This document shows, in pieces, positions 1 through 64,000 of a stretch of DNA of 64,000 nt. The DNA comes from a virus (lineage: Duplodnaviria > Heunggongvirae > Uroviricota > Caudoviricetes): IMG/VR virus record IMGVR_UViG_3300042564_004805, positions 1 through 64,000 of that record. One strand, 5' to 3'. Numbering within the stretch: position 1 is the first letter of the stretch; the number at the start of each line of letters is the position of its first letter. A program made the translations under genes and the position numbers. The notes under the pieces are model-generated. The model saw only the letters and a list, made by a program, of their open reading frames with translations, had not been told where the DNA came from and made no database searches.

Positions 1-55
1 GAGCTCGGAGTGCGTCATACTCTTCTTGGGTGAGCAGGTATTGCATGGATTTACC

Positions 56-268
56 TCATGTATTGTTTTGTAGGATAGCACAGAGGTTGGGTTGCGTCAA
101 CAGCCTTTCTGCCATGTGCTTATACCATGGCCATCCATCCACGTGATCATGATACCAGTCCGCATCAGCATCCAGGGGAGGTTCCGGAAAAGGCTCAAAG
201 CCACGGTATTCATCATCAGCTCGAGCCAAGGCCAGTGCTATATGCCGAGTTTTGAGATCCTGGTTCAT
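56..268 (-). CDS. hypothetical small protein (start at internal MNQDLK; ATGA start/stop overlap with upstream gene)
   Basis: ORF 56..352 trimmed to the ATG at 266-268, which overlaps the TGA of 265..648 (translational coupling). Confidence 0.4.
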   Translation of the reverse strand: MNQDLKTRHIALALARADDEYRGFEPFPEPPLDADADWYHDHVDGWPWYKHMAERLLTQPNLCAILQNNT

Positions 269-648
269 TCTTTTCCCTTCTTTGAGAACGTTTGAACAAT
301 CACCAACTTCTCCTCTTCCTTGACGTCTAGTTCGTAGGCCTCGCTCATCCAAGGAATGGATTCGGGTTCACCATGCTTGCCGCCACCATACCAGTAGGTC
401 CAGCCTACCCAGGAACCATCTGCCATCTGGGCAGCCACGCTCTGGCTTTCGTAGTGCCGGGAATATTCGCAGGGAATACCAGTTTCAACTTCGCCTTGGC
501 GAAAGTCACACTCAATGTCCCAGGCATCTTGCTCCTCGTAAAGCTCGTCCACATTGTCTGATGTGATAGCAGCAGGGTCAATGCTGAGTGAACCCTGGTT
601 AACAAGATCGAGAAGGATTCGCTGTTTGATTTTCTGTGCCGGGGTCAT
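265..648 (-). CDS. hypothetical protein
   Basis: 127-aa ORF with protein-like composition; no recognisable motif. Confidence 0.45.
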   Translation of the reverse strand: MTPAQKIKQRILLDLVNQGSLSIDPAAITSDNVDELYEEQDAWDIECDFRQGEVETGIPCEYSRHYESQSVAAQMADGSWVGWTYWYGGGKHGEPESIPWMSEAYELDVKEEEKLVIVQTFSKKGKE

Positions 649-660
649 CGTTTGTTGTCC

Positions 661-849
661 TTATTCACTTTGAGGATACCTTGTGTAATTCTGGGGCGGC
701 TCTACCAAATGTGCCCATGTCAACAGGAACATAGCATGATCTTCCCTGCGTGTCAACCACCAACTGCAACGCCACGCAGTGATGCCACCTGCTCTAAAAA
801 AAAGTTGTAGGTAGTGGCCATCCGCTGTCCCATACTGTCCCGCACTCAC
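661..849 (-). CDS. small W/C-rich protein, family 1 (C-terminal DxxMFLLTW motif)
   Basis: C-terminal ...REDHAMFLLTWAHLV matches the paralogs at 930..1726, 14184..16022 and 19102..20047. Confidence 0.45.
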   Translation of the reverse strand: MSAGQYGTADGHYLQLFFRAGGITAWRCSWWLTRREDHAMFLLTWAHLVEPPQNYTRYPQSE

Positions 850-929
850 CTGGCCACAACTGTTGGCACCATAGATTCACAGCTTCGAGTTCTCCCTTTG
901 TGTGGGCACTCAATGTTATCTTGAACTTG

Positions 930-1184
930 TCATTCACAACTTTCTGCCTCTTGGCTAGAGTCAACCAAATGACCCCAAGTCAGTAAAAACATGATGAGAT
1001 CATCCTTGTGTTGAAAAGCCCAATCGCAAACATATACTCCACGCAAAAGATCTGAATTAGCCCAACCCATACACCAAGTCTGATACAAGCTTGTATCGCC
1101 CCACATGCGGCAGCACCAGTTGTAAACTGGGATAAATTCTTCAAGTGAGTAAGCCATCACTGTCACAACATATGCATCACTCAT
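930..1184 (-). CDS. small W/C-rich protein, family 1
   Basis: C-terminus HKDDLIMFLLTWGHLVDS; tandem paralog. Confidence 0.55.
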   Translation of the reverse strand: MSDAYVVTVMAYSLEEFIPVYNWCCRMWGDTSLYQTWCMGWANSDLLRGVYVCDWAFQHKDDLIMFLLTWGHLVDSSQEAESCE

Positions 1185-1482
1185 GGCTGTCCACCAAATG
1201 ACTCCAGGTCAGCAGGAACATGGTGAGATCTTCTCGAAACTGAAAACTCCAGGTGCATTTGAATTCAAACCTTGCAAATACTTGCATTGTCATATTATCT
1301 TGATACCATGTGGCTCGATGAGTACAAGGCCACATTTGTAGGCACCATTCCTGAACTTGGTCAAGCTCCCGGAGTTTGGGTGCTACCAATGTGGCTGTGT
1401 AGGGCAGTATAGCCATCACTATCGCCTGTTTATCTAGATTCAACCAGGTGCGCCCATGTGAGCAGGAACATGGTGAGATCAT
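1177..1482 (-). CDS. small W/C-rich protein, family 1
   Basis: C-terminus FREDLTMFLLTWSHLVDS; tandem paralog. Confidence 0.55.
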   Translation of the reverse strand: MISPCSCSHGRTWLNLDKQAIVMAILPYTATLVAPKLRELDQVQEWCLQMWPCTHRATWYQDNMTMQVFARFEFKCTWSFQFREDLTMFLLTWSHLVDSHE

Positions 1483-1726
1483 CTTGGTGCCAGAAACTGC
1501 AAGTGATTTGCCACCCCTTGCCTCTAGTTGTTAATCCAGCCCAGTGTATATGCCAGCGCCGCTCCTTACACGGCCATTGTTGCATGCACCAATCACACAC
1601 TTGATCAAAATCATCGCACATAGGCGCTACCAAAGTTACAAGGTAAGAGTCACTCATCAGCCTTGACTTGCCGAACAAGGATCCTTGTGGTCTCAATCCT
1701 ATCCACTGCGGCCCAGGCCACACCAT
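1430..1726 (-). CDS. small W/C-rich protein, family 1 (true start probably internal)
   Basis: C-terminus HQDDLTMFLLTWAHLVES; overlaps its neighbour so the start is uncertain. Confidence 0.5.
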   Translation of the reverse strand: MVWPGPQWIGLRPQGSLFGKSRLMSDSYLVTLVAPMCDDFDQVCDWCMQQWPCKERRWHIHWAGLTTRGKGWQITCSFWHQDDLTMFLLTWAHLVESR

Positions 1727-1840
1727 AGGTGTCCACCAGAGTTTTGATCTCTTGCTCAGCCTCTTCCAGCGTGGAGACTGTGCGCCAAGTGCCGTTGGGA
1801 CTGCTCACTCGAAACTTCACCGTGTCACCTTTGTAGGCCA

Positions 1841-3058
1841 TCATTCGTCTCCCACACTTTGCTGGCTCCACCGCGGCGCACGGAACAGTGAGCGTGCCTC
1901 GTCCACCCGGGTCTGCGTGCCAGTGCATTTGCGGATCACATCGCACACCAGCTCACGCCAGTCCACGTGGCCCTCACGGGCCCAGACCTTGAACACAGCA
2001 CTACGCAGGTTGGGCTCAAGACCCGGTGCTGCCTCCAGTGCAAACCGCTTTCTATCGTCACCAAACTGCCGCCGGAGCTTGACATACTGGTCCTTCCATA
2101 TGTAGGCAGTTTGCCCCACACCCGTCCAGAAGGCGTTCTCGTAGGCGTCGATGCGAGCCAGGTCCTCCACAGGCAGAAAGCTCTTGACGTCGTCCAGCTT
2201 TTCCGCCAGCATGAGGTCGATGAGGTTCTTCTCCTGCGTGAGAGCATCCTTGGCACGGTGGATACGCACATACCAGGCCGATTTCAACTTGGCCATATGT
2301 CCATCATCCCACCGGATGATCCACCCCTCCTCGCCTTCCAGCTCATGCGTCTCCCGAACGAGCTGCTCCATGCTAGCCACAGTACCAGGATAGGCCTTGA
2401 CTAGATCCAGCTCATACTCGGCCGCCAGTTCCTGCATCTGAGAGTAGGTGAGATACTCACCCGAGTTGATGTGACGCACAGCAGTCAGCACCAGTCGATC
2501 AACTGGATAATCACACACAATCTTTTGTTGACGAGTACACCACTCGAAACAGGCAGTGTATCCCTGCTCCAGTGTGTCTCGGATAAATCGGTCATAGTTG
2601 TCTCGAGTTGCCACGAACGGCTCAACCTGTGCTGCTACAGCAGTGGGCCCCATCTTGGTTGCAAGACAGTAGCCCTTACCTAGAGGTAGAGCACGAATCA
2701 TACTTCCATCCAACTTCTCAAGGATGATGTGTGGCTGAGTGAGATCGATGTTTTCAATCAAAGTCTCGCGCCGTTCGCCCACGTTCCAAAACTTCTGAAA
2801 TGCGCGGCTCACCAACTTTCCATCAAGGCTGAACAGCAGCCCCCTACACTCCCGGCGGATAGCCTTGAGTCGAGTCTGCCGCTCGCGCATGCTGGCGCTG
2901 CCTCCAGCAGTATGGACCTCGGGGAACATGTCCGGGCCCATCTGAATGTAGTTGACCACAGTGCCCCAGGGCCGCTGGGCTACAATGAAGCCTTCCACAC
3001 CCTGGACAGCTTCCAGCACTTGATCCAGGTGCGTGATCTCGGGAAACGTGTAGTGCAT
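1841..3058 (-). CDS. rnlA: RNA ligase 1 (T4 RnlA / gene 63-like)
   Basis: ECRGLLFSLDGK, KFWNVGE and the lysine motif I IILEKLDGSM line up with T4 Rnl1 ECRGIMFEMDGE..KFFNLNE..ILTKEDGSL. Confidence 0.85.
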   Translation of the reverse strand: MHYTFPEITHLDQVLEAVQGVEGFIVAQRPWGTVVNYIQMGPDMFPEVHTAGGSASMRERQTRLKAIRRECRGLLFSLDGKLVSRAFQKFWNVGERRETLIENIDLTQPHIILEKLDGSMIRALPLGKGYCLATKMGPTAVAAQVEPFVATRDNYDRFIRDTLEQGYTACFEWCTRQQKIVCDYPVDRLVLTAVRHINSGEYLTYSQMQELAAEYELDLVKAYPGTVASMEQLVRETHELEGEEGWIIRWDDGHMAKLKSAWYVRIHRAKDALTQEKNLIDLMLAEKLDDVKSFLPVEDLARIDAYENAFWTGVGQTAYIWKDQYVKLRRQFGDDRKRFALEAAPGLEPNLRSAVFKVWAREGHVDWRELVCDVIRKCTGTQTRVDEARSLFRAPRWSQQSVGDE

Positions 3059-3126
3059 GTTCAGCGCCTTTCCAGCTACTGTGGGCAGTATAGCACGATT
3101 TTCAGGGCTGTCAACCCGTTTTTTGG

Positions 3127-4029
3127 CTAGATGTGGCAGTCAACAATGGTGATCAGTGTGTCCTCGGGCAGTCCGTTGATCATCTCATTCATCCGAGCAT
3201 ACCACTCACTCTTGGGCATGTCGTCTGTGCTCATGCCCCACCAGCCCATGCTGCCGCGCTCCATCCACGCACCGTCCTTGACAAATGCAAAGGTCATGCC
3301 AGCACTGTCTCGAGCAGTTTGCACATACTCTTCACGGCCGACCAGCACCGAGTCCTCACACCAAAACAAGTCTTTGGCTTGGTGCAGGGCCTGCCTGCCC
3401 GTTTGGTTATGATAGAAATTTCGAGCACCGTCAGTGTCCCTGGGGAAGCGTGAAATCACACTGTCCCAGCTTTCCCAAACATTTGGAGCAAGTGCCCGCA
3501 CCCGATCCCAATAGACTCCGGCCTTCTCGCCTGCCTCGTCACGCATGCCTGCCCAGTCGATGTCTCCCATCCTCGCCTGGTCAGCATACCCTTGTTTTGC
3601 TCCTTGGGTTCCCAGTCCAGGGCGGCCTTGCACACCCTTTGCACCAGGCTTGAGCTTGAGCGTGCCAGTCCATCGCCCACCAACCTCGTACCAGTCCCAC
3701 TGCTTGTTGGGGTTGGTGCGCTTCACAGCCCGGACGAGCTCACCGTCCCGGACCACCACAAATCCAAACTTGTGCTCACCCTCTCGATCAACTTCGCTCT
3801 CATCTTCAACTACCTGGTCTTCAAAACCGTAATATTCCAGCGCATAGTCAAGGGCAGATTGGTCTTCCTCTGCATGTTCCTCCGCATCTTTCATATCGGC
3901 AAGGAACTTGTCAGTGACGTCCACATCCACCACATACTGGTCTGCCACACCAGTGCATTCAAACTCGTGGTAGGGAGCAAGCTGGGCTTCATGGTCAGGC
4001 CCAATAACCATAACGGTGAAGTGACTCAT
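3127..4029 (-). CDS. conserved hypothetical protein (WDWYEVGGRW motif)
   Basis: 300-aa ORF; AGAGGA Shine-Dalgarno site and a sigma70 promoter upstream; function not recognised. Confidence 0.55.
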   Translation of the reverse strand: MSHFTVMVIGPDHEAQLAPYHEFECTGVADQYVVDVDVTDKFLADMKDAEEHAEEDQSALDYALEYYGFEDQVVEDESEVDREGEHKFGFVVVRDGELVRAVKRTNPNKQWDWYEVGGRWTGTLKLKPGAKGVQGRPGLGTQGAKQGYADQARMGDIDWAGMRDEAGEKAGVYWDRVRALAPNVWESWDSVISRFPRDTDGARNFYHNQTGRQALHQAKDLFWCEDSVLVGREEYVQTARDSAGMTFAFVKDGAWMERGSMGWWGMSTDDMPKSEWYARMNEMINGLPEDTLITIVDCHI

Positions 4030-4056
4030 TGCTGTATCCTCTGTTGCGTTGCGTGA

Positions 4057-4084
4057 GTTATAGCAGGTTTTGCAAGGTTGTCAA
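4057..4084 (-). promoter_or_regulatory. sigma70-like early promoter (TTGACA-16-TATAAC) for 3127..4029
   Basis: minus-strand -35 TTGACA at 4079-4084 and -10 TATAAC at 4057-4062, just upstream of the ATG at 4029. Confidence 0.5.
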
Positions 4085-4128
4085 CTGGTTTGTTTTCGGA
4101 TGATTGATGTGCTGGCTGCAGGCACACT

Positions 4129-4422
4129 TTACCTACAAAAACGTTCCACAACGGCACGACCATAAACATCATATCCCACTAGCCTATCAGTGCAAATGGG
4201 CTCTGGTGCAGGAGCATAGATGTTTGGTGCAATGATAGCGCCCAACACTGCACCGCCAACAATGCCCCCTACAAGAGGGGCTACCCAGTTTCCGCCACCG
4301 TGGTTATGGTGATGGTGGCGGTAGTGAGGCGCAGGAGTATAGCCATAGGGGCGGTAGTGGTATCCTTGCGCCCAACAGGGACTGGAGGACAGCAACATGA
4401 ATGCAACAAGGAACCTTTTCAT
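4129..4422 (-). CDS. secreted or membrane glycine-zipper protein
   Basis: N-terminal signal-peptide-like MKRFLVAFMLLSSSPCWA, a His-rich stretch, and a GGIVGGAVLGAII glycine zipper. Confidence 0.5.
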   Translation of the reverse strand: MKRFLVAFMLLSSSPCWAQGYHYRPYGYTPAPHYRHHHHNHGGGNWVAPLVGGIVGGAVLGAIIAPNIYAPAPEPICTDRLVGYDVYGRAVVERFCR

Positions 4423-4430
4423 AACCTTAT

Positions 4431-5213
4431 TTAAGCGGCTGCTTGCAGTGTGTCAACACTCTGCTTGTTACGCATACGCTCGTAGATGCGCCAGGGCCGA
4501 CTGTCCACTTCAAAAGGGTTGCTGACCTTTTGTGAGAGGGCTTGCAGTGCCAGTTGACGGTCAACTTCGCGACGCATCCTCTTGGCTCGTTGGAAACCAG
4601 CCAGCTGCAATCCTGGCAGCATGTCTGAGTATTGGGCTTCCAGTGACTTGCACTGTTCGCGTCGCGTTTGAGTAGCAGTGGCTTGCACCTCGTGGTTGCG
4701 CACCAAATGAGTCAACTGCTTGATGCGCTTGTTCTGCTCAGCAGCCTCTCGGCGCATCTTACGTTCAAAAGCCAGTGAGCGAAAGCTGCCAGTCTCAGGC
4801 GCGGGCCGACTCATTTCCATAGCCTGCAGGAAATCTTCCCAGGGCGTGTTGCCTCGACGGTTGTTGCATCGGCCACACGCCACAGCCAAGTTGGTGATGT
4901 GGTCAGTGCCACCACAACTGCGAGGAGTGATGTGCTCAATGGTGGCACTGTTCTTGAAGCCTTGTTCGCCACGCATCTCGCAGTGACACCAGCAGCAGCG
5001 CCAACGCTGCACCTCAGCTAGCCGTGTGCGATCATACGCCTTGCGAGCCAGTGCTCGAGCCCGGCGAGCTTGATCCTGATTGGGATATACCTCCAGCCAA
5101 TAGGGCAAGGTTCTCATCTGGGGATCATTTACGATGCTGGGCACATCAATTCGCATATCCGTCTCCTTTGCAACACCCACAACATACAGAGTCTGCACAT
5201 CCGTGTCAACCAC
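4431..5213 (-). CDS. HNH endonuclease
   Basis: CCWCHC...EHITPRSCGGTDHITNLAVACGRCNNRRGN is an HNH motif with Cys/His zinc ligands. Confidence 0.8.
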   Translation of the reverse strand: MVDTDVQTLYVVGVAKETDMRIDVPSIVNDPQMRTLPYWLEVYPNQDQARRARALARKAYDRTRLAEVQRWRCCWCHCEMRGEQGFKNSATIEHITPRSCGGTDHITNLAVACGRCNNRRGNTPWEDFLQAMEMSRPAPETGSFRSLAFERKMRREAAEQNKRIKQLTHLVRNHEVQATATQTRREQCKSLEAQYSDMLPGLQLAGFQRAKRMRREVDRQLALQALSQKVSNPFEVDSRPWRIYERMRNKQSVDTLQAAA

Positions 5214-5514
5214 TATGTCCTGTGTTGTTTTGCCAAACCAGCTGAAAATGCGTCACCAGTTCCCTAGTGGGGAAAGCGATATACTGGTATCCAAAAAGCT
5301 GTGTATATGCCCAAACGCACTCACCTTGTGGTGGATCACCAATTCCAGTGTCACCAGGTCCTTGTTGGCGTAGCCAATCCAAGATTTCGTATTGTTGGCG
5401 GTAGTATTCCTCGCCAAGTGTAACAGAGCAGCAGAAAAGATCTTTGGGAAACAAAAGCAGCGCATTGTGGAAGACTCTGTCTTCTGTCACTTGGCTATCA
5501 CAGTGAAATTCCAT
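5206..5514 (-). CDS. hypothetical protein
   Basis: ORF only. Confidence 0.3.
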   Translation of the reverse strand: MEFHCDSQVTEDRVFHNALLLFPKDLFCCSVTLGEEYYRQQYEILDWLRQQGPGDTGIGDPPQGECVWAYTQLFGYQYIAFPTRELVTHFQLVWQNNTGHSG

Positions 5515-5828
5515 CCATGGTATTGGATTTCCATGTGTTCACTTTCCAACCAAACTAGGAACTCTTGCCATAACTTGTGGTCTCGATGGCACACAAAACG
5601 TGGAGGGTGTTCAGGATTTTGAGGGTCAGTCCAGTTATTTCCAGGAGTAAACATGAGCATGGGCCGATTTTCCAAAACACAACTGATGATCTGGCTTTTA
5701 AAGCGTTCCAGATCATAGTGCTGGTCATGCACACGTTCTCGCTCACGTTGCACTGCCAACAACGTGGTTCTCAACAGCTCTTGATCCAACAGCATTTGGC
5801 GTTGGTGTAGGTGTTGTCCCAATTTCAC
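5487..5828 (-). CDS. hypothetical protein
   Basis: ORF only. Confidence 0.35.
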   Translation of the reverse strand: MKLGQHLHQRQMLLDQELLRTTLLAVQRERERVHDQHYDLERFKSQIISCVLENRPMLMFTPGNNWTDPQNPEHPPRFVCHRDHKLWQEFLVWLESEHMEIQYHGWNFTVIAK

Positions 5829-6010
5829 CGACGCGCCCTGCGATACTCGCGTTCAGCCCATGTACTCAGCTTGTCAGCTTCATCAGCATAGCGTGCCCGG
5901 CTGATCTCCCCTCGCATATAACGCTCGTCCAGGCGATCTGTTGCACGTTCCACGGTACGCTCAATCTGATCTTCGGTCATGTGTGGATAGCTCACTTGGT
6001 TTATCAACAT
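5825..6010 (-). CDS. hypothetical small protein
   Basis: ORF directly downstream of a sigma70-like promoter. Confidence 0.4.
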   Translation of the reverse strand: MLINQVSYPHMTEDQIERTVERATDRLDERYMRGEISRARYADEADKLSTWAEREYRRARR

Positions 6011-6014
6011 CTGT

Positions 6015-6042
6015 AATTTAGCGGGTTTGACACTTTTGTCAA
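6015..6042 (-). promoter_or_regulatory. sigma70-like promoter (TTGACA-16-TAAATT) facing an inverted plus-strand TTGACA
   Basis: plus-strand tgtcaa at 6037-6042 and aattta at 6015-6020; a plus-strand ttgaca at 6027-6032 forms an inverted pair with it. Confidence 0.45.
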
Positions 6043-6044
6043 GG

Positions 6045-6072
6045 AGAAAGGTGAGCTTTCACCCACCTTTCT
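6045..6072. terminator. hairpin (9-bp stem AGAAAGGTG / CACCTTTCT, 10-nt loop) downstream of the SPFH gene
   Basis: perfect inverted repeat just past the stop of 6079..6999; T-rich only on the plus side. Confidence 0.35.
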
Positions 6073-6078
6073 GTTTGA

Positions 6079-6999
6079 TTACTTCACATGCACAAAGGGC
6101 AGTGCTGCACCTGGGACCATAGTGGTAGGGAGCTTACCGTCCCATCGCTCTGCAGCCGTAAGTGTGACTAGCTCTGCGTTCGCGCGAAGTGCATCGCCTC
6201 GGGCCCGGATGGCCTTGGCTTCAGCTTCGCCGCGCAGTTGGATAGCTTCAGCTTCAGCTCCAGCTCGTGCCTTGACTGCATCAGCTTCGGCCTGCGCTTT
6301 GGTTACAACAATTTCAGCCTGCACCTTCTCTCGGATCGCATCCTGTCGATCTCTTTCAACAGCCACCTCCGCGAGCATTCGCTGTTCGATGGATTTTTCG
6401 TAAGCGTCACTGAAATCAATGTTTTCAATAGCCAGATTCTCGATCACAAACGGCCCTTTGATGTTGGCCACAATGGCCGCCTTGACATCTGTGCCCAGTC
6501 GGGTGCGATCCTGAATCGCTGTGACTGCGTTGTAGCGACCCATTACGTTCTTGAGCTCGTCACGCACACCCGGCAGGATCACACGGTCTTGAACTCCTCG
6601 GAGCCCGCCAAACTCCTTGTAGACATCGTCCACATTGTCTTCGCTCACACGCCAGCTCACCGAGAAGGTGATAGTTGCAGGTTGCTGGTCTCGGCTGTAG
6701 ACCGCTTCCTTGTCCAGTCGCAGCAGGACGGTCTCGGTGCTCATGAGCACCACATTGTCGATGAAGGGGATTTTGAATCCCAGCCCTGGCTGCACCACGC
6801 TCACCAGCTTGCCGTTGCGGAGCAGCACACCGCGCTGACGCTCATCAACTGTGTACCAGCTGCCGAGGATCACTGTGAGTGCCAGCAGAGCAGCCATTGC
6901 GCCACCTACCATGGTAGCGATGAATCGAGCGTTCACTCGGGGAGTCTCCTGTAGAGGGTTGATTCGAGGATTGGAGTCACGCGGAGGTTGATTCCACAT
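6079..6999 (-). CDS. SPFH/band-7 (prohibitin/HflK-like) membrane protein
   Basis: N-terminal TM helix, SPFH core (VVQPGLGFKIPFIDNV...), and a C-terminal Ala/Glu-rich coiled coil. Confidence 0.85.
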   Translation of the reverse strand: MWNQPPRDSNPRINPLQETPRVNARFIATMVGGAMAALLALTVILGSWYTVDERQRGVLLRNGKLVSVVQPGLGFKIPFIDNVVLMSTETVLLRLDKEAVYSRDQQPATITFSVSWRVSEDNVDDVYKEFGGLRGVQDRVILPGVRDELKNVMGRYNAVTAIQDRTRLGTDVKAAIVANIKGPFVIENLAIENIDFSDAYEKSIEQRMLAEVAVERDRQDAIREKVQAEIVVTKAQAEADAVKARAGAEAEAIQLRGEAEAKAIRARGDALRANAELVTLTAAERWDGKLPTTMVPGAALPFVHVK

Positions 7000-7002
7000 A
7001 TC

Positions 7003-7132
7003 AGTTGGGGTCCTTGCGGTCGGGAGGGGTTCGGTTGCGATCGTAGAAACTTTCGATCAGTTTGCTGGCACCATAGGCACATACGCCAATGAGCACCAGA
7101 GCACCGATGAGTTCAATCAGCAATAGCACAGG
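7003..7132 (-). CDS. possible small TM protein (GTG start) upstream of the SPFH gene, NfeD-like partner?
   Basis: unlisted ~43-codon frame LLLIELIGALVLIGVCAYGASKLIESFYDRNRTPPDRKDPN with an AAAGGA Shine-Dalgarno site; coordinates approximate. Confidence 0.25.
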
Positions 7133-7147
7133 CAGTGTCCTTTGTTG

Positions 7148-7630
7148 TTAGGGATAGAGTTTGAGATGGCCTAGAATGTCTGAAACTTCGGGCTTGTTGC
7201 GATCCACAAGGCACCAAATGCAAGTGGTCTCTTGGCGAGTCATCAGCACACGCCCATCATCCATGGTTTTGATGACAGCTGCCTTGCCATTAGCTGCAAC
7301 AAGATCAGCTACCTCTTGATTTTCCACAAAAAATGGGTAGCTGGGGTCGACGACTGACCCCTTGACAGTGAGGTGGTATTCCCAACCATAAGTGCATCTC
7401 AGACCATGAAGCTGGTCCATTGTGGCACCCAGCACAATTGTGGTGTTGAAGTAGTAGGCACCTTGTGAGACACCGTCGGCAACATACTGTTGAACTAGTG
7501 GATGATCTGCAAATAGGCTCATCATCTGGGTTCCAGCATGATGTACTTGTGCAGCCAGCTTTCCTGGGTTCATACTGGGCAGATCAGTTCGGGCCAGCAC
7601 GTAGACAGCTAGATCAGGCGTGGCTTCCAT
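7148..7630 (-). CDS. peptidyl-tRNA hydrolase, PTH2 family
   Basis: DLPSMNPGKLAAQVHHAG and C-terminal GHLKLYP match the PTH2 signature (DLKMGKGKIAAQCSHA...GHLKLY); start trimmed to MEATPD, which has an AAGGAG site and a promoter upstream. Confidence 0.8.
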   Translation of the reverse strand: MEATPDLAVYVLARTDLPSMNPGKLAAQVHHAGTQMMSLFADHPLVQQYVADGVSQGAYYFNTTIVLGATMDQLHGLRCTYGWEYHLTVKGSVVDPSYPFFVENQEVADLVAANGKAAVIKTMDDGRVLMTRQETTCIWCLVDRNKPEVSDILGHLKLYP

Positions 7631-7654
7631 TTGTTGTTCTCCTTGTGTAGCTTC

Positions 7655-7682
7655 AATATACAGCACAGACAGACTGTGTCAA
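7655..7682 (-). promoter_or_regulatory. sigma70-like promoter (TTGACA-16-TATATT) for the PTH2 gene
   Basis: plus-strand tgtcaa at 7677-7682 and aatata at 7655-7660; AAGGAG Shine-Dalgarno before the ATG at 7630. Confidence 0.55.
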
Positions 7683-7972
7683 CCTTTTTATCTCCGTCCA
7701 TAGAGAGGGTGTTGGTACATTGTATCACACGCAACAGACTCACAGATGCCGTCAACTCCATGTGAGCAAACATTGCAGATAAGTTTCTTGGTTGGGAAAC
7801 TCCATGCAGGACTTCCAGCGTCATGCGCCCAGGTTCTTGGCGACCGTGGTCGCGGCAGGCTGGCTCATGGCGTGGCGGTCCTCGCTGCGGCGGCTGGGCG
7901 GATGAGGACATAAGTAGGTGAAAAATGCACTTCTGAGAACACGCACAGGCCGATGCGCCGGGATGCGGTAAC

Positions 7973-8965
7973 TCATCCGCCGTAGCCGCGCGGATGGGCT
8001 TCGCGCCAGGCCAGGGCGGTGGCGACGATGTCATCCAGTGCTGCGAGGCGCGGCTGCCAGCCGGTTTCGCGCATGATCCGCGCCGGGCTGGCAACAAGGC
8101 GGGCGGGGTCGCCAGGGCGGCGTGGGGCGAAGCGGTGCGGCACCGGGCGGCGGCTGACGCGCTCCACGCTCTGGATCACCTCCAGCACCGAATGCCCGGC
8201 GGCGGTGCCGAGGTTGTAGGTGACGCTGGCGTGGTCCAGCCGCTCCAGCGCCGCGAGGTGGGCGGCGGCGAGGTCGGTGACATGGATGTAGTCGCGGATG
8301 CAGGTGCCGTCCGGCGTGTCGTAATCGGTGCCAAACACGGCGAGTTCGGCGCGACGGCCGAGCATGGCGTCGATGGCCAACGGGATCAGATGGGTTTCCG
8401 GCGTGTGGTCCTCGCCCAGGCGGCCCTGCGGGTCGGCGCCGGCGGCGTTGAAGTAGCGCAGGCAGGCGGAGCGCATGCCGTGGATGCGTTCGGCCCAGCC
8501 CAGCGCGCGCTCCATCATCCATTTGCTTTCGCCGTAGGGTGAGCCGGGGTCGATCGCGGTTTCCTCGTCGATCGGCATGCGGTCTGGCGTGCCGAACAGG
8601 GCGGCGGTGGAGGAGAACACGAAGCGGGGCACGCCGTGCTTCACGCAGGCCTCCAACAGGCGCAGGCCGTTGCCGACATTGGCCGAGAGATAGCCGATCG
8701 GGTCGCGCATGGAATCGCCCACCAGCGACAGCGCGGCGAAGTGGAACACCGCATGCCACGGCCCCTGCGCCAGCACGGACGCGATCGCATCGGGGTCCTC
8801 CAGCGCGCCGGTGACCAGCGTGGCGCCGGGGAGCACGGCTTCGCGATGGCCGGTGCGCAGGTTGTCGAACACCACCACCTCCGCGCCTTGGTCCAGCAGG
8901 GCGGCGACGAGATGGCTGCCGACGAAGCCGGCACCTCCGGTAACGAGAAAGCGGCGTGACATGGC
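7973..8965 (-). CDS. galE: UDP-glucose 4-epimerase (GalE) inside a ~70% GC island
   Basis: VTGGAGFVGSH Rossmann motif, catalytic YGESK, full-length SDR epimerase; the MSRRF ATG is at 8963-8965; GC far above the flanks. Confidence 0.9.
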   Translation of the reverse strand, partial: AMSRRFLVTGGAGFVGSHLVAALLDQGAEVVVFDNLRTGHREAVLPGATLVTGALEDPDAIASVLAQGPWHAVFHFAALSLVGDSMRDPIGYLSANVGNGLRLLEACVKHGVPRFVFSSTAALFGTPDRMPIDEETAIDPGSPYGESKWMMERALGWAERIHGMRSACLRYFNAAGADPQGRLGEDHTPETHLIPLAIDAMLGRRAELAVFGTDYDTPDGTCIRDYIHVTDLAAAHLAALERLDHASVTYNLGTAAGHSVLEVIQSVERVSRRPVPHRFAPRRPGDPARLVASPARIMRETGWQPRLAALDDIVATALAWREAHPRGYGG

Positions 8966-8988
8966 GGCATCCTGAAATGGCCAGCCGG

Positions 8989-9267
8989 CTAGCCAGCGGG
9001 GTCGCGTCCGAGAATGACCGGCTCCTGGGTTGCGATCCAGTGCAGCAGCCCTGTGGGGTCGTATGGGTTGGGGAAGGCACGGCGCGGGCACGCCAGAGCA
9101 GGCAGCAGTTCGCATATGATTTGTTTTTGTTCGGGAGTGTCCTGTTGGTGCATGGCGCTGGCACCCAACTCCATGTACTGTTTAATCAAACCTTGCGCCA
9201 CAGGGTTGTCAGCTACCCGATAGCCCTTGAGTGTGCCCCATTTCAAGAGAATATAGTTTTCGGTCAT
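8989..9267 (-). CDS. hypothetical ORF chimeric across the GC junction
   Basis: N-terminal two thirds encoded in ~45% GC DNA, C-terminal ~35 aa in ~70% GC DNA contiguous with the galE island. Confidence 0.35.
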   Translation of the reverse strand: MTENYILLKWGTLKGYRVADNPVAQGLIKQYMELGASAMHQQDTPEQKQIICELLPALACPRRAFPNPYDPTGLLHWIATQEPVILGRDPAG

Positions 9268-9280
9268 CGTGGCCCCGACT

Positions 9281-9362
9281 CAGTTGAACTCTGTTGTTTC
9301 ACCGTTCTTCACCCGTCGGAGAAGATATGACGGAGAGAGGAACTTGCAGATTTTCCTGCTAT
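9281..9362 (-). pseudogene. duplicated 3' fragment of the RNA ligase gene (RKICKFLSPSYLLRRVKNGETTEFN*)
   Basis: ~80-bp direct repeat of 9783-9860, which encodes the last 26 codons plus stop of 9784..10995, with synonymous and conservative changes. Confidence 0.5.
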
Positions 9363-9373
9363 GCAGTCGATAC

Positions 9374-9646
9374 TCACTTGGCCCGCGTGGTAGCTTTCGT
9401 GTGAGCCCGCACTTGCTTGGTGTACGCGCTCAGGTCACGGATGAAGCAATGCCAGGGGTCAACATCAGCCATCCACATCTGATACACATCCAGGTTTTGT
9501 TCCAGCCAACCAGGCATTTTGACCAGCGCGCGGAGCACAGTATCAGCACGATCACGACTGAGATTGCTAGTGTCTAGACCCAACGCGGCAGCAGCCACAT
9601 ACGCGCGGCCAACGTTAGCAAACATAGGCTTGGGGAGATCGCTCAT
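9374..9646 (-). CDS. hypothetical protein
   Basis: 90-aa ORF with a strong promoter upstream. Confidence 0.5.
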   Translation of the reverse strand: MSDLPKPMFANVGRAYVAAAALGLDTSNLSRDRADTVLRALVKMPGWLEQNLDVYQMWMADVDPWHCFIRDLSAYTKQVRAHTKATTRAK

Positions 9647-9673
9647 TTGTTAGTCCTTTATGTATTATACGTC

Positions 9674-9701
9674 ATATTAGCACAGTTCCGGACATTGTCA
9701 A
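9674..9701 (-). promoter_or_regulatory. sigma70-like promoter (TTGACA-16-TAATAT)
   Basis: plus-strand tgtcaa at 9696-9701 and atatta at 9674-9679, upstream of the ATG at 9646. Confidence 0.55.
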
Positions 9702-9783
9702 CCAGAAAGTTTCTGTTTCTGGGATCAATATGTCTAGGGACTTGGGCATAGGCAGCAGTAGACCTCCAGTAGATCGTAGCGCA

Positions 9784-10995
9784 TCAGTTGAACTCCGTTG
9801 CCTCGCCGTTCTTCACTCGGCGGAGCAGATACGCCGGAGAGATGAATTTGCAGATTTTCCTACCGTGCAGGGGATGCTCGGTGGGAACCAGGCTGCGCAC
9901 CACCACACCTTCCCGCACATTGGTGCCACCCACCGTTGTGACACCGTCTCTCACAGCCTCAATGGCAGTTTGGTCAAAGGGGCCAGTGTAGAGGGTAGGT
10001 ACACAGGGCAGGTCCTTTGCCCAGTAGGCCACGGCATCGGGACTTAGCCACTCCCGCCCGATCCGCATGTCGAACACCCGGAACGTGGGCTTAGTGGTGC
10101 CGTAGTCGAGGTCCTGCACGCCCTTGCCGAAAACTTCTCCCAGGATAGCCACCGGATGAGCACCGCCGTCCACCTTGCTCATCCTGTGGAGGAGCCCGGC
10201 GAGGTCATGGTCGGCTAGCAGTGTGCCAAGTGCCCGCACATAGAGGTTGTTGGCGTTGGCTTCGTTGTTCTTGAACACCAAACCCTGACCGCCTAGTCCC
10301 TTGCTGCTGACAGTGATGCTGCGGTAGCCTGCATGGTCGGGGAACATCTCGGGATGGTCCATGCCTGGGAAGTACTGGATGATGGTACAAGATCCATGAA
10401 TTTTTTCTTGGGCCACCACCACCTCACCAGGTTCGAAGATGTCAGGCACGCTCTCCCAACGCTGAAAATCGTAGGTAAGAGCAGCCTCAGCAACACTGGC
10501 AACTTCACCAGACATCGCAGCGGGAATGGGCGGCTCCCACCTGGTGATGCCCAAGATTGCAGCAGCATCCTCGCCTAGCTTGACTGGATATTCAAGACTG
10601 TCTTTGCCTACTACATGTACATCCGTCGCCGACCCAAAATCAGCAGAAAGGCAATCGTCATCACCATATGCAATGAGCCCATACAGCACACCTTCGCTGA
10701 AAATACCACGCAGCTTGAGTGGCTTCACACGGTTGCCATCACTGCCTGCCAGCACACCCTTACCAGCGTCTTCGTTCCAAAATCCCATGTCCTTGAGCAG
10801 CCATTCAGGCAGCACCGAGGCTGAGGGAATGTATACGACCCAGTCACCGGGCTTGTAGCGCGGGCTACCATCCTCTAGTTTGTTTGCGATGCAGAGATAA
10901 CCGAGGCCTTCAAGGCGCACAAGAGAAAGGCGATCCGCATTCGGATGTTCTTCGACTGCGGCCACACGCACCACAGGGCAACTGAACTTGCTCAT
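9784..10995 (-). CDS. RNA ligase (Rnl2/Rnl5-like nucleotidyltransferase) with N-terminal OB-fold tRNA-binding (Myf/EMAP-like) domain
   Basis: N-terminus VVRVAAVEEHPNADRLSLVRLEGLG...KLRGIFSEG is tRNA_bind-like; motif I EKIHGSC; EGVVVRS; C-terminal RKICKF lysine motif V. Confidence 0.75.
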   Translation of the reverse strand: MSKFSCPVVRVAAVEEHPNADRLSLVRLEGLGYLCIANKLEDGSPRYKPGDWVVYIPSASVLPEWLLKDMGFWNEDAGKGVLAGSDGNRVKPLKLRGIFSEGVLYGLIAYGDDDCLSADFGSATDVHVVGKDSLEYPVKLGEDAAAILGITRWEPPIPAAMSGEVASVAEAALTYDFQRWESVPDIFEPGEVVVAQEKIHGSCTIIQYFPGMDHPEMFPDHAGYRSITVSSKGLGGQGLVFKNNEANANNLYVRALGTLLADHDLAGLLHRMSKVDGGAHPVAILGEVFGKGVQDLDYGTTKPTFRVFDMRIGREWLSPDAVAYWAKDLPCVPTLYTGPFDQTAIEAVRDGVTTVGGTNVREGVVVRSLVPTEHPLHGRKICKFISPAYLLRRVKNGEATEFN

Positions 10996-11026
10996 CTCGT
11001 CCTCACAAAAACTGTCTTATCAACGC

Positions 11027-11055
11027 ACATTAGACTAGGTGTAGCTATGTGTCAA
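11027..11055 (-). promoter_or_regulatory. sigma70-like promoter (TTGACA-17-TAATGT) for the RNA ligase gene
   Basis: plus-strand tgtcaa at 11050-11055 and acatta at 11027-11032. Confidence 0.5.
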
Positions 11056-11064
11056 CCAAAAACT

Positions 11065-11361
11065 TTATGCCATTTCCTCAACCACCCACTCATCCACCAC
11101 CACAGCCCTCACACAGTAATGTGTTCCAGGAGCCATGTCTGTCACAGAATTGAACAAGTGAGTGTAGTATCTTTGGCCAATTTGCTTGATGGTAGGCAGT
11201 TTGAGATAGGTCTTACCAGTTTTGCTGAGATTGCTCTTTACTGCAATCGTGCCGCTGCCATAATAGCTGGGTAGGTCTGCGAGCTTGACTCGCACTTCCC
11301 TGCTGGGGCAAAAATACATGCTAGTAGGCACATGCAGGATCCGATAAACAGCAGCCATCAA
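11065..11361 (-). CDS. hypothetical protein
   Basis: ORF only. Confidence 0.4.
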   Translation of the reverse strand: MMAAVYRILHVPTSMYFCPSREVRVKLADLPSYYGSGTIAVKSNLSKTGKTYLKLPTIKQIGQRYYTHLFNSVTDMAPGTHYCVRAVVVDEWVVEEMA

Positions 11362-11945
11362 ACCAGGCCCATTTCCTGTCGGATGAAGCGGAGCAGGCCA
11401 GCCATGCTGTCCACATTGCCGTTAGCACCAATCACTGCCCGCAGTGCCCGGCTCCGAACGTCTCGAGAGATGTTCATCTGCAGGCTTGTGTTGATCCAGT
11501 CAATCTTCTCGTTCACCTTGGCCATTGTCATCCGGTTGGGGTTGAACTTGGCGTTCCAGTTGCTGCCCATGCCATCACTGCTGGGATCGCGCTTGCTGTT
11601 CACATTGCGCACACCAACGTTTGTAAGACCCTCCTGGATCAGCTGATCCGCCACCTGTTCCTTGTGTTCAGCAGCACGGATCATGTTGGGAAACTCGCCC
11701 TCCACGTCCTGTGTTTCCCAACCCTCATATTGGGTGTTGACAAAAGCCAGCATCAGCCCACCAGTGAGAACGCGATCGTTCTTGTAGTTGCCTACCAAGC
11801 CCTGTTCATATGCATAACGGCTCTTGCCTGCAATACCCTGCCAAGTGGTGTTAGCAGCCTTGCTGTCAACATTGTGAATGCTCACATGAAACAACCGCTT
11901 GGCGGCGTGCTTGTGAACAACGATCTTCTGAGGCTTGTTGGTCAT
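11358..11945 (-). CDS. hypothetical protein (faint amidase_2-like SIHNVD motif)
   Basis: 195-aa ORF with a promoter at 11970-11997; weak resemblance only. Confidence 0.5.
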   Translation of the reverse strand: MTNKPQKIVVHKHAAKRLFHVSIHNVDSKAANTTWQGIAGKSRYAYEQGLVGNYKNDRVLTGGLMLAFVNTQYEGWETQDVEGEFPNMIRAAEHKEQVADQLIQEGLTNVGVRNVNSKRDPSSDGMGSNWNAKFNPNRMTMAKVNEKIDWINTSLQMNISRDVRSRALRAVIGANGNVDSMAGLLRFIRQEMGLV

Positions 11946-11969
11946 GTCATGTACTCCATTTACCAGCGC

Positions 11970-11997
11970 AACATAGCAGGATATTGAGTGTTGTCAA
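11970..11997 (-). promoter_or_regulatory. sigma70-like promoter (TTGACA-16-TATGTT)
   Basis: plus-strand tgtcaa at 11992-11997 and aacata at 11970-11975. Confidence 0.45.
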
Positions 11998-12009
11998 CCA
12001 AAGATGTGC

Positions 12010-12381
12010 CTAAAAGGGCGTAATTGTGCTGGCAAAAGCCTCCACAACGTCCTTGGCCTCTTTCAGGCCCAGAGCCGTTTCAGTTCGCAGCTCTTTGATG
12101 GCATTGATCTTCATGCCAGCACGAACATAGTCTTCCACAGACTTGCTGATGGTGACCCCATACATGGTGGGACGTTCAGTATTTGTGAGGCGTCGCATAG
12201 CTTCCCGACTGGTTTCGTCCAGGATCAAGATGTCGCGTGCATCTCGTGACAGTGCGTAGATGTCGTGTGCCCGAGCTTGCCCTTCTCGAGCACCTTCGTG
12301 GCTTAGGTGGATGATCTCGTTCACCAGGTGCACTAGGCGCTTGAAGTCATTGTCAGAAAGGTTTCCGAGATCATCGGTCAT
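12010..12381 (-). CDS. protein with ribosomal L7/L12 C-terminal domain-like segment
   Basis: C-terminus [26 protein letters not shown] resembles the L7/L12 CTD ([24 protein letters not shown]). Confidence 0.6.
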   Translation of the reverse strand: [123 protein letters not shown]

Positions 12382-12392
12382 AACCGGTTTTC

Positions 12393-12629
12393 CTATTTCT
12401 CAAACACGTGAAGACGAGTGCTGCCAAACGAGGTCTTTACCTTGCGCACACGGTAGCCATGCCGCGCAAGGATCATGCTGGCCTCGCTGTAGAGGCGTTC
12501 ATCCCACCCCCATACCTTGATGCTGCGACCATTTTGAATGCGGTCGCTGAACAGGATTCGAGGTGTACCCAGCAGGGTGATGAGGCTGCGCACAAGACGG
12601 GCGGGAGTGGGTTTGGGTTTGTTGTTCAT
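12393..12629 (-). CDS. hypothetical small protein (start at MNNKPKP)
   Basis: a promoter sits immediately upstream of the internal ATG at 12627-12629. Confidence 0.4.
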   Translation of the reverse strand: MNNKPKPTPARLVRSLITLLGTPRILFSDRIQNGRSIKVWGWDERLYSEASMILARHGYRVRKVKTSFGSTRLHVFEK

Positions 12630-12635
12630 GTGCCT

Positions 12636-12664
12636 AAAGTAGCAGGGGGTTACGGGGTTGTCAA
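12636..12664 (-). promoter_or_regulatory. sigma70-like promoter (TTGACA-17-TACTTT)
   Basis: plus-strand tgtcaa at 12659-12664. Confidence 0.35.
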
Positions 12665-12672
12665 CAGTGGTT

Positions 12673-12978
12673 TTAGCGTTTCCAGCCCAGTTCTTCACCC
12701 TTGCGATATGCGCCCATGATCCAACCCAGTGCCTCAGGATATTCCTGCACATCGTCAAGGATAATGTCAGTAATGGCATCATCCAGTTCAGGATCCGGAT
12801 CCTGCTGGACCCCCATAAGTCGTTCAAGAGCCTCTTCGCGCTGAGCAGCAATGATGCTAGCCTCCAAGAGTGCTTGCATGATCCGAGCCATTTCTGGGTC
12901 ATCTTTCCATTCCGGTGGAAAATTCCCACCAATAATGGTCCACTTACCAAATGGGTTTGGTTGGTCTTTGGGTTCCAC
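12673..12978 (-). CDS. hypothetical acidic protein
   Basis: 101-aa ORF with protein-like composition. Confidence 0.45.
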   Translation of the reverse strand: MEPKDQPNPFGKWTIIGGNFPPEWKDDPEMARIMQALLEASIIAAQREEALERLMGVQQDPDPELDDAITDIILDDVQEYPEALGWIMGAYRKGEELGWKR

Positions 12979-13038
12979 AGCGTTGTTCCTCTATATGCCC
13001 AACAGTTGTAACAGGGCGTTTCACTAATGCAAGATTTT

Positions 13039-14097
13039 TTAGAGAGTTTTCAGGATAAGATGGTTGCTGTTTAGTTTGCCAGAGAGTGCCCACTTTTTGC
13101 CCTTGAGGCTGGTCATCAACACTTCTGCACGTCGAACTGTGGTAATGCTGGTAAATCGTGGCAGCCAACTGTCGGGCTCACGCAAAGCTCGCCCTTGACT
13201 CAAGGCAGGGTCAAAATTGGTGATGCGAGCCCCTTGCACACTGAGCTTTTGCTCTCCACTGGCTCGATACACTTCCACGTGATGAGTTTTGGTGTTGTAG
13301 ACTACGGCCAGTTCAGCACCAACCACATTAGTGGGATCCACTGACGTGATACCCAAATCAGTGTCTGTTGACTTCACTTTGATACGAGTGGCAGCAGCTT
13401 CTCCTTGGCGATCTCTAGTGTCAACAGTGCTGCTCATCAACCTAGCCCGTGCAGTTCGCTTGCCTTGTTTGATGCTGCCACGATTGCTGTTAAGTAGTGT
13501 GAGGGTTTCAACCACTGTTCGTAACACAGGCACCCAATTGCTGACAGTGGGGTCACTTTGGGCTTCATGCAAACAGTCTTTGTAATGAGTCAATAACTGA
13601 CGATGAACTCCGCTGTTGCTGGGTGCATACGCTGATACAATGTCTCGCACACCTGCTGCCACCTCACGTATTGTTCGAGTGCCTTGTAACGTTTGTGTTT
13701 TGAGGTTGTCAATTCGACTGTAACAGTTAACATACTGATCCCGCTGCCGTGTTTGGCTAGTAATGGGCAAATTTTGCCATGTGGGAGTAGCTCGCTCAGT
13801 TTGCTCTGCCAGGCGGTCCAGCAGCAACACCACTCGGGTGAGACTGCTTGCGTTCAACTCAGCACCATGGTTCAAACAAAATGCAATCTTGCCTTCGAGG
13901 CCAACAACACTGCTGCTCAAATCCAGCACACTGTTTTCTTTGCCTAAGGAAGCTGCATAAGTGGCCAGCTGCTTCTTCAACTCGCGTTGGTCCAGTTCAA
14001 CGTTGATTTGATTCAATAAATCAGCGTATTTTGCTTCAAAATCTGCATCAGTGCAACGCAAATTGGCCGCCAGTAGTTTGAGAGTTTCCATTGTCAT
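13039..14097 (-). CDS. hypothetical protein (start at MTMETLK; listed ORF begins at TTG)
   Basis: 352-aa ORF; the promoter at 14104-14133 is immediately upstream, so a leaderless or short-leader transcript is possible. Confidence 0.5.
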   Translation of the reverse strand: MTMETLKLLAANLRCTDADFEAKYADLLNQINVELDQRELKKQLATYAASLGKENSVLDLSSSVVGLEGKIAFCLNHGAELNASSLTRVVLLLDRLAEQTERATPTWQNLPITSQTRQRDQYVNCYSRIDNLKTQTLQGTRTIREVAAGVRDIVSAYAPSNSGVHRQLLTHYKDCLHEAQSDPTVSNWVPVLRTVVETLTLLNSNRGSIKQGKRTARARLMSSTVDTRDRQGEAAATRIKVKSTDTDLGITSVDPTNVVGAELAVVYNTKTHHVEVYRASGEQKLSVQGARITNFDPALSQGRALREPDSWLPRFTSITTVRRAEVLMTSLKGKKWALSGKLNSNHLILKTL

Positions 14098-14103
14098 ACT
14101 CCA

Positions 14104-14133
14104 ATTTATGCAGGCCAATTTGGTTTGTGTCAA
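14104..14133 (-). promoter_or_regulatory. sigma70-like promoter (TTGACA-18-ATAAAT)
   Basis: plus-strand tgtcaa at 14128-14133 and atttat at 14104-14109. Confidence 0.45.
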
Positions 14134-14183
14134 CTGACGGTCAGCAGCCAAAACAGGTAGCTATCGCTGCTGTCAAATTTTGT

Positions 14184-14381
14184 TCATGTCCAAATCAACG
14201 CAAACTCAGCAGCTTGCTCCTCTGAAGGAAACAACCAGCGACCTTGCCCAATATACATCCATTTGATGGGTTGGTCACCAAAGTTGTTGTTGCACCAGAT
14301 GCTGATCTTCAACAGATTGTGAACTGAGTTGATGGGCAAGGTAACTTCATAAGGCAAGTGGCTCCACGGTGTAGGGCCCAT
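14184..14381 (-). CDS. small protein, family 1 (divergent member, ...EEQAAEFALIWT)
   Basis: C-terminal motif W.F..E..A.EF.LIWT. Confidence 0.45.
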   Translation of the reverse strand: MGPTPWSHLPYEVTLPINSVHNLLKISIWCNNNFGDQPIKWMYIGQGRWLFPSEEQAAEFALIWT

Positions 14382-14569
14382 TTATAGCCAACTTAATGCG
14401 AACACAGCCTCATCTTCTTGGGAGATAAAAAACAAGTTCAACCTCAACACCCAAATAGACTTTATCAACGTTATAGGTTGTACATACCCACTGTTTGAAG
14501 CTCGCCCAATTATAATCATCTATGTGAGATTTTGTTTGGTAATAGGCTATAATTTTGTCCCACGTTGGT

Positions 14570-14857
14570 TCACTTATCTTCATTGGCAGCGACATCCCAA
14601 ACCAAGGTGAAAAGAACAACATCCGCTTGATACCAAAAACTCCATTTGAGATAGCATTCTTCCTCACATTGCCCAAACTGGGGGTGAACCATCCACCCAG
14701 TGTAGCCAAAACTTTGGTTGCACCAGCGTGACATTTCCTGACGTCTGGGCTCATCCAACGTGGTTGCTGCCCAATACTTCATGTCCAAATCAAACTGAAT
14801 CGCATAGCATCTTCTTTGTGCGAAAAATACACAACATTGGCTGCTGCAAAGAACCAA
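14570..14857 (-). CDS. small protein, family 1 (…WSFWYQADVVLFTLVWD)
   Basis: family motif near the C-terminus; overlaps 14410..14754, which is in another frame. Confidence 0.4.
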   Translation of the reverse strand: MVLCSSQCCVFFAQRRCYAIQFDLDMKYWAATTLDEPRRQEMSRWCNQSFGYTGWMVHPQFGQCEEECYLKWSFWYQADVVLFTLVWDVAANEDK

Positions 14858-14964
14858 GCAGTGCAGTCCACGTTCCGCTCAAGCCAACCACGCATGCCAG
14901 CTTGATCACTGCCCCCCAGAGTTTCAACTCTGTGGGGCCAAAGTTCTGCACCCAGGTTCTGCAT
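14779..14964 (-). CDS. small protein, family 1 (...HKEDAMRFSLIWT)
   Basis: C-terminal family motif. Confidence 0.45.
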   Translation of the reverse strand: MQNLGAELWPHRVETLGGSDQAGMRGWLERNVDCTAWFFAAANVVYFSHKEDAMRFSLIWT

Positions 14965-14969
14965 GCTTG

Positions 14970-15485
14970 TTACCCTGTGGTCCTTGCTAATTCTTCAAAA
15001 TTATTCACTTGATATTGAATAAGTTTGGGAATTACCATTGTGTTACGATTATACGTGAAAAAGATCCGTCCCATACCAGTTGTGGGATGCCGATTGATAT
15101 TTTGTGTCCAAAACTCTTTGGGTAAGTAAAAATACAAGATATTGTTTTCGCAAGGGTTATAAACTACACACCGTAATGCTCCCTGCTTGACAACACCAGC
15201 ACTGGTTTGTACACCTGAGATTTCACCTTTATGAGATGCTGTACCAGCTTTAACCGGTTCTGATCGAATACTTGCAGTTTTACAATCACTTCCATCACTG
15301 AAATCTTGATGATCCCCTCTGACCAAGTTGTAAGGACCCCATGCCGCCAGACATTCTTCAATCAGCATTTCCACCTTGAAAATCTCTGGCCGCAACATGC
15401 CGATCTCACGAAGTTGAGTGCTGTCAGCGAATTGCGGGTGATAATTTACAATTACCTCCTGCATTAACACAGTTTCTTTGTTCAT
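14970..15485 (-). CDS. hypothetical protein
   Basis: 171-aa ORF. Confidence 0.45.
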   Translation of the reverse strand: MNKETVLMQEVIVNYHPQFADSTQLREIGMLRPEIFKVEMLIEECLAAWGPYNLVRGDHQDFSDGSDCKTASIRSEPVKAGTASHKGEISGVQTSAGVVKQGALRCVVYNPCENNILYFYLPKEFWTQNINRHPTTGMGRIFFTYNRNTMVIPKLIQYQVNNFEELARTTG

Positions 15486-15778
15486 GCAGCTTGTTCCAGT
15501 GTTGTAGCTGCATAAGGATATGCTGTATTCACCAGATCAAAACGGATGTAATGCGTCCGTTCAAACATCATGTCGCAAGCCAGCTGCCTCATTGTACGCA
15601 GTTGCACTTTGATCACCGGATCATATGGCCGGCCGCGAGTTTGGCTTTTGAGTTCACGAATAGCCTTCACCACAACCACATATTGTTGACGCCATTTATC
15701 CCTACGAGCAATAGCTCGAGAATTTTCCCGACGCTGAGACTCAGAAACGCGAGTGTTCATTTTTCCTACTCCATACAC
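15482..15778 (-). CDS. hypothetical basic protein
   Basis: 98-aa ORF with ATGA-type overlap to its downstream gene. Confidence 0.45.
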   Translation of the reverse strand: MYGVGKMNTRVSESQRRENSRAIARRDKWRQQYVVVVKAIRELKSQTRGRPYDPVIKVQLRTMRQLACDMMFERTHYIRFDLVNTAYPYAATTLEQAA

Positions 15779-15821
15779 GAGTGTTTCAACAATCTGAAAC
15801 TTAACACACCCTGTTGTTCAG

Positions 15822-16022
15822 TCAACTTTCCCAAACAAGGCCAAACCAAATTAAATCATCCTTATTTGTAAACCACCATTCATAACGACTTCTGTCGTGG
15901 CATCGCACAGTCCACTTGATATCCCGGTCACCAAAATTATCAGCACACCAACAGATACGACTGTTGGCTTCTTGAATACTCATCCTGATTAGCCGTGTGT
16001 TGTAACAATGAGAAAGTGTCAT
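15822..16022 (-). CDS. small protein, family 1 (...NKDDLIWFGLVWES)
   Basis: C-terminal family motif. Confidence 0.5.
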   Translation of the reverse strand: MTLSHCYNTRLIRMSIQEANSRICWCADNFGDRDIKWTVRCHDRSRYEWWFTNKDDLIWFGLVWES

Positions 16023-16055
16023 GCCAGTGTAATCACACTACCAAATAGCTGCTTA

Positions 16056-16088
16056 CGATGTCAAGGAAAAAGCCCGGAATACACCGGG
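16056..16088. terminator. bidirectional rho-independent terminator
   Basis: aaaaAGCCCGGaatacacCCGGGCTtttt: 8-bp GC stem flanked by an A-run and a T-run; follows the stop of 16121..16327. Confidence 0.7.
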
Positions 16089-16120
16089 CTTTTTGCACTA
16101 TCTTAGATGTGGGCTAGCAC

Positions 16121-16327
16121 TCAGCCAGCAAAGTTGCCCTTGCCTGTGCACATGAAGTAGTCATATGCTTCTGGAGCATTTTCCTTGTACTCTGCGCGGA
16201 AATAATTGGCTAGTTCAGTGTTGCTGGACCAACGCAGGTTCATGTTGCTGTTGTGGGTTGAAACGTCGCCAAAAATAGCGCGGATAAGTGTAGTAAACAT
16301 TGCTTTCTCTCTTTCTCTATGTTGCAC
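16121..16327 (-). CDS. hypothetical small protein
   Basis: ORF followed by a terminator. Confidence 0.45.
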   Translation of the reverse strand: MQHREREKAMFTTLIRAIFGDVSTHNSNMNLRWSSNTELANYFRAEYKENAPEAYDYFMCTGKGNFAG

Positions 16328-16407
16328 TGCAATATTTACACTAGATTTATGCGATCAACAAGTTGCATAGCTACCAGACAGGCATGCTCAAAACACATAC
16401 CTCAATC

Positions 16408-16704
16408 TCAATTTGTGGAGCGTTCAGTATTTTTGATGAGTTGAGACATGTCTATTCCATTAACAGACAGCAGACTATCAAACCTCAGACTGCGCCAATT
16501 TCCCTTATCTAGATCCCAGAGGACCACTAGATTCAAGTTTTGCCCCTTTGACTTTCTATTGGTTGATACTTGCGTCGTGGATACTTGCGGCACAAGTTGT
16601 TCAGATAATGTGGCCTTCATTTTTCGGTGAGAGCCATCTCGTTTCTCAAACACTAGGTTGACTTCACCAGACAACAGTTTTTCAACAAATTGATCTCGTG
16701 TCAT
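16408..16704 (-). CDS. hypothetical protein
   Basis: ORF only. Confidence 0.4.
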   Translation of the reverse strand: MTRDQFVEKLLSGEVNLVFEKRDGSHRKMKATLSEQLVPQVSTTQVSTNRKSKGQNLNLVVLWDLDKGNWRSLRFDSLLSVNGIDMSQLIKNTERSTN

Positions 16705-17141
16705 TAAATTTCCTTCTCTACTTTTTTCAATACTTTTTGCATATCTGGATTGACTAAGTTTGCAGCTTCTTGCCAGGTGACTACTTTAAATTGATCCAAT
16801 TCTTTGACATCACGACCTTTGGAGTCTTTAAACGTGCTCTTGCAGACTAGGGAAGTGGGGTCTGGCATTTGTTCGACCTTCCAAAGATACAGCACTAGAT
16901 CCTTTTTTGGCTTATATAGGAACACGCCCAGAGGCGTAAGGGCTGAGGTGTCTTCCACTACCAAACCAGTTTCTTCATTTAGTTCCCTCAGTGCAGCTTC
17001 AAGAAAGCTTTCTCCAGGGTTCATGCCTCCTTTAGGTAGGTCCCACCATTTACCACGTGTTACATGCCCAACAACCAACTTGTTCCCGTCAGTTATCACC
17101 ACACCACAACTTGTTGATTTACCCATTGTAAGATTCTCCAT
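16704..17141 (-). CDS. Nudix hydrolase
   Basis: Nudix box GGMNPGESFLEAALRELNEETGL; start uncertain (listed ORF begins at TTG; tandem -35 elements at 17172-17207). Confidence 0.75.
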   Translation of the reverse strand: MENLTMGKSTSCGVVITDGNKLVVGHVTRGKWWDLPKGGMNPGESFLEAALRELNEETGLVVEDTSALTPLGVFLYKPKKDLVLYLWKVEQMPDPTSLVCKSTFKDSKGRDVKELDQFKVVTWQEAANLVNPDMQKVLKKVEKEI

Positions 17142-17219
17142 ATCCTTCCAGTGTAGGACAGACGACATCTTTGTCAACAAGTTATTTGTGATTTTCCACA
17201 ACGTCAACTACTATGGATT

Positions 17220-17948
17220 ATGATTCCCACGATCTATTGCCTAACTTTTCGCAATCTCAGCAAAGCAGAACGCATGCGACACCGGTTTGAGCAAGTGGGG
17301 CTAGACATCTCTCTTGTGGAGAGTGTTGCTGCATCGCACCCCACACTGGCACCAGATAACTGGCAAAAAGAAAGGATCAAAAAAGAAAACAAATGGAGCG
17401 AGCTGGCTTGGAGTTGCATGGCTGGTCACATGAAGATTCTCAAAAAGTTTATCTATTCAGGTGACGAAATTTGTATAGTAGTGGAGGATGATGTTATGAT
17501 CCGCCGAGACTTTGCTGAAGAATTGCCTTGTGTGGTAGCCAATTTCCAGAAGCTTGATTTGGATATATTGATGCTGGGATACCTAAGGCCTGAAACCATC
17601 TCTAGAGTAGAGGCCACTATGCCAATTATCAGTCAGCCCTACACGTATCACAGCTTTGAATTCAATGTTTATGGTACTCAAATGTATATGATACGCCGAC
17701 GTCATGCTCAATGGGCTGTAGACACATTTGAGGACCCAGTTCACCAATGGAAAACTTTGATTGATCCTCATTATAGCATTTCAAACAATGCTGACTGGAC
17801 TATCACCAAAAGCGGCCGCAGGGCCCTTATCTACCCAATGTTAGCTGTAGAAGAGAAGGGTGGTGGCAAAGCTTATAGAGATGACACTCAAACTCAGTGG
17901 CATGATCTCTGTCACAATGCCAACTACAACCCTGATGTTCACATCTGA
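17220..17948 (+). CDS. glycosyltransferase family 25-like (LPS/LOS-type)
   Basis: IYCLTFRNLSKAERMRH...HMKILKK...ICIVVEDDVMIRRDF...LMLGY resembles Glyco_transf_25. Confidence 0.65.
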   Translation: MIPTIYCLTFRNLSKAERMRHRFEQVGLDISLVESVAASHPTLAPDNWQKERIKKENKWSELAWSCMAGHMKILKKFIYSGDEICIVVEDDVMIRRDFAEELPCVVANFQKLDLDILMLGYLRPETISRVEATMPIISQPYTYHSFEFNVYGTQMYMIRRRHAQWAVDTFEDPVHQWKTLIDPHYSISNNADWTITKSGRRALIYPMLAVEEKGGGKAYRDDTQTQWHDLCHNANYNPDVHI

Positions 17949-18543
17949 AACAGCGGCTCCACCAAGAGACTGTCACATTTGATACCGCTTATAACGCTCG
18001 TGGAGAGATACTCAGCACAGGCGTTGGCTTCCTCTTTTGTGAGGAATCTCATGGCTTCCACCTGGTGATTACTCCAAAAACCCTGTGCTGTATCAGCAGG
18101 ATACAAACCTGATGGATGCTGCAAGATCCAATAGCCCATAGTATTCCGCTGATACAGCACTTTTCGTTCAGAACTCATCGTGAACCATTTCATCAGCTTC
18201 CAGTTGAGAAGCCTCAGCATCTGCGTCAGGCTCAGTTGAGCTTTTCAATGTAATGCGGCTGCCCTGGCTGGTAACAGCAAAGTAGCACCGAGTGGCAGGG
18301 TCCCAGTCTAGATACAAAACTCGCATGTGCAGTTTTCCTATTCTTTCATCAAAGCTTGATGAACAGCTTCGCTCTTGGCTAGTTCTTGGAGTGCCACCCA
18401 TTGGTCCTGAGAGATCAGTTCCAACCCCACAGCTCGCATTGCTGCATGACGGAAACTCACATCAAAATGCTTGCTCAGCTCACTCAGCACCATTGTGATA
18501 TGGTTGAGGGTGTTTTCATCGCAGCCCGCTTGCAGAGAGTGGC

Positions 18544-18924
18544 TCATGCAGCCACCACTTTACGGGGTCGACCACGCTTGCGAGGCGCCACACTGTCTTG
18601 GGACAGTGTTGGCTTGGCAGCCTTGGGCTCCTTCTTGCTCATAACCCGGGTCATGCGAGCACGACGCGTGCGTCGAGGAATACTCTCGCGAGGCACCAGC
18701 ATATCAGGCATTTCAAGCTTGCCCATCATCACAGCCGCAGCAGACTTCACCACCAGTTGGTCCTCTACAGGAAACTCGCGCAGTTGCGGCGCAAAAATTC
18801 TGTCCAGCTCAGTAAGTGCTTGTCCTACTCGTGCCCACTTGTTGAAGGTCACATCGCACTTAAAATTACTAGCACTCTGCATCATAAACTGACCCAGCTT
18901 AACTAGTGCTCGCTTGTTGCTCAT
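18544..18924 (-). CDS. hypothetical protein with C-terminal AT-hook (RKRGRPRK)
   Basis: AAGGAAAGAGGA Shine-Dalgarno site and a strong promoter upstream; AT-hook motif at the C-terminus. Confidence 0.5.
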   Translation of the reverse strand: MSNKRALVKLGQFMMQSASNFKCDVTFNKWARVGQALTELDRIFAPQLREFPVEDQLVVKSAAAVMMGKLEMPDMLVPRESIPRRTRRARMTRVMSKKEPKAAKPTLSQDSVAPRKRGRPRKVVAA

Positions 18925-18951
18925 CAACTTGTCCTCTTTCCTTGTGTGGTG

Positions 18952-18979
18952 AGTATAGCAGATTTAGGCAGGGTGTCAA
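18952..18979 (-). promoter_or_regulatory. sigma70-like promoter (TTGACA-16-TATACT)
   Basis: plus-strand tgtcaa at 18974-18979 and agtata at 18952-18957; an adjacent inverted plus-strand ttgaca (18988-18993) lies in a 9-bp stem hairpin, 18983-19004. Confidence 0.55.
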
Positions 18980-19101
18980 CCCTTGTTTGACAGCAAACAA
19001 GGCTTTATGCACGATGGAAACAGCTGATCACTATCACGTCTTTGAATGGCAACAGGGAGCAAAAGCGTGCCATGCTCTGACACTTTGCCGGCTTGCATCC
19101 C

Positions 19102-19332
19102 TCAACACCATGTGAGCTTGAACAAGAGCATGTCTTCTTCCCTCTCAAACCAAATGTTACCAGCTCGTGTCCAATAATACCGTTCCCCAGGTGCTGCGTC
19201 AAGCCAACTAAACATCTTGTCTCCGTTAACGGCGGAGAAATTCACTTGGCAGAGATGCCATTGGTCCAGCATGCTGTAGTCACGTCTCTGGTTGTGACCT
19301 TTGGCGAGATAGTCGTTGTCGATATCGTGCAC
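19102..19332 (-). CDS. small W/C-rich protein, family 1 (...WFEREEDMLLFKLTWC)
   Basis: first of four tandem paralogs with a conserved C-terminus. Confidence 0.6.
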   Translation of the reverse strand: MHDIDNDYLAKGHNQRRDYSMLDQWHLCQVNFSAVNGDKMFSWLDAAPGERYYWTRAGNIWFEREEDMLLFKLTWC

Positions 19333-19335
19333 GGG

Positions 19336-19557
19336 CTATGACCACGTGAGCGTGAACAAGATCATGTCTTCTTCTCTCTCAAACCATACTCGAGTTCCGC
19401 CCTCCCAAAAGCGGCCACCATCTGTTGTTTTGAGCCACTGGAGGATGGTATGTCGATCAGGCCCAACAAATTGGCGAATAGAACAGCTATGCCATTCCTG
19501 GATTTTAGTGTGGTTAGTGTGGTAGTCGCTGGGGTATTGTTGATCAATATCGATCAT
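19336..19557 (-). CDS. small W/C-rich protein, family 1 (...WFEREEDMILFTLTWS)
   Basis: tandem paralog. Confidence 0.6.
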   Translation of the reverse strand: MIDIDQQYPSDYHTNHTKIQEWHSCSIRQFVGPDRHTILQWLKTTDGGRFWEGGTRVWFEREEDMILFTLTWS

Positions 19558-19573
19558 TTATTCTTCCTACCAA

Positions 19574-19783
19574 TCAACACCATGTGAGCTGGAACAGGAT
19601 CATGTCTTCTTCTCGTTCAAAATAAATGGAGATGACACCAACCCAATAGCGTCCGCCATCTGTAGTGTTGAGCCAGTTGTAAACGGATTTTTGATCAGGC
19701 AACGGACTGCTCAGTCGACAACTGTGCCAGCCTTTGAGGATATCAAACCCAAGGTTGATTAGTTCTCTTTCAACGTCTGTCAT
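19574..19783 (-). CDS. small W/C-rich protein, family 1 (...YFEREEDMILFQLTWC)
   Basis: tandem paralog; shares W.NTTDGGRYW with its neighbour. Confidence 0.6.
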   Translation of the reverse strand: MTDVERELINLGFDILKGWHSCRLSSPLPDQKSVYNWLNTTDGGRYWVGVISIYFEREEDMILFQLTWC

Positions 19784-19789
19784 GTTGCC

Positions 19790-20047
19790 CTAGCACCAAG
19801 TGAGAGAGAACAGCACCATGTCATCTTCATGCCGGAACCAAATCCACATCTCCTGCTCTCCAGCAGTGCTTGTTTCAATCTGACATGCCCACAATGCGTC
19901 TTTGTGGAGTCTACTTGGTGAGCCCCAACGCTGTTTAGTCCAGCTGCAAATTTCCGTGTAGTGCGAAAAATTACTCACGTTGACGACTCGCACAAAGTAG
20001 GGAAATTGCCGGCGGTTCACCGCAGTATCTGGAGTGAGCTTCCTCAC
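19790..20047 (-). CDS. small W/C-rich protein, family 1 (...WFRHEDDMVLFSLTWC)
   Basis: tandem paralog. Confidence 0.6.
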   Translation of the reverse strand: MRKLTPDTAVNRRQFPYFVRVVNVSNFSHYTEICSWTKQRWGSPSRLHKDALWACQIETSTAGEQEMWIWFRHEDDMVLFSLTWC

Positions 20048-20050
20048 CGG

Positions 20051-20584
20051 TTATCCCCGAAGGACGTTCGCCAAACGCTGCCAAAATCCAGGCTTTTTGG
20101 GGATGGTTTCACCAGCTACATCTGGACCTGTAGGCCTCGTGTTGTTCTTGTTCTTGCTGTTCATCTCCGCTAAATAATCGTCCACTCGACCATTCCACCA
20201 TGCCAAACCACTTGCACTACCGTGCACCTTCACGCGCATGTCCAAGCCGCTGTTCAAGGTTTTGTCTCGGCATCGCAGGTGCAAGATCTCAATCTTCAAG
20301 CCACCACTCTGGGCGTCCTTCCAGATGGTTTCCATGAAGCTGTGCTGCCAACGAGCAGAGATCTTGAGACTGACTTCCATGCTGTGGCTGTAGTTGGGTT
20401 CCCGATACACCACACGTTCACGCACCACCTCCCGCACCTGTGGCTGCGAGGCAGCACCCAACAGCTTGTCCAAGCTGCTGGCCCCAACCATGCGACGTGC
20501 TGCACGGAAAGCCGAGTCCCACTCGCCCTCCATGGTGCTGGGATGCAGCGCTCGTTCCAGTATCTTGCGAAACTTGTCATCCAT
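20051..20584 (-). CDS. hypothetical protein
   Basis: 177-aa ORF. Confidence 0.45.
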   Translation of the reverse strand: MDDKFRKILERALHPSTMEGEWDSAFRAARRMVGASSLDKLLGAASQPQVREVVRERVVYREPNYSHSMEVSLKISARWQHSFMETIWKDAQSGGLKIEILHLRCRDKTLNSGLDMRVKVHGSASGLAWWNGRVDDYLAEMNSKNKNNTRPTGPDVAGETIPKKPGFWQRLANVLRG

Positions 20585-20587
20585 GGC

Positions 20588-20797
20588 TCAACTCAACATG
20601 ACTAGAGTGAATAGACAAAACAGGCCCGCTGCCAACGGCAACCACTCAACCACTGCCCAAAAGGCCAAGAAGCTGAAAAACCCACATAGCAGAGCCAAGC
20701 TTGCTGACGCTTTGAACCCCTGCCTCATGGTCCACAGAAGGTAGCCTGTGTACCAAAAGCCAGCTGCAATCACCAGCATGGCAACGTCAAGGATCAT
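20588..20797 (-). CDS. small membrane protein (2 TM)
   Basis: hydrophobic 69-aa ORF. Confidence 0.4.
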   Translation of the reverse strand: MILDVAMLVIAAGFWYTGYLLWTMRQGFKASASLALLCGFFSFLAFWAVVEWLPLAAGLFCLFTLVMLS

Positions 20798-21138
20798 GGC
20801 ACGTCGTAAGTGATGCTGAACTGACCGGTGAGGCTCGTCAGCATCACGTTGGCACGATTGACTCCAAAATCAATCTCCAGTTGGCGATACAGTCGGCTCG
20901 CTGCCACACATGTGCTGGTGATGATGGCTGTGATGAACTCCTCATCAAGTAGTGCAGCATCACTTACATTGATCTGCATGCTAGCGGAGATTTCGGCGGC
21001 TAGATCGCCTGGGAAATGGTGCTGGCTCACCAGCTGGTGATACACTCGTTTCATCACCTGGTAATTAGCTACTGTGCTGAAGTCCACAGTGCGCAAAAGT
21101 TCGGTTTGCTCCATCATACGCTTACGGAGGTAACTCAT
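20794..21138 (-). CDS. hypothetical protein
   Basis: AAAGGAG Shine-Dalgarno site and a promoter upstream. Confidence 0.5.
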   Translation of the reverse strand: MSYLRKRMMEQTELLRTVDFSTVANYQVMKRVYHQLVSQHHFPGDLAAEISASMQINVSDAALLDEEFITAIITSTCVAASRLYRQLEIDFGVNRANVMLTSLTGQFSITYDVP

Positions 21139-21162
21139 GTGTGGCTCCTTTTTTGTGTAGGG

Positions 21163-21190
21163 AATATAGCACGGTTGACGATCTTGTCAA
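21163..21190 (-). promoter_or_regulatory. sigma70-like promoter (TTGACA-16-TATATT) with inverted partner GTTGACG
   Basis: plus-strand tgtcaa at 21185-21190, aatata at 21163-21168, and ttgacg at 21175-21180. Confidence 0.5.
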
Positions 21191-21198
21191 CCTAGACC

Positions 21199-22086
21199 TT
21201 ATCGATATCTATCCAGCACAGTTTGCAGCTCATTTACCAGTTGATCAACACCAGTTTCTCGCTTGACACCGGTGGTGAGAGGGCCATAGTGCATTGACAA
21301 ACAGTCAAGAAGTAGATGTTTGATCCTCTTCTCATCTGGCTTATCTCGCAACGTGCTGTTGGCATGTAGTGTCTCTAGAGATTTTTCCTTGACATCAAAC
21401 CAACTGTCCAGCTGCTCTAGTGTCCACTCACCTCGCCGAATGCTCTTGAGCACCTCGCTGTTGCGCTCAATGTCAAGGTCATGCTCTACCAGGATCTGCT
21501 CGCATTGCAGCATGAGCCTCACTACATGCACTCCAAACTTCAGATCCCATCCGTGTTCAGCAATAGTGGCAGCTCTTTTGGGATTGCTGCTGTTGGTTTT
21601 GTTGCGAATTTTTGAAATTTGTGAAAATGCGTATCCCCGAAGTTTTCCCATAGCTCCTTTGTGGAGGAACTCTTTCCTATGCTCTCTCACATGCTCTGCG
21701 ATTTTGGTGCTGTGGAGAATGCAGCGGCGGGGAAGAAAGAGAACGTCCAAAACATTTGGATTATTTTCCATCGCCAGTTGCATAAAATCAACGATATTAT
21801 AAATAGAAAAGTCCAACTCTTTCCGTTGATCCGGCAGCTGAATGTGATGCTCGCTCCACACTCGAAACCGCTGTTCCTGTGTGCCAAAGCCATACACCCT
21901 GCCGCCGTCGGTGAAGGGGAACACAATCTCACGGGGCGGGATGCAGAAGCCAAAGCAGTCCATGTCACTCGTGTCGTTGCTGACACCATAGGCAGCACTA
22001 CCAGCATAGCCCAGAAATTGAGTGTTGTCGGGCAACCACTTGGGCGGGTGTATGAGTTTTCGGTCAACTAATGTGTGCAGCAGCAT
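21199..22086 (-). CDS. predicted nucleotidyltransferase (Pol-beta-like fold)
   Basis: GYAGSAAYGVSNDTSDMDCFGF matches the GS...D.D nucleotidyltransferase signature. Confidence 0.5.
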   Translation of the reverse strand: MLLHTLVDRKLIHPPKWLPDNTQFLGYAGSAAYGVSNDTSDMDCFGFCIPPREIVFPFTDGGRVYGFGTQEQRFRVWSEHHIQLPDQRKELDFSIYNIVDFMQLAMENNPNVLDVLFLPRRCILHSTKIAEHVREHRKEFLHKGAMGKLRGYAFSQISKIRNKTNSSNPKRAATIAEHGWDLKFGVHVVRLMLQCEQILVEHDLDIERNSEVLKSIRRGEWTLEQLDSWFDVKEKSLETLHANSTLRDKPDEKRIKHLLLDCLSMHYGPLTTGVKRETGVDQLVNELQTVLDRYR

Positions 22087-22098
22087 CCCAGTCTCCTG

Positions 22099-22284
22099 TC
22101 AAACAGTTTGCATGGTTTTGATGGCAGCTTCCAACTGAATCAACAGAGTTTGATGATCCTCATGGCAAGGGCATCGTCCTAGTGTCCTGTGAAGGCATAC
22201 ACATTCTCCATGCCAATCCTCTGAATCAATTCTCGCTCGTGCTGCCTCGAGTGCAGCTAAAACTTGTTGCTTATGGTCAAACAT
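22099..22284 (-). CDS. hypothetical small Cys/His-rich protein
   Basis: ORF only. Confidence 0.35.
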   Translation of the reverse strand: MFDHKQQVLAALEAARARIDSEDWHGECVCLHRTLGRCPCHEDHQTLLIQLEAAIKTMQTV

Positions 22285-22344
22285 GTGAAATGTTCCTGTT
22301 ACTGTTACTGTTACTACAGTAACAAAGTTTACACTAGAGTCAAC

Positions 22345-22944
22345 CTAAAATTTGATGTTTGGGTCTCGGGCTCGAAGGATGCTTTTGATTTTCTGAGCTG
22401 TTGATTTGGCCCACATTCCGCGCCTTACCTGTAAATCAATCACTCTCGGATCAGCTAAAAGTAGCTCGCGCGGAGCGTATGCATGAATGTCTATTATTTT
22501 GAAACATTTGGGGTTGAGTGCAATATAGCTTTTGCTGCGTGGACTTTCAATTCGGTTGTAGTACCAAAGATAGTCAATGCCTAGGCTTTTGAACATATCA
22601 GGAAGCTTTTCTGCCAGCTCATGATAAGGAGCATCTTTTGATATGTTGGTTTGTATTTCCGTTGGCATGCGATCCCAGTTGTAGGCAATGTGATCCCAGG
22701 GATCACCATAATCAGGATCGTCCTTGATTCTAATGCCTCGCTCACAGGCATCTATGTTGACTTGATACATGTAGGTTTTTGGGCCCAGATCGGCCATGAG
22801 CATGTCGGTATAAAAATCTTTTTGCAACGCACGTTCAACAGCAGCAGCCCAGGTTCCAAGATGTGTTAAAAACCTAAACTCTTGAATATCAGGAACATGG
22901 CTGCTGTGCCAAACTATGCGTTGTGTGATCTCATTTATCTTCAT
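22345..22944 (-). CDS. hypothetical protein
   Basis: 199-aa ORF. Confidence 0.45.
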   Translation of the reverse strand: MKINEITQRIVWHSSHVPDIQEFRFLTHLGTWAAAVERALQKDFYTDMLMADLGPKTYMYQVNIDACERGIRIKDDPDYGDPWDHIAYNWDRMPTEIQTNISKDAPYHELAEKLPDMFKSLGIDYLWYYNRIESPRSKSYIALNPKCFKIIDIHAYAPRELLLADPRVIDLQVRRGMWAKSTAQKIKSILRARDPNIKF

Positions 22945-22956
22945 GAGATATTTAAG

Positions 22957-23253
22957 CTATTCCTCAGTCAATGCTCGATAGGTTTTGGCACTCCTGCTAC
23001 CTTTGAGCACAACGCTGTTTTTGTTGATTTTGAACTTGCTTTTTGTGACGTCTACAATCACCATCCAGATTACGGCCGGCCATACGAACAAGCATACCAT
23101 CATTGCCCCAACGAGATCAAAGAGATCGCATAGCAGTACATCATCGCCTTGCCGCCATTTTTCCCAAATTGAAACAGCTCCACCTATCACTCCAACTAAG
23201 AAACCTGTTCCAAAATACATTACTATCCAAAAAATAACTGCGTCCATGTTCAA
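22957..23253 (-). CDS. small membrane protein
   Basis: hydrophobic ORF. Confidence 0.4.
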   Translation of the reverse strand: MNMDAVIFWIVMYFGTGFLVGVIGGAVSIWEKWRQGDDVLLCDLFDLVGAMMVCLFVWPAVIWMVIVDVTKSKFKINKNSVVLKGSRSAKTYRALTEE

Positions 23254-23609
23254 GAATCCTCACTTGAGCTAAGCAATGCTCGCATTGTTTTGGCACTCCG
23301 GCTGCCTGGCAGCATAAGGGTTTGAGAGCCAACTGGCTCGTAAATGCTGTTGGGTTGATATTGGCCCAACAATTCCACACTGTCTGGTGGAAATTTCCAC
23401 AAGATAAGCGCCAACAATACCAACCCAAGTCCGGTGGCGCCCATTGCAGAGAACAAAATCAACAGTTTGAAAAACTGTTCATATGTGAGATCGTTGCCCT
23501 TGCGCCACTCATACCAAATTATCAGGGGAAGCATGAGGCCCACACAAATGGCCATTATAGCCACTTGTGACCAAAAGAACACTGACAAAAATAAGGCCAC
23601 TATATTCAA
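23250..23609 (-). CDS. small membrane protein (TTG start)
   Basis: hydrophobic ORF; AAAGGA site 6 nt before the TTG; promoter-like TTGACT..TATATT at 23636-23662. Confidence 0.4.
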   Translation of the reverse strand: MNIVALFLSVFFWSQVAIMAICVGLMLPLIIWYEWRKGNDLTYEQFFKLLILFSAMGATGLGLVLLALILWKFPPDSVELLGQYQPNSIYEPVGSQTLMLPGSRSAKTMRALLSSSEDS

Positions 23610-23967
23610 TTGGAGTCCTTTCTCATTGACTCAACAATATAACACTCTCCTACCAAGTCAACAGAAAAGTTGGTGATTTTGATAGCATGAATGCGCCTTG
23701 GAGCTTAACATATGAGCAACAGCAGTATTGATATGGCGGTAAATGGCATCCGCTGGCGGAAGGGACAGGTGACCTGTCAGGAACGCAAACAAGTCGGTGG
23801 AACTCTGCCCACCGGACCGGGAAGCACCGCTGTCTGTTATGCAAAGAAACTCTCCAGCGCGAACCCGGAATAACAAGCCCAGTCACAGAATAGGCTCAAA
23901 TCATCTTCGCAGTGTGAGGCACTGTGTTCAAATGGATCGCTCTGTCTGTGCATTGACAACGATCAGG

Positions 23968-24004
23968 AAAACTGGAGGTTGATTGGGTCTCCTCCAGTTT
24001 TTTG
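23968..24004. terminator. rho-independent terminator (CTGGAGG stem, T7 run)
   Basis: ggaaaaCTGGAGGttgattgggtctCCTCCAGttttttg at the edge of an ORF-poor, GC-richer stretch. Confidence 0.6.
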
Positions 24005-24203
24005 CCGCTACTGAACAATTTTTGTTCGAGATAGGATGTGGATCCCCAAGGATCAAGAAGTACCGAGTAACCACTTCTGTAGACATACAGCATCAAAACC
24101 CAGTCTCTGCGTACTGCCGGGAAAGCTTTTATCTCCCTGACTTGCTCAGGGAGAGTATGTTCTCTGAGCCAACCAGGAAATACCCAATTGTATAATCAGG
24201 TGT

Positions 24204-24575
24204 TTATAGTATATCTACAAACTCTATTCGATTCCTGAATGCACTGTTGAAATAGAGTGCATCATCAAAATAGATTGCCAATATAAAACTCACATTGGGA
24301 TAGATCCCTCTGTAATACAAACTCAAGTGTTCCTCATTACTGTTCAACATCAGCCAGGTGTAGAGATCAGGCCAATGTGTCTGGAAAAACCGCATTCTCT
24401 CAGTTTCATCTTTAGTAACTTGTGTTGTTTCATTCTCATCAAGATCATCAGAGAGAGTATAGAAAAAACCATTGGCAAAACGCCGAGTGGCACGAATGGG
24501 ATCAAGCTGCCTCATCATCTTCTCCCCAAGCAGCTTGAAATCTCTCAAAGGCCCTTTCTCCCAACAGCAGCTCAA
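24204..24575 (-). CDS. small protein, family 2 (HWPDLYTW motif)
   Basis: one of three tandem paralogs sharing FP[DE]L[YW][TC]W..LN. Confidence 0.45.
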   Translation of the reverse strand: MSCCWEKGPLRDFKLLGEKMMRQLDPIRATRRFANGFFYTLSDDLDENETTQVTKDETERMRFFQTHWPDLYTWLMLNSNEEHLSLYYRGIYPNVSFILAIYFDDALYFNSAFRNRIEFVDIL

Positions 24576-24834
24576 ATTGCCAATTGGTGCTTGTGTCCCA
24601 GGCAGTCACTAAGTCCCACTCTTCACCATCTAAATTCAAGATACACCAGGTATAGAGATCAGGGAAATTTTCTTGAAACAACAGAAGTCTTGAGTGTGCG
24701 TTCCTTGTAGCCAGGACTTTTTCATGTTTGGTGAGATTGTTAGCCAATGGATACACAAACACACCATCTCCTCGACTATAAGGGGGGTTGTAGTCAAACG
24801 GTGTCAAGGATCTGATCCTCCCAGGCAGCTTCAA
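24502..24834 (-). CDS. small protein, family 2 (NFPDLYTWCILN)
   Basis: tandem paralog. Confidence 0.45.
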   Translation of the reverse strand: MKLPGRIRSLTPFDYNPPYSRGDGVFVYPLANNLTKHEKVLATRNAHSRLLLFQENFPDLYTWCILNLDGEEWDLVTAWDTSTNWQFELLLGERAFERFQAAWGEDDEAA

Positions 24835-25096
24835 ACAGAGGTCTCACATTATAGACCAGCAACAAATCAAGGGTTTCAAAAGGTATCTTGTAGCCTATAT
24901 CCCACTCATAATGCGGCACATTCAACTCTAGCCAACACCAAAGTTCAGGAAAATAGTGTTGTAGCCACCCTTTGCGACCACCATACTGGTGGAAAATGTT
25001 CTCCAAATGATGGTTGAGGAAATTGTCGGCTAATGGGTAGCGCCAGTGCCCACCAGCATCAATGCACTGCCATCGGTCAAGCTTTCTCATCATCAC
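24794..25096 (-). CDS. small protein, family 2 (YFPELWCWLELN)
   Basis: tandem paralog. Confidence 0.45.
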   Translation of the reverse strand: MMMRKLDRWQCIDAGGHWRYPLADNFLNHHLENIFHQYGGRKGWLQHYFPELWCWLELNVPHYEWDIGYKIPFETLDLLLVYNVRPLFEAAWEDQILDTV

Positions 25097-25655
25097 TTCC
25101 CATCAAATCCTTCAGCATGAGTTTGAAGGTCTCAGCCTGCTCGAGCGAATCTGCAAGAGCGTTGTGAGTGTGCGGCAACTTGCTAAACCAATGTCGTGGC
25201 CAATTCCTTTTCACACTCTCACGGTAAGGCAGCCGCAGCATGCACATGGCCATGGTCTTCATGTCTAACACACTGAAACTGAACACACTTTTCCCTGTGA
25301 AACGCATGAGATAGTAATACACCCAAGTGAAGTCAAATCCACTGGGCATGCACACTGCCACTGGACTACCAGGAAAACTTGCCACCCACTGACTGAAATG
25401 GGGCATAGCCTCCTCTGGGCTTTGACACCACACTCGCGTCTCATCATAATATTTTTGATGTTGTGCCCAGAAATCCATTGTTTTGGGGTCTGGTTTGGCC
25501 TCAGGCAACAGATTCAAGTTCACATAGTAGGTGTCAAGATTGTTGCCCTGTTCATCAAAAGCCACACAACCCAAGCTCAACATACTATTGAGTCCTGGAC
25601 AGGGTCCATCGGTTTCGATGTCTATGGAAAAATAAGCTGTTGTTTTCTTGCTCAT
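25077..25655 (-). CDS. DEDDh 3'-5' exonuclease (DnaQ-like)
   Basis: Exo I FSIDIETDG, Exo III H..NALADS. Confidence 0.75.
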   Translation of the reverse strand: MSKKTTAYFSIDIETDGPCPGLNSMLSLGCVAFDEQGNNLDTYYVNLNLLPEAKPDPKTMDFWAQHQKYYDETRVWCQSPEEAMPHFSQWVASFPGSPVAVCMPSGFDFTWVYYYLMRFTGKSVFSFSVLDMKTMAMCMLRLPYRESVKRNWPRHWFSKLPHTHNALADSLEQAETFKLMLKDLMGSDDEKA

Positions 25656-25907
25656 GGGGCCAAAATAACATGCCAGCCACTTGTGTCAAGGAGGAATTGG
25701 TAAATTCCCAATGTATTTGGTCACCAACTGAGTTAAACTCTATGGTGACGTCAATGTCATAAATTGTTTCCTGTTTGCGGAAACCTACATTTTCATATGT
25801 GTTTGTGATTTGAGTTTCCAGTACTGCTATTCTTAGCAGTGTCATGGAACAGTCTCGTGGAAATTTGAGACAAACAGTGAGGGGTTGGGTCACACCCCTA
25901 TTTAAGC

Positions 25908-26177
25908 TCAATCGTTCCTGATGAACATTTGTGTGAACTGCATTGAATAATCTTCGATATTCTCTCTGAGATGATCAATGCCTTTTGGTGTGTGAAGAGC
26001 CTCTGTTCGGAAGAGAGTGTTGACAACCACTGTAGGCAGTTGGTTTTCAATCATCTCTACGATCTTTTCCCGCTTGCTGGGCTCAAGATCTTTGCTGGCC
26101 ACATACAGCATTTCACTGACTCTGGTGACAATGCCCACAGCCAGTTCTTCAAGTTGGGTTGATATGTTGGTGCTCAT
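25908..26177 (-). CDS. hypothetical protein
   Basis: 89-aa ORF. Confidence 0.4.
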   Translation of the reverse strand: MSTNISTQLEELAVGIVTRVSEMLYVASKDLEPSKREKIVEMIENQLPTVVVNTLFRTEALHTPKGIDHLRENIEDYSMQFTQMFIRND

Positions 26178-26291
26178 AGCAGAGTTTGTACAATTATGTG
26201 TGTACGTGTCAAAATTGACACTAAATACAATTGCGGTCCGCGAGCCTCTAACCTCTCCGACCGCTCTAAACGCTATGAAGGAGCATTCAGC

Positions 26292-27227
26292 ATGAAATTA
26301 TTGCCTAGGGTATCTTTGCCTATCAACCATCCGTATTTAGACAACAAATACACTCAATGGTATTACAGTATAATTGAATCAGCAAGAATTCGTCAACTTG
26401 TTGGGTATACAGAACAACATCACATAGTCCCTGACTCTTTCTTTTTACATCGTAATCGGAAGGGTACAAGAGGATGGATTGAAGGAAATTCAAATGACCC
26501 TTCGAATTTAGTTCGCCTCACAGCAAGAGAACATTTGTTATGTCATCAACTATTGATTTATATAGTATCTACTGACTCAGCGAAAGCTAAAATGATTTAT
26601 GCACTGAATTATATGGTAGGTTATCGAACAAATTCACATTTTGTTACTGCATCTCTATATGAGAAGTGCAGAAAGATGGTATCACAAGTCAGGACAGGCA
26701 GAAAACATTCACCAGAAACCTGCAAGAAGATAGGAGAAAGTAGCAAAGGCAGAACTCCCTCAGAGGAGTCCAATAGAAAAAGATCAGAAGCTTTGAAAGG
26801 TAAAAAACAGCCACTAGAATTAGTGGCTAAACGCGCAGCTAAATTGAAGGGTCGTATTGTATCCGAGCAAACTAGAGCCTTATTATCCCAAATCAATATG
26901 GGCAAGGTCAGTAAACTCCGTGGCATTCCGCGCAGCGAAGAAGTAAAAGAAAAATCACGTCAAAAAAACAAGCAGAATTACACCAACGGAATGGTTAACC
27001 CGTTCAAAGGAAAGAAACACAGCGATTTGTCAAAACAGAAAATGAGCGAGATTAAAAAGGGTAAAACTCAATCTGAAGAAACAAAAAGGAAAATCAGCGA
27101 AAATAACAAAGGTCGCAAGCTTTCGGATGAGACAAAAAAGAAAATCAGTGAAAGCAGACAAGGTCTCAAACATTCTGACGAGTCAAAAAGAAAAATGTCT
27201 GCAAGTGCTAAAAATAGGCGGAAATAA
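26292..27227 (+). CDS. HNH homing endonuclease with NUMOD3 repeats
   Basis: HHIVPDS...N..NLVRLTAREH HNH motif followed by about eight SEETKKKIS-type NUMOD3 repeats; start set at MKLLPR after the AAGGAG site. Confidence 0.8.
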   Translation: MKLLPRVSLPINHPYLDNKYTQWYYSIIESARIRQLVGYTEQHHIVPDSFFLHRNRKGTRGWIEGNSNDPSNLVRLTAREHLLCHQLLIYIVSTDSAKAKMIYALNYMVGYRTNSHFVTASLYEKCRKMVSQVRTGRKHSPETCKKIGESSKGRTPSEESNRKRSEALKGKKQPLELVAKRAAKLKGRIVSEQTRALLSQINMGKVSKLRGIPRSEEVKEKSRQKNKQNYTNGMVNPFKGKKHSDLSKQKMSEIKKGKTQSEETKRKISENNKGRKLSDETKKKISESRQGLKHSDESKRKMSASAKNRRK

Positions 27228-27250
27228 CTTCCGCCTATTGAGGCAATTAT

Positions 27251-28513
27251 CTAGCCTGCATCTCCTGTTTCAGCCACCCCTTCTTCTTTTGTGAACCGCA
27301 CCCAGGTACCAAACGGCGGAACGATATTCTTGTTCCAAGGATTGTTGACAAGCCAAACAACGGGACAGAAATTGGGCTCGCCAAACTCACTTGATTCAAG
27401 ATCTGTGAAGATGATCAATACCTTGGGCTCAACATTCATTTCCTTGAGTGATCTAATAACCACAGAAATGTCGGTTCCGCCGCCACCCATGGGCTCATAC
27501 TCCAGCAGCTCTTCAATGTTTTCTGGAGTAAACTCCTGGCGATTATAGAGCCGGGTATCAAAGGTGCTGACTGCAAGCCGGAAATTATCATATTGTGAAG
27601 TTATCCCCAAAACTTCACTTAGAAAGTCGCGTGCCATGTCAGCAGAGATGCTGCCGCTTTGGTCAATGCTGACCTCCACATCCACAGTTTCCTCACGCTC
27701 CAGGCTGGCAAACACCACATCACCACCATGATGGCGACGATTGGGGCGCCGGTAGGTGTAGTCGCTTGTGAGTTGGCTTTGAATAGTCTCGCGAATGAAG
27801 TCACGCCAGTTGATCTTGGGCTCCACAAGATGGTCCACAAGACGTGCAATGCTGGCTGGAAGATTTCCAGCAGAGGCATTGGCAGCTTGCAGAACCTTGT
27901 CTTTGAGCTCAGCTCGAAGCTGTTTGAGGCTTTCCTCATCAATCTCAACAGGAATGCCTTGGTTGCTTTTTTGCCCATCTGAGTTTTGGGCATCTTTGCC
28001 CATCTCAATGTGCACGTCGAGAGTAAGCTGTTTCTTCACCTTGCGCTTTACAAGGTCGTCATAGACTTTTTCTGACGTCCAGCCCAGATACTTGCTGTCG
28101 TAGAGGCCAACACGCTGGGTGGATTTGCCATCAGCGTCTTTAACTTCTACCTTTTTTTCTGGCATTTTGCCAATCTTGTCTTGCACAAGTAGGCCGTTTA
28201 TAACGTAATCATTGGCCATGTTAAACCACTGCGGATCACGATGGCTGCGTCGACCAAAGTGATCAAAGATACAATGGTAGCACTCGTGCGCAAAAACAAA
28301 CAGCACTTCATCAACTGATAGGTCGTTGATGAAATTTCGGTTGTAGTAGATATATCGACCATCAACCGCAGCAGTCGGGCACCATCCAGCATCAGTTGCG
28401 TCCTTAACCGGAAGGTTCATGACCAATGTTCCGAAAAAAGGATGGGTGAACATCAACTTCAATCGAGCCTTGCGGATCTTGGTCATAGCTGAATCGTCAT
28501 TGGCGATAGACAT
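27251..28513 (-). CDS. VWA-domain protein with N-terminal HExxH putative metallopeptidase domain (DUF2201-like, MoxR partner type)
   Basis: HECYHCIFDH HExxH motif and a C-terminal VWA-like region; AAGGAGG Shine-Dalgarno site. Confidence 0.65.
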   Translation of the reverse strand: MSIANDDSAMTKIRKARLKLMFTHPFFGTLVMNLPVKDATDAGWCPTAAVDGRYIYYNRNFINDLSVDEVLFVFAHECYHCIFDHFGRRSHRDPQWFNMANDYVINGLLVQDKIGKMPEKKVEVKDADGKSTQRVGLYDSKYLGWTSEKVYDDLVKRKVKKQLTLDVHIEMGKDAQNSDGQKSNQGIPVEIDEESLKQLRAELKDKVLQAANASAGNLPASIARLVDHLVEPKINWRDFIRETIQSQLTSDYTYRRPNRRHHGGDVVFASLEREETVDVEVSIDQSGSISADMARDFLSEVLGITSQYDNFRLAVSTFDTRLYNRQEFTPENIEELLEYEPMGGGGTDISVVIRSLKEMNVEPKVLIIFTDLESSEFGEPNFCPVVWLVNNPWNKNIVPPFGTWVRFTKEEGVAETGDAG

Positions 28514-28588
28514 AATAAGTGGCCTCCTTGCGTAGTGGCATATTCAGCATAATATACAACCAAAAACTCTTAAGTCACGTGGAAATTT

Positions 28589-28622
28589 GGGAAAAAATTT
28601 TTCCCGACGGTGTCAGGACACC
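28589..28622. promoter_or_regulatory. paired palindromes in the divergent control region (GGGAAAAAATTTTTCCC and GGTGTC-AG-GACACC)
   Basis: two adjacent inverted repeats in the 273-bp gap between the divergently oriented VWA gene and the fibre gene. Confidence 0.4.
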
Positions 28623-28786
28623 TTAAAAAGGTAGAGGCAAAACGGTAATCAACTACCTAGCTCCAAGACCATTCCGTAAATAGGGGTAGCCGAGTTTGAT
28701 CCAGCAGGGGAGAGCGAAGATGGTTCAGCCATTTTTGTTGTAGTGCAGGAAAGAACTCTGAAAACGAAAACAAGGTGTAATCCACT

Positions 28787-31700
28787 ATGGCGATAAAAAT
28801 TTGTGGGAATATAGTGATTCCCAATAGTACAGGATGCAATACGACTGCACTTAACACAGCCGTGGGTATCAATGCACTTTGTAATCTCAACACAGGTGTT
28901 AGCAATACAGCTTTTGGTGGTGGGGCTCTTCTGGCTGTCTCAACCGGCTCTCTGAACATGGGTCTAGGTGTCTATGCTGGTGGTAGCATCACAACAGGCT
29001 GTGCCAACACAGTGATTGGGCAGTTGGCTGGTACCCCAGGCCTCGTTGACACTGTGCTGATTGGTGCTGGCACAACTGAGAGATTGCGTGTTGACGCCAA
29101 TTGTCTAGTTGTCAACAATGGCACTGGTGATGTGTGTGCCCGCTGCTTCTTTGGTTGTGGTGCTGGTTTAACTGGCATTTCTGGCGGGGCAGTTTCAGCA
29201 GCAACTCCAATTCAATTGGGAACTGTGTATGGCCTCACAAGCAACAACTCCAACACTGCAATAGGATACTGTGCAGGCAGCACAACCAGCACAGGCACAG
29301 AAAATATTGCTATTGGTTGTTTGGCGCTCAGCAATAACACAACTGGCGTTCAAAACACTGCCGTGGGGGTAGACGCGCTCAAATCCAATACGATTGGGCA
29401 AGAAAATACTGCCCTTGGCAGCGACGCGTTGTTCTCAAACACAACTGGCAATTGGAACGTGGCTGTAGGGCGGTGTGCACTATATGCCAACACTGTGGGC
29501 CAAATGAATGTGGCTGTTGGGCGGAACAGTCTGTGCACTAATACCACTGGCAGCTTCAATGCCGCATTTGGTGAAGCCACCCTGTTGTGCAACACAACAG
29601 GCAGCTACAATACTGCACTGGGCACAAGCGCCTTGCGTTGCAATACCCAAGGCAACTTGAACATTGCTGTTGGCAACAACAGTTTGTTTAACAACACCAG
29701 TGGCAGTCGGAACATTGCTGTTGGTGACTGTGCCCTGTTCAATAGTGTGAGTGGATCAGACAACGTAGCTGTTGGCAGCAGTGCCCTGGGAGGACTCACT
29801 AACGGCTTATGGAACATCGCTGTGGGCTCAAATGCTTTGCGCTGCAACACCACAGGCTGCAACAATATTGCTTTGGGATTCTCCAGCATGTGCAGCAGCT
29901 CAGTTGGTTCAGACAATGCTGCATTTGGATCGTTTGCCCTCTCTGCCAACACAACAGGAACCTTGAATACAGCTATCGGCCACTACGCATCATGTGCCAA
30001 CACCATTGGAGCATGCAATATTGCTCTTGGCGCATGCTCACTAGCTGCAAACACATCGGGTGGTAGCAACGTTGCTGTTGGGCCATTTGCTTTGGCCAGC
30101 AATACAGTAGGAGTTCGTAACATTGCAATGGGCAGATGTGCTTTGGCCGCTAATACTGGCAACTGCAACATTGGCATTGGTGTTCTTTCGCTACTCAACA
30201 CAACTACTGGTGCATGTAATATAGCAATTGGCAACAGCAGTGGGGGTAATATCACAACCGGAACCAGCAATACTATTATAGGTAATTTATCAGGTTGTGC
30301 TGGCCTCACCGCCACTGTATTGATTGGCGCAGGGGCTACTGAACGTATCCGTGTTGACGCCAATTGTCTAGTTGTAAACAATGGCACTGGTGATGTGTGT
30401 GCTCGCTGCTTCTTTGGCTGTGGTGCTGGTTTAACTGGCATTAGCGGCGGAAGTGTGTCTGCTGCTACTCCCACAAGTTTGGGGACAGTTTATGCCAACA
30501 CTCCTGTTGGGTCGAATGTGCAGTTGGGATATAATGCTGGCAATACTACTGCTACTGGAGCAGATAACATTGCAGTTGGTTGTCTAGCTTTGGTCAACAA
30601 CGGTTTTGGATGTCAAAACTTGGCATTTGGCAGCAGCAGCATGTGTGCAAGCACAACTGGGCGCAGTAATATCGCAATAGGCATTGACACCATGATGTTA
30701 GGAGGCGGGCCGTGTGGTAACATTGGTGTTGGTAACGGGGCTCTTTGTTGCGTAAGTGGCACACAGGGAACAGCCAATGTGGCTCTGGGACATTTTGCCT
30801 TGAGAAGGACTACAACTGGTGGCTACAACACTGCGGTTGGTGAGCAAGTACTTCAAAACAATACAATAGGATGCCAAAACATAGGTTTTGGTGCCTTTGC
30901 ATTGGGGGCTAATACCTCAGGCTTTAACAACATTGGAATTGGGGCTTATGCTGTAGACGCCAATACCACAGGAGTGGAAAATGTTGGTATAGGCACTTGC
31001 AGCCTTACAGCTAACACAATAGGTTTGTGCAATACTGCGGTTGGCGGGAATAGTCTTAAGTCAAATACTATAGGCTGTTTCAATACAGCACTTGGATTCA
31101 TGGCCCTGAACTGCAACACAACTGGTAACAGCAACATTGGTATAGGCGTTTGTGCAGGTTTTTCAATAACAACTGGGTGCAGTAATACAGTAATTGGTAA
31201 CTTGGCTGGCACAGCTGATTGTGTGAACACAGTGTTGATAGGCGCTGGAACAAACGAAAGACTAAGAGTTGACGCAAACTGTTTGGTTGTCAACAACGGC
31301 ACAGGGGACGTGTGTGCAAGATGTTATTTTGGTTGCGGCGCTGCTTTAACAGGTGTTGCGGCTACTACTGCCAATTTGGACATCTATGCCAGCTATAAGG
31401 TTGGTAACGGCCTTACAGTCAGTACAGGAACAAACAACTTTGCTTTTGGCCAAGGTGCGCTTTGTTGTAACCGAAATGGTTGTAGCAATACAGCTATCGG
31501 TGCGAGTGCTCTACGATGCAATACAACTGGTAGCAATAACATTGCAGTTGGTTGTTTGGCACTCCAATTTAATACAAGTGGTAACAATAACATAGGCATG
31601 GGCTTTGATGCCCTTGGCACTAATTTTAATGGCAGTGACAACATTGCATTGGGGGCATGTGCTCTAAGGAACAATATTACCAATTCAAACATAGCAATTG

Positions 31701-34700
31701 GCGGCGCTGCCCTACAGCAGAATACCAGTGGCACATTTAACATAGCACTGGGTATTGGTGCGCTGACTGCAAACACCGCTGGAATATGTAACATAGCAAT
31801 TGGCCAACTCGCTGGAAGTCTGATCACAACTGGGTTCAACAACACAATAATTGGCAATTTGTCACCAGCAGCCGGCAGTGTATGTTGTGTGCTGATTGCT
31901 GCTGGCAGTTGTCAGCGACTGGCTATAGATGTGAATGGATTTGCTATAAACGGCAGCGGTGTGGGCTGTTGCGGATATGCGTGTTTGGACTGCACTAGCA
32001 GTTATAAAATAGGCACATTCAATACCAGCAGCACTGGGACATTTAACATGGCATTTGGCCAAGGTGCGCTTTGTTGTAACCGAAATGGTTGTAGCAATAC
32101 AGCTATCGGTGCGTCTGCTCTACGATGCAATACTAGCGGGTGTCACAATATTGCAGTTGGTTGTTTAGCACTCCAACTTAACCTAACTGGTAACAATAAC
32201 ATAGGCATGGGCTTTGATGCCCTTGGCACCCTTGGCACTACCTCTGGTGGCAGTGACAACATTGCATTGGGGGCATGTGCTCTAAGGAACAATCAGACCA
32301 ATTCAAACATAGCAATTGGCGGCGCTGCCCTACAGCAGAATTGCAGTGGCACATTTAACATAGCACTGGGTATTGGTGCGCTAGGTGCAAACACCGTTGG
32401 AACATGTAACATAGCAATTGGCCAACTCGCTGGAAGTCTGATCACAACTGGGTGCAACAACACAATAATTGGCAATTTGTCTGGCACTACGGGTTTGAAT
32501 AACACTGTATTGATTGGTGCTGGCAGTTGTGAACGACTGAAAGTAGACTCAAGTGGGCTTTATGTTAATGGGGCATCTATTGGTAGCTGTGGATATGCGT
32601 GTTTGGACGTCTATAGCAGTTATAAAATAGGCACATTTATGTCCAGCAGCACTGGGTTATATAACATGGCATTTGGCCTAGCTGCGCTTTGTCTTAATCT
32701 AAATGGTAGTAATAATACAGCTATCGGTGCGTCTGCTCTACGATGCAATACAACTGGTAGCAATAACATTGCAGTTGGTTGTCTGGCACTCCAATTTAAT
32801 ACAAGTGGTAACAATAACATAGGCATGGGCTTTGATGCCCTTGGCACCCTTGGCACTACCTCTGGTGGCAGTGACAACATTGCATTGGGGGCATGTGCTC
32901 TAAGGAACAATCAGACCAATTCAAACATAGCAATTGGCGGCGCTGCCCTACAGCAGAATTGCAGTGGCACATTTAACATAGCACTGGGTATTGGTGCGCT
33001 AGGTGCAAACACCGTTGGAACATGTAACATAGCAATTGGCCAACTCGCTGGAAGTCTGATCACAACTGGGTGCAACAACACAATAATTGGCAATTTGTCT
33101 GGCACTACGGGTTTGAATAACACTGTATTGATTGGTGCTGGCAGTTGTGAACGACTGAAAGTAGACTCAAGTGGGCTTTATGTTAATGGGGCATCTATTG
33201 GTAGCTGTGGATATGCGTCTTTGGACTGCACTAGCAGTTATAAAATAGGCACATTTATGTCCAGCAGCACTGGGTTATATAACATGGCATTTGGCCTAGG
33301 TGCGCTTTGTTGCAACCGTAATGGTAGTAGCAATACAGCTATCGGTGCGTCTGCTCTACGATGCAATACTGCTGGTAGCAATAACATTGCAGTTGGTTGT
33401 TTGGCACTCCAATTAAACCTAACTGGTAACAATAACATAGGCATGGGCTTTGATGCCCTTGGCATTAACCCTGGTGGCTGTGACAACATTGCATTGGGGG
33501 CATGTGCTCTAAGGAACAATCTTACCAATTCAAACATAGCAATTGGCGGCGCTGCCCTACAGCAGAATACCAATGGCACATTTAACATAGCACTGGGTAT
33601 TGGTGCGCTGACTGCCAACACCACTGGAACATGTAACATAGCAATTGGCCAAAACGCTGGCTCCCTAATAACCACTGGGTTCAACAACACGGTAATTGGC
33701 AATTTGTCTGGCACCGGGGGTTTGGTTTGCACTGTATTGATTGGTGCTGGCGCATGTGAACGACTGCGAGTAGACGGAACTGGGCTTTATGTTAATGGAG
33801 CATCTATTGGTAGCTGTGGATATGCATGTTTGGACTGCACTTCCAGTTATAAAATAGGCACATTTATGTCCAGCAGTGCTGGGACATTTAACATGGCATT
33901 TGGCCAAGGGGCGCTTTGTTGTAATTTAACTGGTTGTAGCAATACAGCTATCGGTGCGTCTGCTCTACGATGCAACCAGAACGGGTCTCATAATATTGCA
34001 ATTGGTTGTTTGGCACTTCAATTCAACACACTAGGTTGCAATAACATAGGCATGGGAGTTAATGCCCTAGGCACTAACTTGAATGGAAGTGACAACATAG
34101 CATTGGGGGCATTGGCCCTTTGCTCAAACACCACCGGTTGCAACATAGCAATTGGTTACTTTGCCCTATCGCAGAATACTACTGGGACTGGTAACATAGC
34201 ACTGGGTATTGGTGCGCTGACTGCCAACACCACTGGAACATGTAACATAGCAATTGGCCAAAACGCTGGAAGTCTGATCACAACTGGGTTCAACAACACG
34301 GTAATTGGCAATGTAACACCAGCAGCAGGCAGTGTATCTTGTGTGCTGATTGCTGCTGGCAGTTGTCTGCGACTGGCTATAGATGGGAATGGATTTGCTA
34401 TAAACGGCAACCCTGTGGGCTGTTGTGGATATGCGTGTTTGGACTGCACTAGCAGTTATAAAATAGGCACATCCAATACCAGCAGCACTGGGCTATTTAA
34501 CATGGCATTTGGCCTAGCTGCGCTTTGTTGCAACCGTAATGGTTGTAGCAATACAGCTATCGGTGCGTCTGCTCTACGATGCAATACTAGCGGGTGTCAC
34601 AACATTGCAGTTGGTTGTTTAGCACTCCAATTTAATACAAGTGGTAACAATAACATAGGCATGGGCTTTGATGCCCTTGGAATTAACCCTGGTGGCTGTG

Positions 34701-35923
34701 ACAACATTGCATTGGGGGCATGTGCTCTAAGGAACAATACCACCAATTCAAACATAGCAATTGGCGGCGCTGCCCTACAGCAGAATACTACTGGGACTGG
34801 TAACATAGCACTGGGTATTGGTGCGCTGACTGCCAACACCACTGGAACATGTAACATAGCAATTGGCCAAAACGCTGGAAGTCTGATCACAACTGGGTTC
34901 AACAACACGGTAATTGGCAATGTAACACCAGCAGCAGGCAGTGTATCTTGTGTGCTGATTGCTGCTGGCAGTTGTCTGCGACTGGCTATAGATGGGAATG
35001 GATTTGCTATAAACGGCAACCCTGTGGGCTGTTGTGGATATGCGTGTTTGGACTGCACTAGCAGTTATAAAATAGGCACATCCAATACCAGCAGCACTGG
35101 GCTATTTAACATGGCATTTGGCCTAGCTGCGCTTTGTTGCAACCAAAATGGTAGTAATAATACAGCTATCGGTGCTTGTGCTCTACGATGCAATACAACT
35201 GGTAGCAATAACATTGCAGTTGGTTGTTGGGCACTCCAATTTAATACAAGTGGTATCAATAATATAGGCCTGGGCTTTGATGCCCTTGGCACTAACTTTT
35301 GTGGCAGTGACAACATTGCATTGGGGGCATGTGCTCTAAGGAACAATACCACCAATTCAAACATAGCAATTGGCGGCGCTGCCCTACAGCAGAATACCAA
35401 TGGCACAAACAACACTGCAATAGGACGATCAGCAGGTACGAGCAACACAAATGGCAGTAACAACGTGTTTTTGGGATGCGGTGCAAGTGGAGCAACAGCA
35501 ACCAGCAACAACACAATAACTTTTGGTGATTCCAGCATTACTACACTGCGAGCTCAGGTAACTACTATTACTGCTTTGTCTGATGCTAGAGACAAAACTG
35601 ACATCGAAGATATTCCTTTGGGATTGCAGCTGATACGTGATCTACGTCCAGTAAAATTCACATGGAATACTAGAGATGGCAGCCGAGTAGGGGTCAAGAG
35701 CGCTGGATTTATTGCTCAAGAAGTACTGGAAGTCAGCAATCGATATAATCTACAAGACTGGCTGCATTTGGTGCTTGAGGACAACCCAGAGAAGCTTGAA
35801 GCCACAGTAGCTAACGTGTTCCCTGTGTTGATTCGAGCTGTGCAAGAGTTGGCTGAAAGCAACGATCAGCTCAATCAGCGTGTGACAGCTCTTGAACTTG
35901 CACTCACTGCCAAAGGTGTGTAG
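28787..35923 (+). CDS. giant tail fibre/adhesin (2378 aa): Hep_Hag-like N/G-rich beta-roll repeats plus C-terminal peptidase S74 intramolecular chaperone domain
   Basis: pervasive NTAIG..AL..NTTG..N.A.G repeats; C-terminus SDARDKTDIEDIPLGLQLIRDLRPVKFTWN...GFIAQEV matches the S74 Ser-Lys dyad autoproteolytic chaperone. Confidence 0.9.
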   Translation: MAIKICGNIVIPNSTGCNTTALNTAVGINALCNLNTGVSNTAFGGGALLAVSTGSLNMGLGVYAGGSITTGCANTVIGQLAGTPGLVDTVLIGAGTTERLRVDANCLVVNNGTGDVCARCFFGCGAGLTGISGGAVSAATPIQLGTVYGLTSNNSNTAIGYCAGSTTSTGTENIAIGCLALSNNTTGVQNTAVGVDALKSNTIGQENTALGSDALFSNTTGNWNVAVGRCALYANTVGQMNVAVGRNSLCTNTTGSFNAAFGEATLLCNTTGSYNTALGTSALRCNTQGNLNIAVGNNSLFNNTSGSRNIAVGDCALFNSVSGSDNVAVGSSALGGLTNGLWNIAVGSNALRCNTTGCNNIALGFSSMCSSSVGSDNAAFGSFALSANTTGTLNTAIGHYASCANTIGACNIALGACSLAANTSGGSNVAVGPFALASNTVGVRNIAMGRCALAANTGNCNIGIGVLSLLNTTTGACNIAIGNSSGGNITTGTSNTIIGNLSGCAGLTATVLIGAGATERIRVDANCLVVNNGTGDVCARCFFGCGAGLTGISGGSVSAATPTSLGTVYANTPVGSNVQLGYNAGNTTATGADNIAVGCLALVNNGFGCQNLAFGSSSMCASTTGRSNIAIGIDTMMLGGGPCGNIGVGNGALCCVSGTQGTANVALGHFALRRTTTGGYNTAVGEQVLQNNTIGCQNIGFGAFALGANTSGFNNIGIGAYAVDANTTGVENVGIGTCSLTANTIGLCNTAVGGNSLKSNTIGCFNTALGFMALNCNTTGNSNIGIGVCAGFSITTGCSNTVIGNLAGTADCVNTVLIGAGTNERLRVDANCLVVNNGTGDVCARCYFGCGAALTGVAATTANLDIYASYKVGNGLTVSTGTNNFAFGQGALCCNRNGCSNTAIGASALRCNTTGSNNIAVGCLALQFNTSGNNNIGMGFDALGTNFNGSDNIALGACALRNNITNSNIAIGGAALQQNTSGTFNIALGIGALTANTAGICNIAIGQLAGSLITTGFNNTIIGNLSPAAGSVCCVLIAAGSCQRLAIDVNGFAINGSGVGCCGYACLDCTSSYKIGTFNTSSTGTFNMAFGQGALCCNRNGCSNTAIGASALRCNTSGCHNIAVGCLALQLNLTGNNNIGMGFDALGTLGTTSGGSDNIALGACALRNNQTNSNIAIGGAALQQNCSGTFNIALGIGALGANTVGTCNIAIGQLAGSLITTGCNNTIIGNLSGTTGLNNTVLIGAGSCERLKVDSSGLYVNGASIGSCGYACLDVYSSYKIGTFMSSSTGLYNMAFGLAALCLNLNGSNNTAIGASALRCNTTGSNNIAVGCLALQFNTSGNNNIGMGFDALGTLGTTSGGSDNIALGACALRNNQTNSNIAIGGAALQQNCSGTFNIALGIGALGANTVGTCNIAIGQLAGSLITTGCNNTIIGNLSGTTGLNNTVLIGAGSCERLKVDSSGLYVNGASIGSCGYASLDCTSSYKIGTFMSSSTGLYNMAFGLGALCCNRNGSSNTAIGASALRCNTAGSNNIAVGCLALQLNLTGNNNIGMGFDALGINPGGCDNIALGACALRNNLTNSNIAIGGAALQQNTNGTFNIALGIGALTANTTGTCNIAIGQNAGSLITTGFNNTVIGNLSGTGGLVCTVLIGAGACERLRVDGTGLYVNGASIGSCGYACLDCTSSYKIGTFMSSSAGTFNMAFGQGALCCNLTGCSNTAIGASALRCNQNGSHNIAIGCLALQFNTLGCNNIGMGVNALGTNLNGSDNIALGALALCSNTTGCNIAIGYFALSQNTTGTGNIALGIGALTANTTGTCNIAIGQNAGSLITTGFNNTVIGNVTPAAGSVSCVLIAAGSCLRLAIDGNGFAINGNPVGCCGYACLDCTSSYKIGTSNTSSTGLFNMAFGLAALCCNRNGCSNTAIGASALRCNTSGCHNIAVGCLALQFNTSGNNNIGMGFDALGINPGGCDNIALGACALRNNTTNSNIAIGGAALQQNTTGTGNIALGIGALTANTTGTCNIAIGQNAGSLITTGFNNTVIGNVTPAAGSVSCVLIAAGSCLRLAIDGNGFAINGNPVGCCGYACLDCTSSYKIGTSNTSSTGLFNMAFGLAALCCNQNGSNNTAIGACALRCNTTGSNNIAVGCWALQFNTSGINNIGLGFDALGTNFCGSDNIALGACALRNNTTNSNIAIGGAALQQNTNGTNNTAIGRSAGTSNTNGSNNVFLGCGASGATATSNNTITFGDSSITTLRAQVTTITALSDARDKTDIEDIPLGLQLIRDLRPVKFTWNTRDGSRVGVKSAGFIAQEVLEVSNRYNLQDWLHLVLEDNPEKLEATVANVFPVLIRAVQELAESNDQLNQRVTALELALTAKGV
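31385..35530 (+). repeat. about seven in-frame tandem ~604-618-bp (~206-aa) near-identical modules inside the fibre gene
   Basis: module landmark ...CGYACLDCTSSYKIGT recurs at ~31992, 32610, 33228, 33846, 34450 and 35058; identical 70-aa antisense ORFs at 32293 and 32911 confirm the 618-bp period. Confidence 0.85.
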
Positions 35924-35934
35924 ACTTTAGGCTT

Positions 35935-36843
35935 ATGATCCCACGCGGTGGCACTGAACTCATGATGGCCAATCTCTCTCAACAACTGGGAGGTTGGCCA
36001 ACATCGTTGAATCTCATAGTAAGCAATTGCAGCTTACATCAAATAGATCCCAACAAAAAGAACGTTGTTTGGCAGCATCTCGACACCGACCAAGAGGCCA
36101 GTCAAGGTGCGGCTAATCCACAGTTTCAACAGGCTGTTGCTTGCTGGATATTTGTAAGTGAATGGCAACGTATAAAATGGATAAACTATTTTGGCATAGA
36201 TCCAAACAAAACAGTTGTGATCCGCAATGCCATACACTCTTTCAATTGGCAACTCAAACCCGCCTCTCAGCAAATTGAAATGATCTACACCAGCACTCCT
36301 TGGAGAGGACTTGATGTGTTGCTGGATGCTGTAGACCAACTGCAATATCAAAACTGGCGTCTCACAGTTTACAGCAGCACCATTATCTATGGCAAAGGTT
36401 TCAGTGACAGCACCATGAGAGGCTATCAGTCTTTGTTTGATCGCTGTCGCCAGCACACTCAAATCCAGTATGTTGGTTACGGGCTCAATCAAGCTGTGAG
36501 AAAGAGATTGCAAGGCAGTCACTTATGGGTATATCCCAGCACTTTCCCAGAAACCAGCTGCATCTCAGCAATAGAGGCTGCTAGTGCTGGGTGCCAGGTG
36601 GTCACCACTCGACTTGGTGCTCTTGAAGAAACCCTTGGCGAAAGTGCTTGTTTTGTAGACTATACTACCAACAAACGGGTATTGTCAGCAGCCTTTGCTA
36701 AATCTCTTGATAACCAATTGAGCAAATATGATTCAAATAACCCTCAATGGCAAAATCAAGCATTATTATTTGACAAACTCTACAGTTGGAACACTAGAAT
36801 ACACGAATGGCAAATTTTAATCAATCAACTCGTCGCAGAGTAA
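35935..36843 (+). CDS. glycosyltransferase (GT-B, group 1/GT4-like C-domain)
   Basis: RGLDVLLDAV...EAASAGCQVVTTRLGALEE resembles the Glycos_transf_1 C-terminus; starts 11 nt after the fibre stop. Confidence 0.55.
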   Translation: MIPRGGTELMMANLSQQLGGWPTSLNLIVSNCSLHQIDPNKKNVVWQHLDTDQEASQGAANPQFQQAVACWIFVSEWQRIKWINYFGIDPNKTVVIRNAIHSFNWQLKPASQQIEMIYTSTPWRGLDVLLDAVDQLQYQNWRLTVYSSTIIYGKGFSDSTMRGYQSLFDRCRQHTQIQYVGYGLNQAVRKRLQGSHLWVYPSTFPETSCISAIEAASAGCQVVTTRLGALEETLGESACFVDYTTNKRVLSAAFAKSLDNQLSKYDSNNPQWQNQALLFDKLYSWNTRIHEWQILINQLVAE

Positions 36844-37505
36844 TGATAGGCACCCCTAGCTATGATGGCAAGGTAGAGGTCAGCTACACTAGCAGTTTAT
36901 TTTATACTACTAAAGCTGCTGAAAAAAGAAACATTGAACTTTTACCCTTATGGGTCAGCTTCGATGCATTGATTCAAAGAGCTAGAAATGACACCTTGCA
37001 ATTAGCATATGAGATCGGTGTTGATGATCTCGTATGGATTGATCAAGATATTGAATGGACCCCGCAACAGTTTTTTAAACTACTGGATCATCCTGTAGAT
37101 GTTGTGGGTGGCACATATCCCAAAAAAGGGGATCGTCCAGAATATGTTGTAAGACAAATGACTAAACGCCCTATTGACCCGCAAACTGGTTTGATGGAAG
37201 TTGATGGCTTGGGCACAGGATTTGCACGCATGAGTCGACAAGCTATAAACCATTTGTGGAACACCAGTCAAGCCTATATTGATCCCAAAGACATGAAGCA
37301 ACGCCGAATGATCTGTGATGTGATAGTTACCAACACCGGTCTTATGAGTGAGGACATACGTATGTTTGAAAAACTTCAGGAAGGCGGATTTCCCATATAT
37401 CTTGACACCACAATCACTTGCAAGCACGGCGGCTATAAGCAATATCAGGGTGACTTCCTACAATGGTACACAGGGCTGGGACAGACAAAAGGCCGGCAAT
37501 TGTGA
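36807..37505 (+). CDS. putative glycosyltransferase (GT-A-like)
   Basis: weak GT2-like features (RRVMIGTPSYDG...VWIDQDIEW); embedded in the glycosyltransferase cluster. Confidence 0.4.
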   Translation: MANFNQSTRRRVMIGTPSYDGKVEVSYTSSLFYTTKAAEKRNIELLPLWVSFDALIQRARNDTLQLAYEIGVDDLVWIDQDIEWTPQQFFKLLDHPVDVVGGTYPKKGDRPEYVVRQMTKRPIDPQTGLMEVDGLGTGFARMSRQAINHLWNTSQAYIDPKDMKQRRMICDVIVTNTGLMSEDIRMFEKLQEGGFPIYLDTTITCKHGGYKQYQGDFLQWYTGLGQTKGRQL

Positions 37506-37573
37506 CTACCTACAAGTGTTGGTCAAGTTCTCAACAGCTTTTTAGTCTATTATAGGCAGATGAATCTTAAATT

Positions 37574-37603
37574 TTGGCAAAAATAGTCAATTTGCCTTAT
37601 AAT
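37574..37603 (+). promoter_or_regulatory. sigma70-like promoter (TTGGCA-18-TATAAT) internal to the plus-strand cluster
   Basis: ttggca at 37574-37579 and tataat at 37598-37603; AGGAA Shine-Dalgarno site before the ATG at 37628. Confidence 0.5.
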
Positions 37604-37627
37604 ATCTTGAAGCTTCGAGGAACTAGA

Positions 37628-38560
37628 ATGACAAAAAAGATATTTTGGATAGACGGTGGTGCTGGTAGAGTAATCACCGCTATTCCTGCATTAATCAAAT
37701 ACGGTCGATTGCATCCCAACAGCGAATGGGCTGTGTTGGTTGGGGCATGGGATTTCTTATACTGGGGTATTCCCGAGCTGCAAGATCGCACCTACAATCT
37801 TGATACAAAAGGTGTTTTTGACAACGTAGTCAAGAATGCTGATCAAATAGTAACCCCGGAGCCTTATCGTATCCCAGCATATTTTAGGCAAGAGATAAGT
37901 TTGGCTGAAGCTTTTGACAGGGAAATCAACCAAACTACAGATCACAGTGATTTATTGCCACCACGCTTGGCATTCAATCAACAAGAAACTCTAGTAGCCA
38001 AGAATACCATAGCTGATCTCAAAAGTGTGAGCAAAAAGAACAAAACTATTGTATTTCAACCCTTTGGCCGTGGTGCCAAACTGGATCGTGCCACAGTGAT
38101 TGACGAAGAAAGCAGAAGCTTAAGCTCAAACGACTATTTGAGCCTGAGCCGGCGTCTTAATCAAAAATACAACATGATCTTTTTTGGCGAGCCTGACTTT
38201 CAATTGAAAGACGACAACTGGAGTGCCAAATACACTGCTGATTTAAGAGTTTGGTCAGCTCTAGTTGCCAACTCTGACTATTTTGTAGGATGTGACAGTG
38301 TAGGCCAGCATATTGCTAGAGCCTCTGGAGTACCAGGCACAGTAATTATTGGGAGTACGTTTCCCAAGAACACCAGCTATCCAGATTACTTTCAAATAAT
38401 TGAAAAGCCTGCTGCTAGGAAATATAGTCCTATTCGTATTGCTGGTCTGGACGTAAATCTCAGCAATAGGCTGAATGAAGGCACAATGAAATTCTCAACC
38501 AAAGAACTAGACGACATCTATCAAAAGATTGTTGCAGATATTGAAAGGAAAACACGCTGA
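37628..38560 (+). CDS. glycosyltransferase family 9-like (heptosyltransferase-like)
   Basis: KKIFWIDGGAGRVITAIPALIKY N-terminus typical of GT9; start set at MTKKIF. Confidence 0.5.
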   Translation: MTKKIFWIDGGAGRVITAIPALIKYGRLHPNSEWAVLVGAWDFLYWGIPELQDRTYNLDTKGVFDNVVKNADQIVTPEPYRIPAYFRQEISLAEAFDREINQTTDHSDLLPPRLAFNQQETLVAKNTIADLKSVSKKNKTIVFQPFGRGAKLDRATVIDEESRSLSSNDYLSLSRRLNQKYNMIFFGEPDFQLKDDNWSAKYTADLRVWSALVANSDYFVGCDSVGQHIARASGVPGTVIIGSTFPKNTSYPDYFQIIEKPAARKYSPIRIAGLDVNLSNRLNEGTMKFSTKELDDIYQKIVADIERKTR

Positions 38561-40257
38561 TGAAAATAATGGCCATCAATCCCGGTCACAACAGCAGTGT
38601 GGCGCTTGTTGAAGACGGTAAGTTGCTGTTTTATAGCGAGGAAGAACGATGGAGTCGCCTAAAGTATGACGGTAATCCATTTAGAGCCATGCTATGGGTA
38701 CTAACTAATCATTTGGTAGACCACTTGATCATTGGTGGGACCACCACTAATTGGGTTACTCTTCCTTGGACTAACGAGAATGCCTATGCTGCATTAGCTC
38801 GCAAATTCAGTCCTAATGTGCAAGTTACCCTAATGGGCCATCTACATCACTTGGGTCATGCAGCTAATGCCTTCTATGGCAGTGGTTTTGAAACAGCATG
38901 CGCCTTGGTCGTAGATGGGGCCGGAAGCTATGTGCAAGAAAGCATGGGAGAAGGACTACCACTTACTGGGGGTTTTGAAACTGAAAGCATCTATCATTGC
39001 AGCTATCCACATGAGTTCAACGCAGTTTACAAAAGATACAGTGACGGTGCGGAAACCAGCCTCTACTACGACAACGGTATCCAAGAATTTGATAATAATG
39101 TTACTATTGTTAAGGCATACGAGAGTGTAAGTGATTATTTAGGATTTGGGGCTATTGAAGCTGGGAAGACCATGGGACTAGCTCCTTATGGCCAAGAAGA
39201 CAGCAACATTCCTGCCTTTTTCATCAACAATAAAGGCAACAAGAACTTGTTGATTCCTCGATATCCCACCGGCGCACACATTGACGAGAATAGATTTCCT
39301 TACTTGCGTAGATACACACAACCAAGTGACTGGCATAATAACTTTGAATTAGTGCGAGATCAAGACAAGAATCTAGCCTACCATGTGCAGAAAGAAACTG
39401 AAGAGCAGATGGTGAAGTTGATTGAGCGTGCTATTGACATTACTGGAGAAAATCGCATTGTAATCAGTGGTGGTTATGCACTCAACTGTGTTGCCAACTA
39501 CAAATATCTAGAACGTTTCCCTAATATTGAGTTTTACATTGATCCCATTGCACATGATGGTGGAACAGCCATTGGTTTAGCTCGGCATGCTTATTATGTT
39601 CTGAGCCAAGATACTACACCTCAACCACTCTCTCATCTCTACTTGAGTGTGTTGCCAGACTATAATCAGATTGAAACCACTATTGCTTCTGTTGAAGGTA
39701 TCAGCATGAGAGACACATCACCTGCTGAAGTGGCACTACTGCTGGCAGAAGGCAATATTGTGGCTTTGTTTCAAGGCGCTAGTGAAGGTGGGCCTCGTGC
39801 ACTAGGCAACAGAAGCATTCTTTTTGATCCTCGAGTAACCAACGGCAAGGATATTGTTAACCAAGTTAAAAATCGTGAATGGTTCCGCCCTTTTGCTGCG
39901 AGTGTGATGGCAGAACATGCAAATGACTGGTTTGACATGCGCAATCTCAATGAAAGCCCTTACATGATGTATGCTGTAAATGTGAAGGAAAGCCAAAGAG
40001 AGTTGATTCCTGCAGTTACACATGTGGATGGCACCTGCAGAGTACAAACTGTCACCAGCGAGCAAAACTTGCATTTGTATCAGCTGCTAGATGCTTTTCG
40101 GCAACAAACCGAAACACCGTTGCTGTTTAACACTAGTTTCAATCTAGCTGGGCAGCCATTGGTGGAAACACTGGTAGACGCCTTGATAACAATCTTCAAC
40201 TGTGATATCCACTACCTGTATCTTCCCGATCTGGGAATGTTAGTATGCAAACAGTAA
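38560..40257 (+). CDS. carbamoyltransferase (NodU/CmcH family)
   Basis: N-terminus MKIMAINPGHNSSVALVEDGKLLFYSEEERWSRLKYD matches Carbam_trans_N; length 565 aa fits. Confidence 0.8.
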   Translation: MKIMAINPGHNSSVALVEDGKLLFYSEEERWSRLKYDGNPFRAMLWVLTNHLVDHLIIGGTTTNWVTLPWTNENAYAALARKFSPNVQVTLMGHLHHLGHAANAFYGSGFETACALVVDGAGSYVQESMGEGLPLTGGFETESIYHCSYPHEFNAVYKRYSDGAETSLYYDNGIQEFDNNVTIVKAYESVSDYLGFGAIEAGKTMGLAPYGQEDSNIPAFFINNKGNKNLLIPRYPTGAHIDENRFPYLRRYTQPSDWHNNFELVRDQDKNLAYHVQKETEEQMVKLIERAIDITGENRIVISGGYALNCVANYKYLERFPNIEFYIDPIAHDGGTAIGLARHAYYVLSQDTTPQPLSHLYLSVLPDYNQIETTIASVEGISMRDTSPAEVALLLAEGNIVALFQGASEGGPRALGNRSILFDPRVTNGKDIVNQVKNREWFRPFAASVMAEHANDWFDMRNLNESPYMMYAVNVKESQRELIPAVTHVDGTCRVQTVTSEQNLHLYQLLDAFRQQTETPLLFNTSFNLAGQPLVETLVDALITIFNCDIHYLYLPDLGMLVCKQ

Positions 40258-40687
40258 ATTTAAAAGAGTTTCACTTGAGCAGTGCGTTACCTGGAGCAGG
40301 TAGCCCACTGCTCAACAGCATAATTAAACAAAATCCAAAGTTCTCTGCCACTATAAGTGATCCTTTGCATAGTTTTGTGCACATCCTTATAAGAGACATC
40401 AACAGCCCTGTTGGTGTGGTTGCACAAATAACTTGAGATCGACGCCGGCAAATACTCACAATGAGTTTGATATTGGATAGCATACAGTCCAAAAAAAGTG
40501 GTCGCTACTACCAATTCTCCAAGAGACTTGACGACTGTGTTGTAGGATCTGTAATTACCTTATGATTTTTTGGTAATGAAACAGCTTAGAATTACAAAAT
40601 ATCCTCTAGATTCACGCATATAGCAGATCTTTTAACAAAAGTATGCAACACTGGAAGTTTCATACACCTACAAGAAAGCAATTATAA

Positions 40688-41563
40688 ATGGCAGGCACCT
40701 TATATGGGATGATAACTGTTGCAAGCAGCAACCAATATACACATGTAGCCCTTACAAGTTTTTTCAAACACACAAAATTATCTGCAGAAGATAGGTTTGT
40801 GTTGATTGACAACGACGGAGAATGGACTAAAAACTGGCATTTGGACTGTTTTGATCCCAACCTAGTATATGTGAATTCAAACCCTCAGAATTTTAGCACA
40901 AATATCAATCAATTGCTGAGATGGGCTGATGAACAATATGCAGATTTAGTTTTCCTCAGCAATGATGTTGTTTTTACCCCCAAGTGGGCTACCCGTCTAG
41001 TGATAAATGACAGGACAGTGAGCATTCCCAGTTGTAATCAAACTCATTTTTATGGCTTTGACCCTACCTTAAATCTACAGCAATTTGGTGGTAGATTTCT
41101 ACATTTGAATGTAGCTGCTCACACACATGCTGCACGGTCACCAGCACCTTTTGAGCGCCTTCTCATGCCCACCTATGTATGTAGAATTCCACGTCTAATT
41201 TACCAAGAAGTTGGAGGCTTTGATGAAGCGTTCAACATGGGAGGTGAAGATGTGGACTATAGATTGCGCCTACTTCAAAAAGGCTTTGAAATCAAATATT
41301 GCAGCAGTTATTTGCTACACTTCAACGGTTGCAGTAGTTGGAACGGGGCGGAAACCTTAGCTGAAACTCAACTGCGTAACCGGTTGTATATGCAAACTTT
41401 TATTGAGAAATGGGGAGAAGATTTACACGACTTGTGTATGAGTTCAGGACAACCAACATCTATTATTGAAAAATATCAATTACACGGGTTACTTAACGAA
41501 TGCCGTTTCAACGACATAATAAAATCCTTGCTAACTGCACTAGAGTTCAATAAAGTTATATAA
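40688..41563 (+). CDS. glycosyltransferase family 2-like
   Basis: MITVASSNQY...FVLIDNDGEW...FLSNDVVFTP suggests a GT-A fold. Confidence 0.45.
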   Translation: MAGTLYGMITVASSNQYTHVALTSFFKHTKLSAEDRFVLIDNDGEWTKNWHLDCFDPNLVYVNSNPQNFSTNINQLLRWADEQYADLVFLSNDVVFTPKWATRLVINDRTVSIPSCNQTHFYGFDPTLNLQQFGGRFLHLNVAAHTHAARSPAPFERLLMPTYVCRIPRLIYQEVGGFDEAFNMGGEDVDYRLRLLQKGFEIKYCSSYLLHFNGCSSWNGAETLAETQLRNRLYMQTFIEKWGEDLHDLCMSSGQPTSIIEKYQLHGLLNECRFNDIIKSLLTALEFNKVI

Positions 41564-41566
41564 ATA
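41559..41566 (+). promoter_or_regulatory. T4-late-type promoter TATAAATA
   Basis: TATAAATA overlaps the upstream stop; 10 nt later AAGGAG, then the ATG at 41591. Confidence 0.5.
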
Positions 41567-41590
41567 TGTTATATCCAAGGAGAAAAAAAC

Positions 41591-41899
41591 ATGAGTGAGA
41601 CAGTGGGATCAATTATTGATCCACAAACAATAACTACTGAAATTGTTTTAAGTGAAAGAGTAGTAACAAATGAGTTTGTTATTGCTGAAATTTATGAAAG
41701 CATTGTGAACCGTTCTGTGCGGGCTGAGATTGAGCTTGGGCCATTTGTTACTGACACAAGACCAGATGGCAGCACGCAAACAAGAGGAAGCAGTCGTCGA
41801 GGGATTACAGTGTGGGACAATGATGCGTATGATGCTATAAGGGACACTTGGCGCAACGAAGATCTCATTACACGTATCAAGACCATTTTGAACGGATAA
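41591..41899 (+). CDS. hypothetical protein (late-type expression signals)
   Basis: 102-aa ORF with TATAAATA plus AAGGAG upstream and a strong terminator downstream. Confidence 0.55.
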   Translation: MSETVGSIIDPQTITTEIVLSERVVTNEFVIAEIYESIVNRSVRAEIELGPFVTDTRPDGSTQTRGSSRRGITVWDNDAYDAIRDTWRNEDLITRIKTILNG

Positions 41900-41920
41900 T
41901 TTAAGTTATGCAAAAACATG

Positions 41921-41950
41921 AAAACGGAGGGCATATTGTCCTCCGTTTTC
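41921..41950. terminator. bidirectional rho-independent terminator
   Basis: AAAACGGAGGgcatattgtCCTCCGTTTT: perfect 10-bp stem between convergent genes. Confidence 0.75.
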
Positions 41951-42159
41951 ACCTATGGTGCTATAGACGTGCACGCGGGGAAGACTGATTCACAAACAAC
42001 CTTACACGTAGAAAGTTGATTTGGCTTGAGGTATCATAAATCCTTTTGAGGATCGCAACCTTGCTAGTGCATATGAAAGGAACGCAGTAGCTAAAAAGAA
42101 CAAAGGTGCAGTGCTCCACAACGCTGCACCCTTGTTCTTGGTAACTCTAGTAGCTGAGT

Positions 42160-43374
42160 TTAGTTTGCGTTCATGCTCGGAATAAGTGACGAATATTGTT
42201 TCACAAAAACTTTCCATGAACTCAGTTGATTTGGCTTGATGGGGTGGTCACGTGTAGTTGCCATAAACGACCGAGCACCCATTACAACCATCTCCGGTTC
42301 AAAGTTGTCCATCATGAACTGGAAGAAGCGATCGGCGCTCTTATACATGTCATCGTGCGAATTCTTCACACCATTCTGCTTATTACTCTCAGCTTTCTTG
42401 ACATCATCTGTGAGCTCATACACCAGTGCAGTGGTCAGTGCATAGCAAATGTCCATCTGCTTCACGTTCAGCTTGGTGACTGTGCCATCAAGGATGTCGC
42501 GTGCACGGGGTAGGTTAGCTGCTTGTCGACGATAGCTGAGGAACTTCAGGGCAGGACCCTCACCTACAGTGCCCTTGATGAGATCGCCAAGCACATCTGC
42601 TGGCAGATCCGTCTCGCGGTAGCTGCCATCCAGTTGGGGCTCATACAGCAGTTCGCTGACAAAGCTCCAGCTACGTGGGGTAGCAAACGCATAGCTTTCG
42701 CGACGGGGATCAAAGTCAAAGAGATCATTGGGCTGATAGCTGAGGTAACCCACCACATGCTCGTGGATGCGATTCATCATAGCCCATTCCTGCCAGTCAT
42801 CAAAGTCCACAGCCAGCGTTGCATGGATGAAGCGATTTGCCAGCGGAGTTGGCATGTTGTAGGCCACACCCTTGTCACGCACTCGGTTACCAGCAGCAAC
42901 CATCACTGCATCATCAGGCAGCTGGTAACTGCCAATGCGCCGGTTCAGGATCAGCTGATATGTGGCAGCCTGCACAGAGGGTGGTGCTGCGCTCATCTCA
43001 TCAAAAAACACCATTGCGCGGCTGTTGGGATCAGTGGGCAGATCGGTAGGGTTGCTCCACTTGAAAATCTTCTCTGTCAGTGGAACGTTGTGCTCATTCT
43101 TTACCACGTTGCCTTCTGCATCGCGGATAGTCACTTCTGCGAGGTGCGGAATGCCTCGAATGTCAGTGGCCTCAAGTAGGGGAAGTCGAATGTCAATCAG
43201 TGGGCGCTTCTGAGCACGAGCAACCTCTGCAACAATGTCACTCTTGCCAATGCCAGGAGGGCCGGCGATGAAGAGAGGTCGCTTCCTACGCGTCACGTGA
43301 TCGATCATCACCTTCAGCTTGCTGGGACTGACAGTAGTGATTGTCTGGATTTTCTCTTGAGCTGCCTTAGCCAT
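42160..43374 (-). CDS. MoxR-like AAA+ ATPase
   Basis: Walker A FIAGPPGIGKSDI; AAA_5-type core. Confidence 0.8.
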   Translation of the reverse strand: MAKAAQEKIQTITTVSPSKLKVMIDHVTRRKRPLFIAGPPGIGKSDIVAEVARAQKRPLIDIRLPLLEATDIRGIPHLAEVTIRDAEGNVVKNEHNVPLTEKIFKWSNPTDLPTDPNSRAMVFFDEMSAAPPSVQAATYQLILNRRIGSYQLPDDAVMVAAGNRVRDKGVAYNMPTPLANRFIHATLAVDFDDWQEWAMMNRIHEHVVGYLSYQPNDLFDFDPRRESYAFATPRSWSFVSELLYEPQLDGSYRETDLPADVLGDLIKGTVGEGPALKFLSYRRQAANLPRARDILDGTVTKLNVKQMDICYALTTALVYELTDDVKKAESNKQNGVKNSHDDMYKSADRFFQFMMDNFEPEMVVMGARSFMATTRDHPIKPNQLSSWKVFVKQYSSLIPSMNAN

Positions 43375-43447
43375 GTCTGCGTGTGTCCTTGCTGTTGTGT
43401 ATTACCAGCTGAATATATGGCAGGTATTTTTTACGTCAACACAAAAA

Positions 43448-43843
43448 TCATCCGAACATTTCAGCCCACGTCAGTATATTGCCACCCGCCATCTCCAGTT
43501 CCATAGCACGCTCAGAATGAAAAACTACAAACCGTTTTTGATCATAGTGATAAGGGCTTTTCACACTCCTATACAGATGGATGTGAACCTTTGGAATATT
43601 AAATGTGTTGAAAGGCTGTTTGCTGATATCAAATTCCCAAAATTGGTACATCCTACAAAGGATCAGAAGCCCTGTTGATGTTAACCGAAAACTAGGGCGT
43701 GTGCTGCTCCAATTTACAAACAGAATTTTACAAAAACCTTCAAAACCACCTTCCACAAGGTTTTCTGGAAAAGCTTGCTCAGTTGCATCTGGGTTGATCT
43801 GCTCGCAAAAATCTTCCCAGATTGCCCGCTGTAATTGGGTCAC
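43448..43843 (-). CDS. hypothetical protein
   Basis: ORF only. Confidence 0.4.
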   Translation of the reverse strand: MTQLQRAIWEDFCEQINPDATEQAFPENLVEGGFEGFCKILFVNWSSTRPSFRLTSTGLLILCRMYQFWEFDISKQPFNTFNIPKVHIHLYRSVKSPYHYDQKRFVVFHSERAMELEMAGGNILTWAEMFG

Positions 43844-44173
43844 TTACACCTTGGGAGGTCTAGATATCTTAACACCTTGGGAAAACTCAAACACTTCAAA
43901 TTTAGTTGTTTTGAACATTTTGTTAAGTTTATCAGCAAGATTGAAGGCATGCCCAGGACTTTCTGGAAAAGTGACCCTACGATATTTTGGATTTGAATCG
44001 TCATGCAGTGTATTGACACTCTTGAGGTTGATGGGGGTTCCATCATAAAATACAGCATAAATTGCCTTGGCCGCAATAATCTGTTCGCTCTGAAATGTCT
44101 TGGGATCAGTGTAGCTCAACAACACTTTGGGCTTGGGACGACTCATGACTATTGCCTTGTTTCTGGTGTGCAA
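43844..44173 (-). CDS. hypothetical protein
   Basis: ORF only. Confidence 0.4.
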   Translation of the reverse strand: MHTRNKAIVMSRPKPKVLLSYTDPKTFQSEQIIAAKAIYAVFYDGTPINLKSVNTLHDDSNPKYRRVTFPESPGHAFNLADKLNKMFKTTKFEVFEFSQGVKISRPPKV

Positions 44174-44199
44174 TATTTATGAGTCGTGAGTTTTCTCAG

Positions 44200-44613
44200 T
44201 CAGTCCACCTCGTAAACCACTCGCTTGAAAGTGGCAAAACGCTCCTCATGGGTCATGTTCTTGAGTTTTTTGCTGAGAATACTGAAGAGAAAGCTGAGAA
44301 AACGCTCAGGCACAAACTGAGTGTCTTTGCACACATGAGCATAGACATTGGGATTTAACAGTCGCATATCACGGATCAGCTCATGTTCACCATCTTTGCA
44401 GATGTTTGCTTGATACCATTTGCCACCCATGCATAGCCACATCCAAAATGTGGTGAAACTGCGAGATGTGAACAAAAGGCTGCCAGCAGCAATTACGCAA
44501 GTGGTGCCCTCTGAGGTTGGCAACCGGTCTACCAGGACACTTTCACCCAAATCGCTGGCGATTCGGAGGCATTCCAAATCTGAATGCTGGAAGTCTAGTA
44601 ATCGTTGTCCCAT
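44200..44613 (-). CDS. hypothetical protein
   Basis: ORF only. Confidence 0.4.
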   Translation of the reverse strand: MGQRLLDFQHSDLECLRIASDLGESVLVDRLPTSEGTTCVIAAGSLLFTSRSFTTFWMWLCMGGKWYQANICKDGEHELIRDMRLLNPNVYAHVCKDTQFVPERFLSFLFSILSKKLKNMTHEERFATFKRVVYEVD

Positions 44614-45287
44614 GTTACTCCTCCCTTTGTAAGTTGCTCTACCGCAGTCAATAGCAATTCTTTGCTGGCTTCAAAACCATGCAAATGATATTTCAAGGTT
44701 CTCAAGGGCAAGTTGCGGGTGTTGTCAGAGTCTTTCAAGAGCAGCTCTCCAGAAAGGCTGCCCCAAGCAGCAGATTCTGAAGCCAGCAGTGTTTTCCCAT
44801 CTGTGGCAAACTCACAATTGTGGAAGTCAAAGCTGTCCCAAACCTTCTCTACACTTTCTCCAAAGCGGCGTTTGATCATTTGCACTGTTATTCCTGTGAG
44901 CGGGGAATCACCTGGCATCCGATAAGTGATGGCATTATCACTTTGGTGTGCAACGTAAAACTTGTTTTTGGGTTTGGTCTGTAGGCATTTGAAGTTGTTG
45001 AAAAGCTCTACTGTGAAGGTGTTGTCTTCTTGTTCCATGCATTCAGTTTCTTTTTCAAACTCCTCCTGCACATTCACCATAAGAGAGGTTTCAAAGATTT
45101 TTTTCCAAGTGGCCAGCTGTTCCCCGCTGGTGAAAAACACATCTAAGTCACCAGTAGTCCAGGGATTGTTTTCCCAAAGTTTGCGTGCCGCGCCGCCAGC
45201 AATCCAAGGCCCTTCAGTAATACTCAAAGGAGGCATTCGAGCAATCAAAGTTTGGAATAAGGGATCAACCACAGGCTTCATCAACAT
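44595..45287 (-). CDS. hypothetical protein (possible nucleotidyltransferase-like GGAAR..GDLDVFF)
   Basis: weak G[GS]...D.D pattern. Confidence 0.4.
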   Translation of the reverse strand: MLMKPVVDPLFQTLIARMPPLSITEGPWIAGGAARKLWENNPWTTGDLDVFFTSGEQLATWKKIFETSLMVNVQEEFEKETECMEQEDNTFTVELFNNFKCLQTKPKNKFYVAHQSDNAITYRMPGDSPLTGITVQMIKRRFGESVEKVWDSFDFHNCEFATDGKTLLASESAAWGSLSGELLLKDSDNTRNLPLRTLKYHLHGFEASKELLLTAVEQLTKGGVTWDNDY

Positions 45288-45643
45288 CAGAACGTGCCTC
45301 CATTGAGATCTAGATTGCGTGGGGTTGATTGCAGTTGCCCCACAAGTTTTTCTTGTAGTTCCATCACTTTTTGTGCAAGATTTACATCGCGAGCCAACAA
45401 TGCAGTTAAGCTCAAGGCCAAACTTTCCGCGTCTTCTCTTGACATGCGAATCTCTTTTGAGTTGTAGTCGCGAGCAGTGTTCACCAGTTTCACAAACTGA
45501 TTGATGGGATCACTGGAAAAGTTGCTGCTCATGGCTGTTTTTGTCCCTCTTTTTGTTTTTTGTTGAGCACTGTATTGAGTTCCAACTTGCTGGAAAATGG
45601 CCCCACAGTAGGGGCGTTTTCTACAGTTTCCATCTTGGGACAA
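45287..45643 (-). CDS. hypothetical protein
   Basis: ORF only. Confidence 0.4.
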   Translation of the reverse strand: MSQDGNCRKRPYCGAIFQQVGTQYSAQQKTKRGTKTAMSSNFSSDPINQFVKLVNTARDYNSKEIRMSREDAESLALSLTALLARDVNLAQKVMELQEKLVGQLQSTPRNLDLNGGTF

Positions 45644-46011
45644 AAACTGGGACTCCAGCCATGACTATAGTGAATGCCCCAATATCCAGCTGCAAATCTA
45701 CTTTTGCTGTGTGCTGTTTTTGAATAGGTAACAAAAGGAGAGTCTTGGACATTTTGTGGATTCGTATGCTTGATTGGCCAAACGCCAATTTTGTCCAAAG
45801 GTTCTTCCTTTGCTTCCAGTTGCTCAAAAGTGATGTGCCACCCCAGCGACTTTTCCAACGCCTCTTGACTAGAGAATGTTTCAGTTGTTTGGCTGCTTAG
45901 GAGCGTGTAAGATCCATCCTGGGCACTGAGCACTCCAACTCTATTCCCCCATTCAGTCAACATCCAACTTTGTGCACTGATGGGTTTGGCTGAGATTTTC
46001 TTCATTGTCAA
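45529..46011 (-). CDS. hypothetical protein
   Basis: ORF only. Confidence 0.4.
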   Translation of the reverse strand: MTMKKISAKPISAQSWMLTEWGNRVGVLSAQDGSYTLLSSQTTETFSSQEALEKSLGWHITFEQLEAKEEPLDKIGVWPIKHTNPQNVQDSPFVTYSKTAHSKSRFAAGYWGIHYSHGWSPSFCPKMETVENAPTVGPFSSKLELNTVLNKKQKEGQKQP

Positions 46012-46507
46012 CTACCTTGAACTTTGCCCTACGGGCCTTCGCTTGTGTTTCTGTCTGCCAGTTACACATCAAGTCTGCAACAGCAACCAGCTTTGTCAAC
46101 TCATCAGGTGCTAGTGCCCCTGGATAAGATTCGTTGAATTTAAGCAATTGTTTTCTTAAGGAGTTTCCATGTTGGTTAAATGAATTTTCAAAAGGCAATA
46201 TGTTGTAGTCAAAAACACCATCTGCTATTTTTAGGGTTATATCTATACCATCGCGGCACCAAATGCTAGCAGTATTTGGAATTGGGGCCTGTTGCCAATC
46301 AAAACTTTCACTAGTAATACAAACCAAACGATTGTTGTTTTTGATGATGCGACTCCAAATTTTGTATAGGTCTGGTTCACCAATAAGTGGTACACACGTC
46401 TTTAACCACCATCCGCGGCCAGGATGGCTCTTTTGTTGAAAGTGTGTGATCTCAGGAGGTTGACATGAGACTAGGATGTTCCAGATGTTTTGAAAATCCA
46501 AATCCAT
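45953..46507 (-). CDS. hypothetical protein
   Basis: ORF only. Confidence 0.4.
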   Translation of the reverse strand: MDLDFQNIWNILVSCQPPEITHFQQKSHPGRGWWLKTCVPLIGEPDLYKIWSRIIKNNNRLVCITSESFDWQQAPIPNTASIWCRDGIDITLKIADGVFDYNILPFENSFNQHGNSLRKQLLKFNESYPGALAPDELTKLVAVADLMCNWQTETQAKARRAKFKVVDNEENLSQTHQCTKLDVD

Positions 46508-46515
46508 AGCCTTAT

Positions 46516-47496
46516 TTACTCGGTCAAGTGTCCTTGATATTCACTACTGAAACACACACTGTAATCTGAGGCTGTTTTTTCAATCCGCATCAAACCCCAC
46601 TGTGCTGCAAATTTCAGCAATGCAATGCCCACTTGTGCCTTACGGGGTTGGTTTACTGCATTTTTGATGCAAGTATCCCAAGTTTCCACAAACTCTTGAG
46701 GCTGAGCGGTGAGATCAACAAGAGTACAGTTTCTTTCATATGCGTCACGAACTCGAATCTCTTCTCCGTTGTGGTCTGTCCACGTGCTGAGCATGAGATT
46801 GTTCCAGGAATAGCCTTGGGACACTTTGTTTTCAAATGCTTCCAACATCTTTTTCTTCCGCACACCTGGGAATGCACTCATGACATTATCACTGGCATCA
46901 CCCCTAATGCATTTTTCAAACAAAATCCATTCAGGATGAGGCACTGGTAGTGCCTCGCCCTTCTTGTTGTGCGCAAGATTGCCATCTTTGTCGTAAATTC
47001 CGTTTATGGTATAGAGCAACGCACTGATACCATCGTAAATTTTAACATTCGTGGCTAGCAGTTGTTGAAAGTCACTGTCAGTGCTGACAATCACATGATC
47101 ATCACCCGGATGCAATTGGATCCAACGTGCAATGAGATCATCTGCTTCAGCTTGTGGCGCCTTCAACACTGTTGCATTGGTACGCGAGCTTACGAACTTA
47201 ATGAAGTCATCAAGAGCTTCATAAAACACTCGATCTTCTTCCTGTTCATCCGCTGTGCGCTGTCCAGCAGCTACTCGGCGATGAGCTTTGTAAGGCTGGT
47301 AAAAATCCCGTCGCCAACTCCTGCTTTCGAGGCAGCACACTAAATGTGACCCATTGAAATCGTTCCACACCTTTTTGATGCTGGTGAAAATAATGTGCAT
47401 GGCCAAGCCCACTTGTGCATTGAAATCTGGAGCTCTTACACCATATCGAACACGCATCGCCAAATTTTGCAGATCTACAATTACATAAGTGCTCAA
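46516..47496 (-). CDS. rnh: 5'-3' exonuclease / RNase H (T4 rnh, FEN family); TTG start with GGAG Shine-Dalgarno site
   Basis: YVIVDLQNLAMR..LVCCLESRSWRRDFYQPYKAHR..EADDLIA..STDSDF aligns with T4 RNase H; the promoter at 47522-47549 sits inside the listed upstream extension, so the ORF was trimmed. Confidence 0.75.
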   Translation of the reverse strand: MSTYVIVDLQNLAMRVRYGVRAPDFNAQVGLAMHIIFTSIKKVWNDFNGSHLVCCLESRSWRRDFYQPYKAHRRVAAGQRTADEQEEDRVFYEALDDFIKFVSSRTNATVLKAPQAEADDLIARWIQLHPGDDHVIVSTDSDFQQLLATNVKIYDGISALLYTINGIYDKDGNLAHNKKGEALPVPHPEWILFEKCIRGDASDNVMSAFPGVRKKKMLEAFENKVSQGYSWNNLMLSTWTDHNGEEIRVRDAYERNCTLVDLTAQPQEFVETWDTCIKNAVNQPRKAQVGIALLKFAAQWGLMRIEKTASDYSVCFSSEYQGHLTE

Positions 47497-47521
47497 AGTT
47501 CTATCTCCACTATATGACACA

Positions 47522-47549
47522 ACTCTAGCAAGGCTAGGCAGTGTGTCAA
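47522..47549 (-). promoter_or_regulatory. sigma70-like promoter (TTGACA-16-TAGAGT) for rnh
   Basis: plus-strand tgtcaa at 47544-47549 and actcta at 47522-47527. Confidence 0.45.
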
Positions 47550-48166
47550 CTGTATTCAGTCTTCTGTTTGTTAGGTCGCCTTGCTCTCCGGTTAGTTGGT
47601 ATAGCAGTGGCAACAAATGCATCATCTTGTTCGCCCAAATCTGAGGCTACGGCTCGACAAACATCTGTTAACCACTTTTCCACTACTTCTTGCTCACTGG
47701 CACCTTCATAACCGTGGTTGCGGAGAAATTCCACAAAATAACTGTTGTAATCCAATTCAAAAAAGCTTCGTGACGGATCAGTGGGGTCCCAACTGATGTT
47801 GGGCATAGCTACCCAAGGCTCTTTTTTGGCCTCAGCTGTTTGCTTCTCATGCTCATTGCGATCAATTTTGTTGTGTTTGAGTTCAACATCCAACAGGGCT
47901 ATTGCACGATCAACACTGGTTTCTTCAGTAGTCAGCATGCATATTTGCTGGTCAAACTCATACTCAGTAAGTTGCCCATATTTCTTTTTGGATTTGAGAG
48001 TTTTGATCTCTTTCTGAAGAGGATCTTCCTCATTTATTTCAATCAAGCGTAACTCAAGGTCAAGACCCTGCATAGTGTATTCGGCTTCTGCAATTTGTCT
48101 TGTGCGACCTCGTAGACCCCAACTTCCTGGCCAAAGGCCAAAGGGGATTTTTAGATTCTTGCTCAT
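47546..48166 (-). CDS. hypothetical protein
   Basis: 206-aa ORF. Confidence 0.45.
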   Translation of the reverse strand: MSKNLKIPFGLWPGSWGLRGRTRQIAEAEYTMQGLDLELRLIEINEEDPLQKEIKTLKSKKKYGQLTEYEFDQQICMLTTEETSVDRAIALLDVELKHNKIDRNEHEKQTAEAKKEPWVAMPNISWDPTDPSRSFFELDYNSYFVEFLRNHGYEGASEQEVVEKWLTDVCRAVASDLGEQDDAFVATAIPTNRRARRPNKQKTEYS

Positions 48167-48429
48167 GTTTTTTCCTTGAAGTTGTTTGGTAGCACATAAC
48201 TGAGATCTTGTAGATCAAACATGTAGTCGGGTGCTGAAAGTGGCACTGCATACCTCACTTGGGGATGGATGTATTTTTGGTGCTCTGAAATAGGACACTC
48301 AGCCACCCTACTAGCTAGCGTGGAGAGATTGTGGGGATCCTGACCATACGAGATGGTGAAGAATCCCCGGTTGGCCACCAACAGCTCGCCACTATCTGAA
48401 TACCAATCAAATCTGACAGGTATGCTCAT
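48163..48429 (-). CDS. hypothetical protein
   Basis: ORF only. Confidence 0.4.
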   Translation of the reverse strand: MSIPVRFDWYSDSGELLVANRGFFTISYGQDPHNLSTLASRVAECPISEHQKYIHPQVRYAVPLSAPDYMFDLQDLSYVLPNNFKEKT

Positions 48430-48431
48430 GC

Positions 48432-49313
48432 TTAGGCGTAACTTCCAAATAAATGCAATTGCATATTAAAGACGAATCCGTTCTGGACACAATAACGAGC
48501 AGCGTGTTCGTGATTGGCTTGAGCAGTTTGCATATTGATAAGCCCTGGCGTCCAAAAACTCACAACTTCATCCACAATACTGCGTTCTTCAAGACTAATT
48601 TGATTTTTCTCAGCTCGAATTTGCTTGCTTTTCTGCGGTTCATGGTTGTAAATGTTCATGGGACTTACAAACACCTTCTTACCAGTTTGGTCCCGCCAGT
48701 TGTGTGCCCAGTCAGGGACATTATTGTAAGGAGTATCAGAATCTGCACTCATTACAAATTTCAAACAGTCTGCTCTTCCTAGCATTTCTGCTCGTGGTTC
48801 AAGATATTTCACCGGACGGCCATTTTTTTCACTGCACTTGGGACTTACTACTAAGGTAGTTTCCTGAGGAATGTTCTGGACGATAGTGCCGTTGCTTTCA
48901 ATTTGCGTTCGGGCAAACTGGGTATTCATATGCTCTAAAAATGGAACAATGTTTTTTTGTAGCATGGGCTCACCGCCAGTAAGCACGAGAACCATGTTGC
49001 GTTTCTTTACAGGATCACTTCCTGGACCCCCATACACAACATCAGCCCAAAGAGGGGTATTACCATTGAAGCTGTCAGAGATGCTCTTTGCGATTTTGGA
49101 GTCAATCTCTTGGATTGTCATCCAATCACCATCATCAAAGAAAGTATCACAAAATGAACATTGGAGATTGCACTTGGCTAGCCTAACAAACACAGCAGGC
49201 TCGCCTCGATATGGGCCTTCTCCCTGAAATGTGGTGAAAATACTAGTTACAAAAAGTTCATCTTCTGCATTTTTGAAGTAACGTTCACCAACCAGCTCAT
49301 TGCGTCCAAACAT
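48432..49313 (-). CDS. queE: 7-carboxy-7-deazaguanine synthase (QueE, radical SAM)
   Basis: FTTFQGEGPYRGEPAVFVRLAKCNLQCSFCDT and TGGEP match QueE IQGEG..FVR..C..CSWCD..SGGNP. Confidence 0.8.
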   Translation of the reverse strand: MFGRNELVGERYFKNAEDELFVTSIFTTFQGEGPYRGEPAVFVRLAKCNLQCSFCDTFFDDGDWMTIQEIDSKIAKSISDSFNGNTPLWADVVYGGPGSDPVKKRNMVLVLTGGEPMLQKNIVPFLEHMNTQFARTQIESNGTIVQNIPQETTLVVSPKCSEKNGRPVKYLEPRAEMLGRADCLKFVMSADSDTPYNNVPDWAHNWRDQTGKKVFVSPMNIYNHEPQKSKQIRAEKNQISLEERSIVDEVVSFWTPGLINMQTAQANHEHAARYCVQNGFVFNMQLHLFGSYA

Positions 49314-49375
49314 CCTAGATTCTCCTATTTGTTATAATTTTGTTGTAACCATGCAGACAAGTCAAGGAGCTTGTG

Positions 49376-50032
49376 TTAAAGCTGCCAAACTAGTTGATAG
49401 CCGTCATATACAAGCGGCACACAAATGTTTTGAAAGAATTCTTCCACATACTTGCCTTTGCCTATCCGAGAAGAAGAGTCACCAAAATTATCGTCCACAG
49501 CAATCATTGTGCCTGGACCCAAACAACTCCAAATTGCAGTCAATTCTTTCATATGATGAAAACTACTGGGATGAGGATTGTCTGGGTAAAAATCAAAACT
49601 GTCGAGATAGAGTAAGTTTATCTGACGGTTTTCTGCCTGCAACTTTTGACTTAAATTTCGTAACCAAACAACACTGTCTTGACAAAAAATTTGTGTGTTT
49701 GAGCACACTTGTGAGCGAGAAAAATTCACATGAGACTCATCCAAATCAACTGTCAATAGTTGCCCAGAAAAAGTTTCCACATACTTGTCAAAAATTATTG
49801 TACTGAAACCATCACCGTGGAATCCATGTTGTAGGCTGCGACTGCATCCAGTTTCAACAATCAACGGATTGGCAGTTTGTTTTAGATGATTTATCATTAT
49901 TTCAAAGCTGGCTTGGCGCTTACCTGTTTGGGCCAGCATTTGTTCAAGGCTCATGTCCATTTTTATTTCTCCCTTGTTATGTTCTGTAAGTGTGTTGGGT
50001 ATCAAAAGGATAGATATCACTTGTTTTGACAC
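49376..50032 (-). CDS. SAM-dependent methyltransferase (class I, O-MT/Methyltransf_24-like)
   Basis: IVETGCSRS...LLYLDSFD pattern. Confidence 0.5.
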   Translation of the reverse strand: MSKQVISILLIPNTLTEHNKGEIKMDMSLEQMLAQTGKRQASFEIMINHLKQTANPLIVETGCSRSLQHGFHGDGFSTIIFDKYVETFSGQLLTVDLDESHVNFSRSQVCSNTQIFCQDSVVWLRNLSQKLQAENRQINLLYLDSFDFYPDNPHPSSFHHMKELTAIWSCLGPGTMIAVDDNFGDSSSRIGKGKYVEEFFQNICVPLVYDGYQLVWQL

Positions 50033-50849
50033 CTAACCCAGGTGCAACATGTTGCGAGAATTTTTGTGCATTGGATAAGACAAAATTGGGAAAATAGTTG
50101 TTCAATTCCACTGTTTCAAAAAACTGTCCTGGGGTGTGATGGCTACCTTTTGTGGCTATAAATCTGTCAATGTCAAAGTTTTCGACTATTTCAGGTATAT
50201 TCTCATTTGTATGAACAAAACTGTTGATCTTTTGAATACAATGCTGATTGTTTCCCAATGAGCTCCAATGCCAACCTCCATGCGCAACAAAGGCTGTGCC
50301 ATCAGGCAACCCAACCCATGGAAACGTAAATGTTCGTTCTGTTTGAGGGTCAGTAAAGTCTTGAGACTTTGAGACAATAATACTTGGACCAGCTTGCCAA
50401 TCTACCCCATTTGTGGTTTTGATTCTCATGTAATTTAATTTATACAAATACTGTGGAGCAAACAAAATCCAACGAGTGTGCTGACTATCATGTTTTATGC
50501 TAGAAACTACTGATGCTCGAGGAATTTCATCGGCATCAGTTACAATGATCAAATCATCAGGGCTTTTGTCTCCTAGTCCTCGAGCAAGACATCTGCGTTG
50601 ATGATTTTCTCTGAACCAAAGGTTGTCTTCACCGCCAGGCATGTCATCAACAACAATGTGACGAATTTTCTGGGCATATTTTTCAAAGCGTTGTTTGTTT
50701 AGATCAAAATACAAGGGCTTGAACATGCCAGTATGTGTAACATTTGATTCAGCTAACACAAAATAGTCAACAACGTCCCATAGCTCTTCAAGGCGTATTT
50801 CAAGTAGATCTAACTCATTGAAAAAAGTAAAACAATCATATACTTTCAA
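49977..50849 (-). CDS. glycosyltransferase family 17-like (beta-1,4-GlcNAc transferase-like)
   Basis: N-terminus VYDCFTFFNELDLLEIRLEELWDVVDYFVLAESNVTHTGMFKPLYF is the GT17 signature. Confidence 0.75.
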   Translation of the reverse strand: MKVYDCFTFFNELDLLEIRLEELWDVVDYFVLAESNVTHTGMFKPLYFDLNKQRFEKYAQKIRHIVVDDMPGGEDNLWFRENHQRRCLARGLGDKSPDDLIIVTDADEIPRASVVSSIKHDSQHTRWILFAPQYLYKLNYMRIKTTNGVDWQAGPSIIVSKSQDFTDPQTERTFTFPWVGLPDGTAFVAHGGWHWSSLGNNQHCIQKINSFVHTNENIPEIVENFDIDRFIATKGSHHTPGQFFETVELNNYFPNFVLSNAQKFSQHVAPGLGVKTSDIYPFDTQHTYRT

Positions 50850-50867
50850 TTTTTTGTCCTTTGGCAG

Positions 50868-51575
50868 TTACAACAGTATTTTGTTTTGCCAACTGTTGCA
50901 CAAATTTATTTTTTCTGATTCACTTACACCAGGAAAATGCACAGCCCAATCGCCTGGCTGCCATGAGCCATCTGTCAACAGTTTGTCCAAGGCAGGTTTT
51001 GGTATATAAGGATATAGGTTGTAATCATAGCTGTTTAACATTCGTTGAGGCACAACTTGAATCGTTTTGTCCCAAGGATGTGGAATTTTCAAAGACTCGC
51101 CTTGCGGGTAACTTGGGTGGTGTGTGCCGGGGAACCCAAATAACTGATTCAATGCCCACTGTTCTGAGTCCCAATGTTGCAAAGCTTCTTTTTCCACTTT
51201 CAATAACTCGTGCAGTAATGACCGACACTGACTTGAGTTACGAAATAAAATGCTGCCTGTATTGAGGCCATTTACATCAGTTGAGATGAGTAAATCATGT
51301 GTGTCACTAGTTTTTTCTTGTATGGTTGTTTTGAAGTTGGTGATCAAAACATCAGTATCAGTATACCAAAGCCAACTGAGATGTGGGTGTGTGTCAAAAA
51401 GTTCCAACACCGCATGGATTCTGTCAAAGTGACTGGTCCAAGTGGTTTTTTCAAACAGATGATAATTGTGTCTCTGAGCATACAGCTTTTTGTTTTTGTC
51501 CAAGGTTATTTTTGAAAGTTCTGAGAAATTGTTGTTGTAAACAACCAGCAGTCCATACATGTGTTGCCCGATCAA
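50868..51575 (-). CDS. glycosyltransferase (GT34/GMA12-like)
   Basis: YAQRHNYHL...SWLWYTDTDVLITN. Confidence 0.5.
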   Translation of the reverse strand: MIGQHMYGLLVVYNNNFSELSKITLDKNKKLYAQRHNYHLFEKTTWTSHFDRIHAVLELFDTHPHLSWLWYTDTDVLITNFKTTIQEKTSDTHDLLISTDVNGLNTGSILFRNSSQCRSLLHELLKVEKEALQHWDSEQWALNQLFGFPGTHHPSYPQGESLKIPHPWDKTIQVVPQRMLNSYDYNLYPYIPKPALDKLLTDGSWQPGDWAVHFPGVSESEKINLCNSWQNKILL

Positions 51576-52369
51576 AAATAATTTCCATTTATGCGGTCAA
51601 ACCAACAATCGCCCCCGCCTCCTAGAGGAGTTTGTGTTTTTGTATCCCGATTGCCTTCGCACCAATAGCTTTTGCCCAAACCTATCGCTATAGCCAATGG
51701 CGCACTTTGATTGCCAATGAACATTTCACAACCTTGAATTACCTGTGCCAAATGCAACAGATCTAGGGTAGGAAAATAGTCAATAGTCTCCTTGAACTCT
51801 GTTTGCCACTCTTGATGTTCTCTAGGTGTGCCCACAAACACAGCCTGCTTGCACAGACCTTGTTTGATAAAATCCATCCATTTTTGTGTAGCACTGTTGT
51901 CTCTATGTCTAGGTGTTCGATTGATTACTATGGGTCGATTGGGGATAAGGATTGGGCTAACCTGTGTGAGCCAAGGCTCTCTCAACAACTGGTGCTGCAA
52001 TTGAACGTCAGTCATATCCCATCCCAGTCCCAAGGCATAGGCTTGAGTTTGATTACCTTGCCAACCAGAAGGTAATATGAATTTCCAATTTTCAGCTGCT
52101 AAATCATAATCAATGTGCTGGTTGGTATAGATTTGCACTTCATGCAAATAACTTTGGTGTAACAACAGGCTTTCAATGTTTTGAAAATCTTTTTCACTTA
52201 TTCTGCCTGTGAAGGGCTGATTGTACCAACCCAACACATTTCGGCAAAACTCATCAAGGTATCCCAATTTGAGGTAAATGTTGCCACCCCCAAGGATTTT
52301 TACTGCACAAAGACTGTATATTATATCACCAGCAGTGGCATAGGTTATGAAGTTTTTCAGCACAATCAA
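51572..52369 (-). CDS. glycosyltransferase family 9-like
   Basis: N-terminal ATAGDIIYSLCAVKIL GT9-like signature. Confidence 0.45.
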   Translation of the reverse strand: MIVLKNFITYATAGDIIYSLCAVKILGGGNIYLKLGYLDEFCRNVLGWYNQPFTGRISEKDFQNIESLLLHQSYLHEVQIYTNQHIDYDLAAENWKFILPSGWQGNQTQAYALGLGWDMTDVQLQHQLLREPWLTQVSPILIPNRPIVINRTPRHRDNSATQKWMDFIKQGLCKQAVFVGTPREHQEWQTEFKETIDYFPTLDLLHLAQVIQGCEMFIGNQSAPLAIAIGLGKSYWCEGNRDTKTQTPLGGGGDCWFDRINGNYF

Positions 52370-52414
52370 CCCAAGAAAACTATTTCAAAACTATACCAGA
52401 GTCGTGCAAGATTG

Positions 52415-52996
52415 TCACTTTTTCCTAAGAATGATTTCGATAGCTGATTCACCAATGGGTGTCAGTGTTTGATCTTGATTTTGAATATGGTATCGATAAC
52501 TGGCATCCAAAAGCTCAAGCTTCAAGATAGTGAGTTCGGGAAAGTTGGCTAGGAAACTTGTGCAGCTTACAGAAACAGGACTCCAGCTGAGATTTTTTTG
52601 AATTGTCCAAGTAGTTTTGTGATCCCAGTTGAAACGACTGGGAAAAACCCCTTGTTCATAAAGGTCTTCATCTGGAACCAATAGGACCATATGCCCACCT
52701 GGTTGCAAAATTCTGCTCCAGTTTCTCATAGCTTCTGTAGGGTCTCTCATGTGCTCAAGACAATGGCTGCTGAGTAACCAATCAAAACTGTTGTCAGCTA
52801 CACCTGCCATCAACTGCGCATCACCATCAGGTAGGTCCCAATTTCTCACCTGCTGCATTCCTGGAAAAAAATCTTTGTAATTGCTGACTGGGTCATCCCC
52901 AGCACCAATGTCAATGCCATTGCCTACGAAATATCGAGTAATAAATCTGCTGTCAGAGAGCCTTCTCATAACAGCTTTACTGGTTTCATGTGTCAT
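52415..52996 (-). CDS. SAM-dependent methyltransferase (Methyltransf_11/23-like)
   Basis: GIDIGAGDD motif I; LQPGGHMVLLVPD. Confidence 0.7.
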   Translation of the reverse strand: MTHETSKAVMRRLSDSRFITRYFVGNGIDIGAGDDPVSNYKDFFPGMQQVRNWDLPDGDAQLMAGVADNSFDWLLSSHCLEHMRDPTEAMRNWSRILQPGGHMVLLVPDEDLYEQGVFPSRFNWDHKTTWTIQKNLSWSPVSVSCTSFLANFPELTILKLELLDASYRYHIQNQDQTLTPIGESAIEIILRKK

Positions 52997-53501
52997 TTTG
53001 ATTCTCCAAACTGTTGTTTAACGCCTGCCAAGTGAGTTTCCCTTCTCTATGCTCAACTTCTGTTTCCAATGGCCTAATCAGGTCCTCATGGGAAACTTGT
53101 TTAGCTATCCTCAAACACTTTTTAACCCCTTGTAGATAACTTCTTGCTATAGCTACTTCCCCAGCGGCTTTTATGTCAATGCAGTTCTGCAAACTGTCTA
53201 CCAACTTAGATGCTGCCTTAGTGGGATGGTTTTGATGCCAAGTGACCTCACCTTGTATGCTGATGCTTAAGATGGTTTCGCCATAGTCATTGTCAACTCG
53301 CAATGCTTGAGTAGGCCTGGCATTACTGCTACCAAATGTCAGTAACGTACCAACCGTGTAACCTGATCCAAGGTTATTCACTGTGATACCGGTTACACTG
53401 CCTTGACAGACACTGGTTACCTTAAAAATATTAGAGGCCATCAGGAACCTCTGGGCGATTGCAAAAACTCTATAAAACGAGCTTGATCTTCCACAGCCCA
53501 A
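52986..53501 (-). CDS. hypothetical protein
   Basis: ORF only. Confidence 0.4.
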   Translation of the reverse strand: MGCGRSSSFYRVFAIAQRFLMASNIFKVTSVCQGSVTGITVNNLGSGYTVGTLLTFGSSNARPTQALRVDNDYGETILSISIQGEVTWHQNHPTKAASKLVDSLQNCIDIKAAGEVAIARSYLQGVKKCLRIAKQVSHEDLIRPLETEVEHREGKLTWQALNNSLENQNDT

Positions 53502-53725
53502 AAACTGAACCGAAAACTCTCATAGCTGATTTTTTCTGTGGACCAAATATTGGTGCAATTTTCCACACACCAATTGAACAACAGTTCATAACTGGGTTCA
53601 TAACGTTGGTTGGATGGCTTGTAAAGCTCTTCGAAGCTAAGGAGTAATTGATTGTGAATGAGTATTGCCCGAACACTCTCGGGCAACACATTCCACTCTC
53701 TATATCTACTGTTGATGATTTTCAT
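53441..53725 (-). CDS. hypothetical protein
   Basis: ORF only. Confidence 0.4.
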   Translation of the reverse strand: MKIINSRYREWNVLPESVRAILIHNQLLLSFEELYKPSNQRYEPSYELLFNWCVENCTNIWSTEKISYESFRFSFWAVEDQARFIEFLQSPRGS

Positions 53726-53764
53726 ATTTTGACCTAAAAATTCTCTGTTACAATAACTGTTGTA

Positions 53765-54481
53765 TTAGAGAGAGGTCAAGTCAACCATCTTCATAAATTC
53801 AGCACGAGCACTGGGATCCTGTTTGAACGCACCACCCAGCTTGCTGGTAACTGTGCTGCTGCAATCATCTTCAACGCCACGATGACTTACGCAATAGTGC
53901 TTGCCGTGAATGACGACAGCAATGCTATCGGTTTCCAGGATATATTCCATTGCATGAAAGATCTGCTCAGTCAAACGCTCTTGAATTTGTGGTCGGCGGC
54001 TAAAGTATTCGACAATTCGATTGATCTTGCTTAGGCCCAATACCTTTTCTTTGGGAATATAAGCCACAGTTGCTACACCATCAATCACAATGAAGTGATG
54101 TTCGCAGGCACTTTTGACAGTGACATTTCGTTCACACACCATTTCATCATAGCCCATTTTGTTGGCAACAGTGGTGCACTTGGGGAAAGCTTCCCAATCA
54201 AGACCCCAAAAAAGTTCCTGGATAAACATGCGAGCCACTCGTGTCGGCGTTTCAGCCAAACTATCATCTGATAGATTCAAGCCCATTGTTTCCATGATGT
54301 CCTTGAACTTGCGTTCAATAATATCAATTTTGTCTGTGCGGCTTAGGGAATTTTCCACTGTTGGGGTTTCAACCCCTTTGGAAACTAGGTATTCATGTAC
54401 TTTGCGACCCAGTTCAGGATCACATTTTGTGCGATTATAGCTCATATCTTTCCTTTCAAAGCATCTGTCGTTTATGCACAA
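53765..54481 (-). CDS. folE: GTP cyclohydrolase I (FolE)
   Basis: CEHHFIVIDGVATVAYIP..VLGLSKINRIVEYFSRRPQIQERLT..HCVSHRGV..STVTSKLGGAF are canonical FolE motifs. Confidence 0.9.
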   Translation of the reverse strand: MCINDRCFERKDMSYNRTKCDPELGRKVHEYLVSKGVETPTVENSLSRTDKIDIIERKFKDIMETMGLNLSDDSLAETPTRVARMFIQELFWGLDWEAFPKCTTVANKMGYDEMVCERNVTVKSACEHHFIVIDGVATVAYIPKEKVLGLSKINRIVEYFSRRPQIQERLTEQIFHAMEYILETDSIAVVIHGKHYCVSHRGVEDDCSSTVTSKLGGAFKQDPSARAEFMKMVDLTSL

Positions 54482-54548
54482 CGGGTGTTTCCACCAATTT
54501 GCTACCGTAATGTAGCAGACTATTTATAACACAAAAATTGTGTTATTG

Positions 54549-56207
54549 CTATTCAAATTCATCAAAATCCATGACAATGTTGTTATCAGCGTTCATTCCT
54601 GTGATTTTGGCTAACATAGCAGAATGTTTTTCAATCAGTTGCATGGGTTTTTCACTAGTGAAGATCTCTTCACAAAGTCCCCCAGCAAATTCAATCAAGT
54701 CTTCGCTGATGTGATGTTTCCTCTCCTCCATTGGCAGGTCTTGCATTGCACATGCATGTTGAATAGCTTCAATATGAAGCTCAACATTGTGGCTCATGCC
54801 CAGCACATAGCTGAGACCATCCATGCTGCTGGGCCATTTGACCTGATACTTTTCATGGTCCTTAAACTCTTTCTTGCCCCAATCAAACATGCCGCTGCCG
54901 TGGTCAGTGTGCTCATGCATAAGATAATGTTTGTATTCATCACTGTAGCGAAACTTCTCGCCATGAACGCCTTCCAAGCTTTGTTGATACAACAAGCTTT
55001 CAAACTCTTTTTGTGAAAAAGCTTGTTTTTTGAAATTGAGATCTTCATAACCTTTGACACAGATATCACCAATGGTGATCCGCTTGCCAATGCTGCTTTC
55101 GCGAACAGCATGTTTTTGATTGTGGCGATTGATCCAGTCTTGAAACAGTTCTTGACTGCCCTTAAGCTCTTTTTTGTCTGGCAACGAGTTGTTTTTATAT
55201 GCAATGCTTTGCGGACTTACTTCCCAACTGTAGTAGATGTTGCCTTTTGCTACGTTCACAAAAGGACTTGCTGCATCGTAACTGAGAGTTGTACGCTCGT
55301 TGATGTGCTTTCTCCACACTCGTTGAAGTGTAGTAAGAGCGCAGCCTGCCTTGATTTTGCCATTGCCTAGATAATGGATCCAATCTCTGTTATCCAAATA
55401 CTTGCCATCTCGCATGATAATGATCCGACGGAGATTTATAGCAAAGTTGCTGGCTTGCACATTACTGAATGCCCAGGTTTCAAAAGGAAGATCTTTCACA
55501 ACGTCCCACCAAATGTCACCTTCTTCTTGATTGCGCCCCTGCAACACATTCAAAAATTGTGTACTACCTTCCCGACGATTTTTGATGAAAAAGTTGTGAT
55601 TCTCCATACTGCTTTCAAGACAGTCTCTAAAGTTCTTAACCCCAGGATGTAGGTTCTCACCTGTGATGGGATCGTTACCAAACTTCAACAAGCTGCCTGT
55701 GGGGACATCTAATACCATACTGTAGTCACAAGTGTGTTCAAGCCAGCGTAGGATTTTCATCCTAATGGCGTCTTTGTCCTTCATCCAGTCTTGATCAGTT
55801 TGCTTTTCTTTTTTCTGCCAAGGCCATTTGAGAACGCCAGTAGCAATCTGATAACCACCACTGTCGCCCACAATTACTGAGGCGTTTTTGTCTCGCTTTT
55901 GCACCATAGCTTCTTGGATATCACTTTGAGCAGGATCCCAATAACTGTGACCGCTGCTGTAGAGTGCAGTGGGATAATAAAATAAGTTGGTATTGGTTTG
56001 CAGAAAGTCCAAATCCTGCAATCCACCCGGCAGCCCCTTGACTGTGCGAGCGTTGGGCTGACTTACTAGTCGCACATAGATCGCTGAGATTGAAGGAAGA
56101 AAAATAGCATAGTCCTTGTTGGTGGTCCACATGTCTCTACCCACCACAGGTTGCATGTTTTGATCAATTTTTTTCAAATGTGGGTTGGGGCTGGAAAGTT
56201 TTGTCAT
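54549..56207 (-). CDS. tRNA-guanine transglycosylase-like protein (candidate DpdA-type DNA 7-deazaguanine transglycosylase)
   Basis: VIVGDSGGYQIATG resembles the TGT catalytic ILTDSGGFQVFSL; sits next to FolE; 552 aa is longer than known TGT/DpdA. Confidence 0.5.
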   Translation of the reverse strand: MTKLSSPNPHLKKIDQNMQPVVGRDMWTTNKDYAIFLPSISAIYVRLVSQPNARTVKGLPGGLQDLDFLQTNTNLFYYPTALYSSGHSYWDPAQSDIQEAMVQKRDKNASVIVGDSGGYQIATGVLKWPWQKKEKQTDQDWMKDKDAIRMKILRWLEHTCDYSMVLDVPTGSLLKFGNDPITGENLHPGVKNFRDCLESSMENHNFFIKNRREGSTQFLNVLQGRNQEEGDIWWDVVKDLPFETWAFSNVQASNFAINLRRIIIMRDGKYLDNRDWIHYLGNGKIKAGCALTTLQRVWRKHINERTTLSYDAASPFVNVAKGNIYYSWEVSPQSIAYKNNSLPDKKELKGSQELFQDWINRHNQKHAVRESSIGKRITIGDICVKGYEDLNFKKQAFSQKEFESLLYQQSLEGVHGEKFRYSDEYKHYLMHEHTDHGSGMFDWGKKEFKDHEKYQVKWPSSMDGLSYVLGMSHNVELHIEAIQHACAMQDLPMEERKHHISEDLIEFAGGLCEEIFTSEKPMQLIEKHSAMLAKITGMNADNNIVMDFDEFE

Positions 56208-56216
56208 AGATATATC

Positions 56217-57305
56217 TTACTTTACTGTGGTTGATCTAGCAACTGTGTTGCTGATGTTTTCAAACATTACGCTAGCTGAAAGATATTTTTGTAAGAGCAC
56301 TTTCTTTTGCTTTTCCAACTGCCTACTGAACTTTTTGGGGTGATTCAATCTGTACTGAATAAATTCAGTCAATTGTTGTTTGTGTGTTTGATAACTTTCC
56401 CAATCTTGAGTCCAGTTGCTGGGATAGAGAAAATCAGGATGATACATTTCGCTGTAGCTGCACCGATTGGGCAGCACTGGGATCACATCTGCCAGCACAG
56501 CTTCCATTACACTGATGCCCAAGTTTTCATGCAAGCTACAGGAAAAAATTACTTGGCAGTCAGCCAGCTTTTCGTAATAACTGCTTTTGTTGAGATTCAT
56601 TTTTTGTGTAATACACCAAGGCTGTTTCATGCTGTTGGAGAGATCTTCAGCAATTTCAGGCTGCTTATCTGGATTGTAACGGTGTGGCCAAATAACGCCC
56701 TGTTTCCTCTCTCGGCTGTCCTGCATAATATCTTGCATTTGTTTGACAATAGCAGAGTGTGGTTGCCCACTAGTTTTGGCTTTGTGATGATATTCATTGC
56801 TGATGCCCAGATTGCTCAAAAACATTTTTTTATGAAAATCTGTTGCATACCAATTCTCATCGCAGGCATGAAACAGTGCCTGCTCAGCTAGCCAGGGCCA
56901 CGGTTTGCTCATTTTATATCCAAGGATATCAGTGGGATCGTATGCTCCAGCATGCCAGTAACCTTGTATGTTCCAATTATATCCCATGAGATCATTCATA
57001 TACTTGACTTGCAGAATCACTGGATTCCAAGCGTCAGTGAACAAATGCACATCATTTGGAGTTGTTTCTCCAGCATCATGTTTGTTGAGAAACTCAACCA
57101 GTTGAGTGCTTTTCCATCTGTTGGTGTCGCTGAAATTCAAAAATGCACCAGATGTGGTGCTTGTAGTGTTTTGGACCCCATCAAGTTGGATTACTTTTGC
57201 TGCATTTCCAACTATTTCTTGGAGCCGCAACGGAATCTCGTGATACCATTGTTGGGTGTAGCGATTATCCAATGGCTCGATAGGCCATACAAATACATTG
57301 GGCAT
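56217..57305 (-). CDS. glycosyltransferase (GT4-like)
   Basis: C-terminus HENLGISVMEAVLADVIPVL is Glycos_transf_1-like. Confidence 0.55.
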   Translation of the reverse strand: MPNVFVWPIEPLDNRYTQQWYHEIPLRLQEIVGNAAKVIQLDGVQNTTSTTSGAFLNFSDTNRWKSTQLVEFLNKHDAGETTPNDVHLFTDAWNPVILQVKYMNDLMGYNWNIQGYWHAGAYDPTDILGYKMSKPWPWLAEQALFHACDENWYATDFHKKMFLSNLGISNEYHHKAKTSGQPHSAIVKQMQDIMQDSRERKQGVIWPHRYNPDKQPEIAEDLSNSMKQPWCITQKMNLNKSSYYEKLADCQVIFSCSLHENLGISVMEAVLADVIPVLPNRCSYSEMYHPDFLYPSNWTQDWESYQTHKQQLTEFIQYRLNHPKKFSRQLEKQKKVLLQKYLSASVMFENISNTVARSTTVK

Positions 57306-57358
57306 TTTTGATCCTTCAAATATTCTCTAATAGAGATAGTATATAAACCACAGGAGTT

Positions 57359-57388
57359 TTTGACAATTATAGCATTGAAAATTATAAG
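57359..57388 (+). promoter_or_regulatory. orphan plus-strand sigma70-like promoter (TTGACA-18-TATAAG) abutting a long hairpin
   Basis: ttgaca at 57359-57364 and tataag at 57383-57388; no plus-strand ORF downstream. Confidence 0.35.
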
Positions 57389-57398
57389 GTTATCGCCA

Positions 57399-57460
57399 AT
57401 ACAAAGTATTTGAGCCAGCACAATCCTATCTCGATCTCCTGGCGCTCAAATACTTTGTAT
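57399..57460. terminator. long hairpin (17-bp perfect stem ATACAAAGTATTTGAGC, 28-nt loop) downstream of the QueD-like gene
   Basis: perfect inverted repeat at 57399-57415 and 57444-57460. Confidence 0.4.
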
Positions 57461-57475
57461 AGCAATCCTTGGTGG

Positions 57476-57847
57476 TTATGCAGCGTCCCAGGCTAGCACA
57501 GCCCCATTCTCACCATCTTCACTAACGTCAATGCTCACTGCACGACCTGGATAGCGAGCAGAGATTTGGGCGTAGAGGTCTTCGGCGATCATCTCGCAGC
57601 TTTTGAAATCCAGTTGGATCACACCATCACCATAGAGACTTTCCAGCCAACGCTTGAAAATGATAAATTCAATGTCTCGGTCTAGGTGATTGACGCCAAT
57701 TCCAACCTTGAAATGAAACATGTGCCTATGCGGATATTGAAGAAAATTTACATCTGCAAGGGAGGGGTCAGTTCCAGCTGCTGGATACTTGTGAATCCCT
57801 TCACGTTGAAAAGTCACGTAGATTTTTCTTGTAGTTGGTTCTGTCAT
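57476..57847 (-). CDS. possible QueD/PTPS-like T-fold protein (weak)
   Basis: VTFQREGIHKYP and PHRHMFHFKV loosely parallel QueD FTFEAAHRLP and HGHSFMVRL; the catalytic Cys is not evident. Confidence 0.3.
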   Translation of the reverse strand: MTEPTTRKIYVTFQREGIHKYPAAGTDPSLADVNFLQYPHRHMFHFKVGIGVNHLDRDIEFIIFKRWLESLYGDGVIQLDFKSCEMIAEDLYAQISARYPGRAVSIDVSEDGENGAVLAWDAA

Positions 57848-57903
57848 TATTTCTCTCTTTGTTATGTGTTCAGATTATATGCTGTAGTCAGCTAAATCAA
57901 CCG

Positions 57904-58131
57904 CTACACCAATTGATTTACTGTGCAATATTTGAGGCCACATTGTGCACTACAAAACTCAATACGGGTGGTCCCCATGTCACGGAAATATTCTGGCCAA
58001 ATGTCACTTTGAGTATGGACTACTGCCCCATCATTGTCACAAACGTATTTCCTGTAAGGCTCACAGCTTGTGCCGCATGCAACACATTTGAGAGTGGGAA
58101 AATTTGATGGAATGGTTTTTTTATGTTTCAT
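57904..58131 (-). CDS. small zinc-ribbon-like Cys-rich protein
   Basis: CVACGTSC...C...CSAQCGLKYC. Confidence 0.35.
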   Translation of the reverse strand: MKHKKTIPSNFPTLKCVACGTSCEPYRKYVCDNDGAVVHTQSDIWPEYFRDMGTTRIEFCSAQCGLKYCTVNQLV

Positions 58132-59120
58132 TTGGGTACCAGCGTATCAACAAAGATATCAGTTGTTTTTTCCCAACTCCATCGCTTGCTGCCTTCAAAA
58201 ACAGTTTTTCGACTCAATGTCAAACATTGCGAGATAGCTGTCTGAATATCCTCATTTAGCACACCAGTCACCCCATCATCTACAACATCTATTGGACCCT
58301 GCACAGGAAATGCTGCAACAGGAGTACCAACACTCATGCTTTCAATCATAACCAACCCAAACGTGTCACTTTTGCTGGTGAAAACAAAGCAGTCAGCATT
58401 TTGGAACTGCTGTACCAGTTGCTTACCGCTCAATTGCCCAGTAAATGTCACCCAGGGGTATTTGTTCTGTAACCGCTTGAGATCAGGGCCATCACCAACA
58501 CACACTAGATTGTATTTTTCTGCTGATAGGCTACAAAACACCTCTAAATTTTTCTCAGCACTGATTCGACCAACACTCAACAATGTGGGCTTGGTGTCAC
58601 ACTTGCGGTCATTAAATTGAAACAGTTGGGTGTTGACTCCCCGTGACCATGTGATGGCTTGAGACAGGCCAAGCGACACCATCTCTCTTTGCATAGTAGG
58701 AGTGTTGACCAAAGTTGCTGCACTATTTTGATGAAACCATTTGAGATACCTCATGGTTTTGAGGGCCGGCACACCAAATTTTTCCTTGAGATAGTGATCC
58801 CATCTTGTGTGAAAGCTAGTTGTGTAGCGCCAATTTTTGTTTTGAAAAAATTGCCTAGCAGTTAAGCCCAGCACACCTTCTGTACAAATGTGCAAGTGTG
58901 TGGGTTCATACGCCTCTATTCTTTTTTTCAAATTCCAAAAATTCAATGGTATGCGAGCACCTGGATATACCAATGCAGGCATAGACATCATTTGATCAGG
59001 AGTGATGTGAATGAGATTCTGTATGCCTCGAGAAAACATTTGTTTTTTCACTGCATTCATTGTAGTTACAACACCATTCACTTGGTCTTGGCAGTTGTCA
59101 TCAACAATCACAAGTCTCAT
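58128..59120 (-). CDS. glycosyltransferase (GT4)
   Basis: C-terminus DTFGLVMIESMSVGTPVAAFPVQGPIDVVDDGVTGVL is a Glycos_transf_1 signature. Confidence 0.65.
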   Translation of the reverse strand: MRLVIVDDNCQDQVNGVVTTMNAVKKQMFSRGIQNLIHITPDQMMSMPALVYPGARIPLNFWNLKKRIEAYEPTHLHICTEGVLGLTARQFFQNKNWRYTTSFHTRWDHYLKEKFGVPALKTMRYLKWFHQNSAATLVNTPTMQREMVSLGLSQAITWSRGVNTQLFQFNDRKCDTKPTLLSVGRISAEKNLEVFCSLSAEKYNLVCVGDGPDLKRLQNKYPWVTFTGQLSGKQLVQQFQNADCFVFTSKSDTFGLVMIESMSVGTPVAAFPVQGPIDVVDDGVTGVLNEDIQTAISQCLTLSRKTVFEGSKRWSWEKTTDIFVDTLVPK

Positions 59121-59905
59121 TCAAGGCTCCATGTGTTTTTCGTCATCATACTTTTTGTTTCAGTGTCGTAAACCAGTAGCTCTATTGAGCCATCAAAGTT
59201 TTCAACCAAAGCTGACACAGTTTCACAAAAATCACCACAATTCATATACACAAACCCATCCTCAAACGTTTTCAACGATGGAGAATGAATATGGCCACAA
59301 ATTACTCCATGAAATGCTTCGTCCCGAGCATATTGTACTACATGTTGCTCGTATTTGGTGATAAATGCAACAGCTTGTTTCGTGTTTGTTTTAAGGTATG
59401 AACTTAGACTCCAATAATCTTTTCCAAAAAACCGGCGCATATGATTCAAATGTGTGTTCAACCACAGTAAAAAACTGTGTGCTTTGTCGCCCATCAAGCT
59501 AAGCCATTTGTGATATCGAATTACACCGTCAAACAAATCACCGTGTGTTACCAAAAATCTCTGCCCATGAACAGAGTGATGTTCAAAGGCATTGCCCAGC
59601 TCAATGTTGCCAAAAGTGTGTATGTCTGGAATCCATGCTCGAAGGTACTCATCATGATTACCTAAAACATATCTCACCTGTGTGCCTCTCTTGGCCGCAG
59701 TGAGAATTCTTCGAACCACATTGCTATGTGTTTGTGGCCAGAATTTGCTGCTTTTCAATTTCCACAAATCAAATATGTCACCAACGAGGTATAGATTTTG
59801 GCAGGAGTTGTGTTTCAAAAACTCCACAAGTAGCTCAGCTTGGCATGCACGACTACCAAGATGCGTATCGCTTATGAAGATGCTACGATATTTGCTGTTT
59901 GGCAT
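59117..59905 (-). CDS. calcineurin-like metallophosphoesterase (LpxH-like)
   Basis: ISDTHLG, LYLVGDIFD, GNHDE motifs. Confidence 0.7.
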   Translation of the reverse strand: MPNSKYRSIFISDTHLGSRACQAELLVEFLKHNSCQNLYLVGDIFDLWKLKSSKFWPQTHSNVVRRILTAAKRGTQVRYVLGNHDEYLRAWIPDIHTFGNIELGNAFEHHSVHGQRFLVTHGDLFDGVIRYHKWLSLMGDKAHSFLLWLNTHLNHMRRFFGKDYWSLSSYLKTNTKQAVAFITKYEQHVVQYARDEAFHGVICGHIHSPSLKTFEDGFVYMNCGDFCETVSALVENFDGSIELLVYDTETKSMMTKNTWSLE

Positions 59906-60459
59906 TATAGACCTTTCAGGTTCATCAAAACTTTTTTATAGTTACTAAGATTCTTGTTCTGAAACCTCTTGTCGTTTGCGTCAATCCAGCGCCAAAAATT
60001 CTCCTGTAAGAGAGGATGAACCTCAGGAAGGTCTAACTCAAATTCTGGCATTTCCACTTCTGCCATGCTCAAATAAATGTCGCCGCTTTTGGGATTTTTG
60101 AAAAAATCCACGTCCCAACAGTTCAACCCTTCTTGAAACTTGCAGCGAGTTTTGTGGATTACGGGTTTAGCTATCAAGAAAAGTTTGTGATAGTCGTGGA
60201 TTGAAATTTCTGTTTCGATCTCCACTGTATTTCCAGTAACCTTGGTTTTGAAAGTGAACCAATGCGTTTCTGCATCACCATTGTGTGGTACCACATGTCG
60301 AATTCTTGCACTTTTGTTGATATAACCCTGTGTTATTTCAAAGGTTTGCACAAGGGGTTGGCGTTTCAAATGTCGTAGTAGCTCCTGCGGGCTTTCAGGT
60401 CGCAGGAGCATTTTGCGTTCGTGTTCAACTGGCACAAGCAGTCTCCAAAAAATGGGCAC
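59905..60459 (-). CDS. CYTH-domain (triphosphate tunnel metalloenzyme) protein
   Basis: N-terminal VEHERKMLL is EiErKfLv-like; later acidic EVEMPEFELDL. Confidence 0.55.
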   Translation of the reverse strand: MPIFWRLLVPVEHERKMLLRPESPQELLRHLKRQPLVQTFEITQGYINKSARIRHVVPHNGDAETHWFTFKTKVTGNTVEIETEISIHDYHKLFLIAKPVIHKTRCKFQEGLNCWDVDFFKNPKSGDIYLSMAEVEMPEFELDLPEVHPLLQENFWRWIDANDKRFQNKNLSNYKKVLMNLKGL

Positions 60460-60482
60460 TGTGGGGTGCCCACTGTGTCCTA

Positions 60483-61241
60483 TTAGCGCAGCTTTGCTGG
60501 CAGCACATACTTGTATGTGGTAATGCCAGTATTGAGCTTGAGCTGAATAGCACCCTTGACGGAGAAGCTCATTTCAGCATCAGCACCATCAACCAGCTTC
60601 AAAAGTGCAGATACAAGAGCAATAGGCCATTTGTGTGAGCTTTCAAACTCGCCCGTAACCCCTGTAGCAAACACTACACCGCCGCGTTGAGTAGCTGCAC
60701 CTTCATCTCCAATGAAAAACTTGAGGTTACCATCAACTGTCTTGGGAATGAAGTATTGCTCGTAGCTGCTGAGACTGCCAGCAGCCCAATTGAACTGTTG
60801 AATGTTGCTTTTGCTGGGTTTGATTTTCACGTCCCACTGTGGTTCCATGTACTTGGGTTGATCTGGGACCATGTTTTTTGCTAGGAAGCGATAATTGATG
60901 AAACTATTGCTCTTGTTTGTGTAGTGCATCTCAGTGGGAACGTCTACACCTTCACGCTCAGTAAGCACTAGTTCAAGCTTGCTGTCTTTGTGGGCAAACT
61001 CGGAATCATTCACAATGCTGTTGAGCAAGCCTAGATTGGCAAGGCCAAATTCTCCAGCCCAGCCGTCCACAGGATGCAAAGTTTCAGCCTTGAGAATCAC
61101 TTGTTTGTCTTTGTCAATAGCCTCAATGGTGCTGGTTTTGGCGCCACCAGACACCTTGATTTTTTCGTAAAAGCCAGTACTGATCACGTTCTTTGCAAGA
61201 TCAGAAATTGCATCCTTAATAGCTGTTGCTGTCATTTTCAA
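60483..61241 (-). CDS. sliding clamp (T4 gp45-like)
   Basis: FGLANLGLLNSIVNDSEFA parallels gp45 LNGFLGILSLVNDDAEI; ~250 aa; position near the polymerase. Confidence 0.5.
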   Translation of the reverse strand: MKMTATAIKDAISDLAKNVISTGFYEKIKVSGGAKTSTIEAIDKDKQVILKAETLHPVDGWAGEFGLANLGLLNSIVNDSEFAHKDSKLELVLTEREGVDVPTEMHYTNKSNSFINYRFLAKNMVPDQPKYMEPQWDVKIKPSKSNIQQFNWAAGSLSSYEQYFIPKTVDGNLKFFIGDEGAATQRGGVVFATGVTGEFESSHKWPIALVSALLKLVDGADAEMSFSVKGAIQLKLNTGITTYKYVLPAKLR

Positions 61242-61441
61242 TAACTCCCTTTGTTACCCATTTTGCGTTGTGTTGTCTCTTCGTCAACCAGGATGGCATT
61301 TTGTTTCAAATCATCATCAGTCCAACCCATCATGTTCTTGAGTATGAACCTTCGACTTAGCCAAGGTGGTGCACTGTTCAATGCTTCAAATAAAGTTTTG
61401 AGTTCAGTAGGCTCATATATTCGAGTTTTTTGGGATTTCAT
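61238..61441 (-). CDS. hypothetical small protein
   Basis: ORF only. Confidence 0.35.
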   Translation of the reverse strand: MKSQKTRIYEPTELKTLFEALNSAPPWLSRRFILKNMMGWTDDDLKQNAILVDEETTQRKMGNKGSY

Positions 61442-61459
61442 AATTTTTCCACAATTGAG

Positions 61460-62092
61460 TCAGTTGTCAAACACAACCTTTGTAATATAGTGAGCGATGC
61501 TCACGGGTATGTCAACTCTTAAGGGACACCACAGTCGCATTTGATCTTCTTTTTTGAACAGGAGTGCAACGCTGTCTAAATCACTTGAACCTTTGTATGC
61601 CACATAGGCAGTGTGCTCGGGTACCCGATCACTAACAAATATTTGACTGCCTTGTTTGTCAAATTTGCGCAACACGCCTGCTGAGTACCAACAGCCCACT
61701 TGTTTACAGGAATTGCTGTCATCAATATACAGTTGATTGTCTGGTATTTGGGCACGTATCTCCGGAGTTGTGAAAATGAGATTACCACAGCCTCGACGAT
61801 TTTGATGCCCTAATAAGGTTGACTGTCTACGGAGTGCAAATGGCAATCCATCGTATTTTTCCACCACAGTGTTTGCTTGTGAAAACAGCAAATCTTCAGC
61901 TTCAATTATGCTGTCGACTTCATGAAAGTCGTCCACTACTGAATCTAGACACACATGGCCAGTAACGAACACTAAGGTGCTAGTGGGGGTGCTTGTTGGT
62001 GAGTTCCAAGAAGCCGGTGAAGTTGGAGGGTAGGACTTATACCGTAAGAGTTGAGCCCTCTCTTCAAGAGAGGTTCCAAAGAGAGGGCTCAC
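61460..62092 (-). CDS. hypothetical protein
   Basis: 210-aa ORF. Confidence 0.45.
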   Translation of the reverse strand: MSPLFGTSLEERAQLLRYKSYPPTSPASWNSPTSTPTSTLVFVTGHVCLDSVVDDFHEVDSIIEAEDLLFSQANTVVEKYDGLPFALRRQSTLLGHQNRRGCGNLIFTTPEIRAQIPDNQLYIDDSNSCKQVGCWYSAGVLRKFDKQGSQIFVSDRVPEHTAYVAYKGSSDLDSVALLFKKEDQMRLWCPLRVDIPVSIAHYITKVVFDN

Positions 62093-62101
62093 TAGAATTG
62101 G

Positions 62102-62476
62102 CTAATTAGTTTTCTTTTTGGCTGGTGCCTTGCGTTGACTAGGCGCCTTGGGTTCCTTAAGGGCTGTTGTAGCTTTTGGCTTTTTCCCTGTTTTAGCTGG
62201 GGGAGGTTCCTGTGATGGCTCTTGTTTGGCAGTAATTACAGGGGCAGGTTGCTGCAACACTGGTGGATCTGTTGGACTAGACGTGATTGGTTGGTATGCA
62301 CCTTTTTCAATTACAAGGGCTGCCTTCTCTGAGCTGGGTGGCACAGGATTTCCAGCGGGTGTCACAACTATTGGCTGGATTGGTTCTGTCCTGGGTGCAA
62401 GAGTAGTTGAAACTGGTGTTTGATCAGGCCCAAACATCCGTCGTATGCGTTCGTATAAGGCAGAAAAAATATTCAT
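62102..62476 (-). CDS. Pro/Lys-rich hypothetical protein
   Basis: AAGGAA Shine-Dalgarno site; promoter at 62506-62535. Confidence 0.5.
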   Translation of the reverse strand: MNIFSALYERIRRMFGPDQTPVSTTLAPRTEPIQPIVVTPAGNPVPPSSEKAALVIEKGAYQPITSSPTDPPVLQQPAPVITAKQEPSQEPPPAKTGKKPKATTALKEPKAPSQRKAPAKKKTN

Positions 62477-62505
62477 GAATTATTCCTTAAGGTTGACTTT
62501 TGTCA

Positions 62506-62535
62506 AATCTACTTGACATATAGCTCCGTTGTCAA
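62506..62535 (-). promoter_or_regulatory. sigma70-like promoter (TTGACA-18-TAGATT) in a cluster of three TTGAC elements
   Basis: plus-strand tgtcaa at 62530-62535 and aatcta at 62506-62511; additional ttgact at 62492-62497 and ttgaca at 62512-62517. Confidence 0.45.
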
Positions 62536-62539
62536 CCTT

Positions 62540-64000
62540 TCAAAAACTAAACATGCTGTCAAAAGTTTCGTTGTTTTTGGCATCTTCAAGATTCCAGTGC
62601 AATACACCCAACAAGTTTTCCAGTTTCTTGTCCAAAATTGTGGCCTCCATAAGAGCGTTGTCAAAAGGCATAGACTTGAACCAATCAGGAAGATACAGTT
62701 GATCTACAGGGTATGCAACAGATGTCATACCCAAAGGGTTTGATCTCAGCTTACAGACAATCACCTTTTGCCCGTCTTGAATTCGCATTGATCCATAATC
62801 GTTGTAGATCTCACACAATAGGTTCCAGTTTAGGCTCGCAAGGACATGGCCCGGAATAGTTTTTCTTTTCCCAGTGTCTTTGTTGAGGTCAACGCTTTCC
62901 TGAGCTTTCTTAATCATGCCATATTGAGTAAGGTTATTCACCCTTTTGGGGCTGCCTTTTGCCCAGCTGGGCCATTGGCTGAACTCTGTGCGGAACTCCT
63001 TGATGCGCGTGAAAATGCTGTCTTTGTCAACCTCAGTCAAAACCAAAGTTAAAATCTCACTCAAGAAGTCCTGGACTGGTTTTGGTGTATCACTTCTCTT
63101 GAGATCAAGCCCCATAACTTTGATCTCACCTGGCTTGCCATCTACATCCTTTCGCTTGCCTTCTTTGTCGTAGATCATCACAGCATACCGTTTTTTGGTA
63201 ATGAACAATCCATGGCTTGCTACTAGTTCACGGCCAGCTTTGATCACACTCCTGGATTCAGGTACATTGAATGCCTGTTTCATAAATCCAGGAAAGCTTT
63301 GGTTAGTGATGTCTGCAACTTGATCATACAGTTGCACCACTGCTTCACGACTCCAATCAAAGCTTTTGAAGTCTTCAAGCTGGCTCATTACTGGATATGC
63401 GCTAAAATAAATGCTGTCGGTGTCGCCATATATGACAGCATCACCTTTGTAGTGATATTTCCCTGATATTACCTCATTGATCTTACTACCCATGTGTTTG
63501 ACGATACATCTACCTGTTAAAGTAGTACTTTGTGCAATACGGTTGTCAAACCACGATGAGCTAGAATTTCCGATAGCTCCATAAAGTGAATTTAGCAAAA
63601 TTTTCTTAATCAACTGCCTTCTGTCATAAAAATCAGCTTTTTCTTGATACTCACTCTTCTTAGAGGGATTAGGTTCTTCATCAGCTTTTTTGAAACATGC
63701 TTTGGCTTCTGCCTGCAACTCCTTTCTCTCACCATACCAGCGGGCCAGCAAGCCTGGTACCACACCTTCCTTGTTGAGATCAAAAATAGTGCCATTGGCA
63801 CTGAGCGTCATTTGCTTTTTGGGATTTTCAAAAATCCATTGATACAGTTCGTCAGCACTGAGTTCCACAGTGGTGCCGTCTTCAAAGTCCACAGTCAGCA
63901 TAACCATTTCCCTATTCATCACTTGGTTATACTCAATAATGCCAAACATCTCGTTCCAACTGTCAGCAAAAGTGCGTTTTTCCTTTTGCATCCTGTGTTG
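62540..64000 (-). CDS. family B DNA polymerase (T4 gp43-like), C-terminal part; gene continues beyond the window end
   Basis: motif B KKILLNSLYGAIGN and motif C YGDTDSIYFS; motif A and the exonuclease domain lie upstream, outside the window. Confidence 0.9.
   Translation of the reverse strand, partial: QHRMQKEKRTFADSWNEMFGIIEYNQVMNREMVMLTVDFEDGTTVELSADELYQWIFENPKKQMTLSANGTIFDLNKEGVVPGLLARWYGERKELQAEAKACFKKADEEPNPSKKSEYQEKADFYDRRQLIKKILLNSLYGAIGNSSSSWFDNRIAQSTTLTGRCIVKHMGSKINEVISGKYHYKGDAVIYGDTDSIYFSAYPVMSQLEDFKSFDWSREAVVQLYDQVADITNQSFPGFMKQAFNVPESRSVIKAGRELVASHGLFITKKRYAVMIYDKEGKRKDVDGKPGEIKVMGLDLKRSDTPKPVQDFLSEILTLVLTEVDKDSIFTRIKEFRTEFSQWPSWAKGSPKRVNNLTQYGMIKKAQESVDLNKDTGKRKTIPGHVLASLNWNLLCEIYNDYGSMRIQDGQKVIVCKLRSNPLGMTSVAYPVDQLYLPDWFKSMPFDNALMEATILDKKLENLLGVLHWNLEDAKNNETFDSMFSF

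Follow-up and report, generated by a model that had tools for sequence, protein, structure and literature searches.

Jumbo phages commonly combine Rnl1, Rnl2 and RtcB ligases, RlaP, kinase/phosphatase healing enzymes and PTH2 (PMC7824862, section 3.4.9). RlaP extends damaged RNA 3' ends by 1-2 NMPs and is required for over-damaged tRNA to regain aminoacylation (PMC12776372). The Rnl5 family of RNA ligases is defined by its N-domain, and homologs of its member DraRnl occur in Caulobacter and Sinorhizobium phages (PMC4408790); the physiological role of Rnl5 is uncharted, Deinococcus included (PMC5397189). Phage proteins with bL12 domains have likewise been published (PMC6375957).

We analyzed a 64-kb stretch of DNA (hereafter the window) from a metagenomic contig of 326,193 bp, which derives from an uncultured jumbo phage whose host is probably an Acetobacterales alphaproteobacterium. 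No close DNA relative of this contig was found among 50,697 phage records, and no tRNA genes were found within the window. The preliminary description had placed two RNA ligases, a PTH2 hydrolase and an L12-like protein at the positions given below. All 4 ORFs are intact there on the minus strand and each domain call was reproduced by Pfam, yet several of these calls require re-reading. The phage matches the set reported by Iyer, Anantharaman, Krishnan, Burroughs and Aravind in 2021 (PMC7824862) in combining several ATP-dependent RNA ligases with RlaP, a kinase/phosphoesterase healing enzyme and an archaeo-eukaryotic-type PTH2, and in the proposed purpose of mending cleaved tRNA and freeing jammed ribosomes; its repair and tRNA-salvage set is one already described for jumbo phages. 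In contrast to that set, Rnl5 takes the place of Rnl2 or RtcB as one of the ligases, the healing enzyme pairs a kinase with a calcineurin-type phosphoesterase where PNK-HAD is more usual, and the phage is uncultured.

Most of the repair set is also present in cultured Caulobacter and Brevundimonas jumbo phages. CcrColossus encodes Rnl5 (gp167) and RlaP (gp172, 3.4e-66) 1.3 kb apart, and Brevundimonas and Caulobacter jumbo phages carry PTH2 together with Rnl5 and/or Rnl1 homologs. CcrColossus, CcrPW and the Brevundimonas vB_BpoS phages resemble our phage in their Rnl5 and PTH2 homologs and their alphaproteobacterial hosts (the host being a predicted one here), whereas their neighboring genes differ from those of the window. 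Furthermore, they are siphovirus-type Dolichocephalovirinae, while relatives of our contig carry T4-type rIIB, gp13, gp15 and sheath genes. The T4 Rnl1/Pnkp pathway, directed against the PrrC anticodon nuclease, is similar in that it also employs an Rnl1-type ligase with a C-terminal domain and a separately encoded kinase/phosphatase. The T4 Rnl1 and Pnkp genes are likewise not adjacent. Unlike T4 Pnkp, which joins a kinase to a HAD-type phosphatase, the healing enzyme described here resembles Clostridium thermocellum Pnkp (kinase and metallophosphoesterase), and our Rnl1-type ligase is only about 30% identical to that of T4.

We consider it likely, with a probability of roughly 70%, that the accessory genes of the early region were acquired independently and form a loose collection, which keeps translation going while tRNAs are damaged by nucleases of the host or of rivals. 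From the published biochemistry of the respective families we infer an order of steps, their substrates and this defense-countering purpose. The Pnkp-type kinase/metallophosphoesterase would first turn 2',3'-cyclic-phosphate and 5'-OH ends into 3'-OH and 5'-phosphate, after which RlaP would restore one or two nucleotides lost at the 3' end. Rnl1 would then seal breaks in tRNA loops, and Rnl5 would seal nicks in duplex RNA with an RNA 3'-OH strand. Finally, the PTH2-fold hydrolase would remove peptidyl or N-acylated aminoacyl groups from the tRNAs of stalled ribosomes, allowing their reuse.

The ligase encoded at 9784-10995 (minus strand, 403 aa) is predicted to be a full-length, nick-sealing member of the Rnl5 (DraRnl/NgrRnl) family. 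It scored 169.5 bits against NCBIfam TIGR02306 (RNA_lig_DRB0094), above the equivalog cutoff of 151.15 and spanning positions 7-341 of 341, and matched Naegleria NgrRnl (5cot) in the PDB at 2.7e-4. Pfam identified RNA_ligase (1e-18) together with the PHA02142 OB module, and the motifs KIHG (K198), LGEVFG (285), EGVVV (362) and KICKF (380) are present. Homologs in CcrColossus, CcrPW and the Brevundimonas vB_BpoS jumbo phages are 36-39% identical over their full length. The OB module lies at the N-terminus and the nucleotidyltransferase at the C-terminus, which is the Rnl5 layout; what had been read as an added OB-fold tRNA-binding domain is instead the family-defining N-domain (TIGR02306; PMC4408790).

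The theme of RNA and tRNA repair is strengthened by 3 further proteins. The nucleotidyltransferase at 21199-22086 (minus strand, 295 aa), confirmed as real by Pfam, is RlaP, the already known RNA-ligase-associated Pol-beta nucleotidyltransferase, based on its match to PF10127 (1.3e-16; 61.5 bits versus a cutoff of 23), its match to the phrog_388 nucleotidyltransferase (6.9e-46) and a GSAAYG...DMD motif. A 192-aa protein at 25077-25655 (minus strand) bears an Rv2179c-like 3'-5' exoribonuclease domain (PF16473, 1.9e-8), and its gene is headed by a consensus promoter site at 25689-25662 on the same strand. Although the preliminary description was correct that no Pnkp is encoded in the window, this does not extend to the genome: the same strand of the contig carries, about 8.7 kb outside the window past position 1, a 410-aa kinase and metallophosphoesterase gene, of which 356 residues were readable. 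Pfam identified AAA_33 (2e-13) and Metallophos (2.6e-12) in its product, the best PDB matches of the 2 parts were the kinase (4mde, 4gp6; 1.5e-7) and phosphatase (4j6o; 1e-4) domains of C. thermocellum Pnkp, and the match to TIGR04075 (bacter_Pnkp) was 7e-26. The ligase domain of bacterial Pnkp is absent from the 356 of 410 residues read. Thus, the partner whose absence had seemed unusual for a ligase-based set is encoded on the same contig.

The small protein encoded at 12010-12381 (minus strand, 123 aa) begins with a new helical N-domain, which a linker joins to a C-terminal helix pair (residues 91-114) resembling bL12 helices 4-5. The L7/L12 C-terminal-domain claim holds insofar as Pfam matched Ribosomal_L12 (2.1e-7; 31.6 bits versus a gathering cutoff of 25.9), but the match covers only positions 11-41 of the 67-position profile, corresponding to these 2 helices, and PDB matches to bL12 (0.004-0.04) were confined to residues 89-118. 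The AlphaFold2 model (pLDDT 80) is nearly all helix, with only two 2-residue bridges; it lacks the bL12 CTD sheet, and the fold search returned no specific match for it. Together with the short (about 30-residue) match, these features would fit a generic structural or dimerization hairpin co-opted for a function that has nothing to do with translation factors, as would the occurrence of similar C-terminal motifs in small, unrelated proteins, including Streptomyces phage EGole gp3 and a two-copy variant, P0025. We give this explanation slightly less than even odds. Countering it, the positions invariant in the family alignment (I92, A94, I95, K96, R99, L106, K107, A109 and K110) are the bL12 helix 4-5 residues conserved from E. 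coli to Thermus, against 22-45% identity elsewhere in the family. Moreover, published work places the binding of EF-Tu, EF-G, IF2 and RF3 on this surface of bL12 helices 4-5 (Helgstrand 2007 and Kothe 2004, as cited in PMC3299993). A translation-factor role is possible.

A profile of the N-domain identified about 40 clusters of 66-136 aa among 1.84 billion representatives, and nearly all full-length (~120-136 aa) clusters bear the C-terminal motif. The phage bL12-domain proteins of Mizuno et al. 2019 (PMC6375957) offer a precedent for a domain that had been presented as unexplained: they too display CTD sequence with conserved EF-G/EF-Tu contact residues, sit inside non-ribosomal proteins and occur in varied genomic contexts. 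In contrast to those proteins, ours retains only helices 4-5, which account for about 30 of the roughly 70 CTD residues and invariably lie at the C-terminus throughout a dedicated family of ~125-aa proteins. It also resides in a jumbo phage genome, while every cultured example of Mizuno et al. is below 80 kb. No members of this family were detected in the CcrColossus, CcrPW or Brevundimonas vB_BpoS jumbo phages. The L12-like protein is an unexplained addition to an otherwise already described gene set, and is most safely regarded as the product of an early gene in its own right, not demonstrably within the repair pathway.

The 160-aa product of 7148-7630 (minus strand, ATG at 7630) exceeded the Pfam PTH2 gathering cutoff (1.8e-6; 28.6 bits versus 23) over residues 21-64 only, the N-terminal third of the protein. 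Since this match alone is partial, the assignment stands because the fold search confirms it: in a Foldseek search of the PDB with the AlphaFold2 model (pLDDT 93), all of the top 12 matches were Pth2 or Bit1, with probability 1.0 and target-normalized TM-scores of 0.62-0.75. The phage family profile matched Sulfolobus solfataricus Pth2 (1xty) at 1.2e-3 with the catalytic-Lys motif GK aligned, and G23, K24, D95 and P96-F100 are invariant across 48 homologs. The protein is thus modeled as a true Pth2 fold with an insertion of ~40 residues relative to archaeal Pth2. Far from being rare in phages, as had been suggested, its family is common across phage contigs of 100-485 kb, and jumbo phage PTH2 has already been read in terms of ribosome and tRNA rescue (PMC7824862). 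The conserved core, a conserved insertion that may shift substrate range and variable genomic neighbors often unrelated to ligases could indicate that the enzyme mainly deacylates N-acetyl-aminoacyl-tRNA in defense against tRNA-acylating GNAT toxins of the TacT/AtaT type, with clean-up after cleavage secondary. We regard this as unlikely.

The preliminary description proposed that the 2 ligases, PTH2 and the L12-like protein form one coordinated, uncharacterized programme of translation takeover or ribosome rescue, with the genes under sigma70-type early promoters. The latter claim is largely correct: TTGACA-N16-TANNNT occurs 10 times versus 0.83 expected, with 10/10 on the minus strand. Such sites lie directly upstream of Rnl1 (3087-3114; TTGACA-N16-TATACT, with TG preceding the -10) and PTH2 (7655-7682; TTGACA-N16-TATATT). 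Rnl5 is the third gene of a string, after 195-aa and 97-aa genes, led by a site at 11970-11997, with no further consensus site between it and the Rnl5 start. The L12-like gene is second, starting 11 nt past the stop of a 78-aa gene (12393-12629, also called on variant contigs) for which a family search gave no match; direct reading of the sequence places TTGACA-N17-TACTTT ahead of that gene at 12664-12636. All of these sites and genes are on the minus strand. A single programme would be in line with 4 genes on one strand within 10.5 kb, a shared type of promoter-like site and homologies that all touch RNA or translation. Nevertheless, the motif spans 47 kb and also heads unrelated genes, and HNH, SPFH and a captured host-derived epimerase (70% GC) are interspersed among the repair genes. 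Among relatives, the genes surrounding the L12-like gene, PTH2 and Rnl5 are completely different in each case: at 7 related loci, 0/36 other window proteins are represented within 10 kb of the homologs of these genes. Given that each component also has an ordinary family-level explanation, we consider one programme quite improbable. Relatives keep individual genes but not their neighbors, indicative of a loose accessory early gene set rather than one system.

The ligase at 1841-3058 (minus strand, 405 aa) is a putative divergent T4 Rnl1-type, ATP-dependent enzyme with the Rnl1-specific C-terminal domain. Pfam identified RNA_lig_T4_1 (6.7e-26) and T4_Rnl1_C (1.3e-7), T4 Rnl1 (2c5u) aligned at 3.8e-26 with ~30% identity, and KLDG (K115), EGWI (244) and KLKS (257) match T4 motifs I, IV and V. 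Its score against TIGR02308 (133.7 bits) falls below the equivalog cutoff of 242, and that of the PTH2-like protein is likewise far below its NCBIfam equivalog cutoff, so the substrates of both could differ from those of the model enzymes. Tail-fiber attachment is the second activity of T4 gp63, and the best PHROG match (phrog_562, 'RNA ligase and tail fiber protein attachment catalyst', 3e-65) and the identical annotation of relatives from cultured phages would suit a protein acting mainly in attachment rather than RNA repair, but this is very doubtful given the complete nucleotidyltransferase motif set, the retained C-domain, the early-type region with its sigma-70-like site far from structural genes, and an annotation carried over from T4.

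The nearby Nudix hydrolase (16704-17126, minus strand; 140 aa per database gene calls) is also real by Pfam (NUDIX, 2.3e-15) and weakly resembles the RppH-type RNA pyrophosphohydrolases of NCBIfam, with every score far under its cutoff. Its stop and the start of a WYL_2-encoding gene (16408-16704, minus strand; 8.5e-15) overlap.

Pfam reproduced all of the domain calls made in the preliminary description, including those for the Nudix hydrolase and the nucleotidyltransferase. The genome combines an Rnl5 ligase (the DraRnl/NgrRnl family) and an Rnl1 ligase with RlaP, a CthPnkp-like healing enzyme and PTH2. A complement of several RNA ligases, RlaP, healing enzymes and PTH2 has been published for jumbo phages (PMC7824862), and cultured alphaproteobacterial jumbo phages carry most of it. 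Megablast of the 10.5-kb early region against 50,697 phage records found no cultured phage with similar DNA, and the lineage therefore has no close cultured relative. The locus adds to the known jumbo-phage repair pattern in this lineage; it is of use for the choice of enzymes to characterise, and changes no concept. The only feature of the locus without an adequate explanation is the family of small proteins to which the L12-like protein belongs.

The L12-like protein (12010-12381, minus strand) had been described as ending in a segment resembling the C-terminal domain of ribosomal L7/L12. The similarity is real (Pfam bL12, 31.6 bits), but it is short, covering profile positions 11-41 of 67 only, and is limited to helices 4-5 with none of the sheet. 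Matches to bL12 structures in the PDB were confined to residues 89-118, and no similarity was found in Pfam, NCBIfam or the PDB outside residues 87-120. The factor-binding residues of bL12 helices 4-5 are present: residues 91-114 align with bL12 of several species, and columns I92, A94, I95, K96, R99, L106, K107, A109 and K110 are invariant in a family alignment spanning 22-85% overall identity. Passages in PMC3299993 and PMC3505967, citing Helgstrand 2007 and Kothe 2004, describe these helices as the conserved binding surface of the stalk for EF-Tu, EF-G, IF2 and RF3. The N-terminal dimerisation/uL10-binding domain and hinge of bL12 are absent, as is a complete C-terminal domain of three helices and three strands; without them, assignment of the protein as a member of bL12 fails. 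Whereas published phage bL12-domain proteins carry most of the domain (PMC6375957), the L12-like protein has helices 4-5 only.

When a profile built from the N-terminal 86 residues alone was compared with 1.84 billion representatives, about 40 genuine clusters were recovered, all of 66-136 aa and all from this phage family. Nearly all full-length relatives (about 120-136 aa) end in the same C-terminal motif, and the two modules therefore travel together. By these searches the family is small and restricted to phages. The structural model (pLDDT 80) consists of helices almost throughout, and its linker ahead of the last three helices is of lower confidence; it lacks the bL12 sheet and has no specific fold match.

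We consider it possible, at roughly one chance in four, that the 123-aa protein and its ~40-cluster family are minimal ribosomal-stalk mimics which, early in infection, trap or divert EF-Tu, EF-G, IF2 or RF3. Such a mimic would be a phage helical domain presenting only the GTPase-binding helix pair of bL12. It might throttle host translation as a decoy, or serve as an adaptor delivering a factor to a phage-specific partner. The alternative to a stalk mimic is that the helix pair is a generic hairpin. If instead the L12-hairpin family does bind translational GTPases, as the stalk-mimic reading supposes, it would represent a compact, portable factor-binding module used by phages, and the suggestion of Mizuno et al. 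that translation factors find interfaces in viral bL12 domains (PMC6375957) would become testable. A bL12 helix 4-5 motif (KKIQCIKQLREKTGLGLKDSKDIVDAY) was also observed near the C-terminus of gp3 of Streptomyces phage EGole (2453-2893 of that locus), a 146-aa hypothetical protein encoded in the terminal-repeat early region; the motif therefore recurs in small early proteins of unrelated phages.

The ligase encoded at 9784-10995 (minus strand) had been viewed as a KxHG ligase to which an OB-fold tRNA-binding domain had been added. The ligase assignment stands, but the added domain does not: the match to the DraRnl equivalog model TIGR02306 (169.5 bits versus a trusted cutoff of 151.15) extends over the whole profile, with residues 10-392 corresponding to positions 7-341 of 341. 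Since an OB domain is standard for Rnl5, there is no unexplained addition. Adenylylation and nick sealing by Rnl5 enzymes depend on a distinctive N-terminal module; together with a C-terminal nucleotidyltransferase domain and the lack of a C-terminal appendage, it defines the family (PMC4408790). The 9784-10995 product has this architecture, with an N-terminal OB-type module and a C-terminal nucleotidyltransferase domain followed by no C-terminal appendage; it ends 19 residues beyond motif V, and Naegleria NgrRnl structures are among its PDB matches. Caulobacter and Sinorhizobium phages were already known in 2015 to carry homologs (PMC4408790). Rnl5 enzymes seal 3'-OH/5'-PO4 nicks in duplexes with RNA as the 3'-OH strand (PMC7261155, PMC5397189).

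A 96-nt direct repeat of 82% identity is present at 9280-9375 and 9784-9879 (minus strand). The latter copy constitutes the last 31 codons of Rnl5, while the former, 408 nt downstream, is an orphan remnant of a diverged Rnl5 C-terminus, likewise of 31 codons (EYRLHSRKICKFLSPSYLLRRVKNGETTEFN*). The copies are separated by a 90-aa gene that has a consensus promoter site of its own. The arrangement across 9280-9879 looks like a recombination scar, resulting from cassette insertion or allele replacement.

The other ligase (1841-3058, minus strand) aligned with T4 Rnl1 (2c5u) at 3.8e-26, with its motifs KLDG (K115), EGWI (244) and KLKS (257) in register with KEDG, EGYV and KIKS of the T4 enzyme. 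The all-helical C-terminal domain specific to Rnl1 was found at residues 270-359 (Pfam T4_Rnl1_C, 32.3 bits versus a cutoff of 27). Similarity to T4 RnlA fell below equivalog level (TIGR02308, 133.7 bits versus a cutoff of 242.25). Because the motifs and the C-terminal domain are kept while the score lies well below this cutoff, the profile comparisons identify the protein as a divergent member of the Rnl1 family rather than an equivalog. Synechococcus, Ruegeria and Caulobacter phages encode its closest cultured relatives (35-39% identity).

The nucleotidyltransferase at 21199-22086 is RlaP (PF10127, 1.3e-16, 61.5 bits versus a cutoff of 23), and contains the Pol-beta G[SG]...DxD motif as GSAAYG at position 29 and DMD at 41. 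RlaP, a Pol-beta enzyme associated with RNA ligases, extends damaged RNA 3' ends by one or two nucleotides (PMC12776372). In phage CcrColossus, RlaP (3.4e-66) is located 1.3 kb from an Rnl5 homolog; by BLASTP, the window RlaP and CcrColossus gp172 match near noise, and Pfam assigns both to RlaP.

A kinase/phosphatase partner for the ligases had been reported as missing. Among 12 unassigned window proteins of at least 171 aa, a motif scan detected no Walker A or HAD DxDxT motif and no paired 2H HxT/S motifs, with at most one HxT/S per protein, and so no hidden kinase or phosphatase was found among them. Although the absence of a recognisable Pnkp thus holds for the scanned window proteins, it does not hold for the contig. 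The 10 kb beyond window position 1 contain a 410-aa gene (19315-20384 of locus L016) that encodes an AAA_33 P-loop kinase domain followed by a calcineurin-type metallophosphoesterase (Metallophos), 10.5 kb downstream of Rnl1 and on the same strand. The partner appeared to be missing because the window edge fell short of this gene. In the PDB its product best matches the two Clostridium thermocellum Pnkp domains, kinase and phosphatase; lambda phosphatase and T4 Pnk match more weakly. The NCBIfam bacterial Pnkp model matched at 7e-26, with a score below equivalog level (90.6 bits versus a cutoff of 750); at 410 aa versus a profile of 851 positions, the protein lacks the C-terminal ligase domain. 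From its domain content, the Pnkp-like product is predicted to be a two-domain healing enzyme only.

In databases the PTH2 product (7148-7630, minus strand) has 160 aa, starting from the ATG at 7630. Pfam PTH2 matches no more than the N-terminal third; searching the PDB with the single sequence gave no match, whereas the family profile and a fold search did. An AlphaFold2 model built from a 48-member family alignment reached a pLDDT of 93, and its top 12 Foldseek PDB matches were all Pth2 or Bit1 (probability 1.0, target-normalised TM-score 0.62-0.75). Together with the family profile match, these results settle the modelled fold as the Pth2 alpha/beta fold. The family profile matches S. solfataricus Pth2 (1xty), with GK (G23, K24) aligned to the second GK of the GKGK motif, and the alignment covers the N-terminal catalytic-lysine motif. 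The aligned lysine of 1xty is K18 by counting the printed alignment, and we take K18, within GK..AAQ..HA, to be the catalytic lysine of that enzyme. Both G23 and K24 are invariant in the 48 family sequences. D95 is also invariant and in the model directly follows the equivalent of strand 3, after which D86, presumably the catalytic aspartate, is placed in the S. solfataricus enzyme; the sequence alignments stopped short of the D95 region. In hhalign of the family against an approximate human PTRH2 sequence, the N-terminal motif alone aligned. Similarity to Pth2 is below equivalog level (NF003314, 19.9 bits versus a cutoff of 126). The protein is also longer than canonical Pth2 (~115-120 aa) owing to an insertion around residues 100-130, and its extra ~40 residues form an extended hairpin and a helix in the model.

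The preliminary description was thus right that a PTH2-type enzyme is encoded, but not that such enzymes are rare in phages: the family search found 165 relatives, many on contigs of 100-485 kb, and annotated homologs are present in cultured Brevundimonas, Caulobacter, Erythrobacter and Rhizobium phages. Jumbo-phage PTH2 has been described earlier and was read as releasing peptidyl-tRNA in ribosome rescue after tRNA cleavage (PMC7824862). In a 408-kb relative (L014), a PTH2 homolog at 11227-11697 lies ~0.7 kb from a 156-aa AAA_33 kinase, with a class I lysyl-tRNA synthetase gene and an IS605-type element also nearby.

We compared 36 early-region proteins with seven related loci and found nothing shared besides the focal gene. 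Homologs of the L12-like protein (42-45% identity) are found near rIIB, a DnaE fragment, ClpP, heme oxygenase and a sigma factor. One phage has its PTH2 homolog close to class I LysRS and a small AAA_33 kinase; in another, the homolog lies between the gp13 and tail sheath genes. The Rnl5 homologs in Caulobacter and Brevundimonas phages have no other neighbour in common with the window. Within the window, an HNH endonuclease, an SPFH protein and a captured host gene separate the repair genes. A conserved operon is rejected on this comparison, as only the focal gene is common to window and loci. With no neighbours shared between window and loci and unrelated genes interspersed, the single coordinated translation programme proposed for the region is not supported either. 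The repair genes are best regarded as accessory early genes, each mobile in its own right, that happen to be near one another here; they do not form an operon-like system.

The gene for a GalE-type NAD epimerase (7973-8982, minus strand) forms a sharp GC island of about 70%, versus about 50% in its flanks. Over exactly the length of the gene it shares 82% DNA identity with a gene of an Acetobacterales MAG (CAXNGD010000104.1; protein identity 84%), the next-best matches being Acidisphaera, Acidisoma and Elioraea at 63-68%. Given the GC island and the MAG identity, this looks like a recent host-gene capture that hints at the host lineage, which is probably Acetobacterales. A 300-aa gene of unknown function (3127-4029, minus strand; phrog_10079) sits between the HNH gene and Rnl1. 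A variant contig (L003) has a 98-aa gene in its place (10123-10419) and otherwise the same gene order, and the exchange is a strain-level accessory swap.

All genes in 1841-12381 are on the minus strand, and the earlier claim of sigma70-type early promoters holds in substance. TTGACA-N16-TANNNT occurs 10 times in the window, always on the minus strand, versus 0.83 +/- 0.90 expected; the sites span 3087-47549, nine of them between 3 and 26 kb, and TGC usually precedes the -10, mostly as ...TGCTAnnnT. These are predicted sites, identified as consensus matches, and the pattern is that of a phage early-promoter-like motif using the host sigma-70 consensus. Minus-strand sites lie directly upstream of Rnl1 (3114-3087) and of PTH2 (7682-7655), and Rnl5 is the third gene behind another (11997-11970). 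A TTGACA-N17-TACTTT site (12664-12636, minus strand) precedes a 78-aa gene, whose stop is 11 nt from the L12-like gene. Its -10 ends only 6 nt before the ATG of the 78-aa gene (12629-12664), so the transcript may be leaderless.

Exact-protein matches place the window, reversed, at roughly positions 75,161-139,160 of a 326,193-bp metagenome contig (ENA ERZ27272062 k141_697863), and its proteins were found again on contigs from dozens of samples. The last gene of the window, a partial DNA polymerase B, had no entry among the recorded proteins, and the flank covered is the one beyond position 1. T4-type rIIB, gp13, gp15, sheath and spanin genes are present on contigs with focal-gene homologs, and the source is therefore read as an uncultured jumbo phage. 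The tRNA and Rfam scans found no tRNA genes or Rfam families in the whole window. Other products encoded in the window are a 2378-aa fibre protein that carries a Peptidase_S74 chaperone domain, GTP cyclohydrolase I, a carbamoyltransferase, a FEN-type nuclease and a fragment of a family B DNA polymerase, along with numerous glycosyltransferases and methyltransferases; there is also a weak gp23-like match.

Several minor arrangements were observed, the first four of them on the minus strand. At 48432-54481, methyltransferases and many glycosyltransferases surround GTP cyclohydrolase I and a protein with weak radical-SAM similarity, which could be a nucleotide- or surface-modification block. A DUF2201 metallopeptidase/VWA protein (27251-28513) and a MoxR-like AAA ATPase (42160-43374) have genes 14 kb from each other. 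A calcineurin-type phosphoesterase (262 aa) and, directly adjoining it, a weak CYTH-domain protein (184 aa) are encoded at 59117-60459, shortly downstream of the DNA polymerase B fragment. The start of a WYL_2 (Sm-like SH3 barrel) gene overlaps the Nudix hydrolase stop at 16704 (16408-17126), suggesting a translationally coupled pair. Finally, two arrays of four diverged repeats each (701-1505 and 19102-19844; 55-66 nt cores spaced about 216-260 nt) fall where small ORFs (about 55-100 aa) run in tandem, and these are apparently paralogous small early genes.

Follow-up and report, generated by a model that had tools for sequence, protein, structure and literature searches.

The window analyzed here comprises 64,000 nucleotides of viral DNA (IMG/VR record IMGVR_UViG_3300042564_004805, positions 1 to 64,000). 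It carries an island of foreign, high-GC DNA with a galE gene, and the features identified at this locus are listed below (window coordinates).

7655..7682, minus strand: predicted sigma-70-like promoter (TTGACA-16-TATATT, 11/12) for the downstream PTH2-like gene, from a consensus scan
7752..7807, minus strand: 3′ remnant of a small phage ORF (...MEFPNQETYLQCLLTWS*) cut by the insertion; the full ORF is found in the related phage L011
7808..9103, minus strand: donor-derived island replacing 327 bp of phage sequence, from alignments with L011 and L181-L183 and as an outlier in GC and tetranucleotide composition
7808..7972, minus strand: 3′ donor flank, 165 bp, from alignment with L181, L189, and L014
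7973..8962, minus strand: intact galE, UDP-glucose 4-epimerase, 329 aa, from Pfam, TIGR01179, structure 2c20, and catalytic residues
8963..9103, minus strand: 5′ donor flank, 141 bp, aligning with the 3′ end of the donor upstream gene
8989..9267, minus strand: chimeric 92-aa ORF; its intact 88-aa homologue (L011, L175) has a different C-terminus
9674..9701, minus strand: putative sigma-70-like promoter (TTGACA-16-TAATAT, TG-extended) 5′ of a 90-aa ORF, from a consensus scan only

The predicted GalE protein matches the Pfam Epimerase family (4e-57) and, over its full length (residues 5-326), the NCBIfam equivalog TIGR01179 of the extended SDR type, with 388.3 bits against a curated equivalog cut-off of 262.3 bits. 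The best solved structure was 2c20 (E 1e-93). The NAD-binding GxxGxxG motif is present as GGAGFVG (residues 8-14) and aligns with the motif of 2c20 and of Escherichia coli GalE, and YGESK contains Y143 and K147 of a catalytic triad (T119, Y143, K147) that aligns by BLASTP with S124, Y149, and K153 of E. coli; the same residues align in 2c20. The full-length epimerase with GGAGFVGSH and YGESK described in the original prediction was thus recovered. L289 aligns with E. coli Y299; a reading of substrate specificity from this residue was considered and not adopted, and nothing about specificity is concluded from it.

The genes flanking the island encode an RNA ligase, a PTH2-like protein, a Band_7 protein, and an HNH endonuclease. 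Also encoded in the window are a DNA polymerase of the T4 type and a virion protein of 2378 aa. A search of the window for tRNA genes gave none. The window phage is represented by a contig of 326 kb, on which galE has viral genes on both sides.

Composition and borders of the island

The island occupies positions 7808-9103 (1296 bp) and has a GC content of 69.8% within phage DNA of lower GC. In 200-bp segments, GC is 0.45-0.51 at 7100-7799, 0.65-0.745 at 7800-9099, and 0.495 at 9100-9299, in agreement with the abrupt jump predicted at ~7795 and ~9105, figures very close to the refined borders. These borders were obtained by two independent comparisons agreeing to within 2 nt, one with an island-less related phage (7808-9103) and one with bacterial donor-type contigs (7806-9103). 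The background of ~42% GC stated earlier is wrong; the whole window has 46.5%, the 14 kb around the island ~52%, and the DNA beyond ~44%. Island GC lies 4.7 SD above the remaining 400-bp segments of the window, among which the highest value is 0.615. The proposed tetranucleotide comparison placed the island 8.4 SD off the phage background and matched it to donor-type DNA: it lies 0.0214 from a donor-type bacterial contig, just as far as the contig's own 1296-bp segments (0.0213).

Donor DNA flanks galE at both ends, as had been proposed, with sizes corrected from ~125 to 141 bp (5′) and from ~180 to 165 bp (3′). The 5′ flank contains the TAG stop of the donor upstream gene (8989-8991) and a Shine-Dalgarno-like AGGA located 7 nt ahead of the galE ATG. 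Relative to the bacterial and C-type copies, it has lost 10 nt between 9088 and 9087. Only the donor frame stops before galE, the remaining two frames being open across the flank, and the deletion thus causes the upstream ORF to end before galE. This chimeric 92-aa ORF consists of 57 phage codons, 6 donor codons out of the donor frame, and 29 codons in the donor frame, and ends at the donor's own stop. Its last 35 codons are therefore island-derived, as expected for the captured gene tail postulated earlier, and its last 29 residues represent, in frame, the C-terminus of the donor upstream gene, which in L014 reads ...RRAFPDPFDPAGLLQWIATQEPAILGRDPAG*. The 3′ flank holds the donor intergenic region between galE and a GT2 gene together with approximately the first five codons (MTLE.) of GT2. 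Within it lie a conserved AT-rich element, for which no family was matched in Rfam, and a 15-codon upstream ORF. L008 and L175 have a tandem paralogue of the small phage ORF cut by the insertion, ending in the same C-terminal motif.

A genuine insertion of bacterial DNA

A 326,193-bp contig is identical to window 1-18962, and both junction 60-mers were found exactly in eight assemblies or loci from different samples (ENA, Logan, JGI, and NCBI). With its phage context unchanged, the exact GalE protein recurs on contigs from samples of these four sources, and all inspected contigs with an identical 90-aa neighbour run on into the chimeric ORF, and into galE where they are long enough. The empty-site relative L011 (IMG/VR) matches the window collinearly on each side of the island with 85-87% identity, aligning to window 10980-9104 and 7807-6079 only; at the island position it carries the intact 88-aa ORF and the small ORF, with 327 bp of phage sequence instead of the island.

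A chimera classically shows up as high-GC DNA within DNA of lower GC, and the original prediction had left room for one, in which the assembler would have joined bacterial reads into a phage contig. Some contigs of the window phage do break in or at the island (L192-L194), and in L187 the island connects upstream sequence from one phage with downstream sequence from another. The shared island thus does confuse assemblers, and automated contamination filters or binning probably mishandle the region. An artifact is nevertheless refuted by the identical junctions in eight assemblies across samples, sources, and pipelines. Furthermore, the phage sequence on either side of the island is collinear and a defined stretch of 327 bp has been replaced, and the same downstream junction, with one mismatch, is present in nine contigs of a phage with flank identities of only 80-89%. 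The phage copies are also at least 7% diverged from every sampled bacterial copy and hence cannot stem from any bacterial sequence recovered here. By these comparisons the island is a genuine insertion, and an assembly chimera is extremely improbable.

Neither direct nor inverted repeats border the island at 7808 or 9103 in a repeat search, and the sequence common to the junctions and phage DNA amounts to only 2-7 nt. In addition, the island contains only galE and donor gene fragments. A transposon, insertion sequence, or integron cassette was rejected on these grounds.

The best named relatives of the GalE protein, from the homology search suggested for identifying the donor lineage, are Acetobacterales/Acetobacteraceae MAGs. 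Syntenic bacterial contigs with 71-72% GC share 95% amino acid and ~90% DNA identity with the whole island including its flanks; three of them (L181-L183) align to window 9103-7806 at 89.7-89.9%. The gene order upstream gene, galE, GT2, GT4, response regulator, and lactamase_B is kept in six bacterial contigs with 71-73% GC, and the truncated ends of both donor neighbour genes are present in the island. On this evidence, the transfer was from bacterium to phage and the donor is an alphaproteobacterium, Acetobacterales-like, which bears out the earlier proposal of a high-GC donor of alpha- or betaproteobacterial appearance. In galE, the nearest sampled bacterial allele still differs by 7-8%, and the actual donor strain is thus unsampled. 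Donor allele P0134, which lies in a bacterial context, has nine residue differences, and two bacterial alleles differ by 2.7%. The short contig L008 (98% identical) was considered as a bacterial donor and rejected, as it belongs to a diverged phage relative.

The donor is most likely the host of the phage, on the assumption that phages take DNA from their hosts, and the freshwater setting is a reading based on the sample series and MAG names. Alternatively, the donor could be a bacterium other than the host, the cassette having arrived indirectly via another phage, a plasmid, or free DNA. Phage and donor are separated by a large GC gap (~25 points), and, as the cassette is present in at least two phage genomes, the window phage may have obtained it from another phage. 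Such transfer requires a co-infected cell, however, and the carriers should therefore have a common host range. Both phage backgrounds have their best matches among phages of Alphaproteobacteria: the DNA polymerase of the window phage is closest to that of Agrobacterium phage Atu_ph07 (44%), with GAP32-like jumbo phages among the best matches (42-45%), and the background of the other carrier matches best in the Sinorhizobium phiM12 group. Donor-type bacteria and carrier phages also co-occur in samples, for example L183 and L179 in JGI 3300044950. Agrobacterium has a GC content of ~59%. That of Atu_ph07 is 37.1% (PMC6102473), and a large GC deficit thus has precedent in this clade. An indirect origin from a nonhost bacterium therefore appears unlikely. 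With a donor that is also the host, a jumbo phage from freshwater, as yet uncultivated, would be linked to an Acetobacterales bacterium even though the two differ widely in GC. The window phage resembles Atu_ph07 and the GAP32-like jumbo phages in its DNA polymerase, in a genome above 300 kb, and, for Atu_ph07, in a GC content far below that of an alphaproteobacterial host. It differs in being only a distant relative, and megablast of window 5000-12000 against GenBank phages gave no match.

Carrier phages and cassette history

No close GalE was found in IMG/VR (best 48%), and the carrier phages were therefore located through an exact-protein index. The cassette was found in three settings: the ~326-kb jumbo phage, a diverged relative (L175 type), and a 177-kb phage contig with unrelated flanks (L184). 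The L175 type has the same downstream junction as the window and another upstream junction, and the flanks of these two lineages are 11-20% diverged. L184 carries a longer donor segment, with at least 11 nt (~55 nt by sequence inspection) of additional donor DNA upstream and 136 nt downstream, and has its own empty-site relatives (L195-L197). The phage copies of the cassette differ by 2.2-3.4%, nearly all of it synonymous, with 0-3 differences in the captured flanks and 22-34 sites in galE; the differences between the window and its relative cluster at nt 423-609. The site patterns among the phage copies conflict, some grouping (A,B) and others (B,C).

The base composition of the cassette is still close to that of the donor. 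GC3 of galE is 0.88 compared with 0.91-0.93 in the closest bacteria, and changes polarized on the phage branch number 18-20 from GC to AT and 1-3 from AT to GC. Amelioration has, on this substitution pattern, barely begun; the near-donor composition proposed earlier thus stands, and the strict statement of no amelioration was slightly too strong. The very recent transfer proposed with it is a dating to be read with caution, as the nearest allele is 7-8% off and the cassette has reached two diverged lineages and a third genome.

The near-identical cassette in a diverged relative and in a phage with unrelated flanks indicates that it was either exchanged among phages infecting the same cell or taken up repeatedly from a single bacterial lineage. 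In the latter case the L184 copy, and perhaps others, would represent independent captures from closely related host strains. L184 has more donor DNA at both ends and so cannot derive from the window type, and its empty-site relatives are its own. The diversity among phage copies equals the 2.7% between two bacterial alleles, and the conflicting site patterns point in the same direction. On the other hand, the window and L175 types have an identical downstream junction, and those two therefore have one origin. All phage copies also have flank states absent from the closest bacterial alleles (L181, L189), e.g. GGCTGGCCATTTCAGGATGCC, and have in common an excess of GC to AT changes; a phage-resident ancestor and one unsampled donor strain fit these observations equally well. 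We regard independent capture as a serious possibility, a little short of an even chance.

A more speculative reading, which we consider doubtful although possible, is that the galE cassette is a circulating module, swapped by recombination among unrelated large phages co-infecting one freshwater Acetobacterales host and repeatedly re-homogenized against the host allele, so that it would be a host marker for the ~326-kb jumbo phage. If so, near-host composition would have been kept despite a long stay in genomes of 46-52% GC, and the cassette would mark the host directly for a jumbo phage with a GC content ~25 points below it. Whichever route was taken, three junction configurations in co-occurring phages suggest that the cassette spreads between phages or that galE is repeatedly selected.

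Putative function and relation to known systems

None of the 23 other loci extracted has a frameshift or stop in galE, and the sole indel seen in the captured DNA lies in a flank. Among the phage copies, 39 of the 45 variable sites are third codon positions. The corresponding dN/dS is 0.03-0.06 (P below 1e-8 against neutrality), a case for selection within the phage that is weaker than the numbers suggest, since recombination with selection-filtered bacterial alleles may have brought in some of the synonymous variation, as the near-identical flanks and clustered galE differences would allow. The gene has the same orientation as its phage neighbours. The predicted promoter at 9674..9701 is a candidate driver of a transcript covering the 90-aa ORF, the 92-aa ORF, and galE, no terminator-like site being found between it and galE, and the predicted promoter at 7655..7682 may mark the end of the galE-containing unit. 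Glycosyltransferase-type genes of families GT25, GT34, GT17, GT4, GT1, and GT2 were identified in the window, of which GT25 and GT34 include galactosyltransferases. The supply of UDP-galactose suggested in the original prediction would fit this gene content, and galE is likely an auxiliary UDP-glucose/UDP-galactose epimerase feeding the phage glycosyltransferases.

The host would have a galE of its own, and a benefit to the phage is assumed. The insertion could thus be real and galE a neutral passenger that the phage does not use and whose decay has simply not yet come. The flanks show that nonfunctional donor DNA is carried along, and the low dN/dS is partly explicable by variation from bacterial alleles. 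Against this, the island is present in all inspected contigs of the window phage population and in at least two phage backgrounds with three junction configurations, and the ORF has stayed intact in every locus while the flank lost 10 nt. The co-orientation with neighbours, the ribosome-binding site, and the lack of a terminator upstream likewise argue for use of the gene. Moreover, viruses from Baltic Sea water carry galE (K01784) as one of their most frequent auxiliary genes (PMC9301287). A passenger role is accordingly quite improbable.

We consider it probable, as an overall account, that a jumbo phage captured a ~1.3-kb Acetobacterales fragment, that galE was kept and used, and that the cassette was then spread or recaptured. 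The fragment would have come from a freshwater Acetobacterales chromosome of ~71% GC, spanning the end of the upstream gene, galE, the intergenic region, and the start of the GT2 glycosyltransferase gene. It would have landed in a hyperplastic small-ORF region of the ~326-kb phage by illegitimate joining with little or no homology, replacing 327 bp of phage DNA. Retained intact with its own ribosome-binding site, galE would probably be transcribed from the phage promoter 5′ of the 90-aa ORF. The enzyme would interconvert UDP-glucose and UDP-galactose during infection, and UDP-galactose would likely stay available for the phage glycosyltransferases once host gene expression falls. The cassette may afterwards have passed between co-infecting phages or been captured repeatedly from one bacterial lineage.

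Host metabolic genes such as psbA in cyanophages are host-derived and mosaic with host alleles. As with psbA, an intact host metabolic gene is carried by lytic phages, and the patterns in the cassette suggest phage-host or phage-phage exchange. In contrast to psbA, which is old, partly ameliorated, and core-like, the galE cassette is young, occurs in only a few related populations, and still has noncoding host flanks. GalE-like proteins are encoded by many IMG/VR and GenBank phage records, and the aquatic virus galE (K01784) is likewise a UDP-glucose 4-epimerase gene between viral genes. These other viral copies are at most 49% identical to the window GalE, which is thus a separate acquisition, and unlike them the window cassette still has the donor's composition, flanks from the donor on both sides, and pieces of the neighbour genes. 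Phage galE genes being already well known, the host-to-phage capture described here is very clean and not novel in kind. A capture is rarely caught so early, with the junctions, the replaced sequence, the donor locus, the cut neighbour genes, and the 10-nt deletion all readable.

The hyperplastic regions of T4-like phages contain small ORFs that lie behind early promoters and are shuffled. The island similarly lies among small ORFs with sigma-70-like promoters and duplications of gene 3′ ends. It differs in that the insert is bacterial chromosomal DNA and not a phage cassette, and in that the primary junctions share at most 2-7 nt. In these local duplications, the RNA ligase end is repeated over 96 bp, and tandem paralogues have the C-terminus ...FPNxETYxxCxLTWS in common.

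Boundaries and reality of the galE island

The original prediction described a galE island of foreign, high-GC origin, and the observation proved real and its interpretation correct in nearly every respect. In 200-bp windows, GC is 0.45-0.51 at 7100-7799, 0.65-0.745 at 7800-9099 and 0.495 at 9100-9299, and it never exceeds 0.615 in 400-bp windows elsewhere in the 64 kb. The GC content of the whole window is 46.5%, so the ~42% first given for the genome was somewhat low; the 14 kb around the island (positions 1-14000, island excluded) have ~52% and the remainder (14001-64000) ~44%. GC3 is 0.62 in the RNA ligase gene and 0.46 in the PTH2-like gene. The local genes lie without exception on the minus strand:

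9784-10995, minus strand, RNA ligase
9374-9646, minus strand, 90-aa ORF
8989-9267, minus strand, 92-aa ORF
7973-8962, minus strand, galE
7148-7666, minus strand, PTH2-like gene
6079-6999, minus strand, Band_7 gene

The island is an insertion with exact boundaries. An empty-site IMG/VR contig (L011, ~86% identical) aligns collinearly to window 10980-9104 and 7807-6079, and has 327 bp where the window has 1296 bp. This 327-bp stretch codes for the native C-terminal end of an 88-aa ORF homologous to the 92-aa ORF, as well as for most of a small ORF ending ...RMEFPNQETYLQCLLTWS, of which the last 18 codons are retained at window 7752-7805. At the upstream junction, phage ...GAACTGCTGC passes to donor CTGCTCTGGCG... 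with ~2 nt in common, and at the downstream junction donor ...ATGACGCTGGAAG passes to phage TCCTGCATGGAGTTTCCC.... No flanking direct or inverted repeats were found by a repeat search at the junctions, and no recombinase gene is present at the island; the joining is illegitimate recombination.

A chimeric assembly, raised earlier as an alternative, does not explain the island, because both junctions are exact in eight loci and the phage neighbours are the same across sources. In the public collection, 39 index blocks contain the exact GalE protein, and all contigs carrying it that were read (samples of ENA, Logan, JGI and NCBI) have the same phage neighbours. The 60-base words centred on each junction were exact in L001-L007 and L191, and the upstream word additionally in L192 and L193. 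At four of the four distinct places listed, the identical 90-aa neighbour leads into the chimeric 92-aa ORF, and galE follows there wherever the contig reaches that far. L192-L194 terminate inside the island, as would be expected where one sample contains several genomes that share it.

The small phage ORF truncated at the downstream junction belongs to a family with a shared C-terminal motif, ...FPNxETYxxCxLTWS, whose conserved 3' module begins exactly at that junction. Its members are tandem in some strains, and an extra 73-aa paralogue is found in relatives of the L175 type. They are located at:

window 7752-7805
L008 1232-1455
L175 3887-4108
L011 about 2055-2341

A copy of the final 96 bp of the RNA ligase gene (9784-9879), 82% identical, stands at 9280-9375, between the 90-aa and 92-aa ORFs. 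This repeat, which the relatives L011 and L175 also have, looks like the scar of an older insertion of the 90-aa ORF as a cassette via recombination at a gene 3' end.

Donor and direction of transfer

The closest GalE sequences outside the phage cluster are metagenomic proteins, and the named relatives are Acetobacterales/Acetobacteraceae MAGs (81-84%) and Limobrevibacterium (76%). Five bacterial contigs (L181-L183, L189 and L190; 71-72% GC) carry alleles of the same 90% cluster, differing at 12-15 residues, in the order upstream gene, galE, 926-aa GT2, GT4, response regulator and lactamase_B, and the same order is kept in the more distant contigs L012 and L014. These donor-type contigs align to window 9103-7806, that is, the entire island, with 89.7-89.9% identity. 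The 141-bp 5' flank is the terminal part of the gene that precedes galE in the donor, whose C-terminus matches the last 29 residues of the 92-aa ORF in frame, and the 165-bp 3' flank consists of the donor intergenic region and about five codons of the GT2 gene. In tetranucleotide composition, the island is 8.4 SD off the phage background and indistinguishable from windows of a donor contig. The direction of transfer, bacterium to phage, is set by the composition together with the synteny conserved among bacteria and the truncation of the neighbour genes.

Within the 3' flank lie a 15-codon upstream ORF and an AT-rich element that all bacterial copies retain. The element, GTGTTCTCAGAAGTGCATTTTTCACCTACTTATGTCCTCATCCG, is nearly invariant among bacterial genomes of ~71% GC (L181, L189, L014, L013 and L012), and the stop of the upstream ORF overlaps the GT2 start (ATGA). 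The galE-GT2 intergenic region matched no Rfam family; in the donor it may be a regulatory leader.

In the window type, 10 nt (GCGCCGATCT) are deleted at 9088/9087 between two GCGCCG repeats; neither the bacterial copies nor the third phage setting (C, below) has this deletion. It puts the phage ORF into the donor frame, where the donor's TAG closes it 26 nt ahead of the galE ATG. The two remaining frames through the 5' flank are open, one being the galE frame, and therefore the upstream ORF would run into galE without the deletion.

Settings and age of the cassette

The cassette was found in three settings, of which A is the window type. Setting B (L175-L180, L186, L008 and L188) belongs to the same phage family, with flanks just 80-89% identical to those of the window, and has an extra nucleotidyltransferase gene as well as the extra 73-aa paralogue. 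Its island is 98.1% identical to that of the window. The downstream junction is that of A with one mismatch in 60 nt, and A and B therefore have one origin. The upstream junction differs: the 88-aa ORF is intact, and codons 1-26 of the small ORF are joined, at a GCCATT microhomology, to donor DNA just 19 nt before the galE ATG, giving a 359-aa fusion ORF. Deletion alone cannot turn A into B or B into A; B is explained by recombination between an island-bearing and an empty phage.

Setting C (L184/L185, from a 177-kb JGI contig) has flanks unrelated to the window. Several of its ORFs match PHROG families, and the best hits of a 140-aa ORF are in Atu_ph07 and phages of the Sinorhizobium phiM12 type. 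Its island shares 96.2% identity with that of the window and extends further at both ends: the donor alignment begins 11 nt further upstream (donor DNA ~55 nt further by sequence inspection), and the downstream end takes in ~45 codons of the GT2 gene. Here also a chimeric ORF ends with the tail of the donor's upstream gene. In IMG/VR, setting C has its own empty-site relatives (L195-L197), with 46 bp against about 1.5 kb. L187 (JGI 3300046006) combines the upstream side of B with the downstream side of C, with a clean switch in galE at nt 763-855, and is either a genuine recombinant between phages or a hybrid made in assembly across the common island. Both B and C occur in sample JGI 3300044991, and donor-type bacteria and carrier phages in the same samples, e.g. 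3300044950 and 3300046006.

Over 990 nt of galE, the phage copies differ from each other at 22-34 sites and from the nearest bacterial alleles at 72-80, while the two nearest bacterial alleles differ at 27. Third codon positions account for 39 of the 45 variable sites among phage copies, and dN/dS, at 0.03-0.06, equals that found for the pair of bacterial alleles. The phage copies have a GC3 of 0.873-0.879, compared with 0.906-0.912 for the nearest bacteria and 0.92-0.93 for others, apart from one MAG at 0.855. Polarised changes are GC>AT 18-20 vs AT>GC 1-3 on the phage branch, and 9-13 vs 4-5 on the bacterial branches; together with GC3, this indicates that amelioration has just begun. The captured flanks are near-identical among phage copies, whereas galE varies at synonymous sites, the sites that separate A from B are clustered at nt 423-609, and site patterns conflict. 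Some of the variation may therefore stem from recombination with other alleles, possibly those of the host. If so, dN/dS would be weakened as evidence of selection within the phage, and the slow amelioration would have a possible reason.

Probable role of galE and the surrounding phage genome

GalE scored 388 bits against the NCBIfam equivalog TIGR01179 (cut-off 262), and the closest solved structure is 2c20 (E 1e-93). The GGAGFVG motif is present, and T119, Y143 and K147 align with the catalytic residues of E. coli GalE. The gene points the same way as its neighbours, and an AGGA precedes its ATG by 7 nt. By consensus match, sigma-70-like promoters lie at 9701-9674, upstream of the 90-aa ORF, and next at 7682-7655, and a consensus-based scan found no terminator-like site between them. 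Most likely, galE is an auxiliary epimerase that would keep UDP-galactose on hand for phage glycosyltransferases; the Pfam families GT25 and GT34 include galactosyltransferases. The glycan-related genes are:

17220-17948, GT25
35935-36843, GT1
38560-40257, carbamoyltransferase
40688-41563, GT2/GT7-like (weak match)
49977-50849, GT17
50868-51575, GT34
58128-59120, GT4

The set at 35935-59120 also has weak radical-SAM and methyltransferase matches, and its GT17 and GT34 are families more usual in eukaryotes.

Host-to-phage gene capture is a known process; unusual here are the quality of the event's preservation and a cassette common to several phages. The island may serve as a model case and as a host marker. 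GalE-like genes in many phage records share at most 49% identity with this GalE, and galE is among the commonest auxiliary genes of aquatic viral metagenomes (PMC9301287).

The window is phage DNA, with a T4-type family B DNA polymerase, two RNA ligases and HNH/NUMOD3 endonucleases. A 2378-aa ORF (28787-35923) has PHROG virion structural and tail-spike matches in 11-23 repeated stretches, and is thus a giant repetitive structural protein. A 326,193-bp ENA contig includes a stretch 100% identical to window 1-18962. Among the best matches of the polymerase are Agrobacterium phage Atu_ph07 (44%) and jumbo phages of 350-490 kb, e.g. Cronobacter phage GAP32, Xanthomonas phage XbC2 and Sinorhizobium phage Phosso. 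The Agrobacterium host of Atu_ph07 has ~59% GC. With 37.1% GC (PMC6102473), Atu_ph07, the closest cultured relative, lies far below its host and is a precedent for the present phage.

RNA-repair and translation-rescue genes are concentrated at 1841-3058, 7148-7666, 9784-10995, 21199-22086 and 25077-25655, and comprise a T4 Rnl1-like ligase, a second RNA ligase with an OB domain, a PTH2-like hydrolase, an RlaP nucleotidyltransferase and an Rv2179c-like exoribonuclease; Thg1 and HD_4 genes are further present in the L175-type relative. Such a set points to a countermeasure against host defences that target tRNA. The HNH endonuclease gene region (window 4431-5213 and L003-L005), ~3 kb away from the island, is variable: among strains otherwise at least 99.4% identical (L003-L005 compared), the endonuclease has 260 or 181 aa and an adjacent 300-aa ORF is present or absent.

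Follow-up and report, generated by a model that had tools for sequence, protein, structure and literature searches.

Background

Proteins of tailed phages with short stretches resembling the ribosomal stalk protein bL12 (L7/L12) are on record. Mizuno et al. 2019 (Nat Commun 10:752, PMC6375957) reported phage bL12 domains that are short and variably placed in otherwise unrelated proteins, in which the residues contacting EF-G and EF-Tu are conserved and which are under purifying selection, and proposed that they serve as interfaces for translation factors. In that work the domains were found only in cultured phages of < 80 kb; one peptide of a phage bL12-domain protein was recovered in 70S preparations, and a tagged phage protein could not be affinity-purified with ribosomes. 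Al-Shayeb et al. 2020 (PMC7162821) additionally listed rpL7/L12 among the genes of huge phages.

The complete C-terminal domain (CTD) of bL12 comprises the elements β1-α4-α5-β2-α6-β3 in about 67 residues. Helices 4/5 of L7/12 are in contact with EF-Tu at its helix D (Kothe 2004 and Wieden 2001, both cited in PMC12179292), and works cited in PMC12179292 and PMC3505967, Helgstrand 2007 among them, assign the binding of IF2, EF-Tu, EF-G and RF3 to the conserved region of the CTD. Further residues of this domain, K95 and L106, are needed for docking to uL11 (PMC3505967). L7/12 has an α-hairpin in common with the N-terminal, EF-Tu-binding part of EF-Ts (Wieden 2001, cited in PMC12179292); Alva 2015 (PMC4739770) treats this 'EF-Tu-binding α-hairpin' as a fragment that recurs in different folds.

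The gene described here encodes a known kind of protein, given the phage bL12-domain proteins of Mizuno et al. 2019 and Al-Shayeb et al. 2020, though it belongs to a distinct family. A preliminary description of the same DNA had overestimated its novelty, since short and variably placed bL12 matches in phages were already described in 2019. Like the bL12-domain proteins of that study, the protein is phage-encoded, displays a short match to PF00542 within an otherwise unrelated sequence, retains the contact residues and is under purifying selection. Unlike them, it has a fixed N-terminal domain of its own and its family is found on contigs of 110-408 kb, as against phages of < 80 kb.

Results and discussion

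A conserved gene of large, uncultured tailed phages

The window, i.e. the whole stretch of 64,000 nt that was analysed, has a GC content of 46%, and the gene of interest sits in a long run of densely packed minus-strand genes. The open reading frame initially reported is indeed present; it lies on the minus strand, which the preliminary description had not stated, and encodes 123 aa:

12010..12381, minus strand: complete gene for the bL12-hairpin protein, 123 codons plus the stop codon at 12010-12012 (ORF list and sequence)
12389..12394, minus strand: Shine-Dalgarno-like AGGAAA, 7 nt 5' of the start codon at 12381 (read from the sequence)

The start codon is ATG, and the AGGAAA site overlaps the stop codon of a 78-aa ORF upstream. 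This latter ORF (12393-12629, minus strand) stops 12 nt short of the ATG and is among the called genes of the related contigs L003 and L006; the 185-aa ORF of the mechanical list (12393-12950) is, as a whole, probably not real. Upstream, a 101-aa gene is called in another frame (12673-12978, minus strand), and neither it nor the 78-aa ORF has a family match. The 64-nt gap separating the stop codon of the 123-aa gene from the next gene (start at 11945) holds a σ70-like promoter match (11997-11970, minus strand) with TTGACA, a 16-nt spacer and TATGTT, matching at 10/12 positions with an extended-10 TG. A promoter and terminator scan of the region yielded nothing above the shuffled expectation, σ70-like sites included.

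Identical copies of the 123-aa protein are encoded on 28 metagenomic contigs, the longest being 326-328 kb, such as ERZ27272062 k141_697863. Purifying selection acts on the gene: in one pairwise comparison, with a homologue that is 76% identical, dN/dS is 0.25 overall and 0.15 for the hairpin part alone.

The window is clearly of phage origin and the gene is a phage gene, in agreement with what had been claimed for it; the window codes for a phage DNA polymerase, a virion protein, a T4-type RNA ligase and homing endonucleases, and the identical gene recurs on the 326-328-kb contigs, which are themselves phage-like. We found no tRNA genes in the 64,000 nt. The following features define its surroundings:

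1841-3058, 7148-7666, 9784-10995, 16704-17207, 21199-22086 and 25077-25655, all minus strand: RNA-repair/translation-maintenance cluster
28787-35923, plus strand: giant repeat-rich structural protein of 2378 aa, matching virion-structural and tail-spike PHROGs via 11-23 repeated stretches
4431-5213 (minus strand), 26196-27227 (plus strand) and 27251-28513 (minus strand): three homing-endonuclease-type genes, two HNH and one NUMOD3

The first of these clusters codes for a T4 Rnl1-like RNA ligase, a PTH2-like peptidyl-tRNA hydrolase, a second RNA ligase with a PHA02142 OB domain, a NUDIX hydrolase, an RlaP RNA-repair nucleotidyltransferase and an Rv2179c-like 3'-5' exoribonuclease. This assemblage around the 123-aa gene suggests a counter-defence toolkit directed against host systems that cleave tRNA or RNA; models of defence and anti-defence systems (PADLOC) matched neither the 123-aa protein nor its neighbours. 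The presence of three homing-endonuclease-type genes within 25 kb indicates a region of the phage genome rich in mobile elements. A megablast search with 6 kb of the DNA recovered no close relatives among cultured phages.

The contigs of 110-408 kb that carry other family members also encode T4-type rIIB, Pol III α and other large-phage genes in the vicinity. Gene order is kept only among close relatives, such as contig L006, where the 195-aa downstream gene and an RNA ligase are syntenic, and no conserved neighbourhood or operonic partner was found among the distant members of the family.

A genuine but partial match to bL12

The preliminary description had pointed to a similarity, close to the C-terminus, with the core of the L7/L12 CTD, and this similarity is real. 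Pfam PF00542 (Ribosomal_L12) matches the protein with 31.6 bits, above its gathering score of 25.9 (E 2e-7; 25% of the protein covered) and also recovers each of the 17/17 family members. Residues 90-115, the peptide quoted in that description, are identical to N64-S89 of E. coli bL12 at 15/26 positions and to D. radiodurans bL12 at 17/26. A single-sequence search of the PDB with the 123-aa protein returned bL12 chains only, and one with the family profile retrieved 15 different bL12 sequences, with no other protein among the matches down to E 1.2e-6. A control profile for the full bL12 CTD, built exclusively from cellular sequences, gave the ORF 38.9 bits, with 37.7 bits over positions 12-42 of 68. 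Among 736 six-frame segments of the window the runner-up reached 4.5 bits, and no shuffled version of the protein (2000 in all) exceeded 6.9 bits. These segment and shuffle controls dispose of the low-complexity coincidence against which the claim had been hedged, and the resemblance to bL12 is neither chance nor low complexity.

In every alignment this match is confined to positions 11-41/42 of the 67/68 in the CTD profile, which correspond to α4, the turn and α5. Since the protein ends three residues past the match, it lacks β2-α6-β3 and, as a consequence, cannot form the α/β sandwich. The residues equivalent to K95 and L106, which dock on uL11, are likewise absent, the alignment stopping at about A92 and the sequence itself at the equivalent of about residue 95.

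Genes of this kind are usually annotated as ribosomal, which would imply that the phage supplies a bL12 replacing that of the host in the ribosomal stalk. Some sources do name them 'ribosomal protein L7/L12', a peptide of a phage bL12-domain protein did surface in 70S preparations (Mizuno et al. 2019), and the succession of helical hairpin, hinge and C-terminal module is loosely reminiscent of the bL12 layout. What such a replacement would require on the uL10-binding side is missing: none of the family members (0/17) matches the bL12 N-terminal domain (NTD; PF16320) at E <= 10, and the family profile, aligned to this domain in PDB chains, gives 0.0 and -0.8 bits, in keeping with the earlier statement that the N-terminal part is unrelated to the bL12 NTD. 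We also considered the N-terminal domain as a diverged version of the bL12 NTD and rejected this, as the HMMER alignment is collinear with a score of 0 bits and PF16320 does not match. The NCBIfam equivalog for bL12, TIGR00855, gives 24.3 bits and fails to reach its cut-off of 84.4. Add to this the missing β2-α6-β3, which would contain the uL11-docking residues K95 and L106 (PMC3505967), and the tagged protein of Mizuno et al. that could not be affinity-purified with ribosomes. Without an NTD match, below the equivalog cut-off and short of half the CTD, the 123-aa protein is not a ribosomal bL12; with neither the uL10-binding domain nor as much as half of the CTD, it cannot be a stalk protein. 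Judging from these sequence comparisons, an identity as stalk bL12 is already largely refuted, and we regard it as highly improbable.

Two modules joined by a flexible linker

Structure prediction with AlphaFold2, conservation within the family and the profile matches divide the protein as follows:

12184..12381, minus strand: N-terminal family-specific domain, aa 1-66 (AlphaFold2 pLDDT 83-89; conservation over 54 sequences)
12148..12183, minus strand: linker, aa 67-78 (variable columns; low model confidence)
12121..12144, minus strand: 'helix 0', aa 80-87, the first helix of the 39-aa three-helix module, predicted in both models
12022..12114, minus strand: α-hairpin, aa 90-120, corresponding to bL12 α4-α5 (E. 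coli N64 to ~A92; PF00542 positions 11-41 of 67)
12013..12021, minus strand: last three residues, aa 121-123, where the protein ends (pLDDT 53 for the last block)

The whole model, computed with the family alignment, has a mean pLDDT of 79 and a pTM of 0.42. Residues 1-66 are predicted to form an antiparallel helical hairpin (helices 10-32 and 37-66), which bears a near-invariant motif across 54 sequences (H39, I41, Y42, R46, D47, R49, D50, D55, S58, R59 and L65) and has no match in Pfam, PHROGs, the PDB or the bL12 NTD. Confidence drops to a pLDDT of ~50 at aa 61-70, and below 50 at 65-68; the linker is predicted to hold a tiny β-hairpin around the conserved G75. The C-terminal helices of the whole model span 80-87, 91-102 and 106-119, and modelling aa 70-123 alone recovers the same three-helix bundle (pLDDT 84, pTM 0.65). 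Hence, the architecture predicted by these models is that of a module 1 (aa 1-66) followed by a flexible linker and a module 2 (aa ~79-119) that contains the bL12-like hairpin, and, by sequence comparison, the last two helices of module 2 are recognizable as a copy of the α4-α5 hairpin of bL12. The product is thus a two-module protein, conserved in large and uncultured tailed phages.

The term 'L7/L12 CTD look-alike', which had been applied to the protein, does not extend to its fold: both AlphaFold2 models and both fold searches point to a three-helix mini-domain rather than an α/β structure, so that of the two refuting outcomes named in the preliminary description the one on the fold applies. 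Searched against the PDB with Foldseek, neither the whole model nor the module model gave anything below E = 1, and no bL12 appears among the best 50 of 99 matches for the former or the best 50 of 58 for the latter; the matches for both are non-significant and represent generic small helical bundles. In relation to the CTD of bL12 (PF00542, PDB 1CTF), the module retains α4-turn-α5 with all conserved hairpin positions; unlike bL12, it has a helix in place of strand β1 and lacks the NTD, β2-α6-β3 and the residues docking on uL11.

A search with the N-terminal domain alone recovered ~60 clusters, nearly all of 119-135 aa and also possessing the hairpin, along with a few shorter entries of 66-104 aa that are probably truncated. 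As the N-terminal domain and the hairpin occur together in nearly all of these clusters, the architecture is fixed. Within the sensitivity of this search, the N-terminal domain was found in no other architecture.

Conservation of the factor-binding positions

Across the family (n=54), the helix equivalent to α4 conserves I92 (=V66; 98%), I95 (=I69; 98%), K96 (=K70; 89%) and R99 (=R73; 100%), with the E. coli bL12 numbering given after the equals sign. The turn and second helix conserve L106 (=L80; 98%), K107 (=K81; 81%), E108 (=E82; 87%), A109 (=A83; 94%), K110 (=K84; 94%) and D111 (=D85; 87%). The same ten positions are conserved in 390 short modules from cellular proteins. We take these positions to be the factor-contact residues of bL12, as reportedly listed in Kothe 2004, Diaconu 2005 and Helgstrand 2007. 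So many conserved charged residues in a domain of 39 aa are poorly explained by folding alone. Of the earlier interpretation, the similarity to the factor-binding α4-α5 region and the retention of its conserved residues stand; the CTD look-alike does not, less than half of the CTD being present. Given the conserved factor-binding positions, the best reading of the family is that of a putative factor-binding adaptor, not of a ribosomal protein and probably not of a bulk decoy.

A further point of comparison is the N-terminal, UBA-like domain of EF-Ts, which likewise displays a helix-turn-helix of similar sequence type (VKELRERTGAGMMDCKKAL) within a three-helix mini-domain. That mini-domain binds EF-Tu (Wieden et al. 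2001; fragment 24 of Alva et al. 2015). The additional helix follows the hairpin in EF-Ts and precedes it in the phage protein. The family profile does not match residues 1-60 of E. coli EF-Ts at E <= 1e-3 and there is no match to the Pfam EF-Ts model; weak tsf matches come only from some of the cellular short-module proteins.

The 39-aa module in cells and in other phages

A profile search of 1.84 billion representative proteins at E <= 1e-3 returned 10,181 matches to the family profile, true bL12 proteins presumably among them. We classified the best 150 of these 10,181 matches together with the relatives found earlier, 173 sequences in all. Proteins of <=140 aa with at most one hairpin account for 54/173; the short proteins among the best 150 are members of the family, as they are matched over their full length in a single stretch. 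A further 111/173 have 2-6 copies of only the C-terminal ~40 aa. In these multi-copy proteins the matched stretches start at about profile position 78, and successive hairpins are mostly spaced by 50-66 residues, which is too short for full CTDs. Among the few exceptions are P0033 and P0045, with tandem complete CTDs at a spacing of ~80 residues; in P0033, six complete bL12 CTDs are followed by LRV/HEAT repeats.

For 390 short-module domains, the alignment to the family profile begins at node 79 (median); for 12 full CTDs, E. coli bL12 included, it begins only at nodes 86-90. The start at node 79 implies that the short modules include helix 0 ahead of the hairpin. The unit hence spans about nodes 79-117, with the pattern φxxφφxxGxKIxAIKxxRxxTGxGLKEAKDxVE. 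Curated libraries contain it only at the C-termini of Pfam DUF6793 and NCBIfam NF005269 (PRK06771), neither of which has an assigned function. The 123-aa protein is not reported by DUF6793 at E <= 10, the model matching 7/17 relatives weakly (best E 0.0014), and it scores 16.5 bits with NF005269, whose cut-off is 90.

Proteins with tandem modules are chromosomally encoded in Planctomycetota, Myxococcota, Chloroflexota, Acidobacteriota, Actinomycetota, Verrucomicrobiota, Cyanobacteria, Proteobacteria and other phyla (loci L011-L090). In these proteins (P0027-P0173) the modules are separated by Pro/Ala-rich linkers and are often accompanied by an N-terminal Cys4 zinc ribbon or a transmembrane segment. 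The phage protein has the same module boundaries and conserved pattern as these proteins and the C-termini of DUF6793 and NF005269; it differs from the tandem-module proteins, with their 2-6 copies, in having one copy next to a unique N-terminal domain. Our literature search found no functional study of tandem-module proteins, DUF6793, PRK06771 or phage bL12-like proteins.

In tblastn searches, weak matches restricted to the module were seen in 57 records of cultured phages, with the rest of the protein different in every case. The phages concerned include Streptomyces phages of Samistivirus (gp3), N4-like roseophages, rhizobiophages such as the 469-kb Phosso, and Pseudomonas phage Pyxpy02. 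Only the module is shared between the 123-aa family and EGole gp3, Sulfitobacter vB_SupP_AX, Sinorhizobium Phosso 509 or Pyxpy02 gp135. The last of these (PP179311.1, L009:2165-2653) is a 162-aa protein in which an RF-1-type domain is followed by the hairpin at aa 112-138. Its RF-1-type peptidyl-tRNA-hydrolase domain has GGM in place of GGQ, and it is annotated as 'peptide chain release factor 1'. We found no paper on this fusion of RF-1 and hairpin, and it appears to be undescribed. Streptomyces phage EGole gp3 (L005:2953-3393) has homologues in ~44 Streptomyces phage records. Its gene is located in the long terminal repeats of these ~130-kb phages, two copies per genome and among the first genes, which suggests early expression. 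Such EGole-type phages offer a tractable cultured system for the module.

This distribution bears on an alternative in which the hairpin is an ancient general-purpose building block with a role apart from translational GTPases, and the N-terminal motif is the active part of the phage protein. As such, the hairpin might contribute to solubility, to oligomerisation or to some other protein binding. The very wide occurrence of the module off ribosomes, in tandem arrays and often beside zinc ribbons or transmembrane segments, is in line with this, as is its presence in Pfam and NCBIfam only within the families DUF6793 and NF005269 of unassigned function. So are the generic small helical bundles that are all the fold searches return, the N-terminal motif being conserved as strongly as the hairpin, and the reuse of the hairpin across folds described by Alva 2015 (PMC4739770). 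Set against these are the one-to-one coincidence of the conserved positions, charged residues included, with the factor-binding helices of bL12, the restriction of PDB matches to bL12, and the fusion of the module to an RF-1 domain in one phage, Pyxpy02. On balance, we consider a general-purpose building block somewhat unlikely, though it is the strongest of the competing explanations.

A proposed function as a translation-factor adaptor

We propose, with a probability of roughly 0.4 and from the sequence evidence assembled above, that the protein acts as a tether or adaptor through transient binding of a GTPase by module 2, with module 1 either dimerising or engaging a second partner. The hairpin appears to keep all the residues at the positions of bL12 helices 4/5 that dock EF-Tu (via its helix D), EF-G, IF2 and RF3, and module 2 would accordingly be capable of binding a host translational GTPase transiently. 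Module 1 might mediate self-association, resulting in a bivalent display similar to that of the bL12 dimer, or attachment to a second partner. The role of the whole protein during infection would then be that of a tether or adaptor for a translation factor, and neither that of a ribosomal subunit nor that of a stoichiometric sink.

Several observations count in favour of the adaptor proposal: the specific hairpin match, the conservation of its residues, the purifying selection, the hairpin-hinge-module layout, and the combination of the hairpin with a ribosome-directed RF-1-type domain in Pyxpy02. The RNA-repair and translation-maintenance genes in the vicinity add a weak contextual argument to the same effect. 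Other observations count against it. With half of the CTD absent, the three-helix bundle may present the hairpin surface in a geometry other than that of bL12; and as the module is present in thousands of non-ribosomal cellular proteins, its conservation could reflect some other common partner or the stability of the mini-domain. That some of those cellular proteins are membrane-anchored or have a zinc ribbon, that the neighbourhood is unconserved in distant members of the family and that the family profile fails to match the EF-Ts N-terminus also speak against a tether.

The same hairpin evidence is compatible with a decoy, the stronger version of the idea in the preliminary description, that would sequester EF-Tu, EF-G or IF2 from host ribosomes and thereby shut down or reprogramme host translation, and the placement of the gene among small, early-type genes of a large phage would suit such a role. 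Factor binding by the isolated CTD of bL12 is weak and transient, and few proteins of the cell are as abundant as EF-Tu. With contacts so weak and EF-Tu so abundant, a 1:1 sink for factors would need enormous expression; moreover, the phage depends on EF-Tu, EF-G and IF2 for its own translation. Many proteins encoded by cells carry the module in up to six copies, which suggests that it is not inherently toxic. Bulk sequestration is thus unlikely and we give the decoy little credence, tethering by an adaptor being the more defensible version.

A more speculative extension of the adaptor proposal, which we hold to be rather doubtful, is that the 39-aa unit of helix 0 and α4-α5 is a portable GTPase-docking module that the databases lump into Ribosomal_L12. 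Thousands of cellular proteins and several unrelated phage families would rely on it to keep EF-Tu, EF-G or IF2 tethered at sites other than the stalk, and the giant-phage family would be a dedicated adaptor that couples a host factor, via the N-terminal motif, to a phage partner or process. By way of example, EF-Tu might be protected or redirected during infection, alongside the phage tRNA/RNA-repair genes.

Conclusions

The label 'ribosomal protein L7/L12' is wrong for this family, as is counting its members as virus-encoded ribosomal proteins. What our analysis adds to the earlier papers on phage bL12-like genes is modest: the conserved unit is a 39-aa three-helix module instead of a CTD, it defines a very large uncharacterised class of cellular proteins, and the prevailing annotation is in error. 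If the hairpin does bind translational GTPases, phages would have gained with it a minimal handle on EF-Tu, EF-G or IF2, and, were this true, the tandem-module proteins of cells would be candidates for the tethering of translation factors off the ribosome.
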